DNA of 46,868 nt, taken from NCBI GenBank assembly GCA_046759445.1, contig JBHICG010000024.1, positions 1 through 46,868 on the forward strand. Reading direction: 5' to 3'. Below, one piece after another: positions 1 through 46,868 of this stretch; position 1 is the stretch's first letter; every line of letters begins with the position of its first letter. The translations under genes were made by a program, and so were the position numbers. Source of the DNA: Candidatus Scalinduaceae bacterium (GTDB lineage: Bacteria; Planctomycetota; Brocadiia; Brocadiales; Scalinduaceae). Under the pieces are notes generated by a model that saw only the letters and a list, made by a program, of their open reading frames with translations, did no database searches and was not told the DNA's origin.

Positions 1-700
1 AACGTATACGTCCATTTGCAATCTTGCCAATACCTATTCTGCCTACGTAATCATTATAATCTAATGTGTGTATTAACATCTGAAATGGTTCATCGGGGTC
101 TGTCTTTGGCGGTGGAATGTGATTAATGATAGCCTCAAAGAGTGGTGTCAGATCAACGTTTTCTTCCGCCATTTCAAGCTTTGCATATCCATCCTTGGCG
201 CTCGCATATATAACGGGAAAGTCTAACTGATCGTCATCAGCATTTAAGTCCACAAACAGGTCAAATATCTCATCCAGGACTTCATCTGGCCTTCCGTCAG
301 TTCTATCAATCTTGTTGACAACGACAATGGGTTTGAGGTGAAAGCCTAATGCCTTCTGTAACACATATCTCGTCTGTGGCATTGGTCCTTCATAAGCATC
401 TACCAGAAGCAGTACTCCTTCTGCCATCTTCAAAGTGCGTTCCACTTCACCTCCAAAGTCTGTATGGCCTGGAGTGTCAATAATATTTAGTTTAATCCCT
501 TTGTATTGGATTGAAAAGTTTTTTGCGACTATCGTAATCCCACGTTCCTTTTCCTGATCGTGAGAGTCGAGTACACGTTCGGCTACTTGCTGATTAAGGC
601 GAAACACTCCCGTTTGCTTTAACATCTTATCTACTAACGTTGTCTTTCCATGATCCACATGGGCTATGATGGCAATGTTTCTAATGTTTTTTATTTCCAT
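1..700 (-). CDS. typA: Translational GTPase TypA/BipA, 5' part (runs off window)
   Basis: Manual minus-strand translation from ATG at 700 gives [34 protein letters not shown]...ERGITI...[14 protein letters not shown]...NKID, i.e. G1-G4 motifs with TypA-type wording. Absent from the ORF track because there is no stop in the window. Confidence 0.95.
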
Positions 701-969
701 AGTTACTTTCCATTTCTTTGTTTAAAACCTAACTTCAATAATTCTTGATTAAGGGTGTATTTCTAAATACACCTTATTTAAATGTCTTACAACATTTAAC
801 TATCAACTGTAAATGCTAAATCCTATATTATAAGGGAATTTTGGGATTATTGTAGTAAAAAATACAAAATTATAAATAGTATTATTATTTTTTCATTTTT
901 ATGTATATTTTTCAAAAGAGATTGCCGATAAGTATAAAAATAACCTTGACTAGATGAATACGGGAGAAG

Positions 970-1872
970 ATGCCATATACTTTATTCTTGATAATTATTG
1001 GTAAATATTATATTTTCTTAGATATGTGTAAAAATTTTCTTTCCCCACTGCTAGCTTGCGAAGCACAAGCGAGCAAGCTGTGGGGACTTTTTATATGTTT
1101 GACATTACTATTAACGACCGTCCCTGTTTTAGCGTTTGATTATAAATCTGAGATGGCAAATGTTAATAAAAAACAAGTGCTAGATGATGTGTATGCACTT
1201 GTTGATTCTGAGAAAGTAAAGCTGTTCAGATGGGAAAATAGGGAGATGGATAAAGCGATTATTGAGCTTTTTGATGTTTCTACTCCTAGATCAAAGCTTG
1301 AGCAGTTTTATACAATGCTTTTTTACATTTCTAAATATGCATCTATTGAAAAGGATGAGTTTGTTATTGATCGTGATTTGACTATTAGGCTTTTGATTTC
1401 TAGTAAGGTTTTTAGTAATCCTGAATTTCCAAAAAGAATTACTAAGGTTTTCTTTTCCAGGCATAATCGTGAAAACCCATTTTATAAAGTTTTCTTTGAT
1501 AGCAATAAAGTAAAACTGGATTTGAATAAGGGTGATGGATTCGGAATTTCCAGAGAAGGGATGCATCAGCAGGCAAAGTCATTGGTCTTTTACGGATCAT
1601 TTTCTTTCAGTTTAAGAAAGCAGGGAAATAATGTCGAAGCCTTTGATTTTGAAGATGTTGACCTTTATGGTTCTTTTGGTTCTCGAGGCTTTATTAATGT
1701 TGATATAAATTATGTTGCCATAAAGTCTGTTGAATTTCATAAAGGAACAGAAATGGCTCTTGTAAAGGCAAAGGTTTCAAGAAAAGAGTTTGAAATAAAC
1801 GAACACACCTGGCTTCTTGACCTTGTTACGAGATTTGTTAAGGACAGGTCCCTTCAACCCATTGACTGGTAA
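970..1872 (+). CDS. Hypothetical exported protein (start may be ATG 1024)
   Basis: 300-aa ORF with a hydrophobic signal-like stretch ending VPVLA-FDY. No recognisable family. Confidence 0.65.
   Translation: MPYTLFLIIIGKYYIFLDMCKNFLSPLLACEAQASKLWGLFICLTLLLTTVPVLAFDYKSEMANVNKKQVLDDVYALVDSEKVKLFRWENREMDKAIIELFDVSTPRSKLEQFYTMLFYISKYASIEKDEFVIDRDLTIRLLISSKVFSNPEFPKRITKVFFSRHNRENPFYKVFFDSNKVKLDLNKGDGFGISREGMHQQAKSLVFYGSFSFSLRKQGNNVEAFDFEDVDLYGSFGSRGFINVDINYVAIKSVEFHKGTEMALVKAKVSRKEFEINEHTWLLDLVTRFVKDRSLQPIDW
1042..1086. repeat. Palindromic element (TGCTAGCTTGC family) inside coding sequence
   Basis: tccccac-tgct-agcttgc...gcaagct-gtgggga. The same architecture occurs at 37511-37557. Confidence 0.75.
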
Positions 1873-2511
1873 GGTCTAATTCTGGAGACAACCCCTTATC
1901 AGGTTATATGTTCCATCTTAGAGTCTTCTACATGCCCGAACTCCATATTTATTGATTGGAGGCCATCGGCCATCCTTATTAATACGCTCATTTTTTACAA
2001 TTTTCTCTTTTACATTGAATTTTGTTTAGGACTGGGATTTGGTGTTTAACTGAATTATAAAGCCAAGAATGTAGAAAGTTATGTCCTCACTCCAACTTTT
2101 CTGAGTTTCATGAGAATTGTAACCCTTTAACCTTTCAAGGGAGAGGTATGTACTCATTTCCTGTCTTATTCTAAATAACTTCCTCTTACATCTTTATTAT
2201 CACTGAGTAGTATAATTATCTCTAACTGTCAATCACTGGATTCAGCTATCAAACATAACCTATTCACAATTGATTCGATTGATAATAATGTCTAAACATT
2301 TCTATCACACGCCATAGGCCTGCTGCATAATGCGAAGATCTTTGTTTTAAATTTACCCTACCATAATATTAAGGATTTATATATAAAAGTGGTAGATTAT
2401 TAAGTATTTTTTAAAAATAAAGTCTAGTAAAATAAGCATAAATAGTTAAGATACATTTAATTTATTAACGGGTAGAAATCTCTAGACTTATTATTTCAAA
2501 GGAGGATTGTT

Positions 2512-3048
2512 ATGGTGATCAAGACAAATGGTATCAATCATCCGGCTCTCTTTGGACGGAATCTGGATGAGACAATACAATTCTATACTGAAGTACTGGG
2601 TATGCGTCTGGTACTGCGTCAGCCAAACCTGGATGAGCCTCGAATGACTCACTTATTCTTTTCGGCTGGAAATGGAGCCTTTATTGCCTTCTTTGTACCC
2701 AATGAGGACAGTGGATTAAAACTACGCAAGGGTAGTGAGGGAATAGGCTCAATGCAGCATATGGCATTGAATTTAGACATATCCATTGAAGAAGCTATGG
2801 AGACCCTTAACAAGTACAAAATAGAGTTTAGCGGGCCAATTGACAGGGGATACGAACGCTCCCTGTACTTCCATGATCCTAATGGAGTTAAAGTAGAACT
2901 GCTAACGTGGAAAACGCCTCTACCTGTGGGTGCCGACGAAGCAAAAGTAATTGCCAGGGCTCAGAGCATCCGTGAAGAGGAAGGGGCTTACAATATAGAG
3001 GATAAACACGTAAGACAGGCTATGGCCGAACTCGGCTTCAACAAGTAG
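2512..3048 (+). CDS. VOC/glyoxalase family protein
   Basis: GINHPAL...FYTEVLGMRL, QHMAL and SLYFHDPNGVKVEL motifs; GGAGGA RBS upstream. Confidence 0.9.
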   Translation: MVIKTNGINHPALFGRNLDETIQFYTEVLGMRLVLRQPNLDEPRMTHLFFSAGNGAFIAFFVPNEDSGLKLRKGSEGIGSMQHMALNLDISIEEAMETLNKYKIEFSGPIDRGYERSLYFHDPNGVKVELLTWKTPLPVGADEAKVIARAQSIREEEGAYNIEDKHVRQAMAELGFNK

Positions 3049-3276
3049 CTTAAAAGATAATGAGTGACCGAATAAGTTGTTGTAACCTATTATTGAAATT
3101 TTAACTATCTAGAGCTTCAGAATATCTAGAGTGACACCTGTTGTTATTTGTCAATCATTTTATGTATAATGATAATAATTCTTTACCAAACTGAAAAAAT
3201 AATATTTAGGGAATAATATATATCAAGATCAGCTTGAATAATTACATAATGAATACTTTCAGAAAGGATGTAAGAG

Positions 3277-4539
3277 ATGAGAAAGATTCTCTTTGTAGAT
3301 GATAATCCAAAAGAGATTAAGGGGTTAAAGAAGATATTGCAACCTATGCTCCAGGAATGGGAAGTGGAGTTTGCGTTAAGTGGAAAAGAAGCTCTCAGCT
3401 TTATGAATGAATCAATCTTTGATGTTATCGTATCCGACACGCATATGCCTGAAATGAACGGTGTAGAATTGCTTGGTATCGTTATGGAACGACATCCTGC
3501 GACTGTTCGTATTATCCTTTCAGAACATTCTGACAAAGAGATGGTATTAAAGTCTGTCGAGACTGCGCATCAGTTTTTAATGAAACCGTGTAATGTAGAG
3601 ATCATAAGGTACACAATTGAACGTGCATGTAAGCTTCGAGATTTGTTAGGAAATGAAACTTTGAAAAGGATTGTTGGAGGTATAAAAGATCTGCCCAGCC
3701 TCCCAAAATTATATAATTTGATTATAAATGAAATGAAGTCTCCTGATGCTTCCCTTAAGAGAGTGGGTGAAATTATTGCTCAGGATATTTCAATGTCTGC
3801 AAAAATATTACAGCTTGTTAACTCAGCTTTTTTTGGACTTCCACGAAAAATTACAGATCCACAGCAAGCTGCAGTTTATCTGGGATCGGAAACATTAAAG
3901 GCGCTTGTTCTTTCAATTAATTTGTTTTCTTCATTTCCTGAAGATTCTGAATTATTCTGGTTTTCCCTGGCTGACATGCGCAAGAGGAGCTTGATGGTAG
4001 GAAGACTTGCCAGGGACATAGCCAATATTGAATCAGAAGATAAAAGTACGGTGGAAGTGGCATTAATTGCTGGAATATTACACGATATAGGAAGATTAAT
4101 CATGTTAAAAATTCCTGATCAATGCAGAATGATGATGGATTTTATTGAGAGAACGGGGTGCGGTCTTTTGGAGGCTGAATACACTGTTATGAAAACGTCT
4201 CATGCAGAATTGGGGGGATATCTGTTAGGACTCTGGGGAATTGATAACAGTATAGTTGAGGCAGTTGCCTTTCATCATAATCCGTCCAGGTTACTGGAGG
4301 GTACTGTTGTCCAGTTAAAAAAACCCTCTGGTGAAGACGTTGGCAATAAACTCTCGCAGGAATTATCTGCGCTGACGGCCGTACATATTGCAAATTCACT
4401 AATGATGCAGGAGGATAGCTCTTCTGACACCACCATCTATCCATATGTTGATATACGGTATCTAAAAGCGCTCAATTTGGAAAATAAATTACCTGAGTGG
4501 ATGGACTGTTGTAACAAAATAAAGCAAGAAGATGTTTAA
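3277..4539 (+). CDS. Response regulator receiver + HDOD domain protein
   Basis: ILFVDD, VIVSDTHMPEMNG and LMKP receiver motifs; LPSLP, KILQLVNSAFFGL, AGILHDIG, HAELGGYLLGLW and HH HDOD motifs. Confidence 0.92.
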   Translation: MRKILFVDDNPKEIKGLKKILQPMLQEWEVEFALSGKEALSFMNESIFDVIVSDTHMPEMNGVELLGIVMERHPATVRIILSEHSDKEMVLKSVETAHQFLMKPCNVEIIRYTIERACKLRDLLGNETLKRIVGGIKDLPSLPKLYNLIINEMKSPDASLKRVGEIIAQDISMSAKILQLVNSAFFGLPRKITDPQQAAVYLGSETLKALVLSINLFSSFPEDSELFWFSLADMRKRSLMVGRLARDIANIESEDKSTVEVALIAGILHDIGRLIMLKIPDQCRMMMDFIERTGCGLLEAEYTVMKTSHAELGGYLLGLWGIDNSIVEAVAFHHNPSRLLEGTVVQLKKPSGEDVGNKLSQELSALTAVHIANSLMMQEDSSSDTTIYPYVDIRYLKALNLENKLPEWMDCCNKIKQEDV

Positions 4540-4802
4540 TGCAAAAGAAAAACATTAACATATTATGTTGACTGCTTGTGTTTTGATTAATTGAAAGACT
4601 TTATGCAAAAAAATGATATAATATAAAAAAGATATGTTTTTTAACCTAAAAAATATGCTGAATTTTAAATCACCTTCCACTTGATGAACAATTTGTATTT
4701 TCGTTGACATCTCGTGCAAAGAGGATTCCGGACTAAAGTATTCGGCATAGTATTTAAATGAAATTTTAAATATTTTAATATTAAGAGAATTATTAAGAAA
4801 CC

Positions 4803-5510
4803 ATGTCCACTGAATCACAAATGACTATGCATAAAATCGGCATGTTGAATGAAAAGTCTCTTCATTCAGCTTTGAAAGAATGGTATACGAGGCCGAATGA
4901 CAGGTTAGAGGTGTCTGTAGACGGGTTCCATGTCGACATCGTCCGTGGTGATCTTTTGGTAGAGATACAAGTGCAAAACTTTACGGCGATGAAACGCAAG
5001 ATTGCCAGGTTAACTTCACACCGCCCTGTTAGGCTGGTGCATCCTATAACGTTAGAAAAATGGCTTGTAAAGCTGGCACAAGACGGTTACAGTCATTTGT
5101 CTCGCCGAAAATCACCCAAACGAGGCGCCATTGAATATCTCTTTGAAGAACTTGTGAGTTTTCCAAAAATGCTTCTAAACCCAAACTTTTCATTAGAGGT
5201 ATTGTTTATACAGGAAGAAGAGGTCCGTCGATACGACAGTACTCGTTGTTGGCGAAGAAAGAATTGGGTCATACACGAGAGACGCCTCCTACGTGTAATG
5301 GGTCAACGGATTTTCAAAACTACGTCAGATATTGCTAACATCATTCCAAAAGCCTTGACTGAACCATTTACCACATCAGACCTGGCACATGCCATCCGTA
5401 AACCCGCTTGGCTTGCACAAAAAATGGCATATTGCATGCGGAATATGAACATAATCTCGCCCGTGGGAAAACGTCGAAATGCTATCCTGTATACACGGTC
5501 AATTGCTTGA
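4803..5510 (+). CDS. Conserved hypothetical protein, possible PD-(D/E)XK-like nuclease with C-terminal wHTH-like segment
   Basis: LNEKSLHSALKEWY...VDIVRGDLLVEIQ (D..ExQ spacing); C-terminal FTTSDLAHAI...LAQKMAYCMRNMNIISPVGKRRNAILY. Confidence 0.6.
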   Translation: MSTESQMTMHKIGMLNEKSLHSALKEWYTRPNDRLEVSVDGFHVDIVRGDLLVEIQVQNFTAMKRKIARLTSHRPVRLVHPITLEKWLVKLAQDGYSHLSRRKSPKRGAIEYLFEELVSFPKMLLNPNFSLEVLFIQEEEVRRYDSTRCWRRKNWVIHERRLLRVMGQRIFKTTSDIANIIPKALTEPFTTSDLAHAIRKPAWLAQKMAYCMRNMNIISPVGKRRNAILYTRSIA

Positions 5511-5630
5511 GCCAGATATGTTCTGCCAAAAAAGAGGTGTTTAACATCGCTAAAAGATAGATATTGCTTTTTAATAATTCCACATGAATATCAATGCTAG
5601 CTAATCAAATTAAGCATTAAAGAGATTAAA

Positions 5631-8600
5631 ATGACAGATAAGACAAACTACTTCAGACAAAAGAGAGAATTTTTGAAGAAGCACAGACCATTTTCCTTAT
5701 TGTCTAATAACCTTTTGAAAAAGGTGGTTTCAAAAATTCAAGTCCATCACTATGGAGTAGGTCAAATTATATTTGAAAGGGGTGAGAAAGGTAATTGTCT
5801 GTATATAATTTCTTCTGGCTGTGTACTGGAAACCTTAATTAATAATAGTGCCGAAGAAACAACCGTAGCAGTTCATAGAGAAGGGGACTGTTTTGGAGCT
5901 ATTTCATTACTTACCGATGAACCCTATTTAGCTACCACAAAAGCAAAAGAAGATGTCGAACTTTATGTTCTTTACAAAAAAGACCTAGAGGAACTAATTC
6001 AAAGAAATCCTGTTTTAGGCACGTACCTGAATAGAACTGTGTCAATGAGAATAAAGACATTTCTTGATTTTTTAGAAAAGGAAAAAATTAAGATAGTTGA
6101 AGAATTGGAAGACAAATCGGAGAAAGAAAGAAAGTTAGACGTAATAAATAGGGTAACCACACTTTTCCATTTAGATGAAGATATTAACAAGATACTATCA
6201 ATGGTTGTCAAGGAAGTTAACCAGGAAATGAATGCAGATGCATGTTCAATTTTTTTATTAGATCCTATTTCTAATAATCTAATACTCGAAGCGGCTGTAG
6301 GCTTTGATCACAAAGCGGTGAAAAGAATAAGGATGCGACTAGATGAGGGAATTACAGGATGGGTAGTTAGAAATGCTGAACCCGTTGCCCTTGAAGATGT
6401 ACATACGGATCAGAGAGTAAGGTTCATTTCTGAAATCCATGAAGATCGTTTGTCTTCAATATTATCAGTACCGTTGGGAAGCAAGAAGGATATTATTGGC
6501 GCCATCAACATCCAGACTATTGATAAAAGAATATACACATATGAAGACATTAGAGGATTATCAATCCTGGCAAATCATATTACACTTGCAATTTCACATG
6601 CACGACTTAAGAAAAGAATCCATATTGCAGAACACGTAAAGGATAAGAAGGACACAGAAAAAATAGGTTTTGTAGGAAAGGGTAAATATATTGATAAAAT
6701 AAATTCGTTTGTTGATAACATGGCAATGCACGACGAACCCGTATTAATAAGTGGTGAGGATGGAACCGGTAAGATTCCTATGGCAAAAATCATTCATTAT
6801 AAAAGCAAACGTTATATGGGGCCTTTTGTAAAAATAGACTGTAGGGATATTAATAAAGACTCATGGGGGGCTGAACTCTTTGGTAGAGAAAAGAGTTCAT
6901 ACATAATAAGTTGCGATGATGCTATCAAAAAAGAAGAACTGGAAGGGGATTCAACTAATAAAGGCACAGAGATAGAGGATATAGCGACACGTTTAGGATA
7001 TATCGAATTGGCTGATTCAGGAACTATCTTCTTGAATCATGTAGATATCTTAAACCAGGCAAATCAAATCAAGTTACTTAATTACTTGCAGGAAGGATGG
7101 TTTAGACGCATTAATGGGAGTGACACCATTTACTCAAATGCAAGAGTAGTTACATCTGTATCTGAAGATATTGCTACGTCTATTGAGAAAGGAAGGTTTG
7201 ATAAAAATCTCTATGATATCTTAGGTAAACATTCCATTCACCTAAAGGCCCTTAGAAATCAGAAGCGTAGTATCCCAATGCTTACAAAACACTTTCTTGA
7301 GAGGATAAGCAAGGAACTACATAAAGATGTGAGAAATATATCTGATAATGCCATGGGACGATTAATGAGTTATGATTGGCCAGGAAATGTAACAGAACTA
7401 GAGAACGTGCTTAGACGTGCAGTTAGCTTAGCAAAGAGTAATACTATCACATCTGAACTGATCTTTTTAGGTATACCAAGGGGTGAAAAGAAATGGTCTT
7501 TTAATATTCTATCATTGGATGTGATTAAAAGTTTTTTGAAAAGCAAATTGTTTCCATTGGGTTTTCAAATCATAAGCTTCACATTTCTGATATTTACGCT
7601 CTGTGTACTATTCATAGGACATAAAGACGGTCTTTTGAACTTTGCAAATGTTTTTTTGTGGTCGGCAGGTTTGTTTTTTGTTTATCTGTCAGCTCTAATA
7701 TCTGGAAGGTCTTTTTGTGGAATATGTCCATTTGCGGCAGCCGGTGATTGGGTACAAAGATTGAAATGTTTTAACTTAGAAATTCCAAAAGTACTAGTTA
7801 CATACGGGCAATATATCACTATTGGATTGATACTCTTAGTGTTTTGGTTCGAAGGCGTAACACTTATGCCTCGATCCTCAACATTAACCGCATCCCTTAT
7901 TATGTTTATTTTTTTAGGAGCTATTATCTCAGGTATTCTCTTTGAAAGGAGAGCATGGTGTAGATATGTCTGCCCACTTGGCGGTATGCTTGGTATTTAT
8001 TCACTTTCATCAGTAACTTCATTGAAAGCAAACAGAAACGTTTGTCTGAATCAGTGCGAGACTCACGATTGTTATTTAGGAACGAGGCTTATAAAAGGTT
8101 GCCCTTTGTATTTACACCCTTATGGCTTGGAAAGCAATAGAGATTGCGTTTTATGCATGAATTGTTTCAAAAACTGTGGTCACAGTTCAATAAAGGTCAA
8201 TCTTCAAATTCCAGGAAGCGACATAGGCGAGTTATCCAATAGATCTCTGGTAGACTCACTCATATCACTATCTTTATTGGGTGTGCTATTCGTAGAATAT
8301 AGAAGCCTCTTAAGTATTGATTCTCAATGGTTTCAGTTAATTTACAATTATATTGGAATAAATGAAATGGCGCTCTATACAATAATATTCGTCTTTGTAA
8401 TTGCTGCACCAATTGTTTCTATTTGGCTTTCCGATTGTATATGTAGTGGATTTTCGTTCGGTAAGGCAAAAGAAAGGATTGCAGATTTTGGATATGCCGC
8501 CATCCCCCTTGCACTTATGGGGCATCTTGCCTTTTACTGGGACAAACTTAAAGCAAATTTCTGGCAATTACTAGAAGCAACAAACATTTATAAGACAGTC

Positions 8601-8816
8601 AGTACCGAAAATGAGTTATTAAATACCGTTAACCAAATGGGGAATTTATCATCTTTTGAACTATTAGTCATACTTTTGGGGTTTATTGGAAGTATTTACG
8701 TCTTTTACATTATTTCAAAGAAGGTTGGATACATCTTAACGAAATCAACAATCGCTTGTTATTTTACCACTTTCGCAATTTTCACTCTAATGTATGCATA
8801 TATTCTGCAGCTTTAA
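5631..8816 (+). CDS. cNMP-binding + GAF + degenerate sigma54-type AAA+ + polytopic membrane 4Fe-4S (NapH/RdxA-like) fusion
   Basis: IFERGEKGNCLYII...GDCFG (cNMP); GITGWV...SILSVPL...IGAIN (GAF); GEDGTGK and WPGNVTELENV (AAA); FCGICPF, WCRYVCPLG and CVLCMNCFKNC plus many TM helices. Confidence 0.88.
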   Translation: MTDKTNYFRQKREFLKKHRPFSLLSNNLLKKVVSKIQVHHYGVGQIIFERGEKGNCLYIISSGCVLETLINNSAEETTVAVHREGDCFGAISLLTDEPYLATTKAKEDVELYVLYKKDLEELIQRNPVLGTYLNRTVSMRIKTFLDFLEKEKIKIVEELEDKSEKERKLDVINRVTTLFHLDEDINKILSMVVKEVNQEMNADACSIFLLDPISNNLILEAAVGFDHKAVKRIRMRLDEGITGWVVRNAEPVALEDVHTDQRVRFISEIHEDRLSSILSVPLGSKKDIIGAINIQTIDKRIYTYEDIRGLSILANHITLAISHARLKKRIHIAEHVKDKKDTEKIGFVGKGKYIDKINSFVDNMAMHDEPVLISGEDGTGKIPMAKIIHYKSKRYMGPFVKIDCRDINKDSWGAELFGREKSSYIISCDDAIKKEELEGDSTNKGTEIEDIATRLGYIELADSGTIFLNHVDILNQANQIKLLNYLQEGWFRRINGSDTIYSNARVVTSVSEDIATSIEKGRFDKNLYDILGKHSIHLKALRNQKRSIPMLTKHFLERISKELHKDVRNISDNAMGRLMSYDWPGNVTELENVLRRAVSLAKSNTITSELIFLGIPRGEKKWSFNILSLDVIKSFLKSKLFPLGFQIISFTFLIFTLCVLFIGHKDGLLNFANVFLWSAGLFFVYLSALISGRSFCGICPFAAAGDWVQRLKCFNLEIPKVLVTYGQYITIGLILLVFWFEGVTLMPRSSTLTASLIMFIFLGAIISGILFERRAWCRYVCPLGGMLGIYSLSSVTSLKANRNVCLNQCETHDCYLGTRLIKGCPLYLHPYGLESNRDCVLCMNCFKNCGHSSIKVNLQIPGSDIGELSNRSLVDSLISLSLLGVLFVEYRSLLSIDSQWFQLIYNYIGINEMALYTIIFVFVIAAPIVSIWLSDCICSGFSFGKAKERIADFGYAAIPLALMGHLAFYWDKLKANFWQLLEATNIYKTVSTENELLNTVNQMGNLSSFELLVILLGFIGSIYVFYIISKKVGYILTKSTIACYFTTFAIFTLMYAYILQL

Positions 8817-8914
8817 CGAATTCACAACTTCTTTAGATTTTGTAGGGTATAAACTTTGGTACATTATCTGTATTTCTCATTTTCAATAAAAATATTTCTA
8901 CTATTTTTCTTTTA

Positions 8915-9703
8915 TTATTTTGCCTTTTTAATTGCGTTTAAGATCATACTCTTTGAAGGATAATAAAATGGTTTGCCGTCTATATAATATATGCGACTCT
9001 TTAAACCATAATCTTTAGTGTCTATGAATCCTTTTTCGACATCTTCTCCATTAACCCTTACGGTTGGAGAGCCAATAAAATGTAAATTTCTAGCATCTTC
9101 TTCCTTTTCAATTTGTATCAAGTTTATTTCCGCGTAAATAGATTCATCTGTAACAATTTCTTCAATATATTTTTTTACATATTTGTAGCCGGGACAACCT
9201 CTGATAAACAAGATATCTATCTTAATTGTTTTGATTGGGGTTTGTGTTATTGTAACTTTTATTTCGCCAATATTGTCCTTATATCCTTTTCCATATAGAT
9301 GAAATAATTCATCATTTATAGTTAAATATAAATAATTGCCCCCTTCATCAGGTCTGACATAATACGAGCCAGATAGTCCCATTGGCAAAATACGACCATC
9401 GCCTATTCTACCAAGAAGCATGCCCAAGTTTTCCCCCGGTAATGCATAATCACCCAAAGCAGGAACCGGTATCCCATCAGCATTATGTCCTTCAGGAAAC
9501 AATTCTGTATTGAAGCTCCAATAATCATCGTCTCTTACTTGCCACGTAATAGTAGATGACCCTCTCAGGATAACTTGAGTTATTTGCCATGGCGTATTTG
9601 CATGCACAATAATCTCTTCTGCAACAATATCCTTTTGATTGTGGATTATACAGATCAAAAAGAATAGGATTGTCAAGATGATGATATTCAGTCGTCTTTT
9701 CAC
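8915..9703 (-). CDS. Exported PA-IL/LecA-like domain fused to thioredoxin-like (DF/DUF2703-type) domain
   Basis: Signal peptide; VHANTPWQ...GMLLGRIG...LTIND...YKDNIGEIKVTI, then ILFIRGCPGY...FIGSPTVRVNGEDV. GTG start. Confidence 0.65.
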   Translation of the reverse strand: MKRRLNIIILTILFFLICIIHNQKDIVAEEIIVHANTPWQITQVILRGSSTITWQVRDDDYWSFNTELFPEGHNADGIPVPALGDYALPGENLGMLLGRIGDGRILPMGLSGSYYVRPDEGGNYLYLTINDELFHLYGKGYKDNIGEIKVTITQTPIKTIKIDILFIRGCPGYKYVKKYIEEIVTDESIYAEINLIQIEKEEDARNLHFIGSPTVRVNGEDVEKGFIDTKDYGLKSRIYYIDGKPFYYPSKSMILNAIKKAK

Positions 9704-9834
9704 TTTTTGTTTACAATGAGATAATAATACTCATAATTATTGGAAGATGGAATTATACTATTCTAAAAATGTATTTCAACCATATACCTTTAGGTCATAT
9801 AGATTAGTGACTTAAAGGAGTTAATTTATTAAAA

Positions 9835-11361
9835 CTATCTGAAAAAACCCTTTAATCTATCCCCTAAAAAGCCATCATACTTTAACCTTGTTCTTCCGTC
9901 AATGAAACCAGGAGTTCTATGTTTGTGTCTCTTGTCCACATCATTTTTATGTTCCCACTTTATGTTTGCTAGTAGATTAAATGTAAGACAATTGAGTAGT
10001 CGAGATACATCCGAGGTTGGATCTTGCAGTATCTTACCATTCAACTCTACCTTTATTTTATTACAAGGAGCGTATCCCAATGCTGGCCCTGCAATCCCGT
10101 ACATCTTCTCCACATTTATTCCATCATCATTTAAGATCCTTGCTGTCGAAACAATTCTCTGGACACCTCCACTGTGCCCGCTTAACATAATAGAATCTCC
10201 TGGATTAACATTGTCGTTAATGACCATCTCTGATGCCATGTCATAGGCAAATCCATGAGATATATTTAACAAAGACCAAATTACATCAATAACATTTCCA
10301 TGCCTGTAAGGTATTACCTTTACAAATAAATCGTTTGTTTCCTTTTCAACAGCCTTGTCTTTAGACATAACTTCTACCCGAGAGACATAATCAGACGTAT
10401 GAGTAAGTTTTTTGTTATTGCTAAGAAAATTAACCCATAAAGCCATATTTTGTTCAGAATTATCTCCTCCATGTATACCCCTTGTCACGAACAGCTTCTT
10501 TGCATTATTGCTTTCTTTTTTATACCACTGATCAAGTAATGAACCAATAATGGGCACTTCTCCTAATAAATTCTGGGTTGCCACTAATATTCCCTGTTTA
10601 CCATCTACCCTATACCTGTATGTAAGTGCCGTAACTCCATTTCTCCAGTCTTCAATAGCTGACTTAAACCCCTCAAATTTGTAGAAAGGGATTTTTTTCT
10701 CAATGAATATGTTCTCAAATAATTCTGTTTCAATAAAAGAAATCGGTGACTTAAGAATCTCTCCCGCAAATTGCTTAAGACCTATAATAACATCTACCAG
10801 AAAGATATAAGATAACCTAAAATAATCAACTGGGTTTTCGATTTTATAGCTAAGAAATATCTTTCCTCTCTTTTTACCTGAGTTTCGATGAGAATGATTA
10901 TATTTCACATAATCCCAGCCTATAACATTGTGTGTACTATTACTTGTGTCGGTATAGTCTCCTATATAAAACGTTAATGAGGGATCATCGTGCCCCATCC
11001 TGTCATATACGTACGAAAGTAATATTATGTTCTTCAATCTTCCACCATTGATATCCCTCAATATGACATCATAGAGGTCTTGAGGATTTGATTGTAGTAA
11101 AATACCAGAATCCTTTTTCAGCTTGTCTAATAAAGACAAGTCCAGATTATGTTCATAAACAGGTTTGAGCCATCCAGGTCTGCCGAGTTTCTTTTTAATC
11201 TTTTCCTCAGTTAATTTTTCATTATTATTCTCACACTCGCTTTTTAAATCATTTATAGATAAAAGCAATTGATCAAGCCTGCCTTCACCATATCTAGCCA
11301 GACATCCAGGATGTATGAGAAATAATACAATAATAAAAAGGACTGATTTAGTTTTTATCAT
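9835..11361 (-). CDS. Putative lipoprotein with alpha/beta-hydrolase-like C-terminal domain
   Basis: Hydrophobic leader ending HPGC; GHSGG nucleophile elbow, downstream DP and H. Confidence 0.6.
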   Translation of the reverse strand: MIKTKSVLFIIVLFLIHPGCLARYGEGRLDQLLLSINDLKSECENNNEKLTEEKIKKKLGRPGWLKPVYEHNLDLSLLDKLKKDSGILLQSNPQDLYDVILRDINGGRLKNIILLSYVYDRMGHDDPSLTFYIGDYTDTSNSTHNVIGWDYVKYNHSHRNSGKKRGKIFLSYKIENPVDYFRLSYIFLVDVIIGLKQFAGEILKSPISFIETELFENIFIEKKIPFYKFEGFKSAIEDWRNGVTALTYRYRVDGKQGILVATQNLLGEVPIIGSLLDQWYKKESNNAKKLFVTRGIHGGDNSEQNMALWVNFLSNNKKLTHTSDYVSRVEVMSKDKAVEKETNDLFVKVIPYRHGNVIDVIWSLLNISHGFAYDMASEMVINDNVNPGDSIMLSGHSGGVQRIVSTARILNDDGINVEKMYGIAGPALGYAPCNKIKVELNGKILQDPTSDVSRLLNCLTFNLLANIKWEHKNDVDKRHKHRTPGFIDGRTRLKYDGFLGDRLKGFFR

Positions 11362-11598
11362 TACAATATTAAGAAATTATTAATATATAGTTGACGCTAT
11401 GAATAAGCAGACACTTAATAATGTAAAACACTGATTCTGTTATTAAAGTCCCAGTTTTTCCGGGGATAAACTTCAGCGCTTGCATTGTCATTTCCAACTT
11501 ATAGAAATTATACCCGTTTATGACTTAATTTGAATCTGGAAATTGATACTTGTGTTAGAATAACATAAATATTAGAATCCATAAAAAACCATATAAAA

Positions 11599-11979
11599 AT
11601 GAGAGTATTTTTCATAATATTTGATTACATAGTTGCAATACTTATGGGAGTAGGTACTTTATTTCTTGTTTCCCTAGTCATTGGCAAGGATTGGAATATG
11701 TTCTTTACAATGATCTTGGGGATGATTCTTGGTATGGTGGTACTTGCTGTAACCGTTCTTGTTTTCAGTCCTATATGTAGTCTATTCCAACTTTTCCCTT
11801 CAGGGATGATTATAACGATGTTAACGGGTATGGCAGCAGGAATGATTTTTACCGCTACGGGAATTGACTTTATGGTAATACTTCTAATGATCATAGTCTT
11901 CTCTTTTTCTGTCCAGTTTGGGATCGATCTTTACAATATGAAGCTGAAAGGAGAGTTACCGGTTGACGGGGCAAACTGA
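11599..11979 (+). CDS. Small 4-TM membrane protein
   Basis: Met/Gly-rich hydrophobic helices; overlaps the start of the next gene. Confidence 0.75.
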   Translation: MRVFFIIFDYIVAILMGVGTLFLVSLVIGKDWNMFFTMILGMILGMVVLAVTVLVFSPICSLFQLFPSGMIITMLTGMAAGMIFTATGIDFMVILLMIIVFSFSVQFGIDLYNMKLKGELPVDGAN

Positions 11980-12571
11980 AAAGAAGTGGTGGGGAAAGTG
12001 GGATAAAGCCGCTACGTCATTTGATTTTATGAATAATGGTATTGAACTCCGTTATGGCGAGCATAAACGACAATGGTTTTCCCAGGCTGTGGGTCGAACT
12101 TTATTAGTAGCCGTTGGAACGGGCCTTGATTTACAATATTTTCAAAACGGGAACGATGTTTTAGGAATAGACATAAGTTGGAAAATGTTGGAAAAGGCAA
12201 AAGAAAAATCTAAGAATATCACGTTGAACACTAAGCTGGTCCGTACGGATGTCCAGATGCTTGGTTTCATGGATAACACGTTCGATACGGTAGTTACATC
12301 ATGCACGTTCTGTTCCGTTCCTGATCCGATAAAGGGGTTATGTGAGATTAGAAGGGTCCTGAAGACAGGTGGAAAACTTTTGATGTTTGAGCATGTACGA
12401 AGTGATATTTTTTGGATGGGTCCCATGATGGATATGATGACATATGTATCACGCAAGTTCGGACCAGATTTGAACAGAAGAACTGGAAAAAACATTATCA
12501 AAGCGGGATTCAAACTCCTAAGGGAAATTAATGTATACCTTGATATGGTAAAATTGTTCGAAGCGGTCTAA
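11963..12571 (+). CDS. Class I SAM-dependent methyltransferase
   Basis: LLVAVGTG, GIDIS, FDTVV...FCSVPDP...RRVLKTGGKLLMFEH; TTG start. Confidence 0.92.
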   Translation: MTGQTEKKWWGKWDKAATSFDFMNNGIELRYGEHKRQWFSQAVGRTLLVAVGTGLDLQYFQNGNDVLGIDISWKMLEKAKEKSKNITLNTKLVRTDVQMLGFMDNTFDTVVTSCTFCSVPDPIKGLCEIRRVLKTGGKLLMFEHVRSDIFWMGPMMDMMTYVSRKFGPDLNRRTGKNIIKAGFKLLREINVYLDMVKLFEAV

Positions 12572-12628
12572 CCATCTCCAACTGGCTCAAACCTAATGAA
12601 AAATCTTACATGCCAGGGAGGCTATAAA

Positions 12629-13048
12629 ATGAAAAGTTATCGAAAAGAACTTTGGTTTAATGTGGCTAAAAGGAGGGAGTTCATAAATATTACACCTCAG
12701 GTCAATACGTGCCTCAAGGAAAGCGGCATACAAGAAGGCCTTGTTCTTGTTAACGCCATGCATATCACGGCATCCGTATTTATAAATGATGATGAATCAG
12801 GCCTACACCAGGACTATGAAGAATGGCTGGAAAAACTAGCCCCTCATGAACCAATCTCACAATACCGTCATAACAATACAGGTGAGGATAATGGTGATGC
12901 TCACCTTAAGCGTCAGGTAATGGGACGCGAGGTCGTTGTTGCAATAACTGGGGGTAAATTGGATTTTGGCCCCTGGGAACAGATATTTTATGGAGAATTT
13001 GACGGCAGACGTAGAAAAAGGGTGTTGGTGAAAATTATAGGGGAATAG
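12629..13048 (+). CDS. yjbQ: YjbQ/UPF0047 (secondary thiamine-phosphate synthase) protein
   Basis: [20 protein letters not shown] and [15 protein letters not shown] motifs; GGAGG RBS before ATG 12629. Confidence 0.95.
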
Positions 13049-13124
13049 GAAGTGTTTTTAGCGTGAACTATATCCTCTTGATTTTTTCCAACATATACAC
13101 ATTCATCTTGGATAATGAGACAGA

Positions 13125-13148
13125 TGTAGCGGAAGGCTTTAGCCTTCC
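13125..13148 (+). repeat. GTAG-type REP
   Basis: tGTAGc followed by perfect stem ggaaggct-tt-agccttcc. Confidence 0.7.
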
Positions 13149-13171
13149 ATAATAAGATTCTTAATAAAATT

Positions 13172-13315
13172 GTGGAAAAAGGTAAATGTGGTTACTTTGT
13201 GGCTCATTGTCCGTCATTAAAAAGTTGCTGGTCTCAAAGAAAAACTAAAGAAGAAGCATTAAAAAGTATTCAAGAAGCAATTAAATTTTACTTAGTTTCT
13301 ATTGCAGAAAACTAA
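13172..13315 (+). pseudogene. HicB-family antitoxin remnant
   Basis: Manual translation VEKGKCGYFVAHCPSLKSCWSQRKTKEEALKSIQEAIKFYL matches the HicB N-terminal pattern. No ATG in frame; the 3' end runs into an inverted-repeat element. Confidence 0.75.
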
Positions 13316-13432
13316 AAATACTTAAAAATGTCATTCAACTTGTTTCAGAATCTGTATATATCAAGATGTTAAGAGACCCTGAAACAAGTTCAGGGTGACA
13401 AAACCGTGTTTCTGCAATAGAAACTAAGTAAA
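13287..13432. mobile_element. MITE-like element with 24-bp perfect terminal inverted repeats and internal REP-like hairpin pair
   Basis: tttacttagtttctattgcagaaa / tttctgcaatagaaactaagtaaa; internal tgtcattcaacttgtttcagaatct ... agaccctgaaacaagttcagggtgaca. Confidence 0.75.
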
Positions 13433-13478
13433 TCTTGTTTTCGCTTGAAAGGAAAACTATATCGTGAAGCCTTGAAAA

Positions 13479-14384
13479 ATGAAATCATTCCTAATCTGTC
13501 ATCGTGGCGCTCTTGGTGATTTTATCCTCACCTGGCCCGCCCTTTATTGCTTAAAGAGAGAATTGCCTGATTATCATCTTATGGGTATTGGGCGTTCGGA
13601 ATATATGCGTCTGGCAATTAACATGGGCCTATTGGATTCCTACCTGGATAAGGAATCAACAAGATTGCTTGATTTTTTCTGTGGAAGGTCTATCCCGCTT
13701 GAGATTGGTTCCCCGCATGGCGACCCACACGGCGCCGTCCTCTGGTTAAGAGAAGGTCAAGAGATGGTCAATCTCTTAAAAAAATCTGCTTCATTGCCCG
13801 TTATCCCGATCGATCCTTTTCCAAATAAACAAATGCACTTAGCGCACTATTACTGTTCATCAATAAAATCACATTTCCCCATAACCATTCCACAAAGCCT
13901 TTCTGATTGTTTCCCTCTCAGAGCCACAAAAGGACAATATGCTCTGATCCATCCCGGAAGCGGAAGTTCAAAGAAGAATTATGTTCCACAATTTTATCTG
14001 GATTTGGCTGATGAATTGAGACGGTTTGGCTACCAGAAGGTGGGTTTTGTATTAGGACCGGTTGAACAAGAGAAGATGGCGACTGAGGAGTTTTCTGGAG
14101 AGTGGATAGAGCAGCCAGAGAATGTAGAAGAATTGTCCAAATTATTAACAAACGTATCCCTTTACATTGGAAACGATTCAGGTGTAAGCCATCTTTCTGG
14201 CTACCTGGGGATACCTACCATCGCTCTTTACAAGACCACCGATCCTGAGATTTGGGGCGTCTTGGGCAGGAAGGTCGTTCATATTACGGCCATCAACGAG
14301 AAGTCCGCCTTAGACAGGATACGAGAATGTCTTAAACGTTTTATAATGGATTCTAATATCATGTTGACAGAAAGTGATTTTTGA
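13479..14384 (+). CDS. Glycosyltransferase family 9 (LPS heptosyltransferase-like)
   Basis: GALGDFIL, IHPGSGSSKK and YIGNDSGVSHL motifs. Confidence 0.92.
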   Translation: MKSFLICHRGALGDFILTWPALYCLKRELPDYHLMGIGRSEYMRLAINMGLLDSYLDKESTRLLDFFCGRSIPLEIGSPHGDPHGAVLWLREGQEMVNLLKKSASLPVIPIDPFPNKQMHLAHYYCSSIKSHFPITIPQSLSDCFPLRATKGQYALIHPGSGSSKKNYVPQFYLDLADELRRFGYQKVGFVLGPVEQEKMATEEFSGEWIEQPENVEELSKLLTNVSLYIGNDSGVSHLSGYLGIPTIALYKTTDPEIWGVLGRKVVHITAINEKSALDRIRECLKRFIMDSNIMLTESDF

Positions 14385-14448
14385 AAGTATCCAAGACGAT
14401 TAAACAGTTTGTTAAACGTATGCGTAGTAAGTTTAAGATATAAATTCT

Positions 14449-15900
14449 TTATGGATTACAATTGCCACAAGGTATGCCACCTGATTTACGTGCTTTTTTA
14501 GGCGAACTAAATTCAATTAAACCTTCAGTACCTAGTTCAGGACAATTAGATTTATGATATATGTTAGAGTTATTTGTGGCAAATACGGAAGATGAAACTT
14601 TATTAGAATTGTCTTGTTTTTCATTATTTTCTGTAGTGTATACAGAAGATTGCTTTGTGGATTCTATTCTCCTTGCGTTATAAGTTTTATTAATTCCCGC
14701 AATTTTATATGTGTATGAAGACAGTTCTAATATCTTAAATGTATATGCTTTCGCATGAATGTAAAATCGCAATGTAAGGGTATCTCCATTTATGTTCCAC
14801 TTACCTGCTTTTTTTTCTCCAGCATAAGTATTCAACATAAAAGTACCGTCTCTGAAGTATTCCATCACACCACCATCTTCATATTTCCAACGGCCTAAAA
14901 TTAAATTTGACTTGTCAGAATTGGCACTGGAAGTGGTTTTCTCAAATTGCTTCGTAGAAGTTTGGCCTACTTCAAAGTAATATGCCCAAGCTTGTCTTCC
15001 AGGCGAAGCAGTGAACACAACATCATATTCCCGTAGGGACTTACCAAAGTAGAAAGCATAACGGCCAGGAGAAAGCGGTGTTTCAGGTGTGAGACGAAAC
15101 ATGTCTGGCCTACTAGAAATTGGCTCGACCTTCAATCTCATCAACGTCTTGGGCCGCCAAAGATTGATCTTAATGGTATCATAAGGACTACGACCATATA
15201 CATTTTTGAAAAACTGCTGTTTAGTCCCGAGTATGTTGAATTGTCCTGCCTTAAGCTCACGCATTAATTCCAGCTTTCCTAGCCTAATGGAGGTAACATT
15301 AATACCTTGCTGGTAAAGAATGAAATTCAGTGAAGTTGTCCTCAACTTTACAGGGGGATTACCTTCCATTCCATCCACGGCCATACCACGATCACTGTTG
15401 CCTCCAACGACCAAGCCAAAAGTGGTTACTACAGGTGAAGATGGAAGTTTTTCGGGGCGATCATCAACTACAGCATAGAAGCCGTATGCAGTAGGTATAC
15501 TTTCTTGGATATCTTGGCCACTGTCAGAAGTATCCGGGATCGATGATGTGGCAGTTGGAGGAACAGAAAGTCTTTGAATTTGAGCTACTTCGGTTAAAGG
15601 CAAGTTTATATGCCCTTCTGACATGCTAAATTGAAAATCCCTCTTCTGAAATGTACCCTTCAAGATAGTTTTGTCTCTAAGGGTTAACATATCATCTTTG
15701 AATACAACAATGTCGTTTGTTCTAACATCCACTTCACCATAACGCGTACTGAATCTTATAACAGTGTCTACAATAGTGCCTTTAAAGACGCTGCCGTCCT
15801 TCATTTCAACTTTGACACTATGACCTCTTGCACCTACATTAGATATAAAGCATAATGATAAAAAAGCTGTAAGAAAAAAAATTGAAAAAAATCCAATCAA
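14449..15900 (-). CDS. Exported multidomain protein with C-terminal Ada-like Zn-binding domain
   Basis: Signal peptide; two small beta-rich repeats (KDGSVFKG / RDKTILKG); lipocalin-like GRW...DGTF...GKWNINGDTLTL; C-terminal YHKSNC...PCGNCNP. Confidence 0.75.
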   Translation of the reverse strand: MIGFFSIFFLTAFLSLCFISNVGARGHSVKVEMKDGSVFKGTIVDTVIRFSTRYGEVDVRTNDIVVFKDDMLTLRDKTILKGTFQKRDFQFSMSEGHINLPLTEVAQIQRLSVPPTATSSIPDTSDSGQDIQESIPTAYGFYAVVDDRPEKLPSSPVVTTFGLVVGGNSDRGMAVDGMEGNPPVKLRTTSLNFILYQQGINVTSIRLGKLELMRELKAGQFNILGTKQQFFKNVYGRSPYDTIKINLWRPKTLMRLKVEPISSRPDMFRLTPETPLSPGRYAFYFGKSLREYDVVFTASPGRQAWAYYFEVGQTSTKQFEKTTSSANSDKSNLILGRWKYEDGGVMEYFRDGTFMLNTYAGEKKAGKWNINGDTLTLRFYIHAKAYTFKILELSSYTYKIAGINKTYNARRIESTKQSSVYTTENNEKQDNSNKVSSSVFATNNSNIYHKSNCPELGTEGLIEFSSPKKARKSGGIPCGNCNP

Positions 15901-15991
15901 TTTAATAATGATAACGCTCCTTTCTAGAAGTCTGATACCCCCAGCAATAAGAGTAAGATGTAAATAATGCCGGTTTATTCCGATTTACTGC

Positions 15992-18091
15992 TCATCCCGC
16001 AACCTCTATTTGGTCTTTCGCATCCAGGAAGGGCCTTTCAACGGGTATCTGAGAATGGATAATCTTCATAAGCTGGCCAAAAAGGATAATAATTAATCCA
16101 ATTGGTATCCCTATAATTGTAAGACAGGAGATCCACCCATAGATCTCCGTCAATTTAGCTATGAAGACAAATGCCTTGAACTGTTCCAGGTCTTTAGCCT
16201 CTTTCCATGATCTTTTTATCGCCCATACGGTAAGAATAACCAGCAAGGAAAAGATTGCTAAGAGACGCAGAGAGTATAAACAAATCTCCAGTTGAAATCT
16301 ACGGTTCTCTTTCTGTGATTCGCTAATATCTGCGCTCGTTTCCTGATAGATCATTGTCAATTCTTTATTATATTCTTTTAATTTGCTCAACGATTCTTCA
16401 TGTTCTTTTTTATATTTATCAAGATATTTTTGCTCCAAGAGACCATATATGGGTTCTAATTTACTAACTTTATCTTTCTCCCCTTTAGAATCCCATAGCT
16501 TCCGTAAATAAAAAAAAGTATTTAGATTGGCATTTATTTCCTTTTTGTCAGCTCCCGCCAAGATTATATTGTCTAATTCATGAAGGACTTCCATTTCATA
16601 GGCCATTTCTGCATCTTTAATACGTTGTAATTTTTGGTAAAGCATCCCTAAATAGACCGTCAATGAAACCCCATCAGGTGTAGGAAGGTCTTTACTCATT
16701 CCTAATTGTTCTGAAGGAAAAACTTTTATCTTTGAGGCATACCCTATTCCATGTTTCTCAATTATCCTTTCCAAAGGAGGGAATGCCTTATTATATAAAT
16801 TATTCTGAACGGCGAATTGGGCAATATCCAGCAATGCCGAAGCATCTTCCGAAGATGTAGCCTTTTCCAACACCGCAATCGCATCACCCATTCTTCCATT
16901 ATCCAGAGAATATTTTGCTATCTGCAAGAATTGAGTATGTTTCCTTGACAATTCAGTGGCTCTATGAATGACACTCGAAGCTAATTCTTCAAAGTTATTT
17001 TTCAGGGCAAAAGTGCAAATTTGGAGTAGTTCTGTTGGGTTTTTAGCCTGATTTCTGGCCGCTTGGAGCACCTTTAGTGAGAGGCCCGTCCATTGCTTTT
17101 TATAGAGAAACTGCGCTATTTGAATAAAGTTATCGCTGTTTTTCATAAAAGGCATGGCCTTTTCTATTGCTTGTTCTGTGTGATCAGCATCATCTTGATC
17201 AACAAAGAACTTGACCAGGCTCAAAAGTAAATCCAGGTAAGCTGGATTATAGCTATATCTTCTAAAGTCGTAATTCAAAACGGATTTAAAATGTGAGATA
17301 GCCTTAGTAAAGTCTCCCTTCTCTAGATAAAGACATCCTAACGTATAGGCATATTCGGGTCCACGTGTTTCTACCTCCTCCCAGAGGTGAAGATAAGGTT
17401 TTGAAATATTGATCCTCTTAATATTGATTTTATTCCTTTCCTTTCTTTTCCCCTCCTCTAGTTTAAAGATTGCCCTTTTAACATCATCCATTTTCATCAG
17501 GATATTAACCTTATCGAGCTTATATTCTATATGGTTAGGCCCCTTCATTGGTTCTTTAGATTGAGGAATGCCCTGGCCAAAGACAGGGAGGCTAAATAGA
17601 ATAAGAATGGCGGCTAAAGACGCAATTATCAACCATCTTCTCTCTTGGAAAAACTCTTTTTTCCAAAAGAGAAGAAAAAGCAATATATTTATCAGTATAA
17701 TGGGAAATAATATATTGAGCAGATACTCACTGAATAACCATTGAGAGAGTAAACCTAAAAAAGAGAAAAAATAAGTAAAGAAACCTGCGAGCCCGATCCT
17801 TTTTATGACAAAAAGGGCTGTTTTCATACCGATTAATCTTTCCTGAAGGGAGGCCCTACGTTCTTCCTCAACTTTAATCTTTGAAGTAAGATCGGTCTCC
17901 TCTTGTATGAGTTGTTGCTTTTCTTGATTAAATTCAGCTTCTATCTGCCCCTTTTTTTCTAGAAAAGTTTTTTGGTACGCCTGCTTTTGCTCCAATCCTT
18001 TTTCCTGTTCCTTTCGCTCCCCAAAAGACAATTCAGTCGAAAAGACGCACCAAACAATTAGCAATAAAGGTATCATCGCCCATTTTTTCAT
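15992..18091 (-). CDS. Polytopic membrane protein with coiled coils and TPR/alpha-solenoid domain
   Basis: N-terminal leader, coiled coil, several TM helices, TPR (YAYTLGCLYLEKGDFTKAISHFKSVL), C-terminal coiled coil and 2 TM. Probable start MKKWAM at 18091 (ORF track starts at 18130). Confidence 0.8.
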   Translation of the reverse strand: MKKWAMIPLLLIVWCVFSTELSFGERKEQEKGLEQKQAYQKTFLEKKGQIEAEFNQEKQQLIQEETDLTSKIKVEEERRASLQERLIGMKTALFVIKRIGLAGFFTYFFSFLGLLSQWLFSEYLLNILFPIILINILLFLLFWKKEFFQERRWLIIASLAAILILFSLPVFGQGIPQSKEPMKGPNHIEYKLDKVNILMKMDDVKRAIFKLEEGKRKERNKINIKRINISKPYLHLWEEVETRGPEYAYTLGCLYLEKGDFTKAISHFKSVLNYDFRRYSYNPAYLDLLLSLVKFFVDQDDADHTEQAIEKAMPFMKNSDNFIQIAQFLYKKQWTGLSLKVLQAARNQAKNPTELLQICTFALKNNFEELASSVIHRATELSRKHTQFLQIAKYSLDNGRMGDAIAVLEKATSSEDASALLDIAQFAVQNNLYNKAFPPLERIIEKHGIGYASKIKVFPSEQLGMSKDLPTPDGVSLTVYLGMLYQKLQRIKDAEMAYEMEVLHELDNIILAGADKKEINANLNTFFYLRKLWDSKGEKDKVSKLEPIYGLLEQKYLDKYKKEHEESLSKLKEYNKELTMIYQETSADISESQKENRRFQLEICLYSLRLLAIFSLLVILTVWAIKRSWKEAKDLEQFKAFVFIAKLTEIYGWISCLTIIGIPIGLIIILFGQLMKIIHSQIPVERPFLDAKDQIEVAG

Positions 18092-18152
18092 CTTTAACCC
18101 CCATAAGAAATTAGTAATAAAGATATCCACACCCCTCTTTGCTAACCTTAGA

Positions 18153-20030
18153 TTACTCTTCTTTTACATATTCTTCATAGATATACCCGTCCCCTTTGGA
18201 GGCTTTAACCTTTACCCAACTTCCGGTGACCTCTAATTTTTGCATCCGAGTTCCCACTTTAACTTCTTCCATTACTTCGGAAAGGGGGGTAGGGGATAAT
18301 CTAATCTCTACAAAATCTTTTTTACTTCCTCCTTGCCAACTCTGGACAATAATCCATACGGAATTTCCCTTATGCTTTTCTACTTCCTTGCCATCTTCAA
18401 CATAAACCGTATCTATCCGGCCCTCTTTTTCTTTCGGATATTCTTTAACTACATCTTCATACGCTTCAATCGTATCCGCGTCTTTTGCCTCTTTAGAAGC
18501 CAGCTCCTCAATTCTGCTTTTCGCCAACTGAGAAAAATCCCCATTTGGGTACGTTATTAGAAATTTTTCTAATGATTCAATGGTATCTTCGCCTAATGCA
18601 ACATTAAAATCCAAAACTTCAAGACTATCTACGGATTCTTGGTTATATTTACTTTGAGGATATTTTCTTTTAAAATCTCGATATGCCTCTTTTGTGTTTG
18701 TTTTGACAACAAGAATGAAGGATAACTCCTCTATCCTGTTTTTTATGAGTCCTATACGTTCTTCATTTTTTTCGTTTCTTAAATTTTCAGTCAGTAATTC
18801 AATCTCCTGGGTATTTAATAAGACGCTGAATTCCTTTTCATCAATCCCTCTTATTGCGTCTGCAACATATTTACCATCCGGATATTCATCCAGATATTTT
18901 TTATAAGAATCTACAGTATCTTTAGATTTGGTTTGATTGTATTTTATGCCTTCAATTATTTGTTTTGCTTCTGATACAAACTTGCCGTCAGGATAATTTA
19001 TTATATATCTTTCTAAAGATACAGTGTTGTTGTCATATTTTGCCTGAGCAAATATTAATTCCTCAATCCTGTTTTTAGCTTTCTCTATAAATGTACTTTC
19101 AGGATTATTATCCATCCAGCGCTTCAATCTATCAATGTTATTAAAAAAACTCTCATCCCTGAATGTTAATTCATCCATCTTCAACCTTACCTCTTCTGCA
19201 TATTTGCCATTCGGATTATTTCTCAAATACATTGAGTAGTTGTTAACCGTACCTTCTTCATTTGTTAAACCGTAATGTATGTCATCGGCCCTATCTTTGG
19301 CATCTTGAGCAAAACGGGAATCAGGATACTGGTCTACAAATCTTTGATATAGAGCTGCCTTTCCAGTGAGGCTGGTTTCTATGGCATTTTTCTCTTTTTG
19401 TATAATCTTCAGTACATTCTTTCCATTAACCCATCCTTGACCAGTGTTCGGTACATTGATTTGATACCAATTGCCACTAAAATCTAATAGTCTAAATTCC
19501 GTGGCAAAACTGGTTGTTTTGTGTATGCTATAGGAAAACATTTTTGGCTCTTTCAGAATCTTTTGATATGGTTTCACCATTATGTAAACAGGAACTTTTG
19601 GTTTTTCTATTGATTCAAATTTCTTTCCAATAGTCCTGTCTATACTCGTTCTTGCGTTTGTAATTAACGAATTAAGCTCTTTTAATTCTTCGTCGGTACC
19701 CAAAGGCTTTACGCCACTAGACAGACTAATAACGTTTTCGTATAGGGAAATGGCCTTATCATAATCGTGCAAAACTTCTTCAAAGATAAGTCCCAATTGA
19801 TAATAAGCCTCAAGATTTTCCGGTTTTCTTTTGATTGATTTGGTAAATGCTGTAATTGCTGAAGGATAATCACCATCTGTCTTCAACTGTTTACCGCTTT
19901 TTATTGAAGAGTTACTGAGAAATTTTTTCAAGAAATCCTGTGCATTGACATGACTTTGGGAAAGGCAAATTAATAGGAAGGATAATAGGAAAGATAATAT
20001 AAACGAAGTGTTTAAGTGTGCTTTCATCAT
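18153..20030 (-). CDS. Exported TPR + SH3b + tandem helical-repeat protein
   Basis: Signal peptide; N-terminal TPRs; SH3-like NWYQI...GWV and SWVKV...GYIY; about 8 repeats of Y..Y...YP.G.F...A..RI.EL. Confidence 0.85.
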   Translation of the reverse strand: MMKAHLNTSFILSFLLSFLLICLSQSHVNAQDFLKKFLSNSSIKSGKQLKTDGDYPSAITAFTKSIKRKPENLEAYYQLGLIFEEVLHDYDKAISLYENVISLSSGVKPLGTDEELKELNSLITNARTSIDRTIGKKFESIEKPKVPVYIMVKPYQKILKEPKMFSYSIHKTTSFATEFRLLDFSGNWYQINVPNTGQGWVNGKNVLKIIQKEKNAIETSLTGKAALYQRFVDQYPDSRFAQDAKDRADDIHYGLTNEEGTVNNYSMYLRNNPNGKYAEEVRLKMDELTFRDESFFNNIDRLKRWMDNNPESTFIEKAKNRIEELIFAQAKYDNNTVSLERYIINYPDGKFVSEAKQIIEGIKYNQTKSKDTVDSYKKYLDEYPDGKYVADAIRGIDEKEFSVLLNTQEIELLTENLRNEKNEERIGLIKNRIEELSFILVVKTNTKEAYRDFKRKYPQSKYNQESVDSLEVLDFNVALGEDTIESLEKFLITYPNGDFSQLAKSRIEELASKEAKDADTIEAYEDVVKEYPKEKEGRIDTVYVEDGKEVEKHKGNSVWIIVQSWQGGSKKDFVEIRLSPTPLSEVMEEVKVGTRMQKLEVTGSWVKVKASKGDGYIYEEYVKEE

Positions 20031-20074
20031 AATATCCTCTTTTTGTTTTTTTCTTTAAGTGTGTCGTGGTAATC

Positions 20075-21205
20075 TTAATTGACCAGAACTTTAACAACAT
20101 CATTGGATAACTCAGTTATTGTTACCTCAATATCCATGAAATATGTTGTACTAATGATATCAGCCAGTGTCTGTGCAGAACCGGTGAATTTTAGAAGGAA
20201 CAGGGCTTTGCTATCCTTGAAATATTGTTGATTTACATGTCTTACCCCAAAGAGGTAGCTTATCCTTCTTTTAAAATCCTTCAACTTGTTATAGTCATTT
20301 ACAGATATTTCCAGATTTATATCCCTTCCATTCAGCAGTGAAGATCCCCAGACTATTGTGATCTCATCTATCAATAAACTACTAATATTCTCTCCTGCCT
20401 TGCTGAAGGCATTCCTGTAAGCAGACTCTCTGTTTGCACCAACGCCATTAATCCTCGTACTCTGTTCCGTCACGATCTTACCAGTCTCGATACTGGTAAC
20501 TTTTATATCCAGGTTAACAATACACCCAATAAGACCAGACATTTCTACCTCAGTGATATTTTCCACCCTTCCCTTGCCTAACATGAGAATTTCGGCCTGC
20601 AACTTATCACTATCGAGACCAATGAAGTTCCCTTTCTCAAAGGCATTAAGAATTTCTTTCTCTGTAAGGTTACCTGTAGAGAAGGGATCAACAATATTAA
20701 ATCCCTTTTTCGTAAGGATTTTTGTAATATGCTCTGCCGCATAGGAATTTCTAATCGTTTCTTGCCCATCTTCATCAATTAGTAGAATAATCCGTGGATT
20801 TCCCATAGCTTCAATAAGGATCTTCATGGCAGTCAAGTCATCTTTTATTGGCTCTATTGATATAACTACATTTACCTTTAAAAGGATTGATTCTTTATCC
20901 TTCTGCTCTTCCAAGATCTCATAGGTATTGATATAACCCTTTGCCTTTGTCATTATTGAATCATCAATTGAAATAGCATTCTGTGTATAGCTTTCTGCCG
21001 TAACAAAGGTTCCAAGTACCTTCCTCACTGCGTTACGGAAAGCGTCTTCAATCGCTCTCTGCCTTGCTGGTGCAACCTTACCATCGTAGATAGGAGATTC
21101 TCCATAGACAATGATGGTTTCTGTTGGTGATTCCACTGCCCATAGGATAGATGTAAGAAAAGACAAGATAATGGTAAAAAGATAAATTGTTGATTTCTGT
21201 TTCAT
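20075..21205 (-). CDS. Exported protein with FlgT N-terminal-like domain
   Basis: GESPI...ARQRAIEDAFRNAVRKVLGTFV...AKGYI..YEILEE pattern; AAAGGA RBS before ATG 21205. Confidence 0.75.
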   Translation of the reverse strand: MKQKSTIYLFTIILSFLTSILWAVESPTETIIVYGESPIYDGKVAPARQRAIEDAFRNAVRKVLGTFVTAESYTQNAISIDDSIMTKAKGYINTYEILEEQKDKESILLKVNVVISIEPIKDDLTAMKILIEAMGNPRIILLIDEDGQETIRNSYAAEHITKILTKKGFNIVDPFSTGNLTEKEILNAFEKGNFIGLDSDKLQAEILMLGKGRVENITEVEMSGLIGCIVNLDIKVTSIETGKIVTEQSTRINGVGANRESAYRNAFSKAGENISSLLIDEITIVWGSSLLNGRDINLEISVNDYNKLKDFKRRISYLFGVRHVNQQYFKDSKALFLLKFTGSAQTLADIISTTYFMDIEVTITELSNDVVKVLVN

Positions 21206-21238
21206 AATAATTATCCTTTCTAATTTATAGACGTTCTT

Positions 21239-21260
21239 GGTGAGCAATGCACACCCTACA
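21239..21260 (-). repeat. GTAG-type REP
   Basis: Minus strand tGTAGggtgtgcattgctcacc: GTAG followed by an imperfect palindrome. Confidence 0.55.
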
Positions 21261-21328
21261 TCTGATTTTTTCTTACAATTATCAAATACAAATCTCTTGG
21301 ATAATATGTAATTATTTTGTGTCTAATG

Positions 21329-22990
21329 CTATCTGTGTAAATCTGTGGTTAAAAGATTGTTAGCCCCTTGATGTCCCGGTCTTAATTCCAACACTGTCTC
21401 AAAGCATTTCCTTGCATCAATTATTTCCCCAATAGCTTTATAGGAAAGCCCTAAGTAATAAAGAGAATCAACATAATAAGGCCCCTCATGAGAGACTCTG
21501 GTTAAGTTATTTATCGCCTCTGTGTACTTTTCCTGTTTTAAGAAACTTAATCCTAGAAAATATCTTGCCTGCCTTAATTCCGGGTTTTCCTGTAGAATTT
21601 CTGAAAAAATCTTTTCTGCCCTTTTGTCTTCATTCCTTTCCAAGAGAACTCTTCCAAGTCCAACTTTGGCATCTATGTAATCAGGTGAAATTTGCAGGGC
21701 TTCTTTATAATGACTTTCTGCATTATTAGGCTTACCAATTTTCAAATACGAGTTTCCAAGGTTGTAATGTGCAAGAAGATGAACAGGTTTAAGAGAAAGA
21801 ACACCACGATATCGTTCAATAGCCTTGTCAATGTAATTTACTTTGTGATAGGCATTTCCAAGTTGGAAGCCGGCATCTATATCCTTAGGGTTTCCCTTTA
21901 AGGATTTCTCAAGATGTTCTATAGACTTCTGAAAATTTTCAATATTGTAATAACTAAGTCCCAGAAAATAATGCGCGTCAGTATAATCATATCCAAGTTC
22001 TATGGCGGTATTCAATTCCTGAATGGCCCCTTTATAAAAGCCTTTATAAAAATACCATTCACCCAGTAGTTCATGTTCTATGCTAGATTCGGCGTATTTC
22101 AGATCGAACTGAAAAATTTCATCATTTCCTTCGTTTATGATATAGGCATTGTTATTGCAATAAGTAATGGATGAAGGCTGTTTAAGGAATTCCTTAACAA
22201 GAAGGTGTTCTTTTATCAATCTTCCCGTGTTATCAAACTGATAAAGGGTATTGTTTAGATAATCGGTAATAAAGAGTCTATCACTTGCATCAATGGCAAT
22301 ACCTGATGGTAACATTAGTTTATCTTCTCCATAATCAATCTTTTCAAATTCAAATATTTCACGTGTTGTGGTTATTTTTAAAATTTTTCCAAGTCCTTTA
22401 TCTATGACATAAATGTTTCCCTCTAAGTCTAAATCTAAAGAGATAACGGAAGAATCTTGCAGTTCCAGACCGATCTGAATGGACTCAATGGTCTTACCAT
22501 CAGGTTTGAATATGTGAACTTTAGGCCCTATCACGTCCAAAACATATATATTATTATCTGCATCCATGGCCACATCCACAGGACGTTCCATACTCCCACC
22601 AAATCTACCGATTCTCTTTTTGATATTTCCATCAGGATCAATAACAAGGATTGTACGAAGGTCAGGGTTGGCAATATATATATTGTCAGTGGAATCTATA
22701 CAAACTCCATAAGGTGTAAATGGTTTGTCTTTATAATCCAGTTTAACCTGGACAACTTCAATGTTTCTCGTTACCGGAACAATCTTTAACAATCTATGAT
22801 TGTCACCGTCTGCAATAATAATCTTTCCTTGTGAGTTTACGGTTATATCATTGTGAGTTCCCAGGGTAAGTTTTTTGTATACTCCAACCATATCAAAATA
22901 GGGTGTGCTGGTTTCTCCGAAGGAATTTAAAGCATATCCTGTGAATATAAAGAATGATATTAAGGCTATTTTTGATCTTAATGGTTTCAT
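21329..22990 (-). CDS. Exported NHL beta-propeller + TPR protein
   Basis: Repeats PYGVCIDSTDNIYI, PVDVAMDADNNIYV, PSGIAIDASDRLFI followed by several TPRs (AHYFLGLSY, AHYNLGNSY). Confidence 0.9.
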   Translation of the reverse strand: MKPLRSKIALISFFIFTGYALNSFGETSTPYFDMVGVYKKLTLGTHNDITVNSQGKIIIADGDNHRLLKIVPVTRNIEVVQVKLDYKDKPFTPYGVCIDSTDNIYIANPDLRTILVIDPDGNIKKRIGRFGGSMERPVDVAMDADNNIYVLDVIGPKVHIFKPDGKTIESIQIGLELQDSSVISLDLDLEGNIYVIDKGLGKILKITTTREIFEFEKIDYGEDKLMLPSGIAIDASDRLFITDYLNNTLYQFDNTGRLIKEHLLVKEFLKQPSSITYCNNNAYIINEGNDEIFQFDLKYAESSIEHELLGEWYFYKGFYKGAIQELNTAIELGYDYTDAHYFLGLSYYNIENFQKSIEHLEKSLKGNPKDIDAGFQLGNAYHKVNYIDKAIERYRGVLSLKPVHLLAHYNLGNSYLKIGKPNNAESHYKEALQISPDYIDAKVGLGRVLLERNEDKRAEKIFSEILQENPELRQARYFLGLSFLKQEKYTEAINNLTRVSHEGPYYVDSLYYLGLSYKAIGEIIDARKCFETVLELRPGHQGANNLLTTDLHR

Positions 22991-23072
22991 TGATTATACT
23001 GCCAATCAAAATCTAACAAAAGCATTCTAAAAAAAGAATTCTAACCTAAATGATTATTATGCCATTAACTTT

Positions 23073-24185
23073 CTACCTCTTTTTTGGTTCTATCTCACTA
23101 ATCGAGACATTAAACGACGATTCCCCAATTAAATTATTTCTTCTGTCATATTTAAGATCTCCATAATCGTCAACTGCCAAAATCACATGCTCGCTGGTAA
23201 ATGAGAAAGAAGAGCCGGGCTGTCTTATTCTTTCTCTTGGTTTAAAACGAAGTGAAACGGTACTTGGAACGTCTTGCGTAAGTTCAAGTGGTGGTATGTT
23301 GTTATGTCTACCTGTAGCTCCTGCTCTAATACCACTTGCCTCCTCAAGTCTATATTCATTGCCTCGAACGTCTGTTAAATATGTGGAAATTTGTGACTCC
23401 CATGCCTGCGTAGGTAAGCTCAAGTACAAATTTTGTTTGGTCTTATTAATATATTTAAGGAAAATTACTACATTATTGTTTTGCATTACCTGTAATCCCA
23501 TCACCTCCACTCTAAGGTCTTTAAACTCTTGGAATTTTGTACCTAACTTTGTTTGTTGTGCTGGTCGTTGAGAAGAACGTGCGGAAATTGCTGTTTCTAT
23601 GCTAGATTGCGTATTAACCATTTCCTTTTCCATAAGTTTTGCCACAATGCCTATTTTAGGAATGCTTGTCCTTGCCACTGCAAAGACCCTGGCGGTTTCA
23701 ATCCCAATCACTCTGGCATTGATTTTAATATTACTCTCAAGGTCTGTCATTGAACCTGTAACGATAGCGTCAATACCTAATATCTTACCTACGCTTTCCA
23801 TTGCCTTTGCATCAAGGAGTCCGCTCATTGTGAGCCTTTGCTCACTCAGTACCTTCATCAACTGCCGTCTCTCCACAACCTCAAACTGGCCTGGGCTGGT
23901 AAGAAACAGTTCTGTGATCAATTCCTCAGCCAAATGTTGACCGAAGGCTGTTACCACTCCATCAAGGTTGCTGAACTCCACCACGGCGATCTTCTTTTTT
24001 CCAGTCTTGATTATGTTGTTTGAGATTTGCTGTGCCAGTTGCTTTATACCCTCCTCTAAGTTCGAGGCAGCAAACGTTGATGAAGGATGAACACAGATAA
24101 GGCATAAAAACGCAACCATGATAATGAGGCTATATGACTTTTTCTTGATAATGACAACAAACATATGAGGTATTTGTTTGCTCAT
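23073..24185 (-). CDS. Exported FlgO/CsgG-fold protein with C-terminal beta-sandwich domain
   Basis: KIAVVEFSNLDG...FGQHLAEEL...FEVVERRQL..VLSEQ...GKILGIDAIVTGS...INARVI. Confidence 0.82.
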   Translation of the reverse strand: MSKQIPHMFVVIIKKKSYSLIIMVAFLCLICVHPSSTFAASNLEEGIKQLAQQISNNIIKTGKKKIAVVEFSNLDGVVTAFGQHLAEELITELFLTSPGQFEVVERRQLMKVLSEQRLTMSGLLDAKAMESVGKILGIDAIVTGSMTDLESNIKINARVIGIETARVFAVARTSIPKIGIVAKLMEKEMVNTQSSIETAISARSSQRPAQQTKLGTKFQEFKDLRVEVMGLQVMQNNNVVIFLKYINKTKQNLYLSLPTQAWESQISTYLTDVRGNEYRLEEASGIRAGATGRHNNIPPLELTQDVPSTVSLRFKPRERIRQPGSSFSFTSEHVILAVDDYGDLKYDRRNNLIGESSFNVSISEIEPKKR

Positions 24186-24290
24186 ATTGAGTTTCTCCTT
24201 TCAATTTTGGGAACGATATGGTGGTATTACATACCTGACCAAATCTGCGGTCTATCAGTGGCAGGCAAGTCAATTCTATAATGCTGATTA

Positions 24291-24349
24291 TTGCCAGGAT
24301 AACAGGATGAGCTATTCAATATAGTTTGGTTAAATCCATGTTACCCTGG
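24291..24349. repeat. CAGGATAACAGGAT inverted-repeat family, copy 1
   Basis: ttgccaggataacaggat ... atccatgttaccctgg; related copies at 41924-42014 and 44743-44770. Confidence 0.6.
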
Positions 24350-24375
24350 TGAGCGGTAAAGAGTTTTCTAAATTA

Positions 24376-25386
24376 TTAATCAATAACAACCACTACCTTG
24401 GCCTCTCCAAGAATACCGCCTTTGCTGTCAGCTTGAAAGATCTTCTGCGCGTCAGAGTCTGATACTACGATATCGGCATTGTATTTTCCATTAATTTTTT
24501 GAGCCTTGATAATCAGTGGATTATTGCCGATACGGGCCACCTGCTTTGCTGCATCAATACTCTTCCTGTAACCCGTAAGACCCTCCTCAATAGTAGCATT
24601 CGGATTAGCACTGGCCACATCGTATACCGATTCTCCTTTTTCATCAAGTACCCTGGGGTACATGGCTGGTTTGGCTCCCAATCCCATTGCATCGATGATG
24701 AGCCCTGTGTAATTCTCAGCTTTTTTAGTGATCGACTCCTGCGCGGGTTCAATAGCTGATGATATCGCACTCCTCTTTGAGTGACTTACGACTCTTACAT
24801 TTCGTACTCTTTCCATTTGCACAGGTAAAAGGACAGAACCAAGCCCTTTTGCCCCATCCATGGACATCTTCATCATAACCTGATAGCTTCCATCTTCGAA
24901 CTGTTTGATCTCTTCTACTTCAGCGTTTTTAACCATACCTGACACTCTGGTGCGCACTACTCTATTTTCGTTAATATAGTTTCTGGTGGTGGATTCAGCA
25001 TCCACTCTAACCTCATTGGCCATTTCAACCATTCTGCCATAAGCTTCATCTATAGCCGCTCTCTTTGACCTCACCCTGGCCTGAGCAGCGCTAACAACGT
25101 CAGGTGGCATAACACCGTCACCAACTGAATAAATGACCCTGTTTTCCCAATCAATCCTTCCTATCATGTCACCACCTTCAAGAACATTGACCTGTTCTAC
25201 TACTTGTTTGCCAGTTTCGAGATTAGTGGTATTTACTGATGTTTCAGTCTCCATGGAGCCTTTGTTTTCTTCCTGAGAATAAACATTTGAAGTGCCAAAC
25301 ATAGCTAAAGACATAATCAAACTAAAAATACAACTATTCAAAAAGACCTGAAAAATATTTGTTTTCCTAAGATAATTGTTCCTCAT
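24376..25386 (-). CDS. Exported LPP20/FlgP-like domain protein
   Basis: IDWENRVIYSVGDG...ARVRSKRAAIDEAY...VSGMVKNA, then YTGLIIDA...PAMYPRV; GGAGGA RBS before ATG 25386. Confidence 0.75.
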   Translation of the reverse strand: MRNNYLRKTNIFQVFLNSCIFSLIMSLAMFGTSNVYSQEENKGSMETETSVNTTNLETGKQVVEQVNVLEGGDMIGRIDWENRVIYSVGDGVMPPDVVSAAQARVRSKRAAIDEAYGRMVEMANEVRVDAESTTRNYINENRVVRTRVSGMVKNAEVEEIKQFEDGSYQVMMKMSMDGAKGLGSVLLPVQMERVRNVRVVSHSKRSAISSAIEPAQESITKKAENYTGLIIDAMGLGAKPAMYPRVLDEKGESVYDVASANPNATIEEGLTGYRKSIDAAKQVARIGNNPLIIKAQKINGKYNADIVVSDSDAQKIFQADSKGGILGEAKVVVVID

Positions 25387-25551
25387 TTTACTTTCCTCCA
25401 TTTCTGATTGTTTTAATTTATAGAAATTTCAAGTCATAAATGTAAACATTCTTTTACGTGATAACTGATCTGTATTAAAGATTACTAAAGACTTACTATC
25501 ATGTCATATTACATCACCTCCTTTAACATATATATGATGAATTTTTCATGC

Positions 25552-27825
25552 TTATTGTTCAATTTTTGATCTTATTTTTCTTGCTACAATTTCTGCAAGG
25601 TCATTAATCTTCTTTTTCCCATGAGTTTTATGGTGTTCAATAGTTACAATTTCTGTTGTTTTGACATTAACAACTCGGATATCTACTTCTAAAGTATTTT
25701 CAAAGATTCTGTAACTTCCATATATAATATAGTCTGCCTTCGCTGCCTTTCCTATATTCATTGCATTAACGGAATCAGATAGCTTGTAGAATCCAATTTC
25801 CATTGATTTTGCTTCTGCGTCCAGTGTAAAGCTATTGATAATCTTCAAATCTTGTTTTTCTACTAATTTCTGTCCTATAATCCAGGCAATGGCTTCACCT
25901 TCTCCTATCCTTGTTAGATGTCCGCCATCAAATGAAAGAGAAAACAGAAGAATTGTTGCTGAGCTTTTACCATCATTTATCTCAGGCTTACTAGAAATAA
26001 TTTCCATGTAGTAATGGGCAAGCTCTTCATCTTGTCTAAAATCAATTACTTTTCTTAGAAAAGATTTGGCATCATTTTCTTTATCTAACCTCCAGGATAA
26101 AACACCAAGGTTAAAGAGGGTATCACTGTTTTCCGGTTCTAAGGATAGAGCCTTTTGAAAATACTCACTTGATTTTTCAATTTTACCTTCACTGAGAAAG
26201 CCGATGGCAAGGGCGTTGTTAGCCCTGGCTTTTTGCCAGTTAAGTGCGTCATTAATTTCAAGGGCTTGATAATACTCTGTAAGAGCCTCTTCCTTCTTGC
26301 CTTCTGTAAAAAGGATATCTCCTTGTACAACATAACTCATCACATTTTTGGTATCCCCTACAAGAGATATTTTGATCATTTCACGAGCCTTATCTATATC
26401 TCCTTTCTCAAAATATAAAGCAGCCAAACCATCATAGCCCAATCCAAGTTGATTATTATCATTTACTATTAACTCTTCAAAAATTTTCATCGCTTCCTGA
26501 GATTTTCCTGATTTATAAATTTTATAAGCATCTTCATATTGTTTAACCAAATAGGTGTTTTCAGGGTCTGTAAAGAATGAATAATCAATTGCAGAATTAT
26601 ATGAAGACCAATTAAACCATGTGAGATATCCAATAATAAGAATAACAGAAACACCCAGCATGAGAGAATATTTCTTAAAATTTAAGGTAAAGGCAGTGAG
26701 AATATTTGAAGAAGTGTTCGTTATATAGACTCTTGCTGCCTCATCAAGAATCTTTTCTTCTTTTGTTGCAATTGTAGTAGCAGGATCACCATAATGTATA
26801 TAGCTTGCCCATAGAAGATCTCCTAAATCTCTTTCCTTAAGCACCTCATTTTTGGCTTTCTGGAGAGATTTTCCGACGCTTTCCCCAAGAATTAGTTCTT
26901 TATAAAATTTAGATGCGAAACTTGCACTTCCTTCATCGTGAATAACCCATAAAGGGCCTATAAAGTTCTGGACACCTGACATAAGGAAACCGTTTCCTAT
27001 CCCAAAGGTCTTTTCTTCATATAGATATCCTGTTTCCCAATTGGTTGTGGCCAGTGATTGACAAGCGTTGGAAAATACAAGTATGGGGCTTGTATCCATC
27101 CGTCCCATTTCTTGTGAGGTTAGTATTCCTTCCTTAAGAATCCATCCACTTCTTTCAGGATTCTTTTCATCAAAAAAAGCATGGCCAATGTAATGGATTA
27201 GATCCTTGTTTTTCATTTCTGAAATCAAGCTTAGTTTGTCAGCCTGCCTTCCTCCTATCAGTTCAATTTCTATATTGGGATTATCTTCTAAGATCACACA
27301 TAAGGATTCAGCTTCATGCTGAGCATGTTTAAGGCTTTCTGTTGGGTCGATGATGATAAGCATTTTCAAGGGGGCTTGACTATCTTCTCTATGTTGTCTT
27401 TTCCGGAGGAATTGATCTGTGCGAACTTGTCTGCCAATCATAAATTTTAAGGTTAAGAAGTCTTTCCCATCGAAACAGAGTTCCCATGGAATGTAGATCA
27501 ATTGATCATCAAGTTTTAAATAAAGTTCTGTATTCTCTCCCTTTTGTAGATATCTTTGAACATTTGCAGGTAAAAGTTGTGTGAACAGAATGCTTCCTAT
27601 CTTCTTTAATTCCTCCTGAACGATCTGTCCAGCTTTGTTGTCCATCTCATAAAACATCTTATTTGCAAGAAGCGTAATCCGGTTGATCTCTCTACAAATT
27701 CCATCTAGAAATTCTTTTTCAACCTTAATTTCACCTTTTGAGGAGATGGGCCCCTTTTCCTCTATGTCTACAATGTTTGTGTTTCCATGACGATATATAG
27801 TTATGTACTTAGGCATATTGGCCAA
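25552..27825 (-). CDS. Membrane-anchored CHAT (caspase/HetF-like) protease with periplasmic TPRs and C-terminal FlgO/CsgG-like domain
   Basis: YIPWEL, IHYIGH (catalytic His) and LVFSNACQS (catalytic Cys), WASYIHYGDP; one TM (YSLMLGVSVILIIGYLTWF); TPRs; IGKAAKADYIIYGSY...VDIRVVNVKT. TTG 27825 is 9 nt after AGGAGG (ORF track starts at 27834). Confidence 0.9.
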   Translation of the reverse strand: MANMPKYITIYRHGNTNIVDIEEKGPISSKGEIKVEKEFLDGICREINRITLLANKMFYEMDNKAGQIVQEELKKIGSILFTQLLPANVQRYLQKGENTELYLKLDDQLIYIPWELCFDGKDFLTLKFMIGRQVRTDQFLRKRQHREDSQAPLKMLIIIDPTESLKHAQHEAESLCVILEDNPNIEIELIGGRQADKLSLISEMKNKDLIHYIGHAFFDEKNPERSGWILKEGILTSQEMGRMDTSPILVFSNACQSLATTNWETGYLYEEKTFGIGNGFLMSGVQNFIGPLWVIHDEGSASFASKFYKELILGESVGKSLQKAKNEVLKERDLGDLLWASYIHYGDPATTIATKEEKILDEAARVYITNTSSNILTAFTLNFKKYSLMLGVSVILIIGYLTWFNWSSYNSAIDYSFFTDPENTYLVKQYEDAYKIYKSGKSQEAMKIFEELIVNDNNQLGLGYDGLAALYFEKGDIDKAREMIKISLVGDTKNVMSYVVQGDILFTEGKKEEALTEYYQALEINDALNWQKARANNALAIGFLSEGKIEKSSEYFQKALSLEPENSDTLFNLGVLSWRLDKENDAKSFLRKVIDFRQDEELAHYYMEIISSKPEINDGKSSATILLFSLSFDGGHLTRIGEGEAIAWIIGQKLVEKQDLKIINSFTLDAEAKSMEIGFYKLSDSVNAMNIGKAAKADYIIYGSYRIFENTLEVDIRVVNVKTTEIVTIEHHKTHGKKKINDLAEIVARKIRSKIEQ

Positions 27826-27839
27826 TAGAAACAACCTCC

Positions 27840-28532
27840 TTATTTTTTTTCGAGTGGTAAAAAACGAAATCTCATTTCTAAATCTTCCTTGGGGATTTTG
27901 ATCGTATAATAACCCATGGTTATATTGGGAAATTCGGCGTTGCCATGGCTTGAAGTGTTCCTGGAGAGAAGGAGTCGGTTATCCATGTAGAGGGTAATTC
28001 TTGCTTTCTTTAATGGGATTTCATCTTTCATTATAAGAACTTTCATTGATGCCCTAATACCTTCTCCGCGAATAAGCTCAACCTTGATATTAATATTTTC
28101 TATCTTTTGCTCAATATTAAGGCTTTCCTCTTTTTCTTCCATTCCTTTTCTAAAGGCATGCGCAGGGATAAGATTATTGCCAATGTTTACTTCAACGCCT
28201 TCTGGTAGAAGGCTGGTCTTAACAAATTTTAAACCTCGTTCTGTAAGAGATATTATGTATTCGGTAACCTTTTTTTGGGTTGATACGGTTCTCTCTCTTT
28301 CTGATACCAACTTAATAACTTTCTCCATTAATTCTGCTGGAACAGGAGAATTTTCATCTTGTGACATGGCCCTTAATGATCGTTTAAAATGTACAACCTC
28401 TTTTAGGCAAGGATCACAATCAATCAGGTGTTTCTCTATTACTTCTTTCTCATCACCAATAATGGCGCCCACCGTATAGTTATAAAGCTCCTGATCTTTT
28501 GGACATTCTTTAGTATTTTGTTCATTTGTCAT
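27840..28532 (-). CDS. zf-HC2 (ZAS) anti-sigma factor, soluble, with C-terminal beta-sandwich
   Basis: C-P...EKHLIDCDPC (HxxxCxxC); no TM; lies directly after the ECF sigma gene. Confidence 0.85.
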   Translation of the reverse strand: MTNEQNTKECPKDQELYNYTVGAIIGDEKEVIEKHLIDCDPCLKEVVHFKRSLRAMSQDENSPVPAELMEKVIKLVSERERTVSTQKKVTEYIISLTERGLKFVKTSLLPEGVEVNIGNNLIPAHAFRKGMEEKEESLNIEQKIENINIKVELIRGEGIRASMKVLIMKDEIPLKKARITLYMDNRLLLSRNTSSHGNAEFPNITMGYYTIKIPKEDLEMRFRFLPLEKK

Positions 28533-28589
28533 AACATCATGCTTTCCATATAGCCACAGTTCACATTTCCTTATAATTAATAAATAATT

Positions 28590-29534
28590 TTAAGAAATTT
28601 GTTGTTCTCTGTTCTGTAAATCATTTAATATCTCATTTAATCTTGCCCTGGCGTTCTTAATTTTTGATGACACTGTTCCTACCGACACATTGAGAAGTTT
28701 AGCTATTTCCCTATAAGATACCTTAGGGGAAGACTCCCGATATTTCTTCAGGAGTTTTTCCTTCTGTTTCTTTCTCCATAATACTTTTCTTTCCAGTTCA
28801 TTCTTATTAATAACCAATTGCTCTACTTCTATGGTACTTTTAAACTTATTATTCTTTAGTTTCTTAATATGCTTTTCATAGATAAGTATCCAGTAGTTAA
28901 TCTTATCCAACTCCTCTCTCTTCTTTTTGTAAAGTTCATAACGTTTTGATAGGGATTCTTCCAGATTAAATATATTTTCTGTAGTCTCTTGCAGATTCCT
29001 TCCTGAAATCCTTGAAATGACCCTAATATCTTCAGATTCTATGTCAATCTCCGAAAAGGAGAGAAGGTTAAGATATATCCTTTCGTCATCATCCAATCTT
29101 TTTATTGCGACCTCAATCTTTCTTAGATCTTCTTTTTCCTCTATTTCTTCCTTTGTGGTGGATATAGGGTCTTTCAGAATATCTCTCATTACCATTTCAC
29201 CTACTCCTTCATTGCCTTGGAGCGGGAAATCTATGGAATATATGGACATCTCAACATCCGGTTTGCGTATCCATTCTTTAAAAAGGTGATCTAATATTAG
29301 AAACTGAAAAGAACGGATTTTGCACTCTCCACGAAAAGTAATAAATCTCTTGTAGATTCTATCCTTCTCAAAACAGTAACAGTAAAAGTCCGCAGCCCTT
29401 TCTTCGTCTAGCTTATGAACCTTTATAGGAAAATTATAAATATCTTCTCCAAAGATATCCTGGAATGTCCTTATAGCTTGGATATCTCCTTTACAACAAA
29501 GGCTTAAAAGGCTCTTTAAATCGTCGAGTTCCAG
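28590..29534 (-). CDS. ECF-type sigma-70 factor with long insertion before the region-4 HTH; CTG start
   Basis: The frame stays open 95 codons upstream of ATG 29249 and encodes a region-2-like segment (DEERAADFYCY...FRGECKIRSF...ILDHLFKEWIRK). AAGGAG lies 7 nt before CTG 29534, with an in-frame TAA just upstream. C-terminal SYREIAKLLNVSVGTVSSKIKNARARL. Confidence 0.87.
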   Translation of the reverse strand: MELDDLKSLLSLCCKGDIQAIRTFQDIFGEDIYNFPIKVHKLDEERAADFYCYCFEKDRIYKRFITFRGECKIRSFQFLILDHLFKEWIRKPDVEMSIYSIDFPLQGNEGVGEMVMRDILKDPISTTKEEIEEKEDLRKIEVAIKRLDDDERIYLNLLSFSEIDIESEDIRVISRISGRNLQETTENIFNLEESLSKRYELYKKKREELDKINYWILIYEKHIKKLKNNKFKSTIEVEQLVINKNELERKVLWRKKQKEKLLKKYRESSPKVSYREIAKLLNVSVGTVSSKIKNARARLNEILNDLQNREQQIS

Positions 29535-29865
29535 GATATGTCTCCTTTATATCGTATATGACGATTATTTTCAGATAACTGTTTAGATGTATAAAGAAAC
29601 AAAGAATAAGTTTTTCTTTATCTTTTTGTGGTTTGGTAATGAAGTTGAAGCGGTAAATTTATGATCTTTATAGTTGAATCATACTCTAAGCTTTTATGAT
29701 AAAAAAGTAAAGAGTATTCATAGTAAGCATAAGAGTTGGTTTATGATAGTAATAACCCATGGTAAGACAATTAAGAATTGATCATATGGGGGCTTATGTA
29801 ATATAAATCTGTTTGATTATCCTTAAATCAGCTTTCTGTCAGCTATCTTGAAGTTATGAGACGCT

Positions 29866-31569
29866 TTACCTCAAAAACTTTTTGGCATCGTCAATCATCT
29901 CTTTGGCCTGTCTTCTAGTTACGTTAGTCTTTTCTGTTCCCCTGATCATTTCTGCAATCTCTTCGAGACGTTCCTTTGCTGAAAGTGTTTTTATGTTTAC
30001 AAACGTCTTATCATTCTTAGCAAATTTATTGACCTTAAAATGCTGTTCTGCATAACTGGCTATCTGTGGCAGGTGAGTAATGCAAACAATTTGATGAGAT
30101 TGAGAAACCAACTTTAATTTTTCGCCAATTATTCGTCCCATTCGGCCTCCAATATTTGCATCTATTTCATCAAATATCAGGACTGGCGTTTGATCCGCTA
30201 TTGCTAAATGCCGCTTAAGCGCCAGCATTATCCTGGAGATTTCTCCACCTGATGCAATCTTCCTGAGAGGCTTGATCTCTTCACCAGGATTAGATGAGAA
30301 CATAAATTCAACATGGTCAAATCCTGAGCTGCTGGCATCATCTAATTTAAAATTGTCTATCTCAACCGTATTAATTGTTGAGATATTAATTTTAAATCTT
30401 CCATTAGTAATACCCAGATCAGCCAATTCCTCCTTGATAAGGATAGAAAGTTTTGCGCCTGCCTTCTTGCGCAATTGAGTCAGTTTTTTGCCAGAATCTA
30501 TAACCGATTTTTTCAAATGTTCCAGTTCTTTTTCTATAATATCAAGGTCTTCGTTTTCCTGCAAAAGTTGTTCTAGCTTAACTTTCGATTCTTTGCAATA
30601 AGAAATGATATCCTCCATTGTTTTACCATATTTACTTTTAAGACGTCGAATGGTTTCCAGCCGTTCCTCTATTTGTCGTAATCGTTCAGGATCAAATTCA
30701 TAACTGTCTATGTCATTTCTTAATGTTACGGCCACGTCTTCCAATTGATAAATGGATTGATTACATATCTCCAGGTGGTTATCAAAACTCTTATCAATGC
30801 CCTTGATCTTGTTCAGTTCATTTACAACCTCTCTTAATCTTGCAATTATGGAATTATCTGATTCATATAAACTGTTAGAACAATATGTTAGCGCATTTTG
30901 TATCTTCTCCGAGTTAGCAAGGATGTTGCGTTCTTCTTCCAGGGTTTCTAATTCATCAGGTTTTAGGTAGGCGCCTTCAATTTCACTGATCTCATAATTG
31001 TAAAGTTCTATCTGTTTTTTCCTTGCTTCTTGATTGTTTTTTAATGACTGTAATAGTTTTTCCTTCTCAATTGCATTTCTGTAAATAACTGTGAATTTCG
31101 TCCGAAGGGCATCTAATTTCCCGAAGCCATCAAGGATGACGAGTTGATTAATGGGACTTGTTAACGACTCATGTTCATGTTGACCATGGATGTTGACGAG
31201 GAGTTCTCCAATCTCTTTTAATAGAGATACGGTAATAGGTTGATTATTAAGCCTGCATCTGTTGCGTCCATTCTGGTCTAGGCTCCTTTGAATGATGATT
31301 TCTTCATCGTTCAAATTATCTATACGTTGTTTTATGTCTTCTTGAATATGTTTGTTATTGATGATAAAAACCCCGCTTACGGTAACATCTTTATTGTTAT
31401 CTCTGACAATTTCATTTGTTGCTCGGCTTCCAAGGAGAAAATTCAATGCTCCGATTATGAGTGATTTGCCGACACCAGTAGTACCCGTAAAGATATTGAG
31501 GCCTTTGTCAAATTTAATTGTGATATCATCAATAAGGGCAAAATTGGAGACGTAAAGTTCGCTTAACAT
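29866..31569 (-). CDS. recN: DNA repair protein RecN
   Basis: TGTTGVGKS, IHGQHEH, ASGGEISRIMLALK, FDEIDA and ITHLPQIA motifs. Confidence 0.97.
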   Translation of the reverse strand: MLSELYVSNFALIDDITIKFDKGLNIFTGTTGVGKSLIIGALNFLLGSRATNEIVRDNNKDVTVSGVFIINNKHIQEDIKQRIDNLNDEEIIIQRSLDQNGRNRCRLNNQPITVSLLKEIGELLVNIHGQHEHESLTSPINQLVILDGFGKLDALRTKFTVIYRNAIEKEKLLQSLKNNQEARKKQIELYNYEISEIEGAYLKPDELETLEEERNILANSEKIQNALTYCSNSLYESDNSIIARLREVVNELNKIKGIDKSFDNHLEICNQSIYQLEDVAVTLRNDIDSYEFDPERLRQIEERLETIRRLKSKYGKTMEDIISYCKESKVKLEQLLQENEDLDIIEKELEHLKKSVIDSGKKLTQLRKKAGAKLSILIKEELADLGITNGRFKINISTINTVEIDNFKLDDASSSGFDHVEFMFSSNPGEEIKPLRKIASGGEISRIMLALKRHLAIADQTPVLIFDEIDANIGGRMGRIIGEKLKLVSQSHQIVCITHLPQIASYAEQHFKVNKFAKNDKTFVNIKTLSAKERLEEIAEMIRGTEKTNVTRRQAKEMIDDAKKFLR

Positions 31570-31682
31570 AAATTAGTTCACTCCGTTCACTAATTTATCC
31601 CATTTGCTTCGCAAAAATGAGTTATAGGAATTTTCATTTTGTGTAGCAAAATGCCATAAATTAGCTACTGAAGATAATTTAT
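31568..31682. repeat. Inverted doublet of hairpins overlapping the recN translation start
   Basis: ataaattag..ctaatttat + catttgcttcgcaaaaatg mirrored by cattttgtgtagcaaaatg + ataaattag..taatttat. Confidence 0.6.
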
Positions 31683-31997
31683 AATAATAAAAATCTTTAT
31701 GTTTGCCAGAAAAATTCGCCAATACTATTTTTAAAAGCCCTTTATTGATAAATAGAGAAGTAATAAATGTATTATTTGTTAATTGACATTTTATATAAAG
31801 AAAATTGCTTTGTTGAAGACAAAAAGAAATGAGTATGTTGAAAAATCATAAGGATGGATACTTCAAAATTAAATAGGTATGGCTTGCTTCATGAGAAGAC
31901 GTAATCTTTAAAAGAAGGTAAAAATCAAACACAGGAAAAAGAAATATTTGTTAGGGAAGCATTTTTTTTTGCATAAGACGTATCCGAATAAACTAGT

Positions 31998-32360
31998 TCA
32001 AGTGGGAACGACTTCTATAAGGTTAATAACAAAAGTCACACTCGATTCCGAGATATCAGCCACTCCGACCAAGATTGTTTCACCATTATCTTGAATGATT
32101 TGTAACTGGTGACCTACTTACGGTCCTATATGTTCCGGAAAATGGTTTCGATCTATAGACTGTACCAATTTTACAGTGTAGACCATACGCTTTATCTTCA
32201 GGTACCGTGGTCGTTTTCGGTTCTCCCGGATTCATTCCAATTACGGCTTGCTCAAAGCCCGAAATTACTTGGCCCTTACCTAACGTGAACTGCAGGGGAT
32301 CGCGGCCATTGAAGGAGTCAAAAACTGTGCCATCCTCCAATTTGCCTGTGTAATTCTTTC
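31998..32360 (-). pseudogene. slyD: FKBP-type PPIase (SlyD-like) pseudogene
   Basis: YTGKLEDGTVFDS...GFEQAVIGM...AYG, then a frameshift to LVQSIDRNHFPEHIGP*VGHQLQI...ISESSVTFVINLIEVVPT*. Internal stop, missing D.NHPLAG segment and missing N-terminus. Confidence 0.85.
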
Positions 32361-32514
32361 TTCCTCTCAGTTTTGTGATTATTACAATTAAATTAATAAT
32401 CAGAATAACGTTTTGTATGTTTGCAGAGTGCTGTAGGCAATTTATACAAAGTTTAGCTACATACACTCTGCTAGGCTAGTTTTATTCTGGCTATATTTAT
32501 ACGAATGACGCTTG

Positions 32515-32835
32515 CTAGTAACGTCGCCCACCACCCGGTCTTCCTCCACCCGGTCTTCCACCACCTGGTCTTCCACCACCTCGATGGCCTTCGGTGCGGG
32601 GGCGAGCCTCATTAACATTAAGCGTTCGTCCCTTCAAGTCTTTGCCATTCATGCCATCGATCGCAGCCTGGGCTTCAGCTTTTGCTTGCATTTCCACGAA
32701 TCCAAATCCTCTTGGTTCGCCAGTGAACTTATCCTTTATAATAGTGGCGGATGTGACTTGCCCAAAGGCTTCAAAAGCTTCACGCAAATCATCTTCGGTT
32801 ACATTCCGCGATAAATTGCCGACATATATATTCAT
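32515..32835 (-). CDS. RRM RNA-binding protein with GGGRP-repeat tail
   Basis: RNP2 IYVGNL and RNP1 RGFGFVEM; 15-bp coding tandem repeat at about 32531-32580. Confidence 0.95.
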   Translation of the reverse strand: MNIYVGNLSRNVTEDDLREAFEAFGQVTSATIIKDKFTGEPRGFGFVEMQAKAEAQAAIDGMNGKDLKGRTLNVNEARPRTEGHRGGGRPGGGRPGGGRPGGGRRY

Positions 32836-33622
32836 AATTTTTCTCCGTTTTTTTATTATTATTTAAAATATAATGAGTACTAAGGAACTTATTTGCATCC
32901 GAGTGTTCGGATGTGCAACTCTTCACTCCTGCATATTCGACAAAACGGCTTTAGCGGAAAAGATCCGTGTATAAATGACTTCAGTCGAGTAAGCAAAGTG
33001 GGGCATGTACATAACTATCTTATACCTCCTTTCTCTGATGTAAGTTTAGCTCTTTCAATAAACTTGTATAACTTTATATGTACCTAAACAAATTCTTTTG
33101 TTGTGGTTATTAAATAATGGTTAGAACAAATTACGGTAGAGAGATATTTTCGGATTTACCTGGATTCTTTGATAGTCTTTGGATACCTTGCAAATAACAA
33201 AGGTAGTTATTTTAGCTGAGATGTGCTTACTCTAAAGGCAGGGACTATATAATGTATTCTCCCTTGAAAAACTACTATGTGTTACTATTTTCTCATCCAA
33301 ATATGAAAGATTCTGCTATTTACTTCTTTTTGAGATTTATGATTTTTAAGGATTGTTCATTTTTATACAAGTATCATACAGCAAAAAACCAAGCATTCTT
33401 ATCTACTGTATCTTTCTTATTATTTACCTGAATAACATAGTCTGGCAATATTGGATAAGTTTGTAGTTAAGATATAGCTTTAAACCTTCAAGGTTGTTAA
33501 AAGTGTATCAGCTAGATATAATATAGTCAATCACTTTTTTAGTATCTCTTTAATATTGTTAACAATATGATAAAAACTTTTGTACAATATGAGAAGCTGA
33601 CTATTAAAAATAGACCTATTGC

Positions 33623-35728
33623 TTAATGGGACACAACAGTTTCAGATTCCTTGATGTGTATTGCTTCATTCAATTCTTTCAATAATTGGTCTAAATCAGT
33701 AGGGTTTATCTTCACTGCCTGCCCTATATTTACGGCTCTTGTGAGAGTATTTCTAAGAACTGGATTTTTGAGTTGTTTAAAACCTTTACTTACAAGAACG
33801 TCTATTGCCTGAGGATGTTGTTTGATAAGTTGATACACATTTGTTGATGCTGTAACAGTCGTTATCTTCTCATGTGTTGTGTCGCCTTCAGCAACACCTT
33901 TCTTACCTGTACTTATGGTCATCCATATGTTAATTCCAAAGAGTAGGATAGCAAAACTCTCAATAAATCCACTTATTCCCATTAGCATAAATGGAAAGGT
34001 TTCGCCTGTATGTACGGCAATCGGTTGAAAAACGACCCTTATTGTGCTACCTAAATTTATGAGAACAAATATTACTGTTAAATACGAATAACTAAAAAGC
34101 TTTATACCCAGACTAATAGGGATAATCCTTGATGCGTATCCGAAAATCATTATAGTTATAAATCCTACAGTGACAGCGTGTCTGTATGCACCCATCAAGG
34201 CATGTGAAACAGCCTCCCTTGTAGTTGTTTCATAAAAAGTAAAGGTTAATAAGGCAACCTCGGCTACAATCAACCACAAAAGCGCTGCCCAGACGAATTT
34301 TTCATAACTCCTTTCAACCTCTATATCAGAATAATCAACCTCTGGTTTCTTTAATAAATTTAGATTATAAAGGAATAAGAAAACTGATATAAACTCAAGA
34401 CAGCCTGAGATAAAAAATAGAGTATTTAAGGCATAGAAAGCAGGAAGGTTTATGTCCAAAAAGTATGTCTTCAATGGTTCAGACACTGCCCTTACCAATA
34501 CAGAAAAGTTTAACATTAACATAATAACAAGGTTTATTTTAGGATTTGGAGCTTTTAAACCAAAAAAGGCTGGTATGGTCCTGGTTAGCACACCAAATAT
34601 TACAAACGTTATGAACCCCATTACTTGTATATGGCGTAATGGACTTATTAGTGCGTGTGGCATACTCGTCTTGTCAGTAGCAATTAGATAAAAAGTTATA
34701 CCCGTAAGCATCAATACTTGAACAAGGAACCACAGATAACCTGATATTATAAACCCCTCGTAAGTTTCCAGTTCTTGCTTTTCAGCGGATAGGATTGTCT
34801 TTAATACAACGATTAGAAAAATAATTACGGCTGATACCTCTAGTAAACATCCTGATATAATCAACATCTTAAAGAAGGAAAAATTTAGAAGCGGGAGAAT
34901 AGAACGGAAAAAGAATATGAGAAGTATACCTGCAGCCATAAGATAGAAGGACAGATTTGCGAGCTTTCCACTATATAGACGTGTAGCATAGAACCTCGGG
35001 AGTACGAAATATGATATGCCCATAATAAAAAGTCCAACCCAGCCAAAGATTTGCGTATGAGCGTGAGTCTCTATCAATACCCTCGAGACAGAATAAAGAG
35101 AGTGTTGAATTCCCATATAAAAAAGTAATATGGCCCCATAAACACACCCGGTAGTTAATGCGATGAAAATTGCTGTCTTTATAAATTTTTCATATATATT
35201 TTCGTATGCTCCACCCGTAGTTTCCTCAGTTATTGCAGAAGCTTCTACTTTCCCTTGAACAACATCATTGAGTTCCGTTATCAATTTATCAGCATCAACA
35301 TTATGCACCTTGGCAAAGAAATATACAGCTTCCTCAGGACCATACTCACCACCGCACTCGAGTAGACCATATTTCGAAAAGACACCTTTAGTTTGTGGAT
35401 ACTTTATTATAATGTCTTTTAATGTCATCTCTCTTGTTATTTCTTCTTTCTCCGCCACACCGGATTCTGTAGCAGTAGTCGTTTCTTTGCTTTCTTCTTT
35501 AACTATGTCTTTGTCTACATCGGTCTCCTCAGGGATGGACTTGTTAAGTGCATCAAGAAACTCTTCAAGATTTACATTACATGCTGCTGCAGTCTTTTCA
35601 ATACTTTGCACACCACCGCAACATGTATCAACGCCATACCTGGTGAATATTTCTGAAGTTTGTGGATATTTGTTTATAACACTATCAACAATCATATCCT
35701 TTGTAATCTTATGAATTTTCTCGCTCAT
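33623..35728 (-). CDS. 2x ScdA_N/DUF542-like + NnrS-like membrane domain + DUF1858-like protein
   Basis: YPQTSEIFTRYGVDTCCGG and YPQTKGVFSKYGLLECGG; HAHTQIFGW, RHIQVMGF and RHAVTVGF membrane His motifs; HPQAIDVLVSKGFKQLKNP. Confidence 0.8.
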   Translation of the reverse strand: MSEKIHKITKDMIVDSVINKYPQTSEIFTRYGVDTCCGGVQSIEKTAAACNVNLEEFLDALNKSIPEETDVDKDIVKEESKETTTATESGVAEKEEITREMTLKDIIIKYPQTKGVFSKYGLLECGGEYGPEEAVYFFAKVHNVDADKLITELNDVVQGKVEASAITEETTGGAYENIYEKFIKTAIFIALTTGCVYGAILLFYMGIQHSLYSVSRVLIETHAHTQIFGWVGLFIMGISYFVLPRFYATRLYSGKLANLSFYLMAAGILLIFFFRSILPLLNFSFFKMLIISGCLLEVSAVIIFLIVVLKTILSAEKQELETYEGFIISGYLWFLVQVLMLTGITFYLIATDKTSMPHALISPLRHIQVMGFITFVIFGVLTRTIPAFFGLKAPNPKINLVIMLMLNFSVLVRAVSEPLKTYFLDINLPAFYALNTLFFISGCLEFISVFLFLYNLNLLKKPEVDYSDIEVERSYEKFVWAALLWLIVAEVALLTFTFYETTTREAVSHALMGAYRHAVTVGFITIMIFGYASRIIPISLGIKLFSYSYLTVIFVLINLGSTIRVVFQPIAVHTGETFPFMLMGISGFIESFAILLFGINIWMTISTGKKGVAEGDTTHEKITTVTASTNVYQLIKQHPQAIDVLVSKGFKQLKNPVLRNTLTRAVNIGQAVKINPTDLDQLLKELNEAIHIKESETVVSH

Positions 35729-35950
35729 TTAGAATTTATTCCTTTCATGAAATAATACAAATTTTCTACATTTAACGAAAATTGTTTATCATCTGACGAA
35801 TAAGTATATATCATACAGCTAGAACATGTCAAACCCATTCTTAAGGTAAACTCCAGCAAAAAACACTTGTAATATTATCAATCATGTGATTTTATTGAGA
35901 CCATTAATTTTAATTTAAATAGACATGTAAGTCTGGGCTAATACTATAAT

Positions 35951-36478
35951 ATGGAAAGAGGGTTAATAATAGTTTACACTGGTAATGGTAAAGGAAAGAC
36001 AACGGCTGCAATGGGGTCAGCGCTTAGAGCCGTTGGTCAGGGGTTAAAGGTCATAATGCTTCAATTCATAAAAGGCACCTGGGATTATGGTGAGCTTGAA
36101 TCAATTAAAAGGCTTGAACCAGATTTTATTATTCAACCTCTTGGTAAGGGTTTTATCCATGGAAATTCGAAGTTGGATGATAAAGAAGTTAGAGAGAATA
36201 TTTCTCTGTCATGGAAACGTACTCAGAAAGAGATACTATCAGATAGATATGACATGATTATACTTGACGAGATTAATTATGTAATCAATTATGGTTTCTT
36301 GCGTGTTGAAGAAATATTAACATTACTTGAAAAAAGACCCAAAAGATTACACGTAATTCTGACAGGAAGAAACGCACATAAAAAAATAATTGAAAAAGCA
36401 GATTTGGTTACTGAAATGAATGAAATTAAACATCCCTATTCTCAAGGTGTAAAGGCTCAGAGGGGTATAGAGTTTTAG
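35951..36478 (+). CDS. cobO: Cob(I)yrinic acid a,c-diamide adenosyltransferase (CobO/BtuR)
   Basis: YTGNGKGKTTAA, QFIKG, ILDEI, LTGR and HPY...AQRGIEF motifs. Confidence 0.96.
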   Translation: MERGLIIVYTGNGKGKTTAAMGSALRAVGQGLKVIMLQFIKGTWDYGELESIKRLEPDFIIQPLGKGFIHGNSKLDDKEVRENISLSWKRTQKEILSDRYDMIILDEINYVINYGFLRVEEILTLLEKRPKRLHVILTGRNAHKKIIEKADLVTEMNEIKHPYSQGVKAQRGIEF

Positions 36479-36625
36479 GTGCATATTGCTACAATATCAA
36501 TAAAATGTTGTTGTTATTGTTTCAGATTTTGAGATTCAGATTTTTGTTATTTAACTTATTAAACTTGTACCATAGCAGTATATAAACTATTTTGTTATGT
36601 TTAGGCCAGTTTAGGTGATAATAAG

Positions 36626-37357
36626 ATGGGACAGGCTAACTTAAGAGTTATTTTGTTGAATCATACACAAGATCCTGAAGGCGTTATCGCGCATGCTGCG
36701 AAGTTGTGTTATAGTCCCTGTTCGGTAGAAGAATTAAAAGACAAGATTAAACAGTCCAACAATGTGAAGTTTATTGCAAAGCTCCTTAAAATGGGACATC
36801 TCTCACCATTAGAACATGCCTCTTTCACTTTTGGTGTTGAAGGAATATCGAGGGCATGTTCACATCAGCTAGTTAGACACAGGATTGCATCATACTCTCA
36901 ACAAAGCCAGAGGTACGTTGCCAAACGTAGCGGAGAGAAGAAAGATACATTTGATTTCATCATACCACCGAGCGTAGAAATCGCCGGCAAAAAGAAATGG
37001 TTTATTGAAAAGATGAAAGAGGTTCAGAAATGGTATGATGAACTTGTTGAATCATTGGGAGATTCTGGTGAAAAATCGAATGAAGACGCACGTTTTGTAC
37101 TGCCTAACGCAGCTGAAACCAAGATTATTATTACTATGAATGCTAGAGAATTACTCCATTTCTTCAGCGTACGATGTTGCAACCGTGCACAATGGGAGAT
37201 AAGAAACCTTGCGACAGAAATGCTGAAGTTAGCCAGAAAGATTGTTCCCAGCATCTTTTCAAAATCAGGCCCAAACTGCATAACCGGCCCCTGTACAGAA
37301 GGTGAGATGTATTGTGGGAAGATTGATGAAGTAAGAGAAAAGTTTAAAGGATTATAA
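36626..37357 (+). CDS. thyX: FAD-dependent thymidylate synthase
   Basis: GHLSPLEH, HQLVRHR...SQQSQRYV, EDARFVLP and RAQWEIR motifs. Confidence 0.97.
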   Translation: MGQANLRVILLNHTQDPEGVIAHAAKLCYSPCSVEELKDKIKQSNNVKFIAKLLKMGHLSPLEHASFTFGVEGISRACSHQLVRHRIASYSQQSQRYVAKRSGEKKDTFDFIIPPSVEIAGKKKWFIEKMKEVQKWYDELVESLGDSGEKSNEDARFVLPNAAETKIIITMNARELLHFFSVRCCNRAQWEIRNLATEMLKLARKIVPSIFSKSGPNCITGPCTEGEMYCGKIDEVREKFKGL

Positions 37358-37474
37358 TCTTGTTTTATGTTATAAATTAAATTGCACATTTTGAATTAGA
37401 TTTGAGAAAAATAACTATAACTGCACAGAGAACCTTCTTTCTGAAATAGAAAATAGAACAAATACTTTGGTAGT

Positions 37475-37990
37475 TTCCCTCCCCCTTGAGAGGCTGTGTC
37501 GCAATTGTCATCCCGCCCCCTCTGCTAGCTTGCGCTAGCAAGCTGAGGGGGTCGGGATCTCATAGGTTTTTAAGTAATTGAAATTATTAGATTCTGAAAT
37601 CGTAGATCCTGTTCTGAAACTAGTTCAGGATCATTCAGGACCTGGTTCAGGTGTGATTCTACTCACCTGTCCGAAGGACAGGCATAATCACCTAAGCAAT
37701 TCTGCTGTTGCAGAATTGCCAATGACATATTATGTGTCTTTTCTATTGTGACACAGTCTGTGATGGGGGAGGGTGGGGGCGATAGAAAGATCATTAACAG
37801 ATTTACTAACATTGCAAGAGTTTTAAGAAAAAGATCAACAAAAAAAGAAAGGTTCTTTTGGAGACATTTAAAGTCTAAACGATTAGAAGTAATAATAGAG
37901 AGTTGTCTCTGACCTTCGATCAGAGACAACTCTGATCGAAGGTCAGACTTAATCCACCCTCCCTAAACCTCTCCCATCAAGGGAGGGGAA
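37475..37990. repeat. Nested repeat complex between thyX and methionine synthase
   Basis: CCCTCCCCC/GGGGGAGGG palindrome split by a MITE; overlapping hairpins at 37899-37947; partner palindrome at 37954-37990. Confidence 0.7.
37490..37760. mobile_element. MITE with 15-bp imperfect TIRs and TGA target-site duplication
   Basis: aggctgtgtcgcaat (37491-37505) / attgtgacacagtct (37745-37759), 13/15 match; TGA at 37487-37489 and 37761-37763. Removing it restores cccccttgatggggg. Confidence 0.75.
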
Positions 37991-38038
37991 TAAACTAGGG
38001 TTTCATTATTGTCAAATATAAATTAAGGAGCTAATTTA

Positions 38039-39088
38039 TTGTTTAAGGGAAATTTTTCAGCAACGGCAATCGGTAGTCTCCCTCACAAAGATGTTAATGA
38101 TGCATGTAATCTCTTCTTGAAAACACTAAATGAGATTCCGTGCTGGCCGCAACTTCCTAACAGGGATATGAGAGAGGAAATGTGCGTTCAATATACAGAG
38201 GGACTACCGTATCTGAAGCTTTACCCGGAGGATAACAAGATTTACATTGACATACCTGACAACAATACTGACGAACTAGAGGAATTTTATAATAAATATT
38301 TATCTGAAGACATAGAACTTTTTCCAATTAGTAAAAATTATTCTATTGGATTTCCAAATATGATTACGCTTCTTCAAGAGAAAAGACCTGTGGGTATGAA
38401 CGCTATCAAAGGGCAAATAGTAGGGCCTATTACACTTGCAGGTACCATCAAAGATCAAGACAACATTCCTATACTTCACAACTCAGTACTTTTCGATGCA
38501 GTCGTAAAATTGCTTGCGATGAAGGCCTGCTGGCAAATTGAAGAGTTTTCTAAGTTTGATATTCCTAAGATAATATTTCTTGATGAACCTTATCTATCGA
38601 GCTATGGTTCTGCGTTTGCGAGTTTAAAAAAAGAACAAATTGTTGAATCGCTAAATGAGATATTTCAGGCAATCCACAACCGTCATGCATTAGCAGGTAT
38701 ACATTGTTGCGGGAATACAGACTGGCCTATGCTTATGGAGACTCATGTAGACATTGTAAGCTTTGATGCCTATGGTTATATGGAAAAGATGCTCATATAT
38801 AGACAAGAAATAAATTCTTTTCTTAAAAGAGGCGGCATCATAGCATGGGGAATTGTCCCTACTTCCCACAGCGTTAATGAGGTTACAATAGGCAGCTTGA
38901 TTGAAAAACTCGAATCAGCCATTGATTATTTGGTGAATAGTGGCATTGAGCGAAGATTGATAATTGAAAACTCCTTAATAACTCCTAGTTGTGGTACGGG
39001 AACGATGCCTTTAGAAGAAGCCGAAAAAGCAATGGTCCTGACTCACGATGTCTCATTTAAGATTAAGAAGAAATATGAGATATCATGA
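38039..39088 (+). CDS. Single-barrel (core) methionine synthase, MetE C-terminal-like
   Basis: TAIGSLP, KGQIVGPIT, FLDEP, GIHCCG, AWGIVP and TPSCG motifs; TTG start after AAGGAG. Confidence 0.85.
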   Translation: MFKGNFSATAIGSLPHKDVNDACNLFLKTLNEIPCWPQLPNRDMREEMCVQYTEGLPYLKLYPEDNKIYIDIPDNNTDELEEFYNKYLSEDIELFPISKNYSIGFPNMITLLQEKRPVGMNAIKGQIVGPITLAGTIKDQDNIPILHNSVLFDAVVKLLAMKACWQIEEFSKFDIPKIIFLDEPYLSSYGSAFASLKKEQIVESLNEIFQAIHNRHALAGIHCCGNTDWPMLMETHVDIVSFDAYGYMEKMLIYRQEINSFLKRGGIIAWGIVPTSHSVNEVTIGSLIEKLESAIDYLVNSGIERRLIIENSLITPSCGTGTMPLEEAEKAMVLTHDVSFKIKKKYEIS

Positions 39089-39128
39089 GTAGGTAAATGT
39101 AAGAAGTGACCCTTTTTACCTAAATTAT

Positions 39129-39157
39129 TTGACAGATATTAGTTTAAAAAGTAGAAT
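39129..39157 (+). promoter_or_regulatory. Sigma-70 promoter upstream of riboswitch 1
   Basis: TTGACA-17 nt-TAGAAT. Confidence 0.75.
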
Positions 39158-39203
39158 TAGTCACTAATTAAACGCTCTTTTACTTGTGAATTTTTAGTAA
39201 TAT

Positions 39204-39432
39204 GGTTACAGGTTAAGCCTATTTCTTAAAAGCTAAGAATCAGGTTATGAAAAGGGAATCCCGTCTAAAAGAGGGAACGGACCCGCCGCTGTAATCGATG
39301 ACGAAAATTGCCATGCTGCACAACTTCGTTGTGCAGCCGTATACCACTATCCCGCTCTTTCGATAAGAAAGGGCGGGGTGGGAAGGTGCAATGAGTAGGA
39401 TGATTCGATAGTCAGAAGACCTGCCTGTAATT
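39204..39432 (+). ncRNA. Cobalamin riboswitch 1
   Basis: ttacagg/cctgtaa P1; AAAAGGGAA, CCCGCCGCTGTAA, CCACT, GGGAAGG and AGTCAGAAGACCTGCC (B12 box). Confidence 0.93.
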
Positions 39433-39505
39433 GCTTCACGTGTTCTTCGATGGTAAAGAAGGTGAAGGTGATAAAAGCTTCTGTACGCATAGGTGACAGT
39501 TTAAT

Positions 39506-39546
39506 AGCCCGTACCTTCTTACAATCAAAGGATACGGGCTTTTTTA
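39506..39546 (+). terminator. Intrinsic terminator (riboswitch 1 expression platform)
   Basis: agcccgta...tacgggct followed by a T tract. Confidence 0.85.
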
Positions 39547-39606
39547 TTTTAAGGAGGAGGTGATGCTGTAAAAACTTTGCAACCTACATTGCTAAAATAA
39601 TATAAC

Positions 39607-39772
39607 CTAAATTGAGCGATTTTTGTAGCAGCAACCTTCAGGTTGCGTAACTTATGTGTAATTGTCATAAACTCATCAGATGATAGGAAACGCAGGCTCA
39701 TCCCGTTGCAAATTATTACGGGACTTAAGCCCTGCGGCTACAGAGACATACATTAAAAATCGCTCAATTTAG
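39607..39772. mobile_element. MITE/REPIN-like element with 18-bp perfect TIRs enclosing convergent GTAG REPs
   Basis: ctaaattgagcgattttt / aaaaatcgctcaatttag; GTAGca-gcaacct-tc-aggttgc and gcagg...cctgcggCTAC inside. Confidence 0.75.
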
Positions 39773-39788
39773 ATATAAATTTATTGTG

Positions 39789-39931
39789 TGTGAGATGTAA
39801 GGGAAGTTCGTAAGAACGCTGCCCCGCAACTGTAATCGGTGACGAAATCTGCAAAATACCACTGTCCGCCTCAGGCGGATGGGAAGGTACAGAAAGTAGG
39901 AAGACCCGAAAGCCAGGAGACCTATCTTGCA
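39789..39931 (+). ncRNA. Cobalamin riboswitch 2 (compact 5' part)
   Basis: TAAGGGAA, GCCCCGCAACTGTAA, CCACTG...GGGAAGG and AGCCAGGAGACCT; tgtgagatg/tatcttgca P1. Confidence 0.88.
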
Positions 39932-39960
39932 TGTTTTTGGTATCTATTTCCGGAGGGGAG

Positions 39961-40704
39961 ATGAAGTTATATCATTTTTCTATATTATTCATGTTTATTT
40001 GCCTCATATGTGAAACATCAGTTAACCCACTTATAGCTGGAGGACCGCCACTTGTTACCGATGACACAGGTACACCCGGACATAACAAATGGGAAATTAA
40101 TCTTGCTTATACGAGGACTAATACTATTCATGAAAAAACCACAGATTTCACTGTTGATGCTAACTATGGACTTGGCGAAAGGACACAGCTAAATTTAATG
40201 ATACCTTATACCTATATAGACAATGATGAAGACGGCAAGGCTAGTCATATTGGAGACATCCAATTAGCAACAAAATACAGATTTTTGGATGAGACAGACT
40301 GGTTATTTTCTGTTTCTGTTACACCTACGATATCTTTGCCTACAGATAGTCATCGCAGTAAGCCTGACTTCTTCCTGCCGTTAGAATTTGACCGTAATAT
40401 TAAAAATCTCTATGTAGGTTCTCAAGTTGGATATACCATACATCAAGAAAAAGGCGTCAACAATGAATTGTTTTATGGTTTCTTTGGTGAGTATCCTGTT
40501 TCGGAGAAGATTGACGTTGTGGGTGAGGTTTCAGGGTTCTTTGTTAATCACGAAAAAGCTAATTCACCACAATTTAATACTGGTCTCAGGTATAGATTCA
40601 GTGATTTTCTTTCAGTAATGGGTTCGGCAGGTACTAGCTTTGAGGAAGGAGCAGTGGTGAACCAGATTTTCTTGGGTACATTAGGCATTCGGTTCAATTT
40701 CTAA
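39961..40704 (+). CDS. Putative small outer-membrane beta-barrel transporter
   Basis: Signal peptide; GPPLVTDDTGTP...WEIN, GDIQLATKYRF, alternating beta strands, terminal Phe; RBS before ATG 39961. Confidence 0.72.
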   Translation: MKLYHFSILFMFICLICETSVNPLIAGGPPLVTDDTGTPGHNKWEINLAYTRTNTIHEKTTDFTVDANYGLGERTQLNLMIPYTYIDNDEDGKASHIGDIQLATKYRFLDETDWLFSVSVTPTISLPTDSHRSKPDFFLPLEFDRNIKNLYVGSQVGYTIHQEKGVNNELFYGFFGEYPVSEKIDVVGEVSGFFVNHEKANSPQFNTGLRYRFSDFLSVMGSAGTSFEEGAVVNQIFLGTLGIRFNF

Positions 40705-40713
40705 ACTGATAAA

Positions 40714-41478
40714 ATGAAAAATATTTTATTAAGCATAATTATTGTTTTCACTCTTTTATTGTTGCCACGTGCCGCATATGCAATGCATATTACAGAAGGA
40801 ATTCTTCCACCAAAATGGGCTATCTTTTGGTTTATCATAATAATACCTTTTGTAGTCATTGGCATACTTAAAATAAAGAAAAAAAAGGTGAAGAGTACAG
40901 GATTTCTGCCATTGGTGGGAATAGTAGGCGCAGCCGTTTTCGTCTTTTCATGCTTTCCCGTCCCCGTAGTAGCCCTGAATGGCATGGCAACAGCGCATCC
41001 TGCTGGTACAGGAATGAGTGCATTGTTACTGGGACCCTTTGTCAGCGTTGTGATTGCAGGAATTGCATTATTCATACAAGCTCTTTTTCTAGCACATGGG
41101 GGACTTACAACTCTGGGCGTAAATATCTTTTCTATGGGAGTACTTGGTTCTTTTTCAGGGTATTGTGCATTCAGGCTTGCGCAAAGATCACATATGAGTC
41201 TTTTTTGGTGTGGTTTTTTCGCCGGCATCATATCAGACATATTTACTTATCTTGGCACATCCATAGGTCTGGGACTTTTAGTATTAGAAGGGGGGGATAC
41301 AACTATTGCCTCATTAACACAAAGTGCGAAAGCAATGTTAGAGATATTTGCCGTTTTTATGGCAACATCACAGGGCCCATTATGCATTGCAGAAGGTATA
41401 GTGGTGGGTTTGGCAGTTAAGTACGTTTATAAGGTTCGTCCGGATATTTTACTAAGTCTTAAGGTCGTAAAGGTGTAA
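40714..41478 (+). CDS. cbiM: Cobalt ECF transporter S component
   Basis: Leader followed by AYA-MHITEGILP; HPAGTG and LAHGGLTTLG motifs. Confidence 0.95.
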   Translation: MKNILLSIIIVFTLLLLPRAAYAMHITEGILPPKWAIFWFIIIIPFVVIGILKIKKKKVKSTGFLPLVGIVGAAVFVFSCFPVPVVALNGMATAHPAGTGMSALLLGPFVSVVIAGIALFIQALFLAHGGLTTLGVNIFSMGVLGSFSGYCAFRLAQRSHMSLFWCGFFAGIISDIFTYLGTSIGLGLLVLEGGDTTIASLTQSAKAMLEIFAVFMATSQGPLCIAEGIVVGLAVKYVYKVRPDILLSLKVVKV

Positions 41479-41482
41479 TAAT

Positions 41483-41564
41483 AATTGAGGAATTTAGGCA
41501 TTGAGGGATTCTGGAACTCACAAGAATCATCTTTAAATTCCTCAATTCCTTAATTCTTAAATTC
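41483..41564. repeat. Inverted arrays of 8-bp units
   Basis: aattgagg-aatttagg-cattgagg facing ttaaattc-ctcaattc-cttaattc-ttaaattc. Confidence 0.65.
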
Positions 41565-41572
41565 GCATTATT

Positions 41573-41902
41573 ATGTTTAAGTCCACATTTTTTTTTACAT
41601 TTTTATTAGGTCTCAACTATTCTATGGCAACATATGCAATAGATGTAGTCCCACATAATACCATGGAAGTTTCTGAGAATGAGAAAGTGGAAATACCTGA
41701 TGAACAAAAATGGACGGGAATTGACGTAAGCATAGTAGGAAAATATGCCGAAAAATATGGTCATCCACCAAGGAAACCTTATATCAACACAGATCAAGGC
41801 GATCTTTTACTATTTGTGTTCACCGTCGCAGGGCTTGTTGGCGGTTTAATCATTGGCTATAATTTCCGCAAACTATTTATTGAGAAGAAAGATAATCAGT
41901 AA
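41573..41902 (+). CDS. CbiN-like auxiliary component of cobalt ECF transporter
   Basis: WTGID..IV motif, C-terminal TM GDLLLFVF..AG..GG..IGY; located between cbiM and cbiQ. Confidence 0.8.
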   Translation: MFKSTFFFTFLLGLNYSMATYAIDVVPHNTMEVSENEKVEIPDEQKWTGIDVSIVGKYAEKYGHPPRKPYINTDQGDLLLFVFTVAGLVGGLIIGYNFRKLFIEKKDNQ

Positions 41903-41923
41903 GTGTTCGACGAGAAAAAATTT

Positions 41924-42014
41924 TTGACAAGATAACAGGATGTAGGCATTCTGATAAATTCCATAGAACGCTTAGATGATTTTCAAACCCTGTTTAGCCT
42001 ATTATCCTGACAAA
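41924..42014. repeat. CAGGATAACAGGAT inverted-repeat family, copy 2
   Basis: ttgacaagataacagga ... gcctattatcctgacaaa. Confidence 0.6.
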
Positions 42015-42036
42015 GAACAAATAAGGTGAGAAAACA

Positions 42037-42825
42037 ATGGGGATTTTAAAGCATGTTGTCACTGACCATTATGCGCATAAAGAGAATTGGCTGACGAACA
42101 TAGATGTACGGGTCAAGCTTTTTTACATGGGCACAGGCATAATCCTTAATATTTGTTCTAACAACGTCATAATCCCATCTATATTTCTGGCCACATCTTT
42201 AGCATTATTAATGACCATAAATATCCCCATAATAACTATCGGATTACGAATGCTGATGCCTCTTTTGTTTGGAGTTTTTATAGTTATCATAATGGGATTA
42301 CATAAAGGTGAAACGGTTGTATTTTCTGGCTCACTTTTTGGTTATGAACTTGTTTTGAGGAAAGAGGGATTATTAAGTGGCTTATTAATATTCTCAAAGG
42401 TGGCAGGGGGGGTGATGCTCTTGCTTTTATTGTCCTTTACGACATCAATTACAAAAATATGTGTGGCAGCACAATGGATGAGGATACCAAATACATTGGT
42501 TGAAGTATTGTCATTCGTATACAGATACTTGTTTCTGCTACTGGAGGAAGCAGAAACAATGATGTCATCACAACGAAGCAGACTTGGACACACAACCTGG
42601 TCTAAGACAATAAAATCACTGGGCACCCTGGGGGGGATGCTAATCATCAGGTCTATAATCAGAGCAGAAAGTGTGCACACTGCTATGATATCCAGAGGCT
42701 ATGATGGAGGTAGAATTCTATCAGTAAAACTTGCTCCGTTAGAAAGAAATGATTACGTTATACTATTATCGAGTGGGGTTGTTTTAATTTCTTTGTTTTA
42801 TTTAAGTTTTTTCATTTCTAACTAG
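42037..42825 (+). CDS. cbiQ: Cobalt ECF transporter T component
   Basis: IDVRVK, YRYLFLL, QRSRLG and AMISRGY motifs. Confidence 0.93.
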   Translation: MGILKHVVTDHYAHKENWLTNIDVRVKLFYMGTGIILNICSNNVIIPSIFLATSLALLMTINIPIITIGLRMLMPLLFGVFIVIIMGLHKGETVVFSGSLFGYELVLRKEGLLSGLLIFSKVAGGVMLLLLLSFTTSITKICVAAQWMRIPNTLVEVLSFVYRYLFLLLEEAETMMSSQRSRLGHTTWSKTIKSLGTLGGMLIIRSIIRAESVHTAMISRGYDGGRILSVKLAPLERNDYVILLSSGVVLISLFYLSFFISN

Positions 42826-42827
42826 TA

Positions 42828-43700
42828 ATGATTACGTTAAAAGTTGAAAATTTAAGATATAAGTATCCAGATGGTACTAAGGCGCTCAATGGTGTAAACG
42901 TTGACATGATGGAAGGCGAATTCCTGGCTATACTTGGCGCTAATGGTTCTGGAAAGACGACATTGCTGAAACACTTAAATGGCTTGCTTAAACCCATATC
43001 TGGTTCAGTTATATTGGATGGCAAGAATTTGAGTGAATTTAAACCAGGGGAGATCTTCAGAAGAGTTGGGATGGTATTTCAGGACCCTAATGATCAACTC
43101 ATTGCTCCGACAGTTGAGGAGGACGTTGCTTTTGGTCCTGCAAACCTCAATTTGAAACATGAAGAAATTATACGCAGGGTAACGAATGTGCTTGAATTGG
43201 TTCAAATGAGAGAACTAGCAAAAAAATCCATACACTCTCTTAGTTATGGCCAACGTAAAAGGATTTGCATAGCAGGAACCCTTGCAATGGAGCCAGAGAT
43301 ACTTATATTAGATGAACCAACCAGCGGTCTTGACCCTGATGGGGTCAAATCGGTAATGAAATTACTTAAAGACCTGAACACGGAACAGGGCATTACCATA
43401 GTCATTGCCACAAATTCCGTTGATCTTGTACCTGTTTTTATGGACAGAGTTGCAATTATGGATAAAGGCATAATTGTACAGGAAGGTATCCCTGAAAAAG
43501 TATTTACTGATTCAAAGGTACTCGGGGACGTGAGGTTAGAATTACCTCAGATAGCACAATTAATGGAGGTGTTGAGGGACAAAGATAAACTTCCAATAAA
43601 TGCCTTGCCTTTAACAATTGGGGAGGCAAGACAGGAATTGGTAAATATTATAAATGTAGGCCTAAGTGCAATTGTTAGCCATGAATGTAATACACCTTAG
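42828..43700 (+). CDS. cbiO: Cobalt ECF transporter ATPase
   Basis: GANGSGKT, FQDPNDQ, LSYGQ and LDEPTSGLD motifs. Confidence 0.95.
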   Translation: MITLKVENLRYKYPDGTKALNGVNVDMMEGEFLAILGANGSGKTTLLKHLNGLLKPISGSVILDGKNLSEFKPGEIFRRVGMVFQDPNDQLIAPTVEEDVAFGPANLNLKHEEIIRRVTNVLELVQMRELAKKSIHSLSYGQRKRICIAGTLAMEPEILILDEPTSGLDPDGVKSVMKLLKDLNTEQGITIVIATNSVDLVPVFMDRVAIMDKGIIVQEGIPEKVFTDSKVLGDVRLELPQIAQLMEVLRDKDKLPINALPLTIGEARQELVNIINVGLSAIVSHECNTP

Positions 43701-43752
43701 ATACGTAAATGGAACACTTATATAAAAACCGTGTAAATTTCTATTTAGTGAA

Positions 43753-44742
43753 ATGCAACTAATAACTGCAAGAATAACTATATTCCCTCCATTCAGAACA
43801 TGTATTAAAGAAGGTGAATTATATGAACCTATTGAAAAGAAATTATCTAGCGGAGGAAAAGTAGTTGTTAATCCATTTGAGTATTTGGGAACAAATACAA
43901 AGATAGAAATTGGAAATTATGTAGATAATTTTAGGAAAATAAGAATAGATATTACTTTACCTATAGAATCAAGAGGGATTAATTTTGCTAAAAAAAAGCA
44001 ACAACAACCCTTTCTTGAAATGGCAGATAAATATTTAAATTTATTCTTGTTGCATTGTAAAACGAAATCAGGACAGTTTTGGTGGGAACCGATTTTTTTA
44101 AACAGTTTCAATAGAAGTCAGATCTGGTATGAAATTCAATTTATCGAAGAGAAAGGCAAACTTTTATATGAGGAAAAAGGTAGTACTGGTGGTATAAATC
44201 CTGTTGGGTTAGAAATTAATAAGTTAATTTGGGATAATATATCAATTGATATCGAGAATGACACAACTTTAAGTATGGTTGATTATTACTTCGAACAAGC
44301 AAGGGCAGGCGTATTTTTCAAGGAGATTCAATTGGTTGTAATTAACTCTGCATTTTCCTTTGAGTTTTATGTTTCACGATTTTGTAATGAATATGCTAAG
44401 AAAATAAGAATACAAGGTGATCCTTCATTACGAAGTTTTATTGAAAATAAATATGGATTTGTAGATAGATATTTTAATAAAGTTATACCATTTTTAGCAA
44501 ATAAAGATCTTTGTAAAGAAGATAGTAATAAATATTGGTTAATCGATTATCTATTCCAAACAAGGAATAAGATTGTACATACAGGAGAATGTTACTATAA
44601 AGATAAAAAAGGTGAAAAATGTATAACAGATTATAATAAAGCTCATGAGTTTTTTTTGACAACAATAGATGTTATGGAATGGATAAGAAAAATTGATTCC
44701 TCCATTGCCGAGAAATTAAAATGTTCTATTGGTATAAATTAA
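43753..44742 (+). CDS. Hypothetical protein with HEPN-like RxxxxH motif
   Basis: C-terminal helical region with SAFSFE and TRNKIVHTG; visibly AT-richer than neighbours. Confidence 0.65.
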   Translation: MQLITARITIFPPFRTCIKEGELYEPIEKKLSSGGKVVVNPFEYLGTNTKIEIGNYVDNFRKIRIDITLPIESRGINFAKKKQQQPFLEMADKYLNLFLLHCKTKSGQFWWEPIFLNSFNRSQIWYEIQFIEEKGKLLYEEKGSTGGINPVGLEINKLIWDNISIDIENDTTLSMVDYYFEQARAGVFFKEIQLVVINSAFSFEFYVSRFCNEYAKKIRIQGDPSLRSFIENKYGFVDRYFNKVIPFLANKDLCKEDSNKYWLIDYLFQTRNKIVHTGECYYKDKKGEKCITDYNKAHEFFLTTIDVMEWIRKIDSSIAEKLKCSIGIN

Positions 44743-44770
44743 ACAGGACAAATCCTGTTATCCAGTCTAA
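44743..44770. repeat. CAGGATAACAGGAT family, truncated copy 3
   Basis: acagga-caaa-tcctgttatccagtctaa directly after the HEPN-like gene stop. Confidence 0.55.
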
Positions 44771-44794
44771 TATTTTCTTAATGAGGTTGCGAGA

Positions 44795-45925
44795 ATGATT
44801 AATGGACACGGTGGTAACATAAATAAATTATGCAATGCTTATGGGCTTAATCCGGATGAAGTTATAGATTTCAGTGCAAGCATAAACCCCCTTGGTTATC
44901 CAAATAGTGTCCGCAAGGTTATTTTGGAACGATTCGATGATATCCTGAATTATCCGGATAGCGAATGTACAAATCTAAGAAAGGCCATTGCAGAGAAACA
45001 CTCTTGTAACGAGTCAAACATAATTGTTGGCAACGGTTCAAACGAACTTTTTTATCTAATACCACGAGCCCTCAAACCAAAACAGGGCATTATTCTGCAA
45101 CCTACATTCAGTGAGTTTAAGGATGCATTGCTCAATGCAAACACAGACGTTATTGAGATCATAAATGATATAAACAAAGAACTTTCATTTGATTTGAATA
45201 ATACAAGACTAAGAAGCTTCAAAGAGGGAATTGTTTTTTTATGCAATCCAAATAATCCCACCGGACAGCTTATTAAAAAGAATAAAATACTTAAACTCGC
45301 AAAGGACGACTCAAAAAGATTAATAGTAGTAGATGAGGCATTCATGGATTTTGTTGAGGATGCCGAAAAGTATAGTGTAATAAAAGAGGCTCACTTGATG
45401 CGAAACCTTATCGTAGTTCGATCGTTAACAAAATTTTACGGTTTTCCCGGACTCAGGCTTGGATACCTGATTGCATGTGAAACGATTACCAAAAAAATAT
45501 TACCGTTTAAAGAGCCATGGACGGTTAATGCGCTTGCACAGGTTGCGGGTCAGGTTGCCGTAAATGATAAGGAGTTTGCCTTCAATACAAAAAAGTTTAT
45601 TTCAGTAGAAAAGGTGTTCTTATATGAAGGTCTTACTAAGATTGATGGCTTACATCCATTTTATCCATCTGCTAATTTTATACTGGTAAGGATTGACAAT
45701 GACGGAATCAAATCTTCAAGAATCCATGATCTCTTGATAAAGGATAAAATTGCTATCAGAGATTGTTCAAATTTTGTTGGTTTGAACGATAGGTATTTTC
45801 GTGTTGCAGCTAGAACTAGAGAAGAAAATCAAAGACTCTTGAGTGCATTGAAGCTGGCTACGGATTACAGAATTTCTGAGGGAACAAGTCGGAGAGGTTT
45901 TGCACAGGAATTTGTTGCCGGATAA
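44795..45925 (+). CDS. cobD: Threonine-phosphate decarboxylase
   Basis: HGGN, DFSASINPLG, CNPNNPTG, VDEAFMDF and SLTKFYGFPGLRLGY motifs. Confidence 0.93.
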   Translation: MINGHGGNINKLCNAYGLNPDEVIDFSASINPLGYPNSVRKVILERFDDILNYPDSECTNLRKAIAEKHSCNESNIIVGNGSNELFYLIPRALKPKQGIILQPTFSEFKDALLNANTDVIEIINDINKELSFDLNNTRLRSFKEGIVFLCNPNNPTGQLIKKNKILKLAKDDSKRLIVVDEAFMDFVEDAEKYSVIKEAHLMRNLIVVRSLTKFYGFPGLRLGYLIACETITKKILPFKEPWTVNALAQVAGQVAVNDKEFAFNTKKFISVEKVFLYEGLTKIDGLHPFYPSANFILVRIDNDGIKSSRIHDLLIKDKIAIRDCSNFVGLNDRYFRVAARTREENQRLLSALKLATDYRISEGTSRRGFAQEFVAG

Positions 45926-46223
45926 ATGATTTTATTTTGTTCTTGATCTTCATCAGTGATGATAACAATGAATTGAGCAGTTTATCTGCTCAAATGACTG
46001 GCTGTGGACTTTAATCCACACTGCAATATATTGCCAGTTAATTTCTAATTCTGGCTTACGGTTGTAATAAGTTTCCTGCTCTTATAAACTTCGCAAATCG
46101 CTGTCCCCAGTCCAACCGGTCTATGTTAAGATTAATTACATTTATTTGTGATATTTGTCAACTTCCCCTGGAGTTTCTCTGGCTAATAGTTGATTCTTGT
46201 TAGCTATTGTTATATTTACGACA

Positions 46224-46245
46224 AATAGGGACAACTGTCCCTATT
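46224..46245. repeat. Perfect palindrome between convergent genes
   Basis: aatagggaca-ac-tgtccctatt. Confidence 0.55.
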
Positions 46246-46258
46246 ATTGCCATGGATT

Positions 46259-46798
46259 CTAATTTTTATCAATAATTCCCATAGCATTATTTCTAAATTC
46301 TAATGGATCATCTATATTTGGAATTGGTGTTTTTCCACCACCTGTACCTTGAATAATAATAGTACCAGAATTAAGTATTCTTTGAATAATACTTTGCTGA
46401 ACCATAAAGCTCTCTACTTTATTATGATTTAATTCAATTGTATCTCTCTTAACAAAACCAAATTTTGCAATAACTCTTTTTGTTGTTACGACCAATTCTG
46501 TAGATATTTTAAAAATAAATGATTTAATCAAATTAATTAATCCAAAAATTATAAATATTCCACCAAATATAAATGGACAAATCCAATATTTGACTAAAAA
46601 TATTATCATTTCATGTGGTATATTAATATTCTGATTAAATTTAGATAAAACAATAATCCCTTTCGCAGATAATGTTATCATGATTATAATTGCACCTATT
46701 AAAACTGTTATAATTCCACGCACATAAATTGACCAATGTATTTTAGCCTTATATACAACTTCTTCGGATGGCATTAAATTTTTTTCAACATAACCCAT
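46259..46798 (-). CDS. bPH_2 (DUF304-type) membrane protein
   Basis: MGYVEKNL..SEEVVY.AKIHW, 2 TM, TELVVTTKRVIAKFG...QRILNSGTIII; AAGGAG RBS before ATG 46798. Confidence 0.88.
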   Translation of the reverse strand: MGYVEKNLMPSEEVVYKAKIHWSIYVRGIITVLIGAIIIMITLSAKGIIVLSKFNQNINIPHEMIIFLVKYWICPFIFGGIFIIFGLINLIKSFIFKISTELVVTTKRVIAKFGFVKRDTIELNHNKVESFMVQQSIIQRILNSGTIIIQGTGGGKTPIPNIDDPLEFRNNAMGIIDKN

Positions 46799-46814
46799 CT
46801 CAACTCCTTTTTCC

Positions 46815-46868
46815 ACCGGATAGGTCACGGGCATTGCTGCCCGATTCCCTCCTAAGAACTGTACGTGA
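46815..46868 (-). mobile_element. Group II intron 3' end (3' half of domain V + domain VI)
   Basis: Minus strand tcacgtacagttcttaggaggg-aatcgggca-gcaa-tgcccg-tgacctatccggt matches the cacgtacggttc...gaggg...cctacccgac pattern. Confidence 0.8.

Follow-up and report, generated by a model that had tools for sequence, protein, structure and literature searches.

In Vibrio, FlgT, FlgP, and FlgO build concentric rings that touch one another beneath the outer membrane, according to the available part of a recent report (10.64898/2025.12.02.691832). Furthermore, an insert in FlgP correlates with ring formation in the accessible portion of a second source (PMC12222027). In Myxococcus xanthus, DdvS/DdvA pairs an ECF sigma factor with a TPR-CHAT anti-sigma factor, and protease-triggered release of the sigma factor has been proposed in the available part of the study (PMC11506125). 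In the Craspase-Csx30-RpoE system a CHAT protease cleaves a sigma-binding protein and thereby releases an ECF sigma factor, and type III-E Craspase (Cas7-11, the TPR-CHAT protein Csx29, Csx30, and RpoE) is known in Scalindua and Jettenia, as given in the accessible parts of the two reports (PMC10028731, PMC9825189). In the locus examined here, a four-gene core that resembles, by sequence and predicted fold, the flagellar H-ring, by which some flagella are fixed to the outer membrane, is located away from flagellar genes and behind a sigma/anti-sigma/CHAT triad.

The window is the whole stretch of DNA analyzed, 46,868 nt of contig JBHICG010000024.1 from a Candidatus Scalinduaceae bacterium. A block of seven genes (14449-25401), all on the minus strand, forms a row of open reading frames with intergenic gaps of 91, 22, 44, 81, 82, and 190 nt from g1 through g7, in agreement with the initial annotation, which had described seven co-oriented genes with short gaps. 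Beyond g7 the same-strand run continues upstream with the genes for a CHAT protein, an anti-sigma-like protein, and a sigma factor, with gaps of 150 nt (g7/CHAT), 5 nt (CHAT/anti-sigma), and 57 nt (anti-sigma/sigma). The initial annotation had placed the end of the block at 25386, which is the second ATG of g7; the open reading frame extends to 25401. The features are as follows.

14449..15900, minus strand: g1, exported protein of no known family (483 aa), with a C-terminal Cys/His-bearing module of ~55 aa
15992..18130, minus strand: g2, polytopic membrane protein (712 aa), with about five hydrophobic segments by hydropathy and charged helical stretches
18153..20030, minus strand: g3, exported protein (625 aa) with TPR/BamD-CpoB-like repeats and a C-terminal SH3b domain; variable accessory gene
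20075..21247, minus strand: g4, exported full-length FlgT-like (LipL46-like) protein (390 aa)
21329..22990, minus strand: g5, exported protein (553 aa) with an NHL beta-propeller and about seven TPR repeats
23073..24185, minus strand: g6, exported protein (370 aa) with a FlgO/CsgG-N-like domain at residues 49-177 and, C-terminal to it, an unnamed beta-rich region
24376..25401, minus strand: g7, exported two-domain protein (341 aa) with an LPP20/FlgP-like N-domain (SHS2 fold) and an unnamed C-domain
25531..25560, minus strand: promoter-like bipartite motif GAACAA-N17-TCATATA; it lies 130 nt upstream of g7 and overlaps the stop codon of CHAT
25552..27834, minus strand: CHAT protease gene; cytoplasmic CHAT domain (79-350), one membrane helix (389-410), periplasmic TPR, and FlgO-like C-terminus (~663-755)
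27840..28532, minus strand: soluble anti-sigma-like protein of the zf-HC2 type (230 aa); NCBIfam NF052375 at E 2.6e-7, below the cut-off
28590..29534, minus strand: sigma-70-family gene (314 aa), probably read from a CTG at 29534 and not from the ATG at 29249
29555..29584, minus strand: counterpart motif AAACAG-N17-TCATATA, 20 nt before the CTG start of the sigma gene

All seven proteins of the block carry an N-terminal export or membrane segment, as had been expected of exported or membrane proteins: the hydrophobic segment exceeded the threshold of a hydropathy script in six of seven, and the N-terminus of g5 is signal-like by eye yet falls below that threshold. The interaction scaffolds described earlier were recovered by Pfam, with TPR in g2, g3, and g5, NHL in g5, and SH3_3 in g3; the coiled coils of g2 were read from the sequence without computation. 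The earlier statement that no obvious enzyme is present also held, with no enzyme family matched by any of the seven proteins in Pfam or NCBIfam. The proposal of an envelope-spanning machine found no support here, as g2 is the sole membrane-embedded protein of the seven and no outer-membrane barrel was found. A canonical lipobox Cys at the predicted cleavage site was seen in none of the seven sequences when inspected by eye.

The core consists of g7, g6, g5, and g4. The FlgT-like protein g4 matched Pfam FlgT_N with E 4.6e-6 (27.5 bits, just below the cut-off of 28.8) and NCBIfam LipL46 with E 6.1e-27, far below that family's cut-off. Its structure model aligned over ~390 columns each with a chain of the LPHT ring (8z5n, E 8.3e-12) and with FlgT (3w1e, E 3.4e-11), at TM-scores to FlgT that were low, about 0.3. 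The g6 protein matched Pfam FlgO (PF17680) with E 1e-11 and 45.2 bits against a cut-off of 22.6, spanning profile positions 2-127 of 130. For g7, the sequence itself gave no Pfam match, while PF02169 (LPP20) is carried by distant homologues. The g7 model was mediocre (mean pLDDT 66), with a confidently modelled C-domain and a conserved, unmodelled insert at 125-151 of the N-domain (pLDDT <50); its best PDB match was Treponema pallidum Tp0624 (5jir, E 2.3e-10), over 283 columns spanning both domains. Tp0624, a protein with no known function, reportedly has an additional OmpA-like domain and differs from g7 in this respect. The g7 model also matched 9hmf_A (E 2.5e-4), a chain that belongs to the motor scaffold of C. 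jejuni and is probably FlgP, judging from chain size and from the available part of the source (PMC12222027). The remaining core protein, g5, matched Pfam NHL (E 6.6e-16) and TPR_2 (E 2.4e-33), and orthologues of 543-599 aa in other phyla are located between g7 and g4. The FlgT-like g4, FlgO-like g6, and LPP20/FlgP-like g7, like the split into core and variable genes and the missing lipobox, were absent from the initial annotation.

Thus all three Vibrio H-ring families appear to be encoded together here, with FlgT represented at full length, FlgO by a Pfam match, and FlgP by an LPP20/FlgP-like protein. The block differs from the H-ring in its position away from flagellar genes, its presence in genomes with no detected FlhA, the lack of a lipobox, the obligatory NHL-TPR partner in the core, and the junction with sigma, anti-sigma, and CHAT genes. 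Similarly, g7 shares with the Campylobacter basal disk and scaffold (FlgP, FlgQ, PflA/B/C/D) an SHS2/LPP20 fold with a predicted insert after the long helix, and TPR proteins are encoded alongside; the context here is non-flagellar, and ring formation by g7, whose insert is unmodelled, is hypothetical. LPP20/GNA1162 (DUF799)/CsgG-like lipoprotein clusters of Nitrospirota (L041, L128) likewise contain LPP20-like and CsgG-like parts with a TPR partner. These clusters differ in having full-length CsgG, GNA1162-like, transglutaminase, SLH, and FecR-domain proteins, and no CHAT or sigma gene was seen by Pfam in L041 and L028. In the literature covered (full text, with subscription journals outside the scope), no non-flagellar FlgT/FlgP/FlgO-like module was found, nor one joined to CHAT proteins or caspases.

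The same matches bear on a CsgG- or PelC-like channel for secretion or assembly, through which amyloid or polysaccharide would be exported. The middle domain of the g4 model resembles CsgG, PelC, LptE, and GNA1162 structures, and g6 matched Pfam CsgG with E 8.6e-15. This match covers only profile positions 6-106 of 210, and the channel-forming half is therefore missing; together with the failure of Pfam and NCBIfam to find a substrate, synthase, or barrel gene in the block, this makes such a channel very improbable.

Alternatively, the proteins could be true flagellar accessories, i.e. an H-ring or basal-disk and stator scaffold encoded apart from the other flagellar genes. The TPR proteins PflA and PflB scaffold Campylobacter motors, the homology to FlgT, FlgP, and FlgO holds, and both FlhA and FlgI are present in the same genome, on another contig. 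Against this, FlhA was not found in three of five module-bearing genomes tested, including the isolate draft of Thiocapsa imhoffii. Of 41 relatives, 8 have a g4 match and 5 of these carry FlhA; among the 33 without one, FlhA was still detected in 18, including both same-genus genomes. Vibrio FlgO and FlgP are lipoproteins, and by eye neither g6 nor g7 has a Cys following a lipobox that would permit comparable lipidation. Furthermore, the neighbors of the block are signaling genes and not flagellar genes. A flagellar role is accordingly considered very unlikely.

The CHAT domain of the protease matched Pfam with E 2.8e-31. His218 and Cys258 are invariant in all 11 aligned CHAT sequences, including that of the related locus L100, and are taken here to be the catalytic dyad on the basis of the GH and SNxCQS motifs. 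The C-terminus resembles the FlgO-like domain of g6 (BLASTP E 3e-4; hhalign probability 75.9%, E 2.3e-5). No membrane segment was detected by hydropathy in the anti-sigma-like protein, and its counterparts in L100, L015, L137, and L145 carry Pfam zf-HC2. The sigma gene probably starts at the CTG at 29534, its frame extending without a stop through the 99 codons before the ATG at 29249; the aligned start in L093 is a TTG, and AAAGGAG precedes the start by 7 nt. Only region 4 (Sigma70_r4_2) was recognized by Pfam, even in an extended reading of the frame (318 residues), and the score against TIGR02937 was 33.9 bits at a cut-off of 42.9. A 229-aa open reading frame upstream of the L137 anti-sigma gene has no similarity to the window sigma (E 0.24) and was therefore not called a sigma factor.

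In M. xanthus DdvS/DdvA, as described in the available portion of the source, sigma factor, zinc-finger anti-sigma, and TPR-CHAT modules likewise span the inner membrane together, and CHAT lies in the periplasm as part of the anti-sigma protein. In the present locus a cytoplasmic position is predicted for CHAT, on a separate membrane protein and ahead of the single transmembrane helix; the periplasmic part of this protein comprises TPR and the FlgO-like domain, and the anti-sigma is soluble. In contrast to Craspase, activation would come from the envelope and not from RNA, and no Cas family was found by Pfam among the 37 window proteins scanned.

A possible regulatory connection between triad and core is provided by the two bipartite motifs. 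The pattern RAACAR-N17-TCAWATA matches the window at just two positions, one preceding sigma and one preceding g7, and was defined post hoc from the same two sites that it then matches; with spacings of N16-18 there are 17 occurrences genome-wide. The g7-upstream copy is kept in place in L013, L092, L093, and L096, in part for coding reasons, since its -35 half overlaps the last CHAT codons. L013, L092, and L093 retain the sigma-upstream copy as part of a conserved block ahead of the gene, and the exact pattern was not found in L100. A consensus scan for promoters and terminators gave counts equal to those of shuffled sequences (57 vs 56.2 and 11 vs 11.5). Two metatranscriptome runs of one study contain small shares of the region (0.11 and 0.07). 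Short RNA contigs touch 22 and 25 of 30 bins, some extending across the CHAT/g7 gap (25176-25869); a single transcript cannot be read from them, DNA carry-over is possible, and uncovered bins are uninformative. Most of these contigs are 90-95% alike and therefore derive from related strains. The seven genes had been proposed as either the sensing complex for the CHAT protein or the output of the sigma regulon: the common promoter-like motif favors output, and the common FlgO-like domain favors the sensor.

Comparison across genomes revealed that the four-gene core recurs in Brocadiales, Desulfobacterota, and Gammaproteobacteria. In 42 of 122 loci scanned, an LPP20-like and a FlgT_N-like open reading frame lie within 8 kb, and 15 loci contain all four core genes. 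The order g7-g6-g5-g4 behind sigma, anti-sigma, and CHAT is kept in metagenome contigs L092 and L093 (g4 80% identical), and L100, in which g4 is 33% identical, keeps a sigma-like open reading frame, zf-HC2 anti-sigma, CHAT, g6, g7, g5, and g4. Because the order persists at the former distance and the gene set at the latter, the synteny exceeds chance. Nine four-gene loci, each with 2.5 kb or more of visible upstream sequence, were counted as informative, and protease plus anti-sigma were present in four of these (L092, L093, L100, and L015, the last with a caspase instead of CHAT). Since L092 and L093 nearly duplicate each other, only a few of the linked lineages are independent. Partial copies of the linkage were observed in L013 and L096, and L112, whose first open reading frame has a CHAT match and is cut by the contig end, was excluded from the counts. 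The other five informative loci (L014, L019, L020, L103, and L109) have no protease or sigma gene near the core, nor do L016-18, and the scaffold therefore does not need the triad. The linkage is thus real, yet facultative; the synteny that had been suggested as a check supported it in L092/L093, L096, L100, and L015.

The remaining genes, g3, g2, and g1, are lineage-specific add-ons and not conserved partners of the core. The g3 protein matched Pfam YfiO (E 3.5e-11) and SH3_3 (E 4e-9) and has a paralogue, 62% identical, on contig C1; its form in the L093 lineage is longer, with DUF4234. An assignment of g3 to Tol-Pal CpoB/YbgF or BamD was rejected, the scores being under the NCBIfam cut-offs (68.3 vs 90.1 for YbgF and 64.2 vs 81.4 for BamD). 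In g2 a weak TPR region was found (Pfam TPR_19, E 7.3e-8); the gene was detected in 0 of 40 relatives and, among the scanned loci, only in L097. For g1 there was no Pfam match and no usable ESM Atlas match, and its C-terminal 55 aa recur at the ends of many proteins in relatives. The block is therefore a four-gene core with three lineage-specific additions, and the tie to the sigma/CHAT triad that the initial annotation had envisaged for all seven genes is supported for g7, g6, g5, and g4 and not for g3, g2, and g1.

An independent housekeeping envelope scaffold, e.g. a brace between outer membrane and peptidoglycan, could merely adjoin a triad that senses and controls something else. The loci with an unlinked core and the 150-nt gap between CHAT and g7 agree with this, as do the cores of other phyla joined to PG_binding_1, SLH, M23, CHAP, LysM, SLT, and transglutaminase. 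Against it stands the repeated occurrence of caspase-fold proteases in arrangements unrelated to one another, namely those of the window, of C27 (a contig of the same genome), and of L015, L100, L143, L144, and L145. The C27 arrangement is a paralogous cluster of a g7-like gene, CHAT, two caspases, CsgG+FGE-sulfatase, FlgT_N, and TPR+CsgG/FlgO+DUF4384. Among nine regions from six relatives, Peptidase_C14 lies beside FlgT_N-like genes in three and zf-HC2 occurs in two, and one protein is a caspase::LPP20 fusion. In Nitrospirota loci, phmmer with the C27 CHAT protein matched TPR regions only, and these matches were hence not counted as proteases. Also difficult to reconcile with a mere neighbor are the FlgO-like domain within CHAT itself and the motif common to the regions upstream of g7 and of sigma. 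An unconnected scaffold is rated as unlikely. A functional tie between core and triad is supported, at the level of sequence comparison, by synteny, the C27 cluster, the caspase::LPP20 fusion, and the FlgO-like C-terminus of CHAT.

Such a tie could also serve defense or cell death, whereby scaffold-placed caspase-fold proteases would sense envelope damage by phages or predators, and a defensive or suicidal response would be carried out by the sigma output or by exported caspases of the C27 type. CHAT proteins and caspases are typical of conflict systems, and the module is patchy within the genus, with g7 and g4 not found in the two same-genus genomes (97% and 93% complete). Toxin-antitoxin or transposase genes flank several loci, i.e. 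HigB (L093), HepT/MNT and PIN-like (L014), IS200 (L015), and DDE (L016). Furthermore, DdvA/DdvS and Craspase both link CHAT to sigma factors in defense, as far as the available parts of those sources describe them. In opposition, PADLOC returned no defense-system match for the window beyond weak TPR/BovA-like matches, no effector gene is evident among the seven, and the flanks of the window consist of housekeeping genes, for RecN and for a glycosyltransferase of family 9. A dedicated defense system is also regarded as unlikely.

The observed gene content, folds, synteny, paralogous and fused forms, and conserved motif are most consistent with a flagellum-independent relative of the H-ring, a periplasmic scaffold coupled to the sigma/anti-sigma/CHAT triad as sensor platform and output, to which a probability of about 0.45 is assigned. 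The scaffold would assemble under the outer membrane from g4 (FlgT-like), g7 (FlgP/LPP20-like), and g6 (FlgO-like) with the NHL-TPR protein g5, and this lineage would have added the peptidoglycan-binding TPR-SH3b protein g3, the inner-membrane TPR protein g2, and the exported g1. The CHAT protein would span the inner membrane and expose its TPR repeats and FlgO-like domain to the periplasm, where it may dock on the scaffold as FlgO does on FlgP. An altered scaffold or envelope, the presumptive signal, would switch on the cytoplasmic protease, whose likely target would be the soluble anti-sigma; its cleavage would free the sigma factor. The freed sigma factor could then transcribe its own operon and also the scaffold genes, the latter from the similar promoter-like sequence where CHAT adjoins g7; the module would therefore be both sensor platform and output.

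In a broader form of this proposal, a non-flagellar FlgT/FlgP/FlgO-like ring or lattice under the outer membrane would be a docking platform for caspase-fold proteases, some exported (C27-type clusters, the caspase::LPP20 fusion) and some, as here, transmembrane CHAT proteins relaying its state to sigma by cutting the inhibitor. This generalization is put forward as unlikely. If true, it would describe an envelope-surveillance device assembled from flagellar ring components put to new use, and CHAT would have a second route to sigma, with inverted topology.

H-ring and basal-disk proteins are regarded as late flagellar add-ons. If a widespread set is independent of flagella, their origin would have to be seen differently, and an unstudied structure would be indicated where the outer membrane meets the cell wall. 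To our knowledge, the envelope biology of anammox bacteria is poorly known, and most bacterial caspase homologues have no known trigger or substrate. The module would give these homologues a defined partner set, and its recurrent association with CHAT and caspase proteases, joined here by a sigma/anti-sigma pair, would make this locus a concrete, testable example of transcription that is gated by a protease and driven from the periplasm.

The source genome (3.6 Mb, 97% complete) carries the window as its contig C24. Seven head-to-tail ORFs, g7 through g1, occupy the minus strand at 14449-25401 with gaps of 22 to 190 nt, and genes for a CHAT protein, an anti-sigma-like protein, and a sigma-like protein (the triad) lie upstream of g7 on the same strand. 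A family 9 glycosyltransferase on the opposite strand converges downstream of g1, and the gene run therefore stops there. An N-terminal hydrophobic segment above the hydropathy threshold was present in six of the seven products, the g5 N-terminus was signal-like by eye, and hydropathy indicated approximately five membrane segments in g2. Pfam matches comprised TPR in g2, g3, and g5, NHL in g5, and SH3b in g3, while Pfam and NCBIfam scans detected no enzyme family in any of g1-g7. The initial annotation had described seven co-oriented, closely spaced genes for exported or membrane proteins built on TPR, NHL, and SH3b scaffolds without an obvious enzyme; this description is correct, since strand, gaps, export segments, scaffolds, and the enzyme scans all agree. 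Elsewhere in the window, a 701-aa protein encoded at 33623-35728 (minus strand) fuses ScdA_N, an NnrS-like membrane domain, and DUF1858, and a sigma-54 activator of 1061 aa, encoded at 5631-8816 (plus strand), combines cNMP-binding and GAF domains with a Fer4_5 match at its C-terminus.

Resemblance to flagellar H-ring proteins was found for g6, g4, and g7. Pfam placed g6 in the FlgO family (45.2 bits against a cut-off of 22.6), and its CsgG match was confined to the first half of the CsgG profile. The g4 sequence gave a FlgT_N match slightly below cut-off and a LipL46-like match; its AlphaFold model (mean pLDDT 73.5, built on a 12-row alignment) matched over the full length a Vibrio LPHT ring chain (8z5n, E 8.3e-12) and FlgT (3w1e, E 3.4e-11), with lower-ranked structure matches of the middle domain to CsgG, GNA1162, PelC, LptE, and LpoB. 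No Pfam match was found to the g7 sequence itself; 171 homologues were found, and LPP20 is present in the more distant ones. The g7 model (mean pLDDT 66) matched Tp0624 over both domains and also a Campylobacter motor scaffold chain. Ring formation in the FlgP family has been linked to an insert following the SHS2 helix (Campylobacter, PMC12222027), and g7 has a conserved insert at this position, which is unmodelled in the g7 model. As reported for Vibrio cholerae in situ, FlgT, FlgP, and FlgO form three concentric rings touching one another, attached to the outer membrane via lipidated FlgO and FlgP (10.64898/2025.12.02.691832), whereas inspection by eye revealed no lipobox cysteine in any of g1-g7.

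Conservation was examined across 122 loci, 77 fetched around g7 relatives in reference genomes and 45 around g4 relatives in metagenomes. Locus ORFs were labelled by phmmer using proteins of the window and of contig C27 from the same genome as queries, and 129 and 110 ORFs were checked against Pfam. An LPP20-like and a FlgT_N-like ORF occurred within 8 kb in 42 of the 122 loci, and all four of g7, g6, g5, and g4 in 15, including Brocadiaceae MAGs (L014, L015), a Desulfobacteraceae MAG (L019), Thiocapsa imhoffii (L020), and several metagenome contigs. Three Competibacteraceae loci (L016-18) retained g7, g5, and g4. Outside the window the gene order was usually g7-g5-g4-g6 or g7-g6-g5-g4. Loci from other phyla join the core to the cell-wall domains M23, CHAP, LysM, SLT, and SLH (Pfam), and PG_binding_1 is fused to the FlgO-like protein there.

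Judged by the loci compared, g3, g2, and g1 are outside this conserved core, and the seven genes do not hold together as the single linked unit initially proposed. None of the three was found beside the core in the genome loci, except for weak g3-labelled (TPR) matches at L014 and L025; g2 was present in 0 of 40 relatives, and no full-length counterpart of g1 was found among relatives. The g3-g2-g1 tail occurred only in L097 among the fetched loci. In the lineage of L092 and L093 g3 is longer and carries DUF4234 (a membrane domain; 945-998 aa in this 80%-identity lineage, L093 11140-16453, plus strand), and is followed by a protein combining PEGA with a cyclophilin-type prolyl isomerase, so that an enzyme is attached to the module there. 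A solitary 691-aa g3 paralogue (62% identity over 549 residues) lies on contig C1 (L012 8504-10579, minus strand) with no core gene near. The C-terminal ~55 residues of g1 (residues ~425-483; window 14449-14625, minus strand) form a module with one His and three Cys, for which no family match was found. In relatives it recurs at the C-termini of many proteins that are not otherwise related (open frames, 141-852 aa), and it also ends a BamE-domain protein on contig C1; it could be either a tag for sorting or a small domain that binds metal.

Contig C3 of the source genome encodes both FlhA and FlgI. Of five module-bearing genomes tested, three yielded no FlhA (a Contendobacter MAG, the Desulfobacteraceae MAG, and the draft of the cultured Thiocapsa imhoffii). 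Of 41 relatives, 23 have FlhA, 10 have g7 relatives, and 8 have g4 relatives; FlhA accompanied g4 in 5 of 8 genomes and was present in 18 of the 33 without g4. Both same-genus genomes have FlhA and lack g4 and g7 matches. Gene content thus gives no sign that the module depends on a flagellum, in a comparison limited by incomplete genomes.

Linkage to the triad was judged on the nine of 15 four-gene loci with at least 2.5 kb visible upstream. The proposed synteny was retained in part: a caspase-fold protease and an anti-sigma gene were upstream in four of the nine, extending to 33% g4 identity, and the neighbours in the other five (L014, L019, L020, L103, L109) were unrelated. Sigma, anti-sigma, and CHAT genes were present in L092 and L093, which are near-duplicates (80% g4 identity). 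L100 (33% g4 identity) encodes a sigma-like ORF, a zf-HC2 anti-sigma, CHAT, g6, g7, g5, and g4, while in L015 an HTH protein, a zf-HC2 anti-sigma, and a 1099-aa lipoprotein caspase lie immediately ahead of g7. The CHAT/g7 junction was also present in L013 and L096, which end at contig ends.

The CHAT domain is predicted to be cytoplasmic, with the TPR and FlgO-like part periplasmic (hydropathy and flanking charges, by eye), and its His and Cys are invariant in the aligned sequences. The final 90-odd residues of the CHAT protein align with the FlgO-like domain of g6 (BLASTP E 3e-4; profile-profile probability 75.9%, E 2.3e-5). Among the proteins matched, this architecture is rare: the periplasmic half yielded 12 proteins at at least 51% identity, and the other 40 matches were partial and mostly TPR-rich.

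The sigma-like gene has a probable start further upstream.

28590-29534, minus strand: sigma-like gene, start probably CTG at 29534, 285 nt upstream of the first ATG

No stop interrupts the 99 codons preceding the ATG, the CTG has AAAGGAG 7 nt ahead of it, and a TTG stands at the aligned position in L093; the protein is probably 314 aa rather than 219 aa. Sigma regions other than region 4 were not detected, even on the extended frame. The motif AAACAG-N17-TCATATA lies 20 nt upstream of the CTG, and a second site, GAACAA-N17-TCATATA, is found 130 nt ahead of g7, where it overlaps the stop codon of the CHAT gene; by our own count 22 positions of the two 36-nt sites are identical. The derived motif had no further match in the window (0.08 expected, but for a pattern defined post hoc). 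It was present at both sites in L013, L092, and L093 and at the g7 site in L096, and with N16-18 spacing occurred 17 times genome-wide. ECF promoters typically have an AAC core in their -35 element. The motif before g7 is a lead, a candidate sigma-dependent promoter of the module. The CHAT/g7 spacer (25402-25551, minus strand) also contains a conserved AAAGGAGGTGAT block, which persists at 80% protein divergence, has only 2-3-codon frames after it, and could act as a leader or regulatory element.

Proteases and ring-like proteins also meet in a further cluster of the source genome.

L011 1878-16302 (contig C27), minus strand: second envelope cluster, paralogous, same genome

This cluster encodes a g7-like protein, a 482-aa lipoprotein without family, an exported TPR-CHAT protein (1080 aa), CsgG+FGE-sulfatase, FlgT_N, and TPR+CsgG/FlgO+DUF4384 proteins, and two exported caspases. 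Nine regions around paralogues of this type were fetched from six relatives; Peptidase_C14 adjoined FlgT_N-like genes in three, and zf-HC2 anti-sigma genes were present in two. In one relative (L143 10199-11446, plus strand) a caspase (Peptidase_C14) and an LPP20 domain are joined in a single exported protein of 415 aa, and its gene adjoins a FlgT-like gene with CsgG/LpoB-like genes near. No caspases were seen in two Nitrospirota-type loci scanned with Pfam.

Control of sigma factors by CHAT proteins has been reported for Craspase-Csx30-RpoE, where the sigma factor is gated by a CHAT protease (PMC10028731, PMC9825189), and for DdvA/DdvS, where protease-triggered release is proposed (PMC11506125). 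The window differs from both in its predicted cytoplasmic CHAT domain, in an anti-sigma that is a separate soluble protein, and in a CHAT sensor end that resembles a scaffold subunit. No published description of a non-flagellar H-ring-like module, alone or joined to CHAT proteins or caspases, was found in the openly accessible full-text literature searched. Taken together, the favoured interpretation of g7-g1, which may act as sensor, output, or both, is a periplasmic scaffold that resembles the H-ring, is not flagellar, carries lineage-specific additions, and in the window lineage is functionally coupled to a sigma/anti-sigma/CHAT relay.

What the first reader, a model, noticed from the sequence alone, without database searches (positions are those of the whole stretch)
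25552..29534. ECF sigma / zinc anti-sigma / membrane CHAT protease triad: candidate CRISPR-free, caspase-gated trans-envelope signalling system
Seen: three consecutive genes, with the anti-sigma stop codon overlapping the CHAT gene's AGGAGG. They encode an ECF sigma, a zf-HC2 anti-sigma with no TM helix, and a CHAT protease. The protease has an intact His (IHYIGH)/Cys (NACQS) dyad at its N-terminus, one TM helix, then TPRs and a FlgO/CsgG-like domain. Known: CHAT proteases cleave sigma-associated inhibitors in type III-E CRISPR (Csx29 cuts Csx30, which binds an RpoE-like sigma), and cyanobacterial HetF acts on PatU3. Inferred: a periplasmic cue oligomerises the protease, which cuts the soluble anti-sigma and releases sigma, replacing the usual DegS/RseP route. 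No cas genes or array occur in the window.
Basis: partly seen in the sequence, partly recalled or inferred. Interest (0 to 1): 0.88.

Follow-up and report, generated by a model that had tools for sequence, protein, structure and literature searches.

The report
Sigma factor gated by membrane caspase-like protease
Three adjacent genes of an anammox-type bacterium encode a sigma factor, its soluble zinc-finger inhibitor and a membrane-anchored caspase-like protease; they travel together in many bacterial phyla, which suggests an undescribed way of switching genes on by cutting the inhibitor.

Summary
On the minus strand lie an ECF sigma gene (28590-29534, CTG start), a soluble zinc-finger anti-sigma gene (27840-28532) and a CHAT protease gene (25552-27834). 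The protease has a cytoplasmic N-terminal CHAT domain (His218/Cys258), one membrane helix, then TPRs and a weakly FlgO/CsgG-like domain outside.

The trio is conserved. Of 80 loci fetched with relatives of the CHAT domain, 52 also carry homologues of both the sigma and the anti-sigma, 49 in the same order and strand. They carry labels from Scalindua, Nitrospirota, Binatia, Desulfobacterota-like bacteria, Omnitrophota and others.

The CHAT domain is constant while the part behind it varies (membrane helix plus TPR or other domains, or a soluble STAND ATPase), as expected for a signal input. The anti-sigma family has a nearly invariant arginine (R128) in its only low-confidence internal loop. 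HetF, which has the same architecture, cuts its substrate after an arginine.

Best reading (about 0.55): a sensor-activated CHAT protease cuts the soluble anti-sigma and frees sigma. Cleavage and binding are untested, because the complex predictor was unavailable.

I found no paper describing this trio. Earlier notes of this scan report similar modules on other DNA. It is a new variant of a known kind.

The parts
28590..29534 (-). ECF-type sigma factor gene, 314 aa, CTG start at 29534-29532 preceded by AAGGAG (29547-29542)
   Evidence: The frame is open over 28590-29546. TIGR02937 scores 48.7 bits against a cut-off of 42.9. A family profile hits solved ECF sigmas (SigW, sigma-E, SigH) at E down to 3e-13. 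CTG is conserved in G024.
29235..29477 (-). Sigma region 2 (about aa 20-100); lost if translation started at the first ATG (29249)
   Evidence: Alignment A3. The profile match to solved ECF sigmas covers profile positions 2-160.
28731..29039 (-). Insert of about 100 residues (about aa 166-268), Lys/Glu-rich, between the first helices of sigma region 4 and the final helix-turn-helix. It is present only in the long-sigma subfamily.
   Evidence: In alignment A3, 16 long sigmas (298-330 aa) carry it and 8 short ones (about 200 aa) lack it. PDB profile matches split into positions 2-160 and 263-296. Its fold was not predicted.
28635..28730 (-). Sigma region 4 helix-turn-helix (about aa 269-300)
   Evidence: Pfam Sigma70_r4_2 at aa 273-299, 29.5 bits against a cut-off of 25.7.
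27840..28532 (-). Soluble ZAS-type anti-sigma factor gene, 230 aa: helical N-domain (aa 13-82) and beta-rich C-domain (aa 88-225)
   Evidence: AF2 model, pLDDT 84. Profile hits to RsiW, DdvA N-domain, RsrA and ChrR. No hydrophobic helix.
28407..28430 (-). Zinc motif H35-x3-C39-x2-C42
   Evidence: Invariant in 29 of 29 sequences. In the 123-sequence set: H 122, C 121, C 121.
28143..28166 (-). Loop P123-G130 (IPAHAFRKG) holding R128 (codon 28149-28151): candidate cleavage site
   Evidence: R128 is invariant in 29 of 29 and present in 118 of 123 family members. Residues 125-129 are the only internal segment with pLDDT under 50. That it is cut is inference.
25552..27834 (-). Membrane CHAT protease gene, 760 aa from TTG 27834. 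TTG 27825 (9 nt after AGGAGG) or ATG 27816 are likelier starts.
   Evidence: Close homologues have 755-764 aa.
26785..27600 (-). CHAT domain (aa 79-350) with His218 (27181-27183) and Cys258 (27061-27063)
   Evidence: PF12770 at E 2.8e-31. The dyad is invariant in 28 of 28. The AF2 model has pTM 0.82. Its best fold matches are separase, Csx29, SAVED-CHAT, DdvA and gingipain R.
26608..26670 (-). Single membrane helix (aa 389-409)
   Evidence: Hydropathy 1.85. There are 2 Lys in the 15 residues before it, and no basic and 2 acidic residues in the 15 after it.
26017..26532 (-). TPR region (about aa 435-606), predicted to lie outside the cytoplasm
   Evidence: Several Pfam TPR families. The topology is inferred.
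25555..25980 (-). C-terminal domain (about aa 619-760), weakly FlgO/CsgG/LpoB-like
   Evidence: FlgO at E 0.002, below the cut-off. BLASTP E 0.002 to the gene at 23073-24185. Homologues carry PF03783/PF13036.
14449..25401 (-). Seven same-strand downstream genes, all with hydrophobic N-termini: unknown 341 aa; CsgG/FlgO-like 370 aa; NHL+TPR; FlgT_N/LipL46-like; TPR/YfiO+SH3; TPR; unknown 483 aa. They are possible sensed partners or regulon members.
   Evidence: Their link to the trio is not shown. CsgG/LpoB-like genes recur downstream in some other lineages.

Best explanation
This is a three-part signalling module. The ECF sigma factor is held inactive by a soluble, zinc-binding class I anti-sigma factor. 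The third protein is a sensor-protease. Its TPR and FlgO/CsgG-like part lies outside the cytoplasmic membrane and reads an envelope cue. Its N-terminal CHAT (caspase/separase-type) domain lies in the cytoplasm.

On activation, the CHAT domain cuts the anti-sigma factor. The most likely site is after the nearly invariant Arg128, in a flexible loop of the anti-sigma's C-terminal beta domain. The damaged inhibitor is then lost and sigma is free to direct transcription. No DegS/RseP-type membrane proteolysis is needed, because the anti-sigma is not in the membrane.

Shown here: the gene content, the domain architecture, the conserved catalytic dyad, the conserved synteny, the modular sensor end and the conserved Arg loop. 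Inferred: topology, binding, cleavage, its site, the cue and the regulon.
For: Synteny.
- Among 80 loci fetched with a CHAT-domain alignment, iterated profiles of the window's sigma and anti-sigma found both partners in 52.
- 49 of the 52 have the order sigma, anti-sigma, CHAT on one strand. Two are divergent (L041, L042) and one has the pair downstream (L048).
- Among the 74 loci with more than 1600 nt upstream, 49 have the trio.
- By record title, the 52 are labelled: Scalindua 2, Nitrospirota 2, Binatia 5, delta/Thermodesulfobacteriota 11, Methylomirabilota 1, Entotheonella 1, Omnitrophota 15, Planctomycetales 2, unnamed 'bacterium' 12, and one with a doubtful enterobacterial label.
- The sigma and anti-sigma genes often overlap by 4 nt.

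Reciprocity. In five other genomes all 8 anti-sigma copies share a contig with one of the 8 strong CHAT hits. 7 of 8 lie immediately upstream of it and 1 lies 4 kb away.

Modularity. The CHAT domain is constant while what follows it varies: a membrane helix plus TPR, CsgG-like, FlgT_C or unknown domains, or no membrane helix plus an AAA_16 STAND ATPase with TPR.

Catalytic residues. H218 and C258 are invariant in 28 of 28. The fold model is closest to separase and Csx29.

Substrate candidate.
- R128 is present in 118 of 123 anti-sigma family members, about as conserved as the zinc ligands.
- It lies in the model's only low-confidence internal loop.

Precedents.
- HetF has the same CHAT, membrane helix, periplasmic TPR layout and cuts PatU3 after Arg117, before Ser118 (PMC9457339 and PMC8406250, passages). 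The family consensus here is R followed by S/G.
- Csx29 cuts Csx30 in a small flexible loop of its C-terminal domain, while the Csx30 N-domain binds the sigma factor (PMC10028731, passages).

Weak expression hint. Contigs of two RNA-library runs from one study, 90-99% identical, lie on parts of all three genes. They include 29228-29544, upstream of the first ATG.
Against: - No cleavage, binding or activity has been shown.
- The complex prediction could not be run.
- Co-location fits equally well with the CHAT gene being a target of the sigma factor. ECF sigmas usually transcribe their own operon.
- 28 of the 80 loci lack the pair. In many of these the CHAT frame runs on for roughly 300 residues upstream of the match. 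Cyclase-, kinase- and Macro-fused relatives turned up in the protein search. So the CHAT domain is not tied to sigma control in all relatives.
- Cutting after R128 would leave the sigma-binding N-domain intact, so a further degradation step must be assumed, as for Csx30 and RseA.
- No fused anti-sigma-CHAT protein appeared among the best 150 profile hits.
- No shared ECF-type promoter motif was found upstream of the sigma genes beyond what shuffled sequences give.
- Among 41 related genomes the cassette was found in only 3, and in one of these it is decayed. It is therefore dispensable.
- The RNA-library contigs may include DNA and come from relatives, not from this strain.
Confidence: 0.55

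Rival explanations
1. The CHAT protein is an output, not an input. The anti-sigma is a thiol/zinc redox switch of the RsrA or ChrR kind that releases sigma on oxidative or electrophile stress. The sigma factor then transcribes its own operon, including a membrane CHAT protease that acts on envelope-related or other cytoplasmic substrates.
For: The Hx3Cx2C motif is invariant, and the family profile reaches RsrA and ChrR. ECF operons commonly include their target genes (established knowledge of ECF autoregulation). The same-strand downstream genes in the window are envelope proteins.
Against: Most ZAS anti-sigmas are not redox sensors (established knowledge). The pairing is one-to-one in genomes with 2-3 paralogous modules. 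The sensor end of the CHAT protein is swapped while the sigma/anti-sigma pair is kept, which is what an input component would show. The invariant Arg in an exposed loop has no role in a redox model.
Confidence: 0.17
2. The CHAT protein regulates the pair without cutting the anti-sigma. Either it tethers the soluble anti-sigma:sigma complex to the membrane through the anti-sigma's beta domain and releases it on a conformational signal, or its substrate is the sigma factor itself, for example the roughly 100-residue insert of the long-sigma subfamily.
For: The anti-sigma's beta domain carries further nearly invariant residues (R178, S190, Y209) that could form a docking face. The long sigmas have an unexplained insert.
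Against: The catalytic His and Cys are invariant in 28 of 28, which argues for catalysis. The short-sigma subfamily has the same anti-sigma and CHAT partners without the insert, so the insert cannot be the general substrate.
Confidence: 0.13
3. It is an anti-phage or other conflict system. A caspase-like protease senses an invader, at the envelope or through a STAND ATPase in the soluble forms. It then switches on defence genes through the sigma factor, as proposed for DdvA/DdvS, CalpL/T/S and Csx29/Csx30, or it kills the cell by broad proteolysis.
For: The patchy distribution and a decayed copy among close relatives resemble accessory genes. The STAND-fused variants resemble conflict-system architectures. 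All characterised protease/soluble-anti-sigma/ECF trios that I found are defence-linked (PMC10028731 and PMC11506125, read in part; CalpLTS preprints, search listing only).
Against: PADLOC gave no meaningful match for any of the five proteins scanned. The window's neighbours are recN and envelope or housekeeping genes, with no cas or known defence genes. This rival concerns the biological role and is compatible with the proposed mechanism.
Confidence: 0.12

Closest known systems
HetF-PatU3 of Anabaena sp. PCC 7120 (PMC9457339, PMC8406250; passages read)
   Same: The protease has the same layout: an N-terminal cytoplasmic CHAT domain, one membrane helix and a periplasmic TPR domain. HetF cuts a cytoplasmic inhibitor protein at a single site after an arginine (R117|S118). 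Here the candidate substrate has a nearly invariant Arg followed mostly by Ser or Gly.
   Different: PatU3 is an inhibitor of cell division and heterocyst development, not an anti-sigma factor, and no sigma factor is part of that pathway as described. Orthology of the window's protein to HetF was not tested (no HetF sequence was at hand).
DdvA-DdvS of Myxococcus xanthus (PMC11506125; abstract and Discussion part 1 read)
   Same: An ECF sigma is controlled by a zinc-binding class I anti-sigma domain that is functionally tied to a TPR-CHAT module. CHAT proteolysis is proposed as the trigger. The family profile of the window's anti-sigma hits the DdvA N-domain (E 8.5e-4), and the CHAT model hits DdvA.
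   Different: In DdvA the anti-sigma domain, the membrane helix and the TPR-CHAT are one polypeptide. Its CHAT is periplasmic with an incomplete active site, and RseP is still needed. Here the anti-sigma is a separate soluble protein, the CHAT is cytoplasmic and N-terminal, and the TPRs alone are outside.
Type III-E craspase: Cas7-11-Csx29 cutting Csx30, which inhibits CASP-sigma (PMC10028731; passages read)
   Same: A CHAT protease cuts a soluble inhibitor of an ECF-like sigma factor in a small flexible loop of the inhibitor's C-terminal domain, while its N-domain binds sigma. Csx29 is among the best fold matches of the CHAT model (E about 1e-13).
   Different: Csx29 is activated by RNA-guided Cas7-11 and has N-terminal TPRs. 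Here there is no cas gene or array in the window, the sensor is a membrane-spanning or STAND module, and the anti-sigma is a ZAS protein. Similarity of the anti-sigma to Csx30 was not tested.
CalpL-CalpT-CalpS (type III CRISPR SAVED-Lon protease, anti-sigma, ECF-like sigma; seen only as abstracts in the search listing)
   Same: A tripartite logic of signal-activated protease, soluble anti-sigma and ECF-like sigma.
   Different: The protease is of Lon type, activated by a cyclic oligoadenylate through a SAVED domain. It is CRISPR-linked.
DegS/RseP-RseA-sigma-E regulated intramembrane proteolysis (textbook; described in PMC10028731 passages)
   Same: [quoted passage not shown]
   Different: RseA is a membrane protein cut first in the periplasm and then in the membrane. 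Here the anti-sigma has no membrane helix, and a single membrane-spanning protease would carry the signal across.
ECF54 group context (PMC8999054 section 3.3, passage; it cites Casas-Pastor 2021 and Huang 2015)
   Same: The ECF literature has noted CHAT-domain proteins in the conserved neighbourhood of an ECF group and proposed control by proteolysis.
   Different: ECF54 is described as lacking an anti-sigma factor and is actinobacterial. Here a ZAS anti-sigma is always present. Whether the window's sigma falls into any numbered ECF group was not tested. The main text of Casas-Pastor 2021 does not contain the word CHAT, and its supplements were not read.

Membership tests
ECF (group IV) sigma-70 factors | Regions 2 and 4 only, recognised by the family model | tested here: met
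   TIGR02937 scores 48.7 bits against a cut-off of 42.9 over aa 20-302. Sigma70_r4_2 scores 29.5 against 25.7. The profile hits solved ECF sigmas at E 3e-13. This is met only with the CTG start.
ECF (group IV) sigma-70 factors | Compact size (about 170-220 aa) with a short linker between regions 2 and 4 | tested here: not met
   The protein has 314 aa. A roughly 100-residue insert lies between the first part of region 4 and the helix-turn-helix. The short-sigma subfamily of the same module is about 200 aa.
Class I zinc-binding anti-sigma factors (ZAS) | Hx3Cx2C motif in an N-terminal helical anti-sigma domain | tested here: met
   H35, C39 and C42 are invariant. The AF2 model has four helices at aa 13-82. 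The profile hits RsiW, DdvA N-domain, RsrA and ChrR.
Class I zinc-binding anti-sigma factors (ZAS) | Pfam zf-HC2 (PF13490) or NCBIfam anti-sigma model above its cut-off | tested here: not met
   zf-HC2 scores 13.7 bits against a cut-off of 22.2. NF052375 scores 30.9 bits against a cut-off of 100.
Class I zinc-binding anti-sigma factors (ZAS) | Binds and inhibits the cognate sigma factor | not testable with these tools
Adjacency and 4-nt gene overlaps in relatives are only suggestive.
CHAT domain proteases (PF12770, separase/craspase type, clan CD) | Family model above its cut-off, and the fold | tested here: met
   PF12770 scores 109.5 bits against a cut-off of 24. The AF2 model has pTM 0.82. 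Foldseek matches separase and Csx29 at E 2.5e-14 to 1e-13.
CHAT domain proteases (PF12770, separase/craspase type, clan CD) | Catalytic His-Cys dyad present | tested here: met
   H218 and C258 are invariant in 16 of 16 and 28 of 28.
CHAT domain proteases (PF12770, separase/craspase type, clan CD) | Proteolytic activity | not testable with these tools
   This needs an enzyme assay.
HetF-type membrane CHAT proteases | N-terminal cytoplasmic CHAT, one membrane helix, periplasmic TPR | tested here: met
   compared with the domain scheme described in PMC8406250 and PMC9457339 (passages). The topology here is predicted, not measured.
HetF-type membrane CHAT proteases | Sequence orthology to HetF, with a PatU3-like substrate | not tested
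   No HetF or PatU3 sequence was fetched.
DdvA-type transmembrane anti-sigma with periplasmic TPR-CHAT | Anti-sigma domain, membrane helix and periplasmic TPR-CHAT on one chain | tested here: not met
   Here they are separate genes, and the CHAT is N-terminal and precedes the membrane helix. No fused form appeared among the best 150 profile hits.
Type III-E CRISPR craspase module | Association with Cas7-11 (gRAMP) and a CRISPR array | tested here: not met
   No cas family appeared in the Pfam or NCBIfam scans of the window's ORFs, and no array was found. The rest of the genome was not searched for cas genes.

The most novel reading that the evidence does not exclude
The module may represent a third general route of ECF sigma activation, alongside regulated intramembrane proteolysis and partner switching. 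In it a 'sensor-caspase' with an exchangeable sensor cuts a dedicated family of soluble ZAS anti-sigma factors. The sensor can be periplasmic TPR/CsgG-like domains reached through one membrane helix, or a cytoplasmic STAND ATPase. The cut falls at one invariant arginine in an exposed loop, so a single protein carries an envelope or cytoplasmic signal to transcription. The route would be spread over at least eight differently labelled bacterial lineages and would be independent of CRISPR. HetF-PatU3, Csx29-Csx30 and DdvA would then be special cases of one old design.
Probability: 0.45. Interest if true: 0.8.

Novelty: new variant of a known kind. Interest (0 to 1): 0.68.

Why it matters
ECF sigma factors are among the main signalling devices of bacteria, and the input is unknown for many of their groups.

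If the reading is right, one membrane-spanning caspase-like protease replaces the two-protease DegS/RseP relay. The substrate site (Arg128) is predictable from sequence, so the pathway can be tested directly with three small constructs.

It would also link three separately studied systems (HetF in cyanobacterial development, craspase in CRISPR defence, DdvA in myxobacterial defence) to one common design. It would give a function to a sizeable family of unannotated proteins of about 230 residues: about 94 full-length cluster representatives among the best 150 profile hits.

The module could also serve as an orthogonal protease-gated transcription switch.

Tried and rejected
- **Complex prediction.** The queue was full, and the tool was declared unavailable. 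Nothing was folded, so binding remains open.
- **Reverse neighbourhood search.** A four-sequence alignment only re-found three known loci. I replaced it with whole-genome searches of five carrier genomes.
- **Fusions.** The profile search of 1.84 billion representatives with the anti-sigma alignment gave full-length matches only in proteins of 194-301 aa. The many giant proteins in the list match only the C-terminal beta-sandwich repeat, so I disregarded them.
- **Shared ECF promoter.** Counting 5-mer/spacer/4-mer pairs upstream of the sigma genes gave nothing above shuffled controls for the long-sigma group (maximum 5 of 22; shuffles 4-5). In the short-sigma group one pair occurs in 11 of 29 (shuffles 5-7), but those loci are close kin.
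- **Promoter and terminator scans.** The sigma-70 promoter and terminator scan of 22900-29900 was at chance level (26 sites against 23.1 +/- 4.6).
- **Anti-sigma fold search.** It gave only weak, multi-domain Ig-like matches (TM about 0.25), so I name no fold for the C-domain.
- **PADLOC.** No meaningful defence-system match.
- **Protein-pattern search.** The single-protein search found only one true orthologue.
- **TPR noise.** The whole-protein search of relatives was swamped by TPR matches.
- **RNA-library contigs.** They cover parts of all three genes. They cannot show strand, ends or co-transcription, and they may hold DNA.
- **Earlier scan notes.** Nothing was on record for this place or for the anti-sigma sequence.

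Full report
**What is there**

The finding lies on the minus strand of a 36%-GC window. Its closest public relative is a Candidatus Scalindua genome bin, 92% identical at protein level. Three genes follow each other.

*Sigma factor.*
- The first gene has an open frame from 29546 to the stop at 28590. Its first ATG, GTG or TTG is at 29249, which would give a 219-residue protein without sigma region 2.
- Read from CTG at 29534, seven bases after AAGGAG, it gives 314 residues. These pass the NCBIfam ECF model TIGR02937 (48.7 bits, cut-off 42.9, aa 20-302) and Pfam Sigma70_r4_2.
- In the relative G024 the CTG and the 95 codons before the first ATG are conserved as protein, while the preceding ATC is ATA.
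- ATG-started homologues from other phyla align to this N-terminus.

*Anti-sigma factor.*
- The second gene (27840-28532, 230 aa) has the motif H35-x3-C39-x2-C42 and no hydrophobic segment.
- Pfam zf-HC2 is below its threshold (E 0.07). A profile of 29 family members reaches the solved anti-sigma domains of RsiW (4e-5), DdvA (8.5e-4), RsrA and ChrR.
- An AlphaFold model (pLDDT 84) shows four N-terminal helices followed by a beta-rich domain.

*CHAT protein.*
- The third gene (25552-27834) starts just after an AAGGAGG that overlaps the anti-sigma stop codon. TTG 27825 or ATG 27816 are likelier starts than TTG 27834.
- It has a Pfam CHAT domain (E 2.8e-31, aa 79-350).
- It has a single hydrophobic helix at 389-409, with two lysines before it and acidic residues after it.
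- TPRs lie at about 435-606.
- The C-terminal domain resembles FlgO/CsgG only weakly.
- There is no N-terminal signal sequence.

No cas family and no repeat array were found in the window.

**Is the trio more than chance?**

*Close kin.* With the window's own proteins as queries, the orthologous cassette turned up in only 3 of 41 related genomes: G000, G024 and G023. In G023 it is decayed:
- the sigma N-half is fused to the anti-sigma C-half;
- the CHAT gene is in two pieces;
- the next two genes are missing;
- the NHL-TPR gene is split.

So the module is accessory in this family.

*More distant relatives.* The picture is different.
- A word-indexed search with the CHAT part gave 106 relatives, all with an N-terminal CHAT followed by varied domains.
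- An alignment of 16 of them was used to fetch 80 loci from one genome per species.
- I translated all frames of these loci and searched them with the window's sigma and anti-sigma, then with profiles iterated three times.
- 52 of the 80 loci hold both partners.
- 49 have the order sigma, anti-sigma, CHAT on one strand. Two are divergent and one has the pair downstream.
- One of the 52 is the decayed G023 copy. One (L039) has both partner genes split by frame breaks.
- Of the 74 loci with more than 1600 nt upstream, 49 have the trio.
- Already with the single window sequences, the sigma hits 21 further loci at E 1e-40 or better and the anti-sigma hits 49 frames, nearly all directly upstream of the CHAT gene.
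- The record titles name Scalindua, Nitrospirota, Binatia, delta/Thermodesulfobacteriota, Methylomirabilota, Entotheonella, Omnitrophota, Planctomycetales and unnamed bacteria.

*The reverse direction.* Five carrier genomes held 8 anti-sigma copies and 8 strong CHAT copies, paired one to one on the same contigs. 7 of 8 pairs are adjacent, including genomes with two and three paralogous modules.

*Loci without the pair.* 28 loci lack it.
- Three have too little upstream sequence.
- In many others the CHAT frame runs on for about 300 residues upstream of the match. These may be the cyclase- or kinase-fused forms seen in the protein search, which also found Macro-fused Asgard forms. I did not scan these loci to confirm that.

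**Anatomy that bears on mechanism**

(a) *The input end is modular.* Among trio-linked CHAT proteins the CHAT domain is constant. It is followed by one of these:
- one membrane helix plus TPRs, with or without a CsgG/LpoB-like domain;
- a membrane helix plus an unknown domain;
- a membrane helix plus FlgT_C;
- no membrane helix but an AAA_16 STAND ATPase with TPRs (six loci of about 1240 aa).

A constant enzymatic domain with swapped sensor domains in a constant sigma/anti-sigma context is what an input component would show. It also argues that the CHAT domain is cytoplasmic.

(b) *The catalytic residues are kept.* H214, H218 and C258 are invariant in 28 of 28 trio-linked sequences. The model of residues 1-395 (pLDDT 80, pTM 0.82) is closest to separase, Csx29, SAVED-CHAT, DdvA and the Arg-specific gingipain R.

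(c) *The anti-sigma family has a candidate cut site.*
- In 29 sequences the invariant residues are the three zinc ligands, R128, S190 and Y209.
- I added 94 full-length cluster representatives from a profile search of 1.84 billion proteins. In the resulting 123 sequences, R128 is present in 118, within a motif P-A-P-[VA]-[LYF]-R-[SG].
- In the model, residues 125-129 are the only internal stretch with pLDDT below 50.
- None of the 123 has a convincing membrane helix; one is borderline.

(d) *There are two subfamilies*.
- The window's subfamily has long sigmas (298-330 aa) with a Lys/Glu-rich insert of about 100 residues. Solved ECF sigmas align on both sides of the insert (profile positions 2-160 and 263-296).
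- The other subfamily, mostly Omnitrophota, has ordinary sigmas of about 200 aa.
- Because both have the same anti-sigma and CHAT partners, the insert is not needed for the core mechanism. I could not fold it, and it remains unexplained.

**Mechanism proposed**

An envelope cue acts on the TPR/FlgO-like ectodomain. The cytoplasmic CHAT domain becomes active and cuts the soluble anti-sigma in the R128 loop. The inhibitor is destabilised and sigma is released.

Two published systems make each step plausible.
- HetF of Anabaena has the same CHAT, membrane helix, periplasmic TPR layout. Its isolated CHAT domain cuts the cytoplasmic inhibitor PatU3 between R117 and S118, and R117 substitutions block cutting (PMC9457339 and PMC8406250, passages).
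- In type III-E CRISPR, Csx29 cuts Csx30 in a small flexible loop of its C-terminal domain, while the N-domain binds the sigma factor. The authors note that further degradation is probably needed (PMC10028731, passages).

DdvA/DdvS shows a ZAS domain and a TPR-CHAT working together on an ECF sigma. There they are on one chain and the CHAT is periplasmic (PMC11506125, abstract and Discussion). CalpL/T/S is another protease, anti-sigma, sigma trio (abstracts in the search listing only).

**What speaks against it**

- Nothing biochemical is known.
- Gene adjacency alone cannot tell an input from a target.
- A cut at R128 leaves the sigma-binding domain whole.
- No fusion of the two proteins was seen.
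- I found no shared promoter motif.

The rivals are a redox-type ZAS switch with the protease as an output, a non-cleaving tether or a cut in sigma itself, and a defence role. The defence role is compatible with the mechanism.

**Context and expression**

Downstream on the same strand lie seven genes whose products all begin with hydrophobic segments:
- unknown, 341 aa;
- CsgG/FlgO-like;
- NHL+TPR;
- FlgT_N/LipL46-like;
- TPR/YfiO+SH3;
- TPR;
- unknown, 483 aa.

CsgG/LpoB-like genes also follow the module in the two Nitrospirota loci and in an unnamed lineage. In Binatia and Omnitrophota other genes follow. So an envelope assembly of such proteins is a candidate for what is sensed or regulated, but this is open.

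Contigs from two RNA libraries of one study, 90-99% identical to the window, lie on parts of all three genes and on 29228-29544. This is a weak hint of expression in relatives, and no proof.

**Novelty**

My literature searches found no description of an ECF sigma, soluble ZAS anti-sigma and N-terminal-CHAT membrane protease trio.

The nearest statement is that ECF54 has CHAT, carboxypeptidase and subtilase neighbours and no anti-sigma (PMC8999054, passage). The main text of the ECF re-classification paper does not contain the word CHAT. Its supplements were not read and may list such a context.

Earlier notes of this scan describe similar CHAT-linked sigma/anti-sigma modules on other DNA. Notably, e1-1086576 describes a soluble zinc-finger anti-sigma with CHAT proteases, and e1-4028405 describes a similar set. 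These are unchecked leads that I did not test.

I class the finding as a new variant of a known kind: protease-gated release of an ECF sigma. It has a predictable substrate site, which makes it directly testable.

Noticed in passing
G000 contig C12 (L109:2517-9589): A second sigma/anti-sigma/CHAT cluster of a different build lies in the same genome. It has an ECF-like sigma (206 aa), a zf-HC2 anti-sigma fused to DUF4384 and a trypsin-like peptidase (704 aa), and a 1363-aa protein with many TPRs, a PDZ domain and a C-terminal CHAT. The genome has four CHAT genes in all.
   Followed up: partly
L024 (G023 contig C151) 1272-5948: A decayed copy of the cassette sits in a related genome. The sigma N-half is fused in frame to the anti-sigma C-half (324 aa). 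The CHAT gene is in two pieces (386 and 219 aa). The two following genes are absent and the NHL-TPR gene is split. This may be real decay or an assembly artefact of the bin.
   Followed up: partly
window 28731-29039: The sigma factor has a Lys/Glu-rich insert of about 100 residues between the first helices of region 4 and the final helix-turn-helix. It is conserved in the long-sigma subfamily across four or more lineages and absent from the short-sigma subfamily. The first 30 residues of the insert look by eye like a second, degenerate helix-turn-helix. That impression was not tested.
   Followed up: partly
loci L061, L066, L081, L083, L086, L091 and proteins P0033-P0068: Relatives of the same CHAT domain that lack the sigma pair are fused to other domains. 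These include class 3 adenylate cyclase (PF00211), Ser/Thr kinase or, in Asgard archaea, a Macro domain, often with the same TPR and CsgG/LpoB-like tail. The CHAT domain may gate other outputs there.
   Followed up: no
window 14449-25401: A run of seven same-strand genes for predicted exported proteins with FlgO/CsgG-, FlgT_N/LipL46-, NHL-, TPR-, YfiO- and SH3-like parts. Two of them have no family match at all: 24376-25401 and 14449-15900.
   Followed up: partly
window 5631-8816: A 1061-aa protein joins a cyclic-nucleotide-binding domain, GAF, a sigma-54 activator AAA+ domain and a 4Fe-4S binding motif. This is an unusual combination for an enhancer-binding protein.
   Followed up: no
window 32515-32835: A small RRM-type RNA-binding protein (106 aa) whose tail is built from 3.5 copies of a 15-nt tandem repeat encoding Gly/Arg/Pro-rich units.
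   Followed up: no
window 33623-35728: A 701-aa protein combines ScdA_N, NnrS-like and three DUF1858 stretches with a weak haem-copper oxidase subunit I match. It is possibly linked to nitric oxide handling in this anammox-type organism.
   Followed up: no
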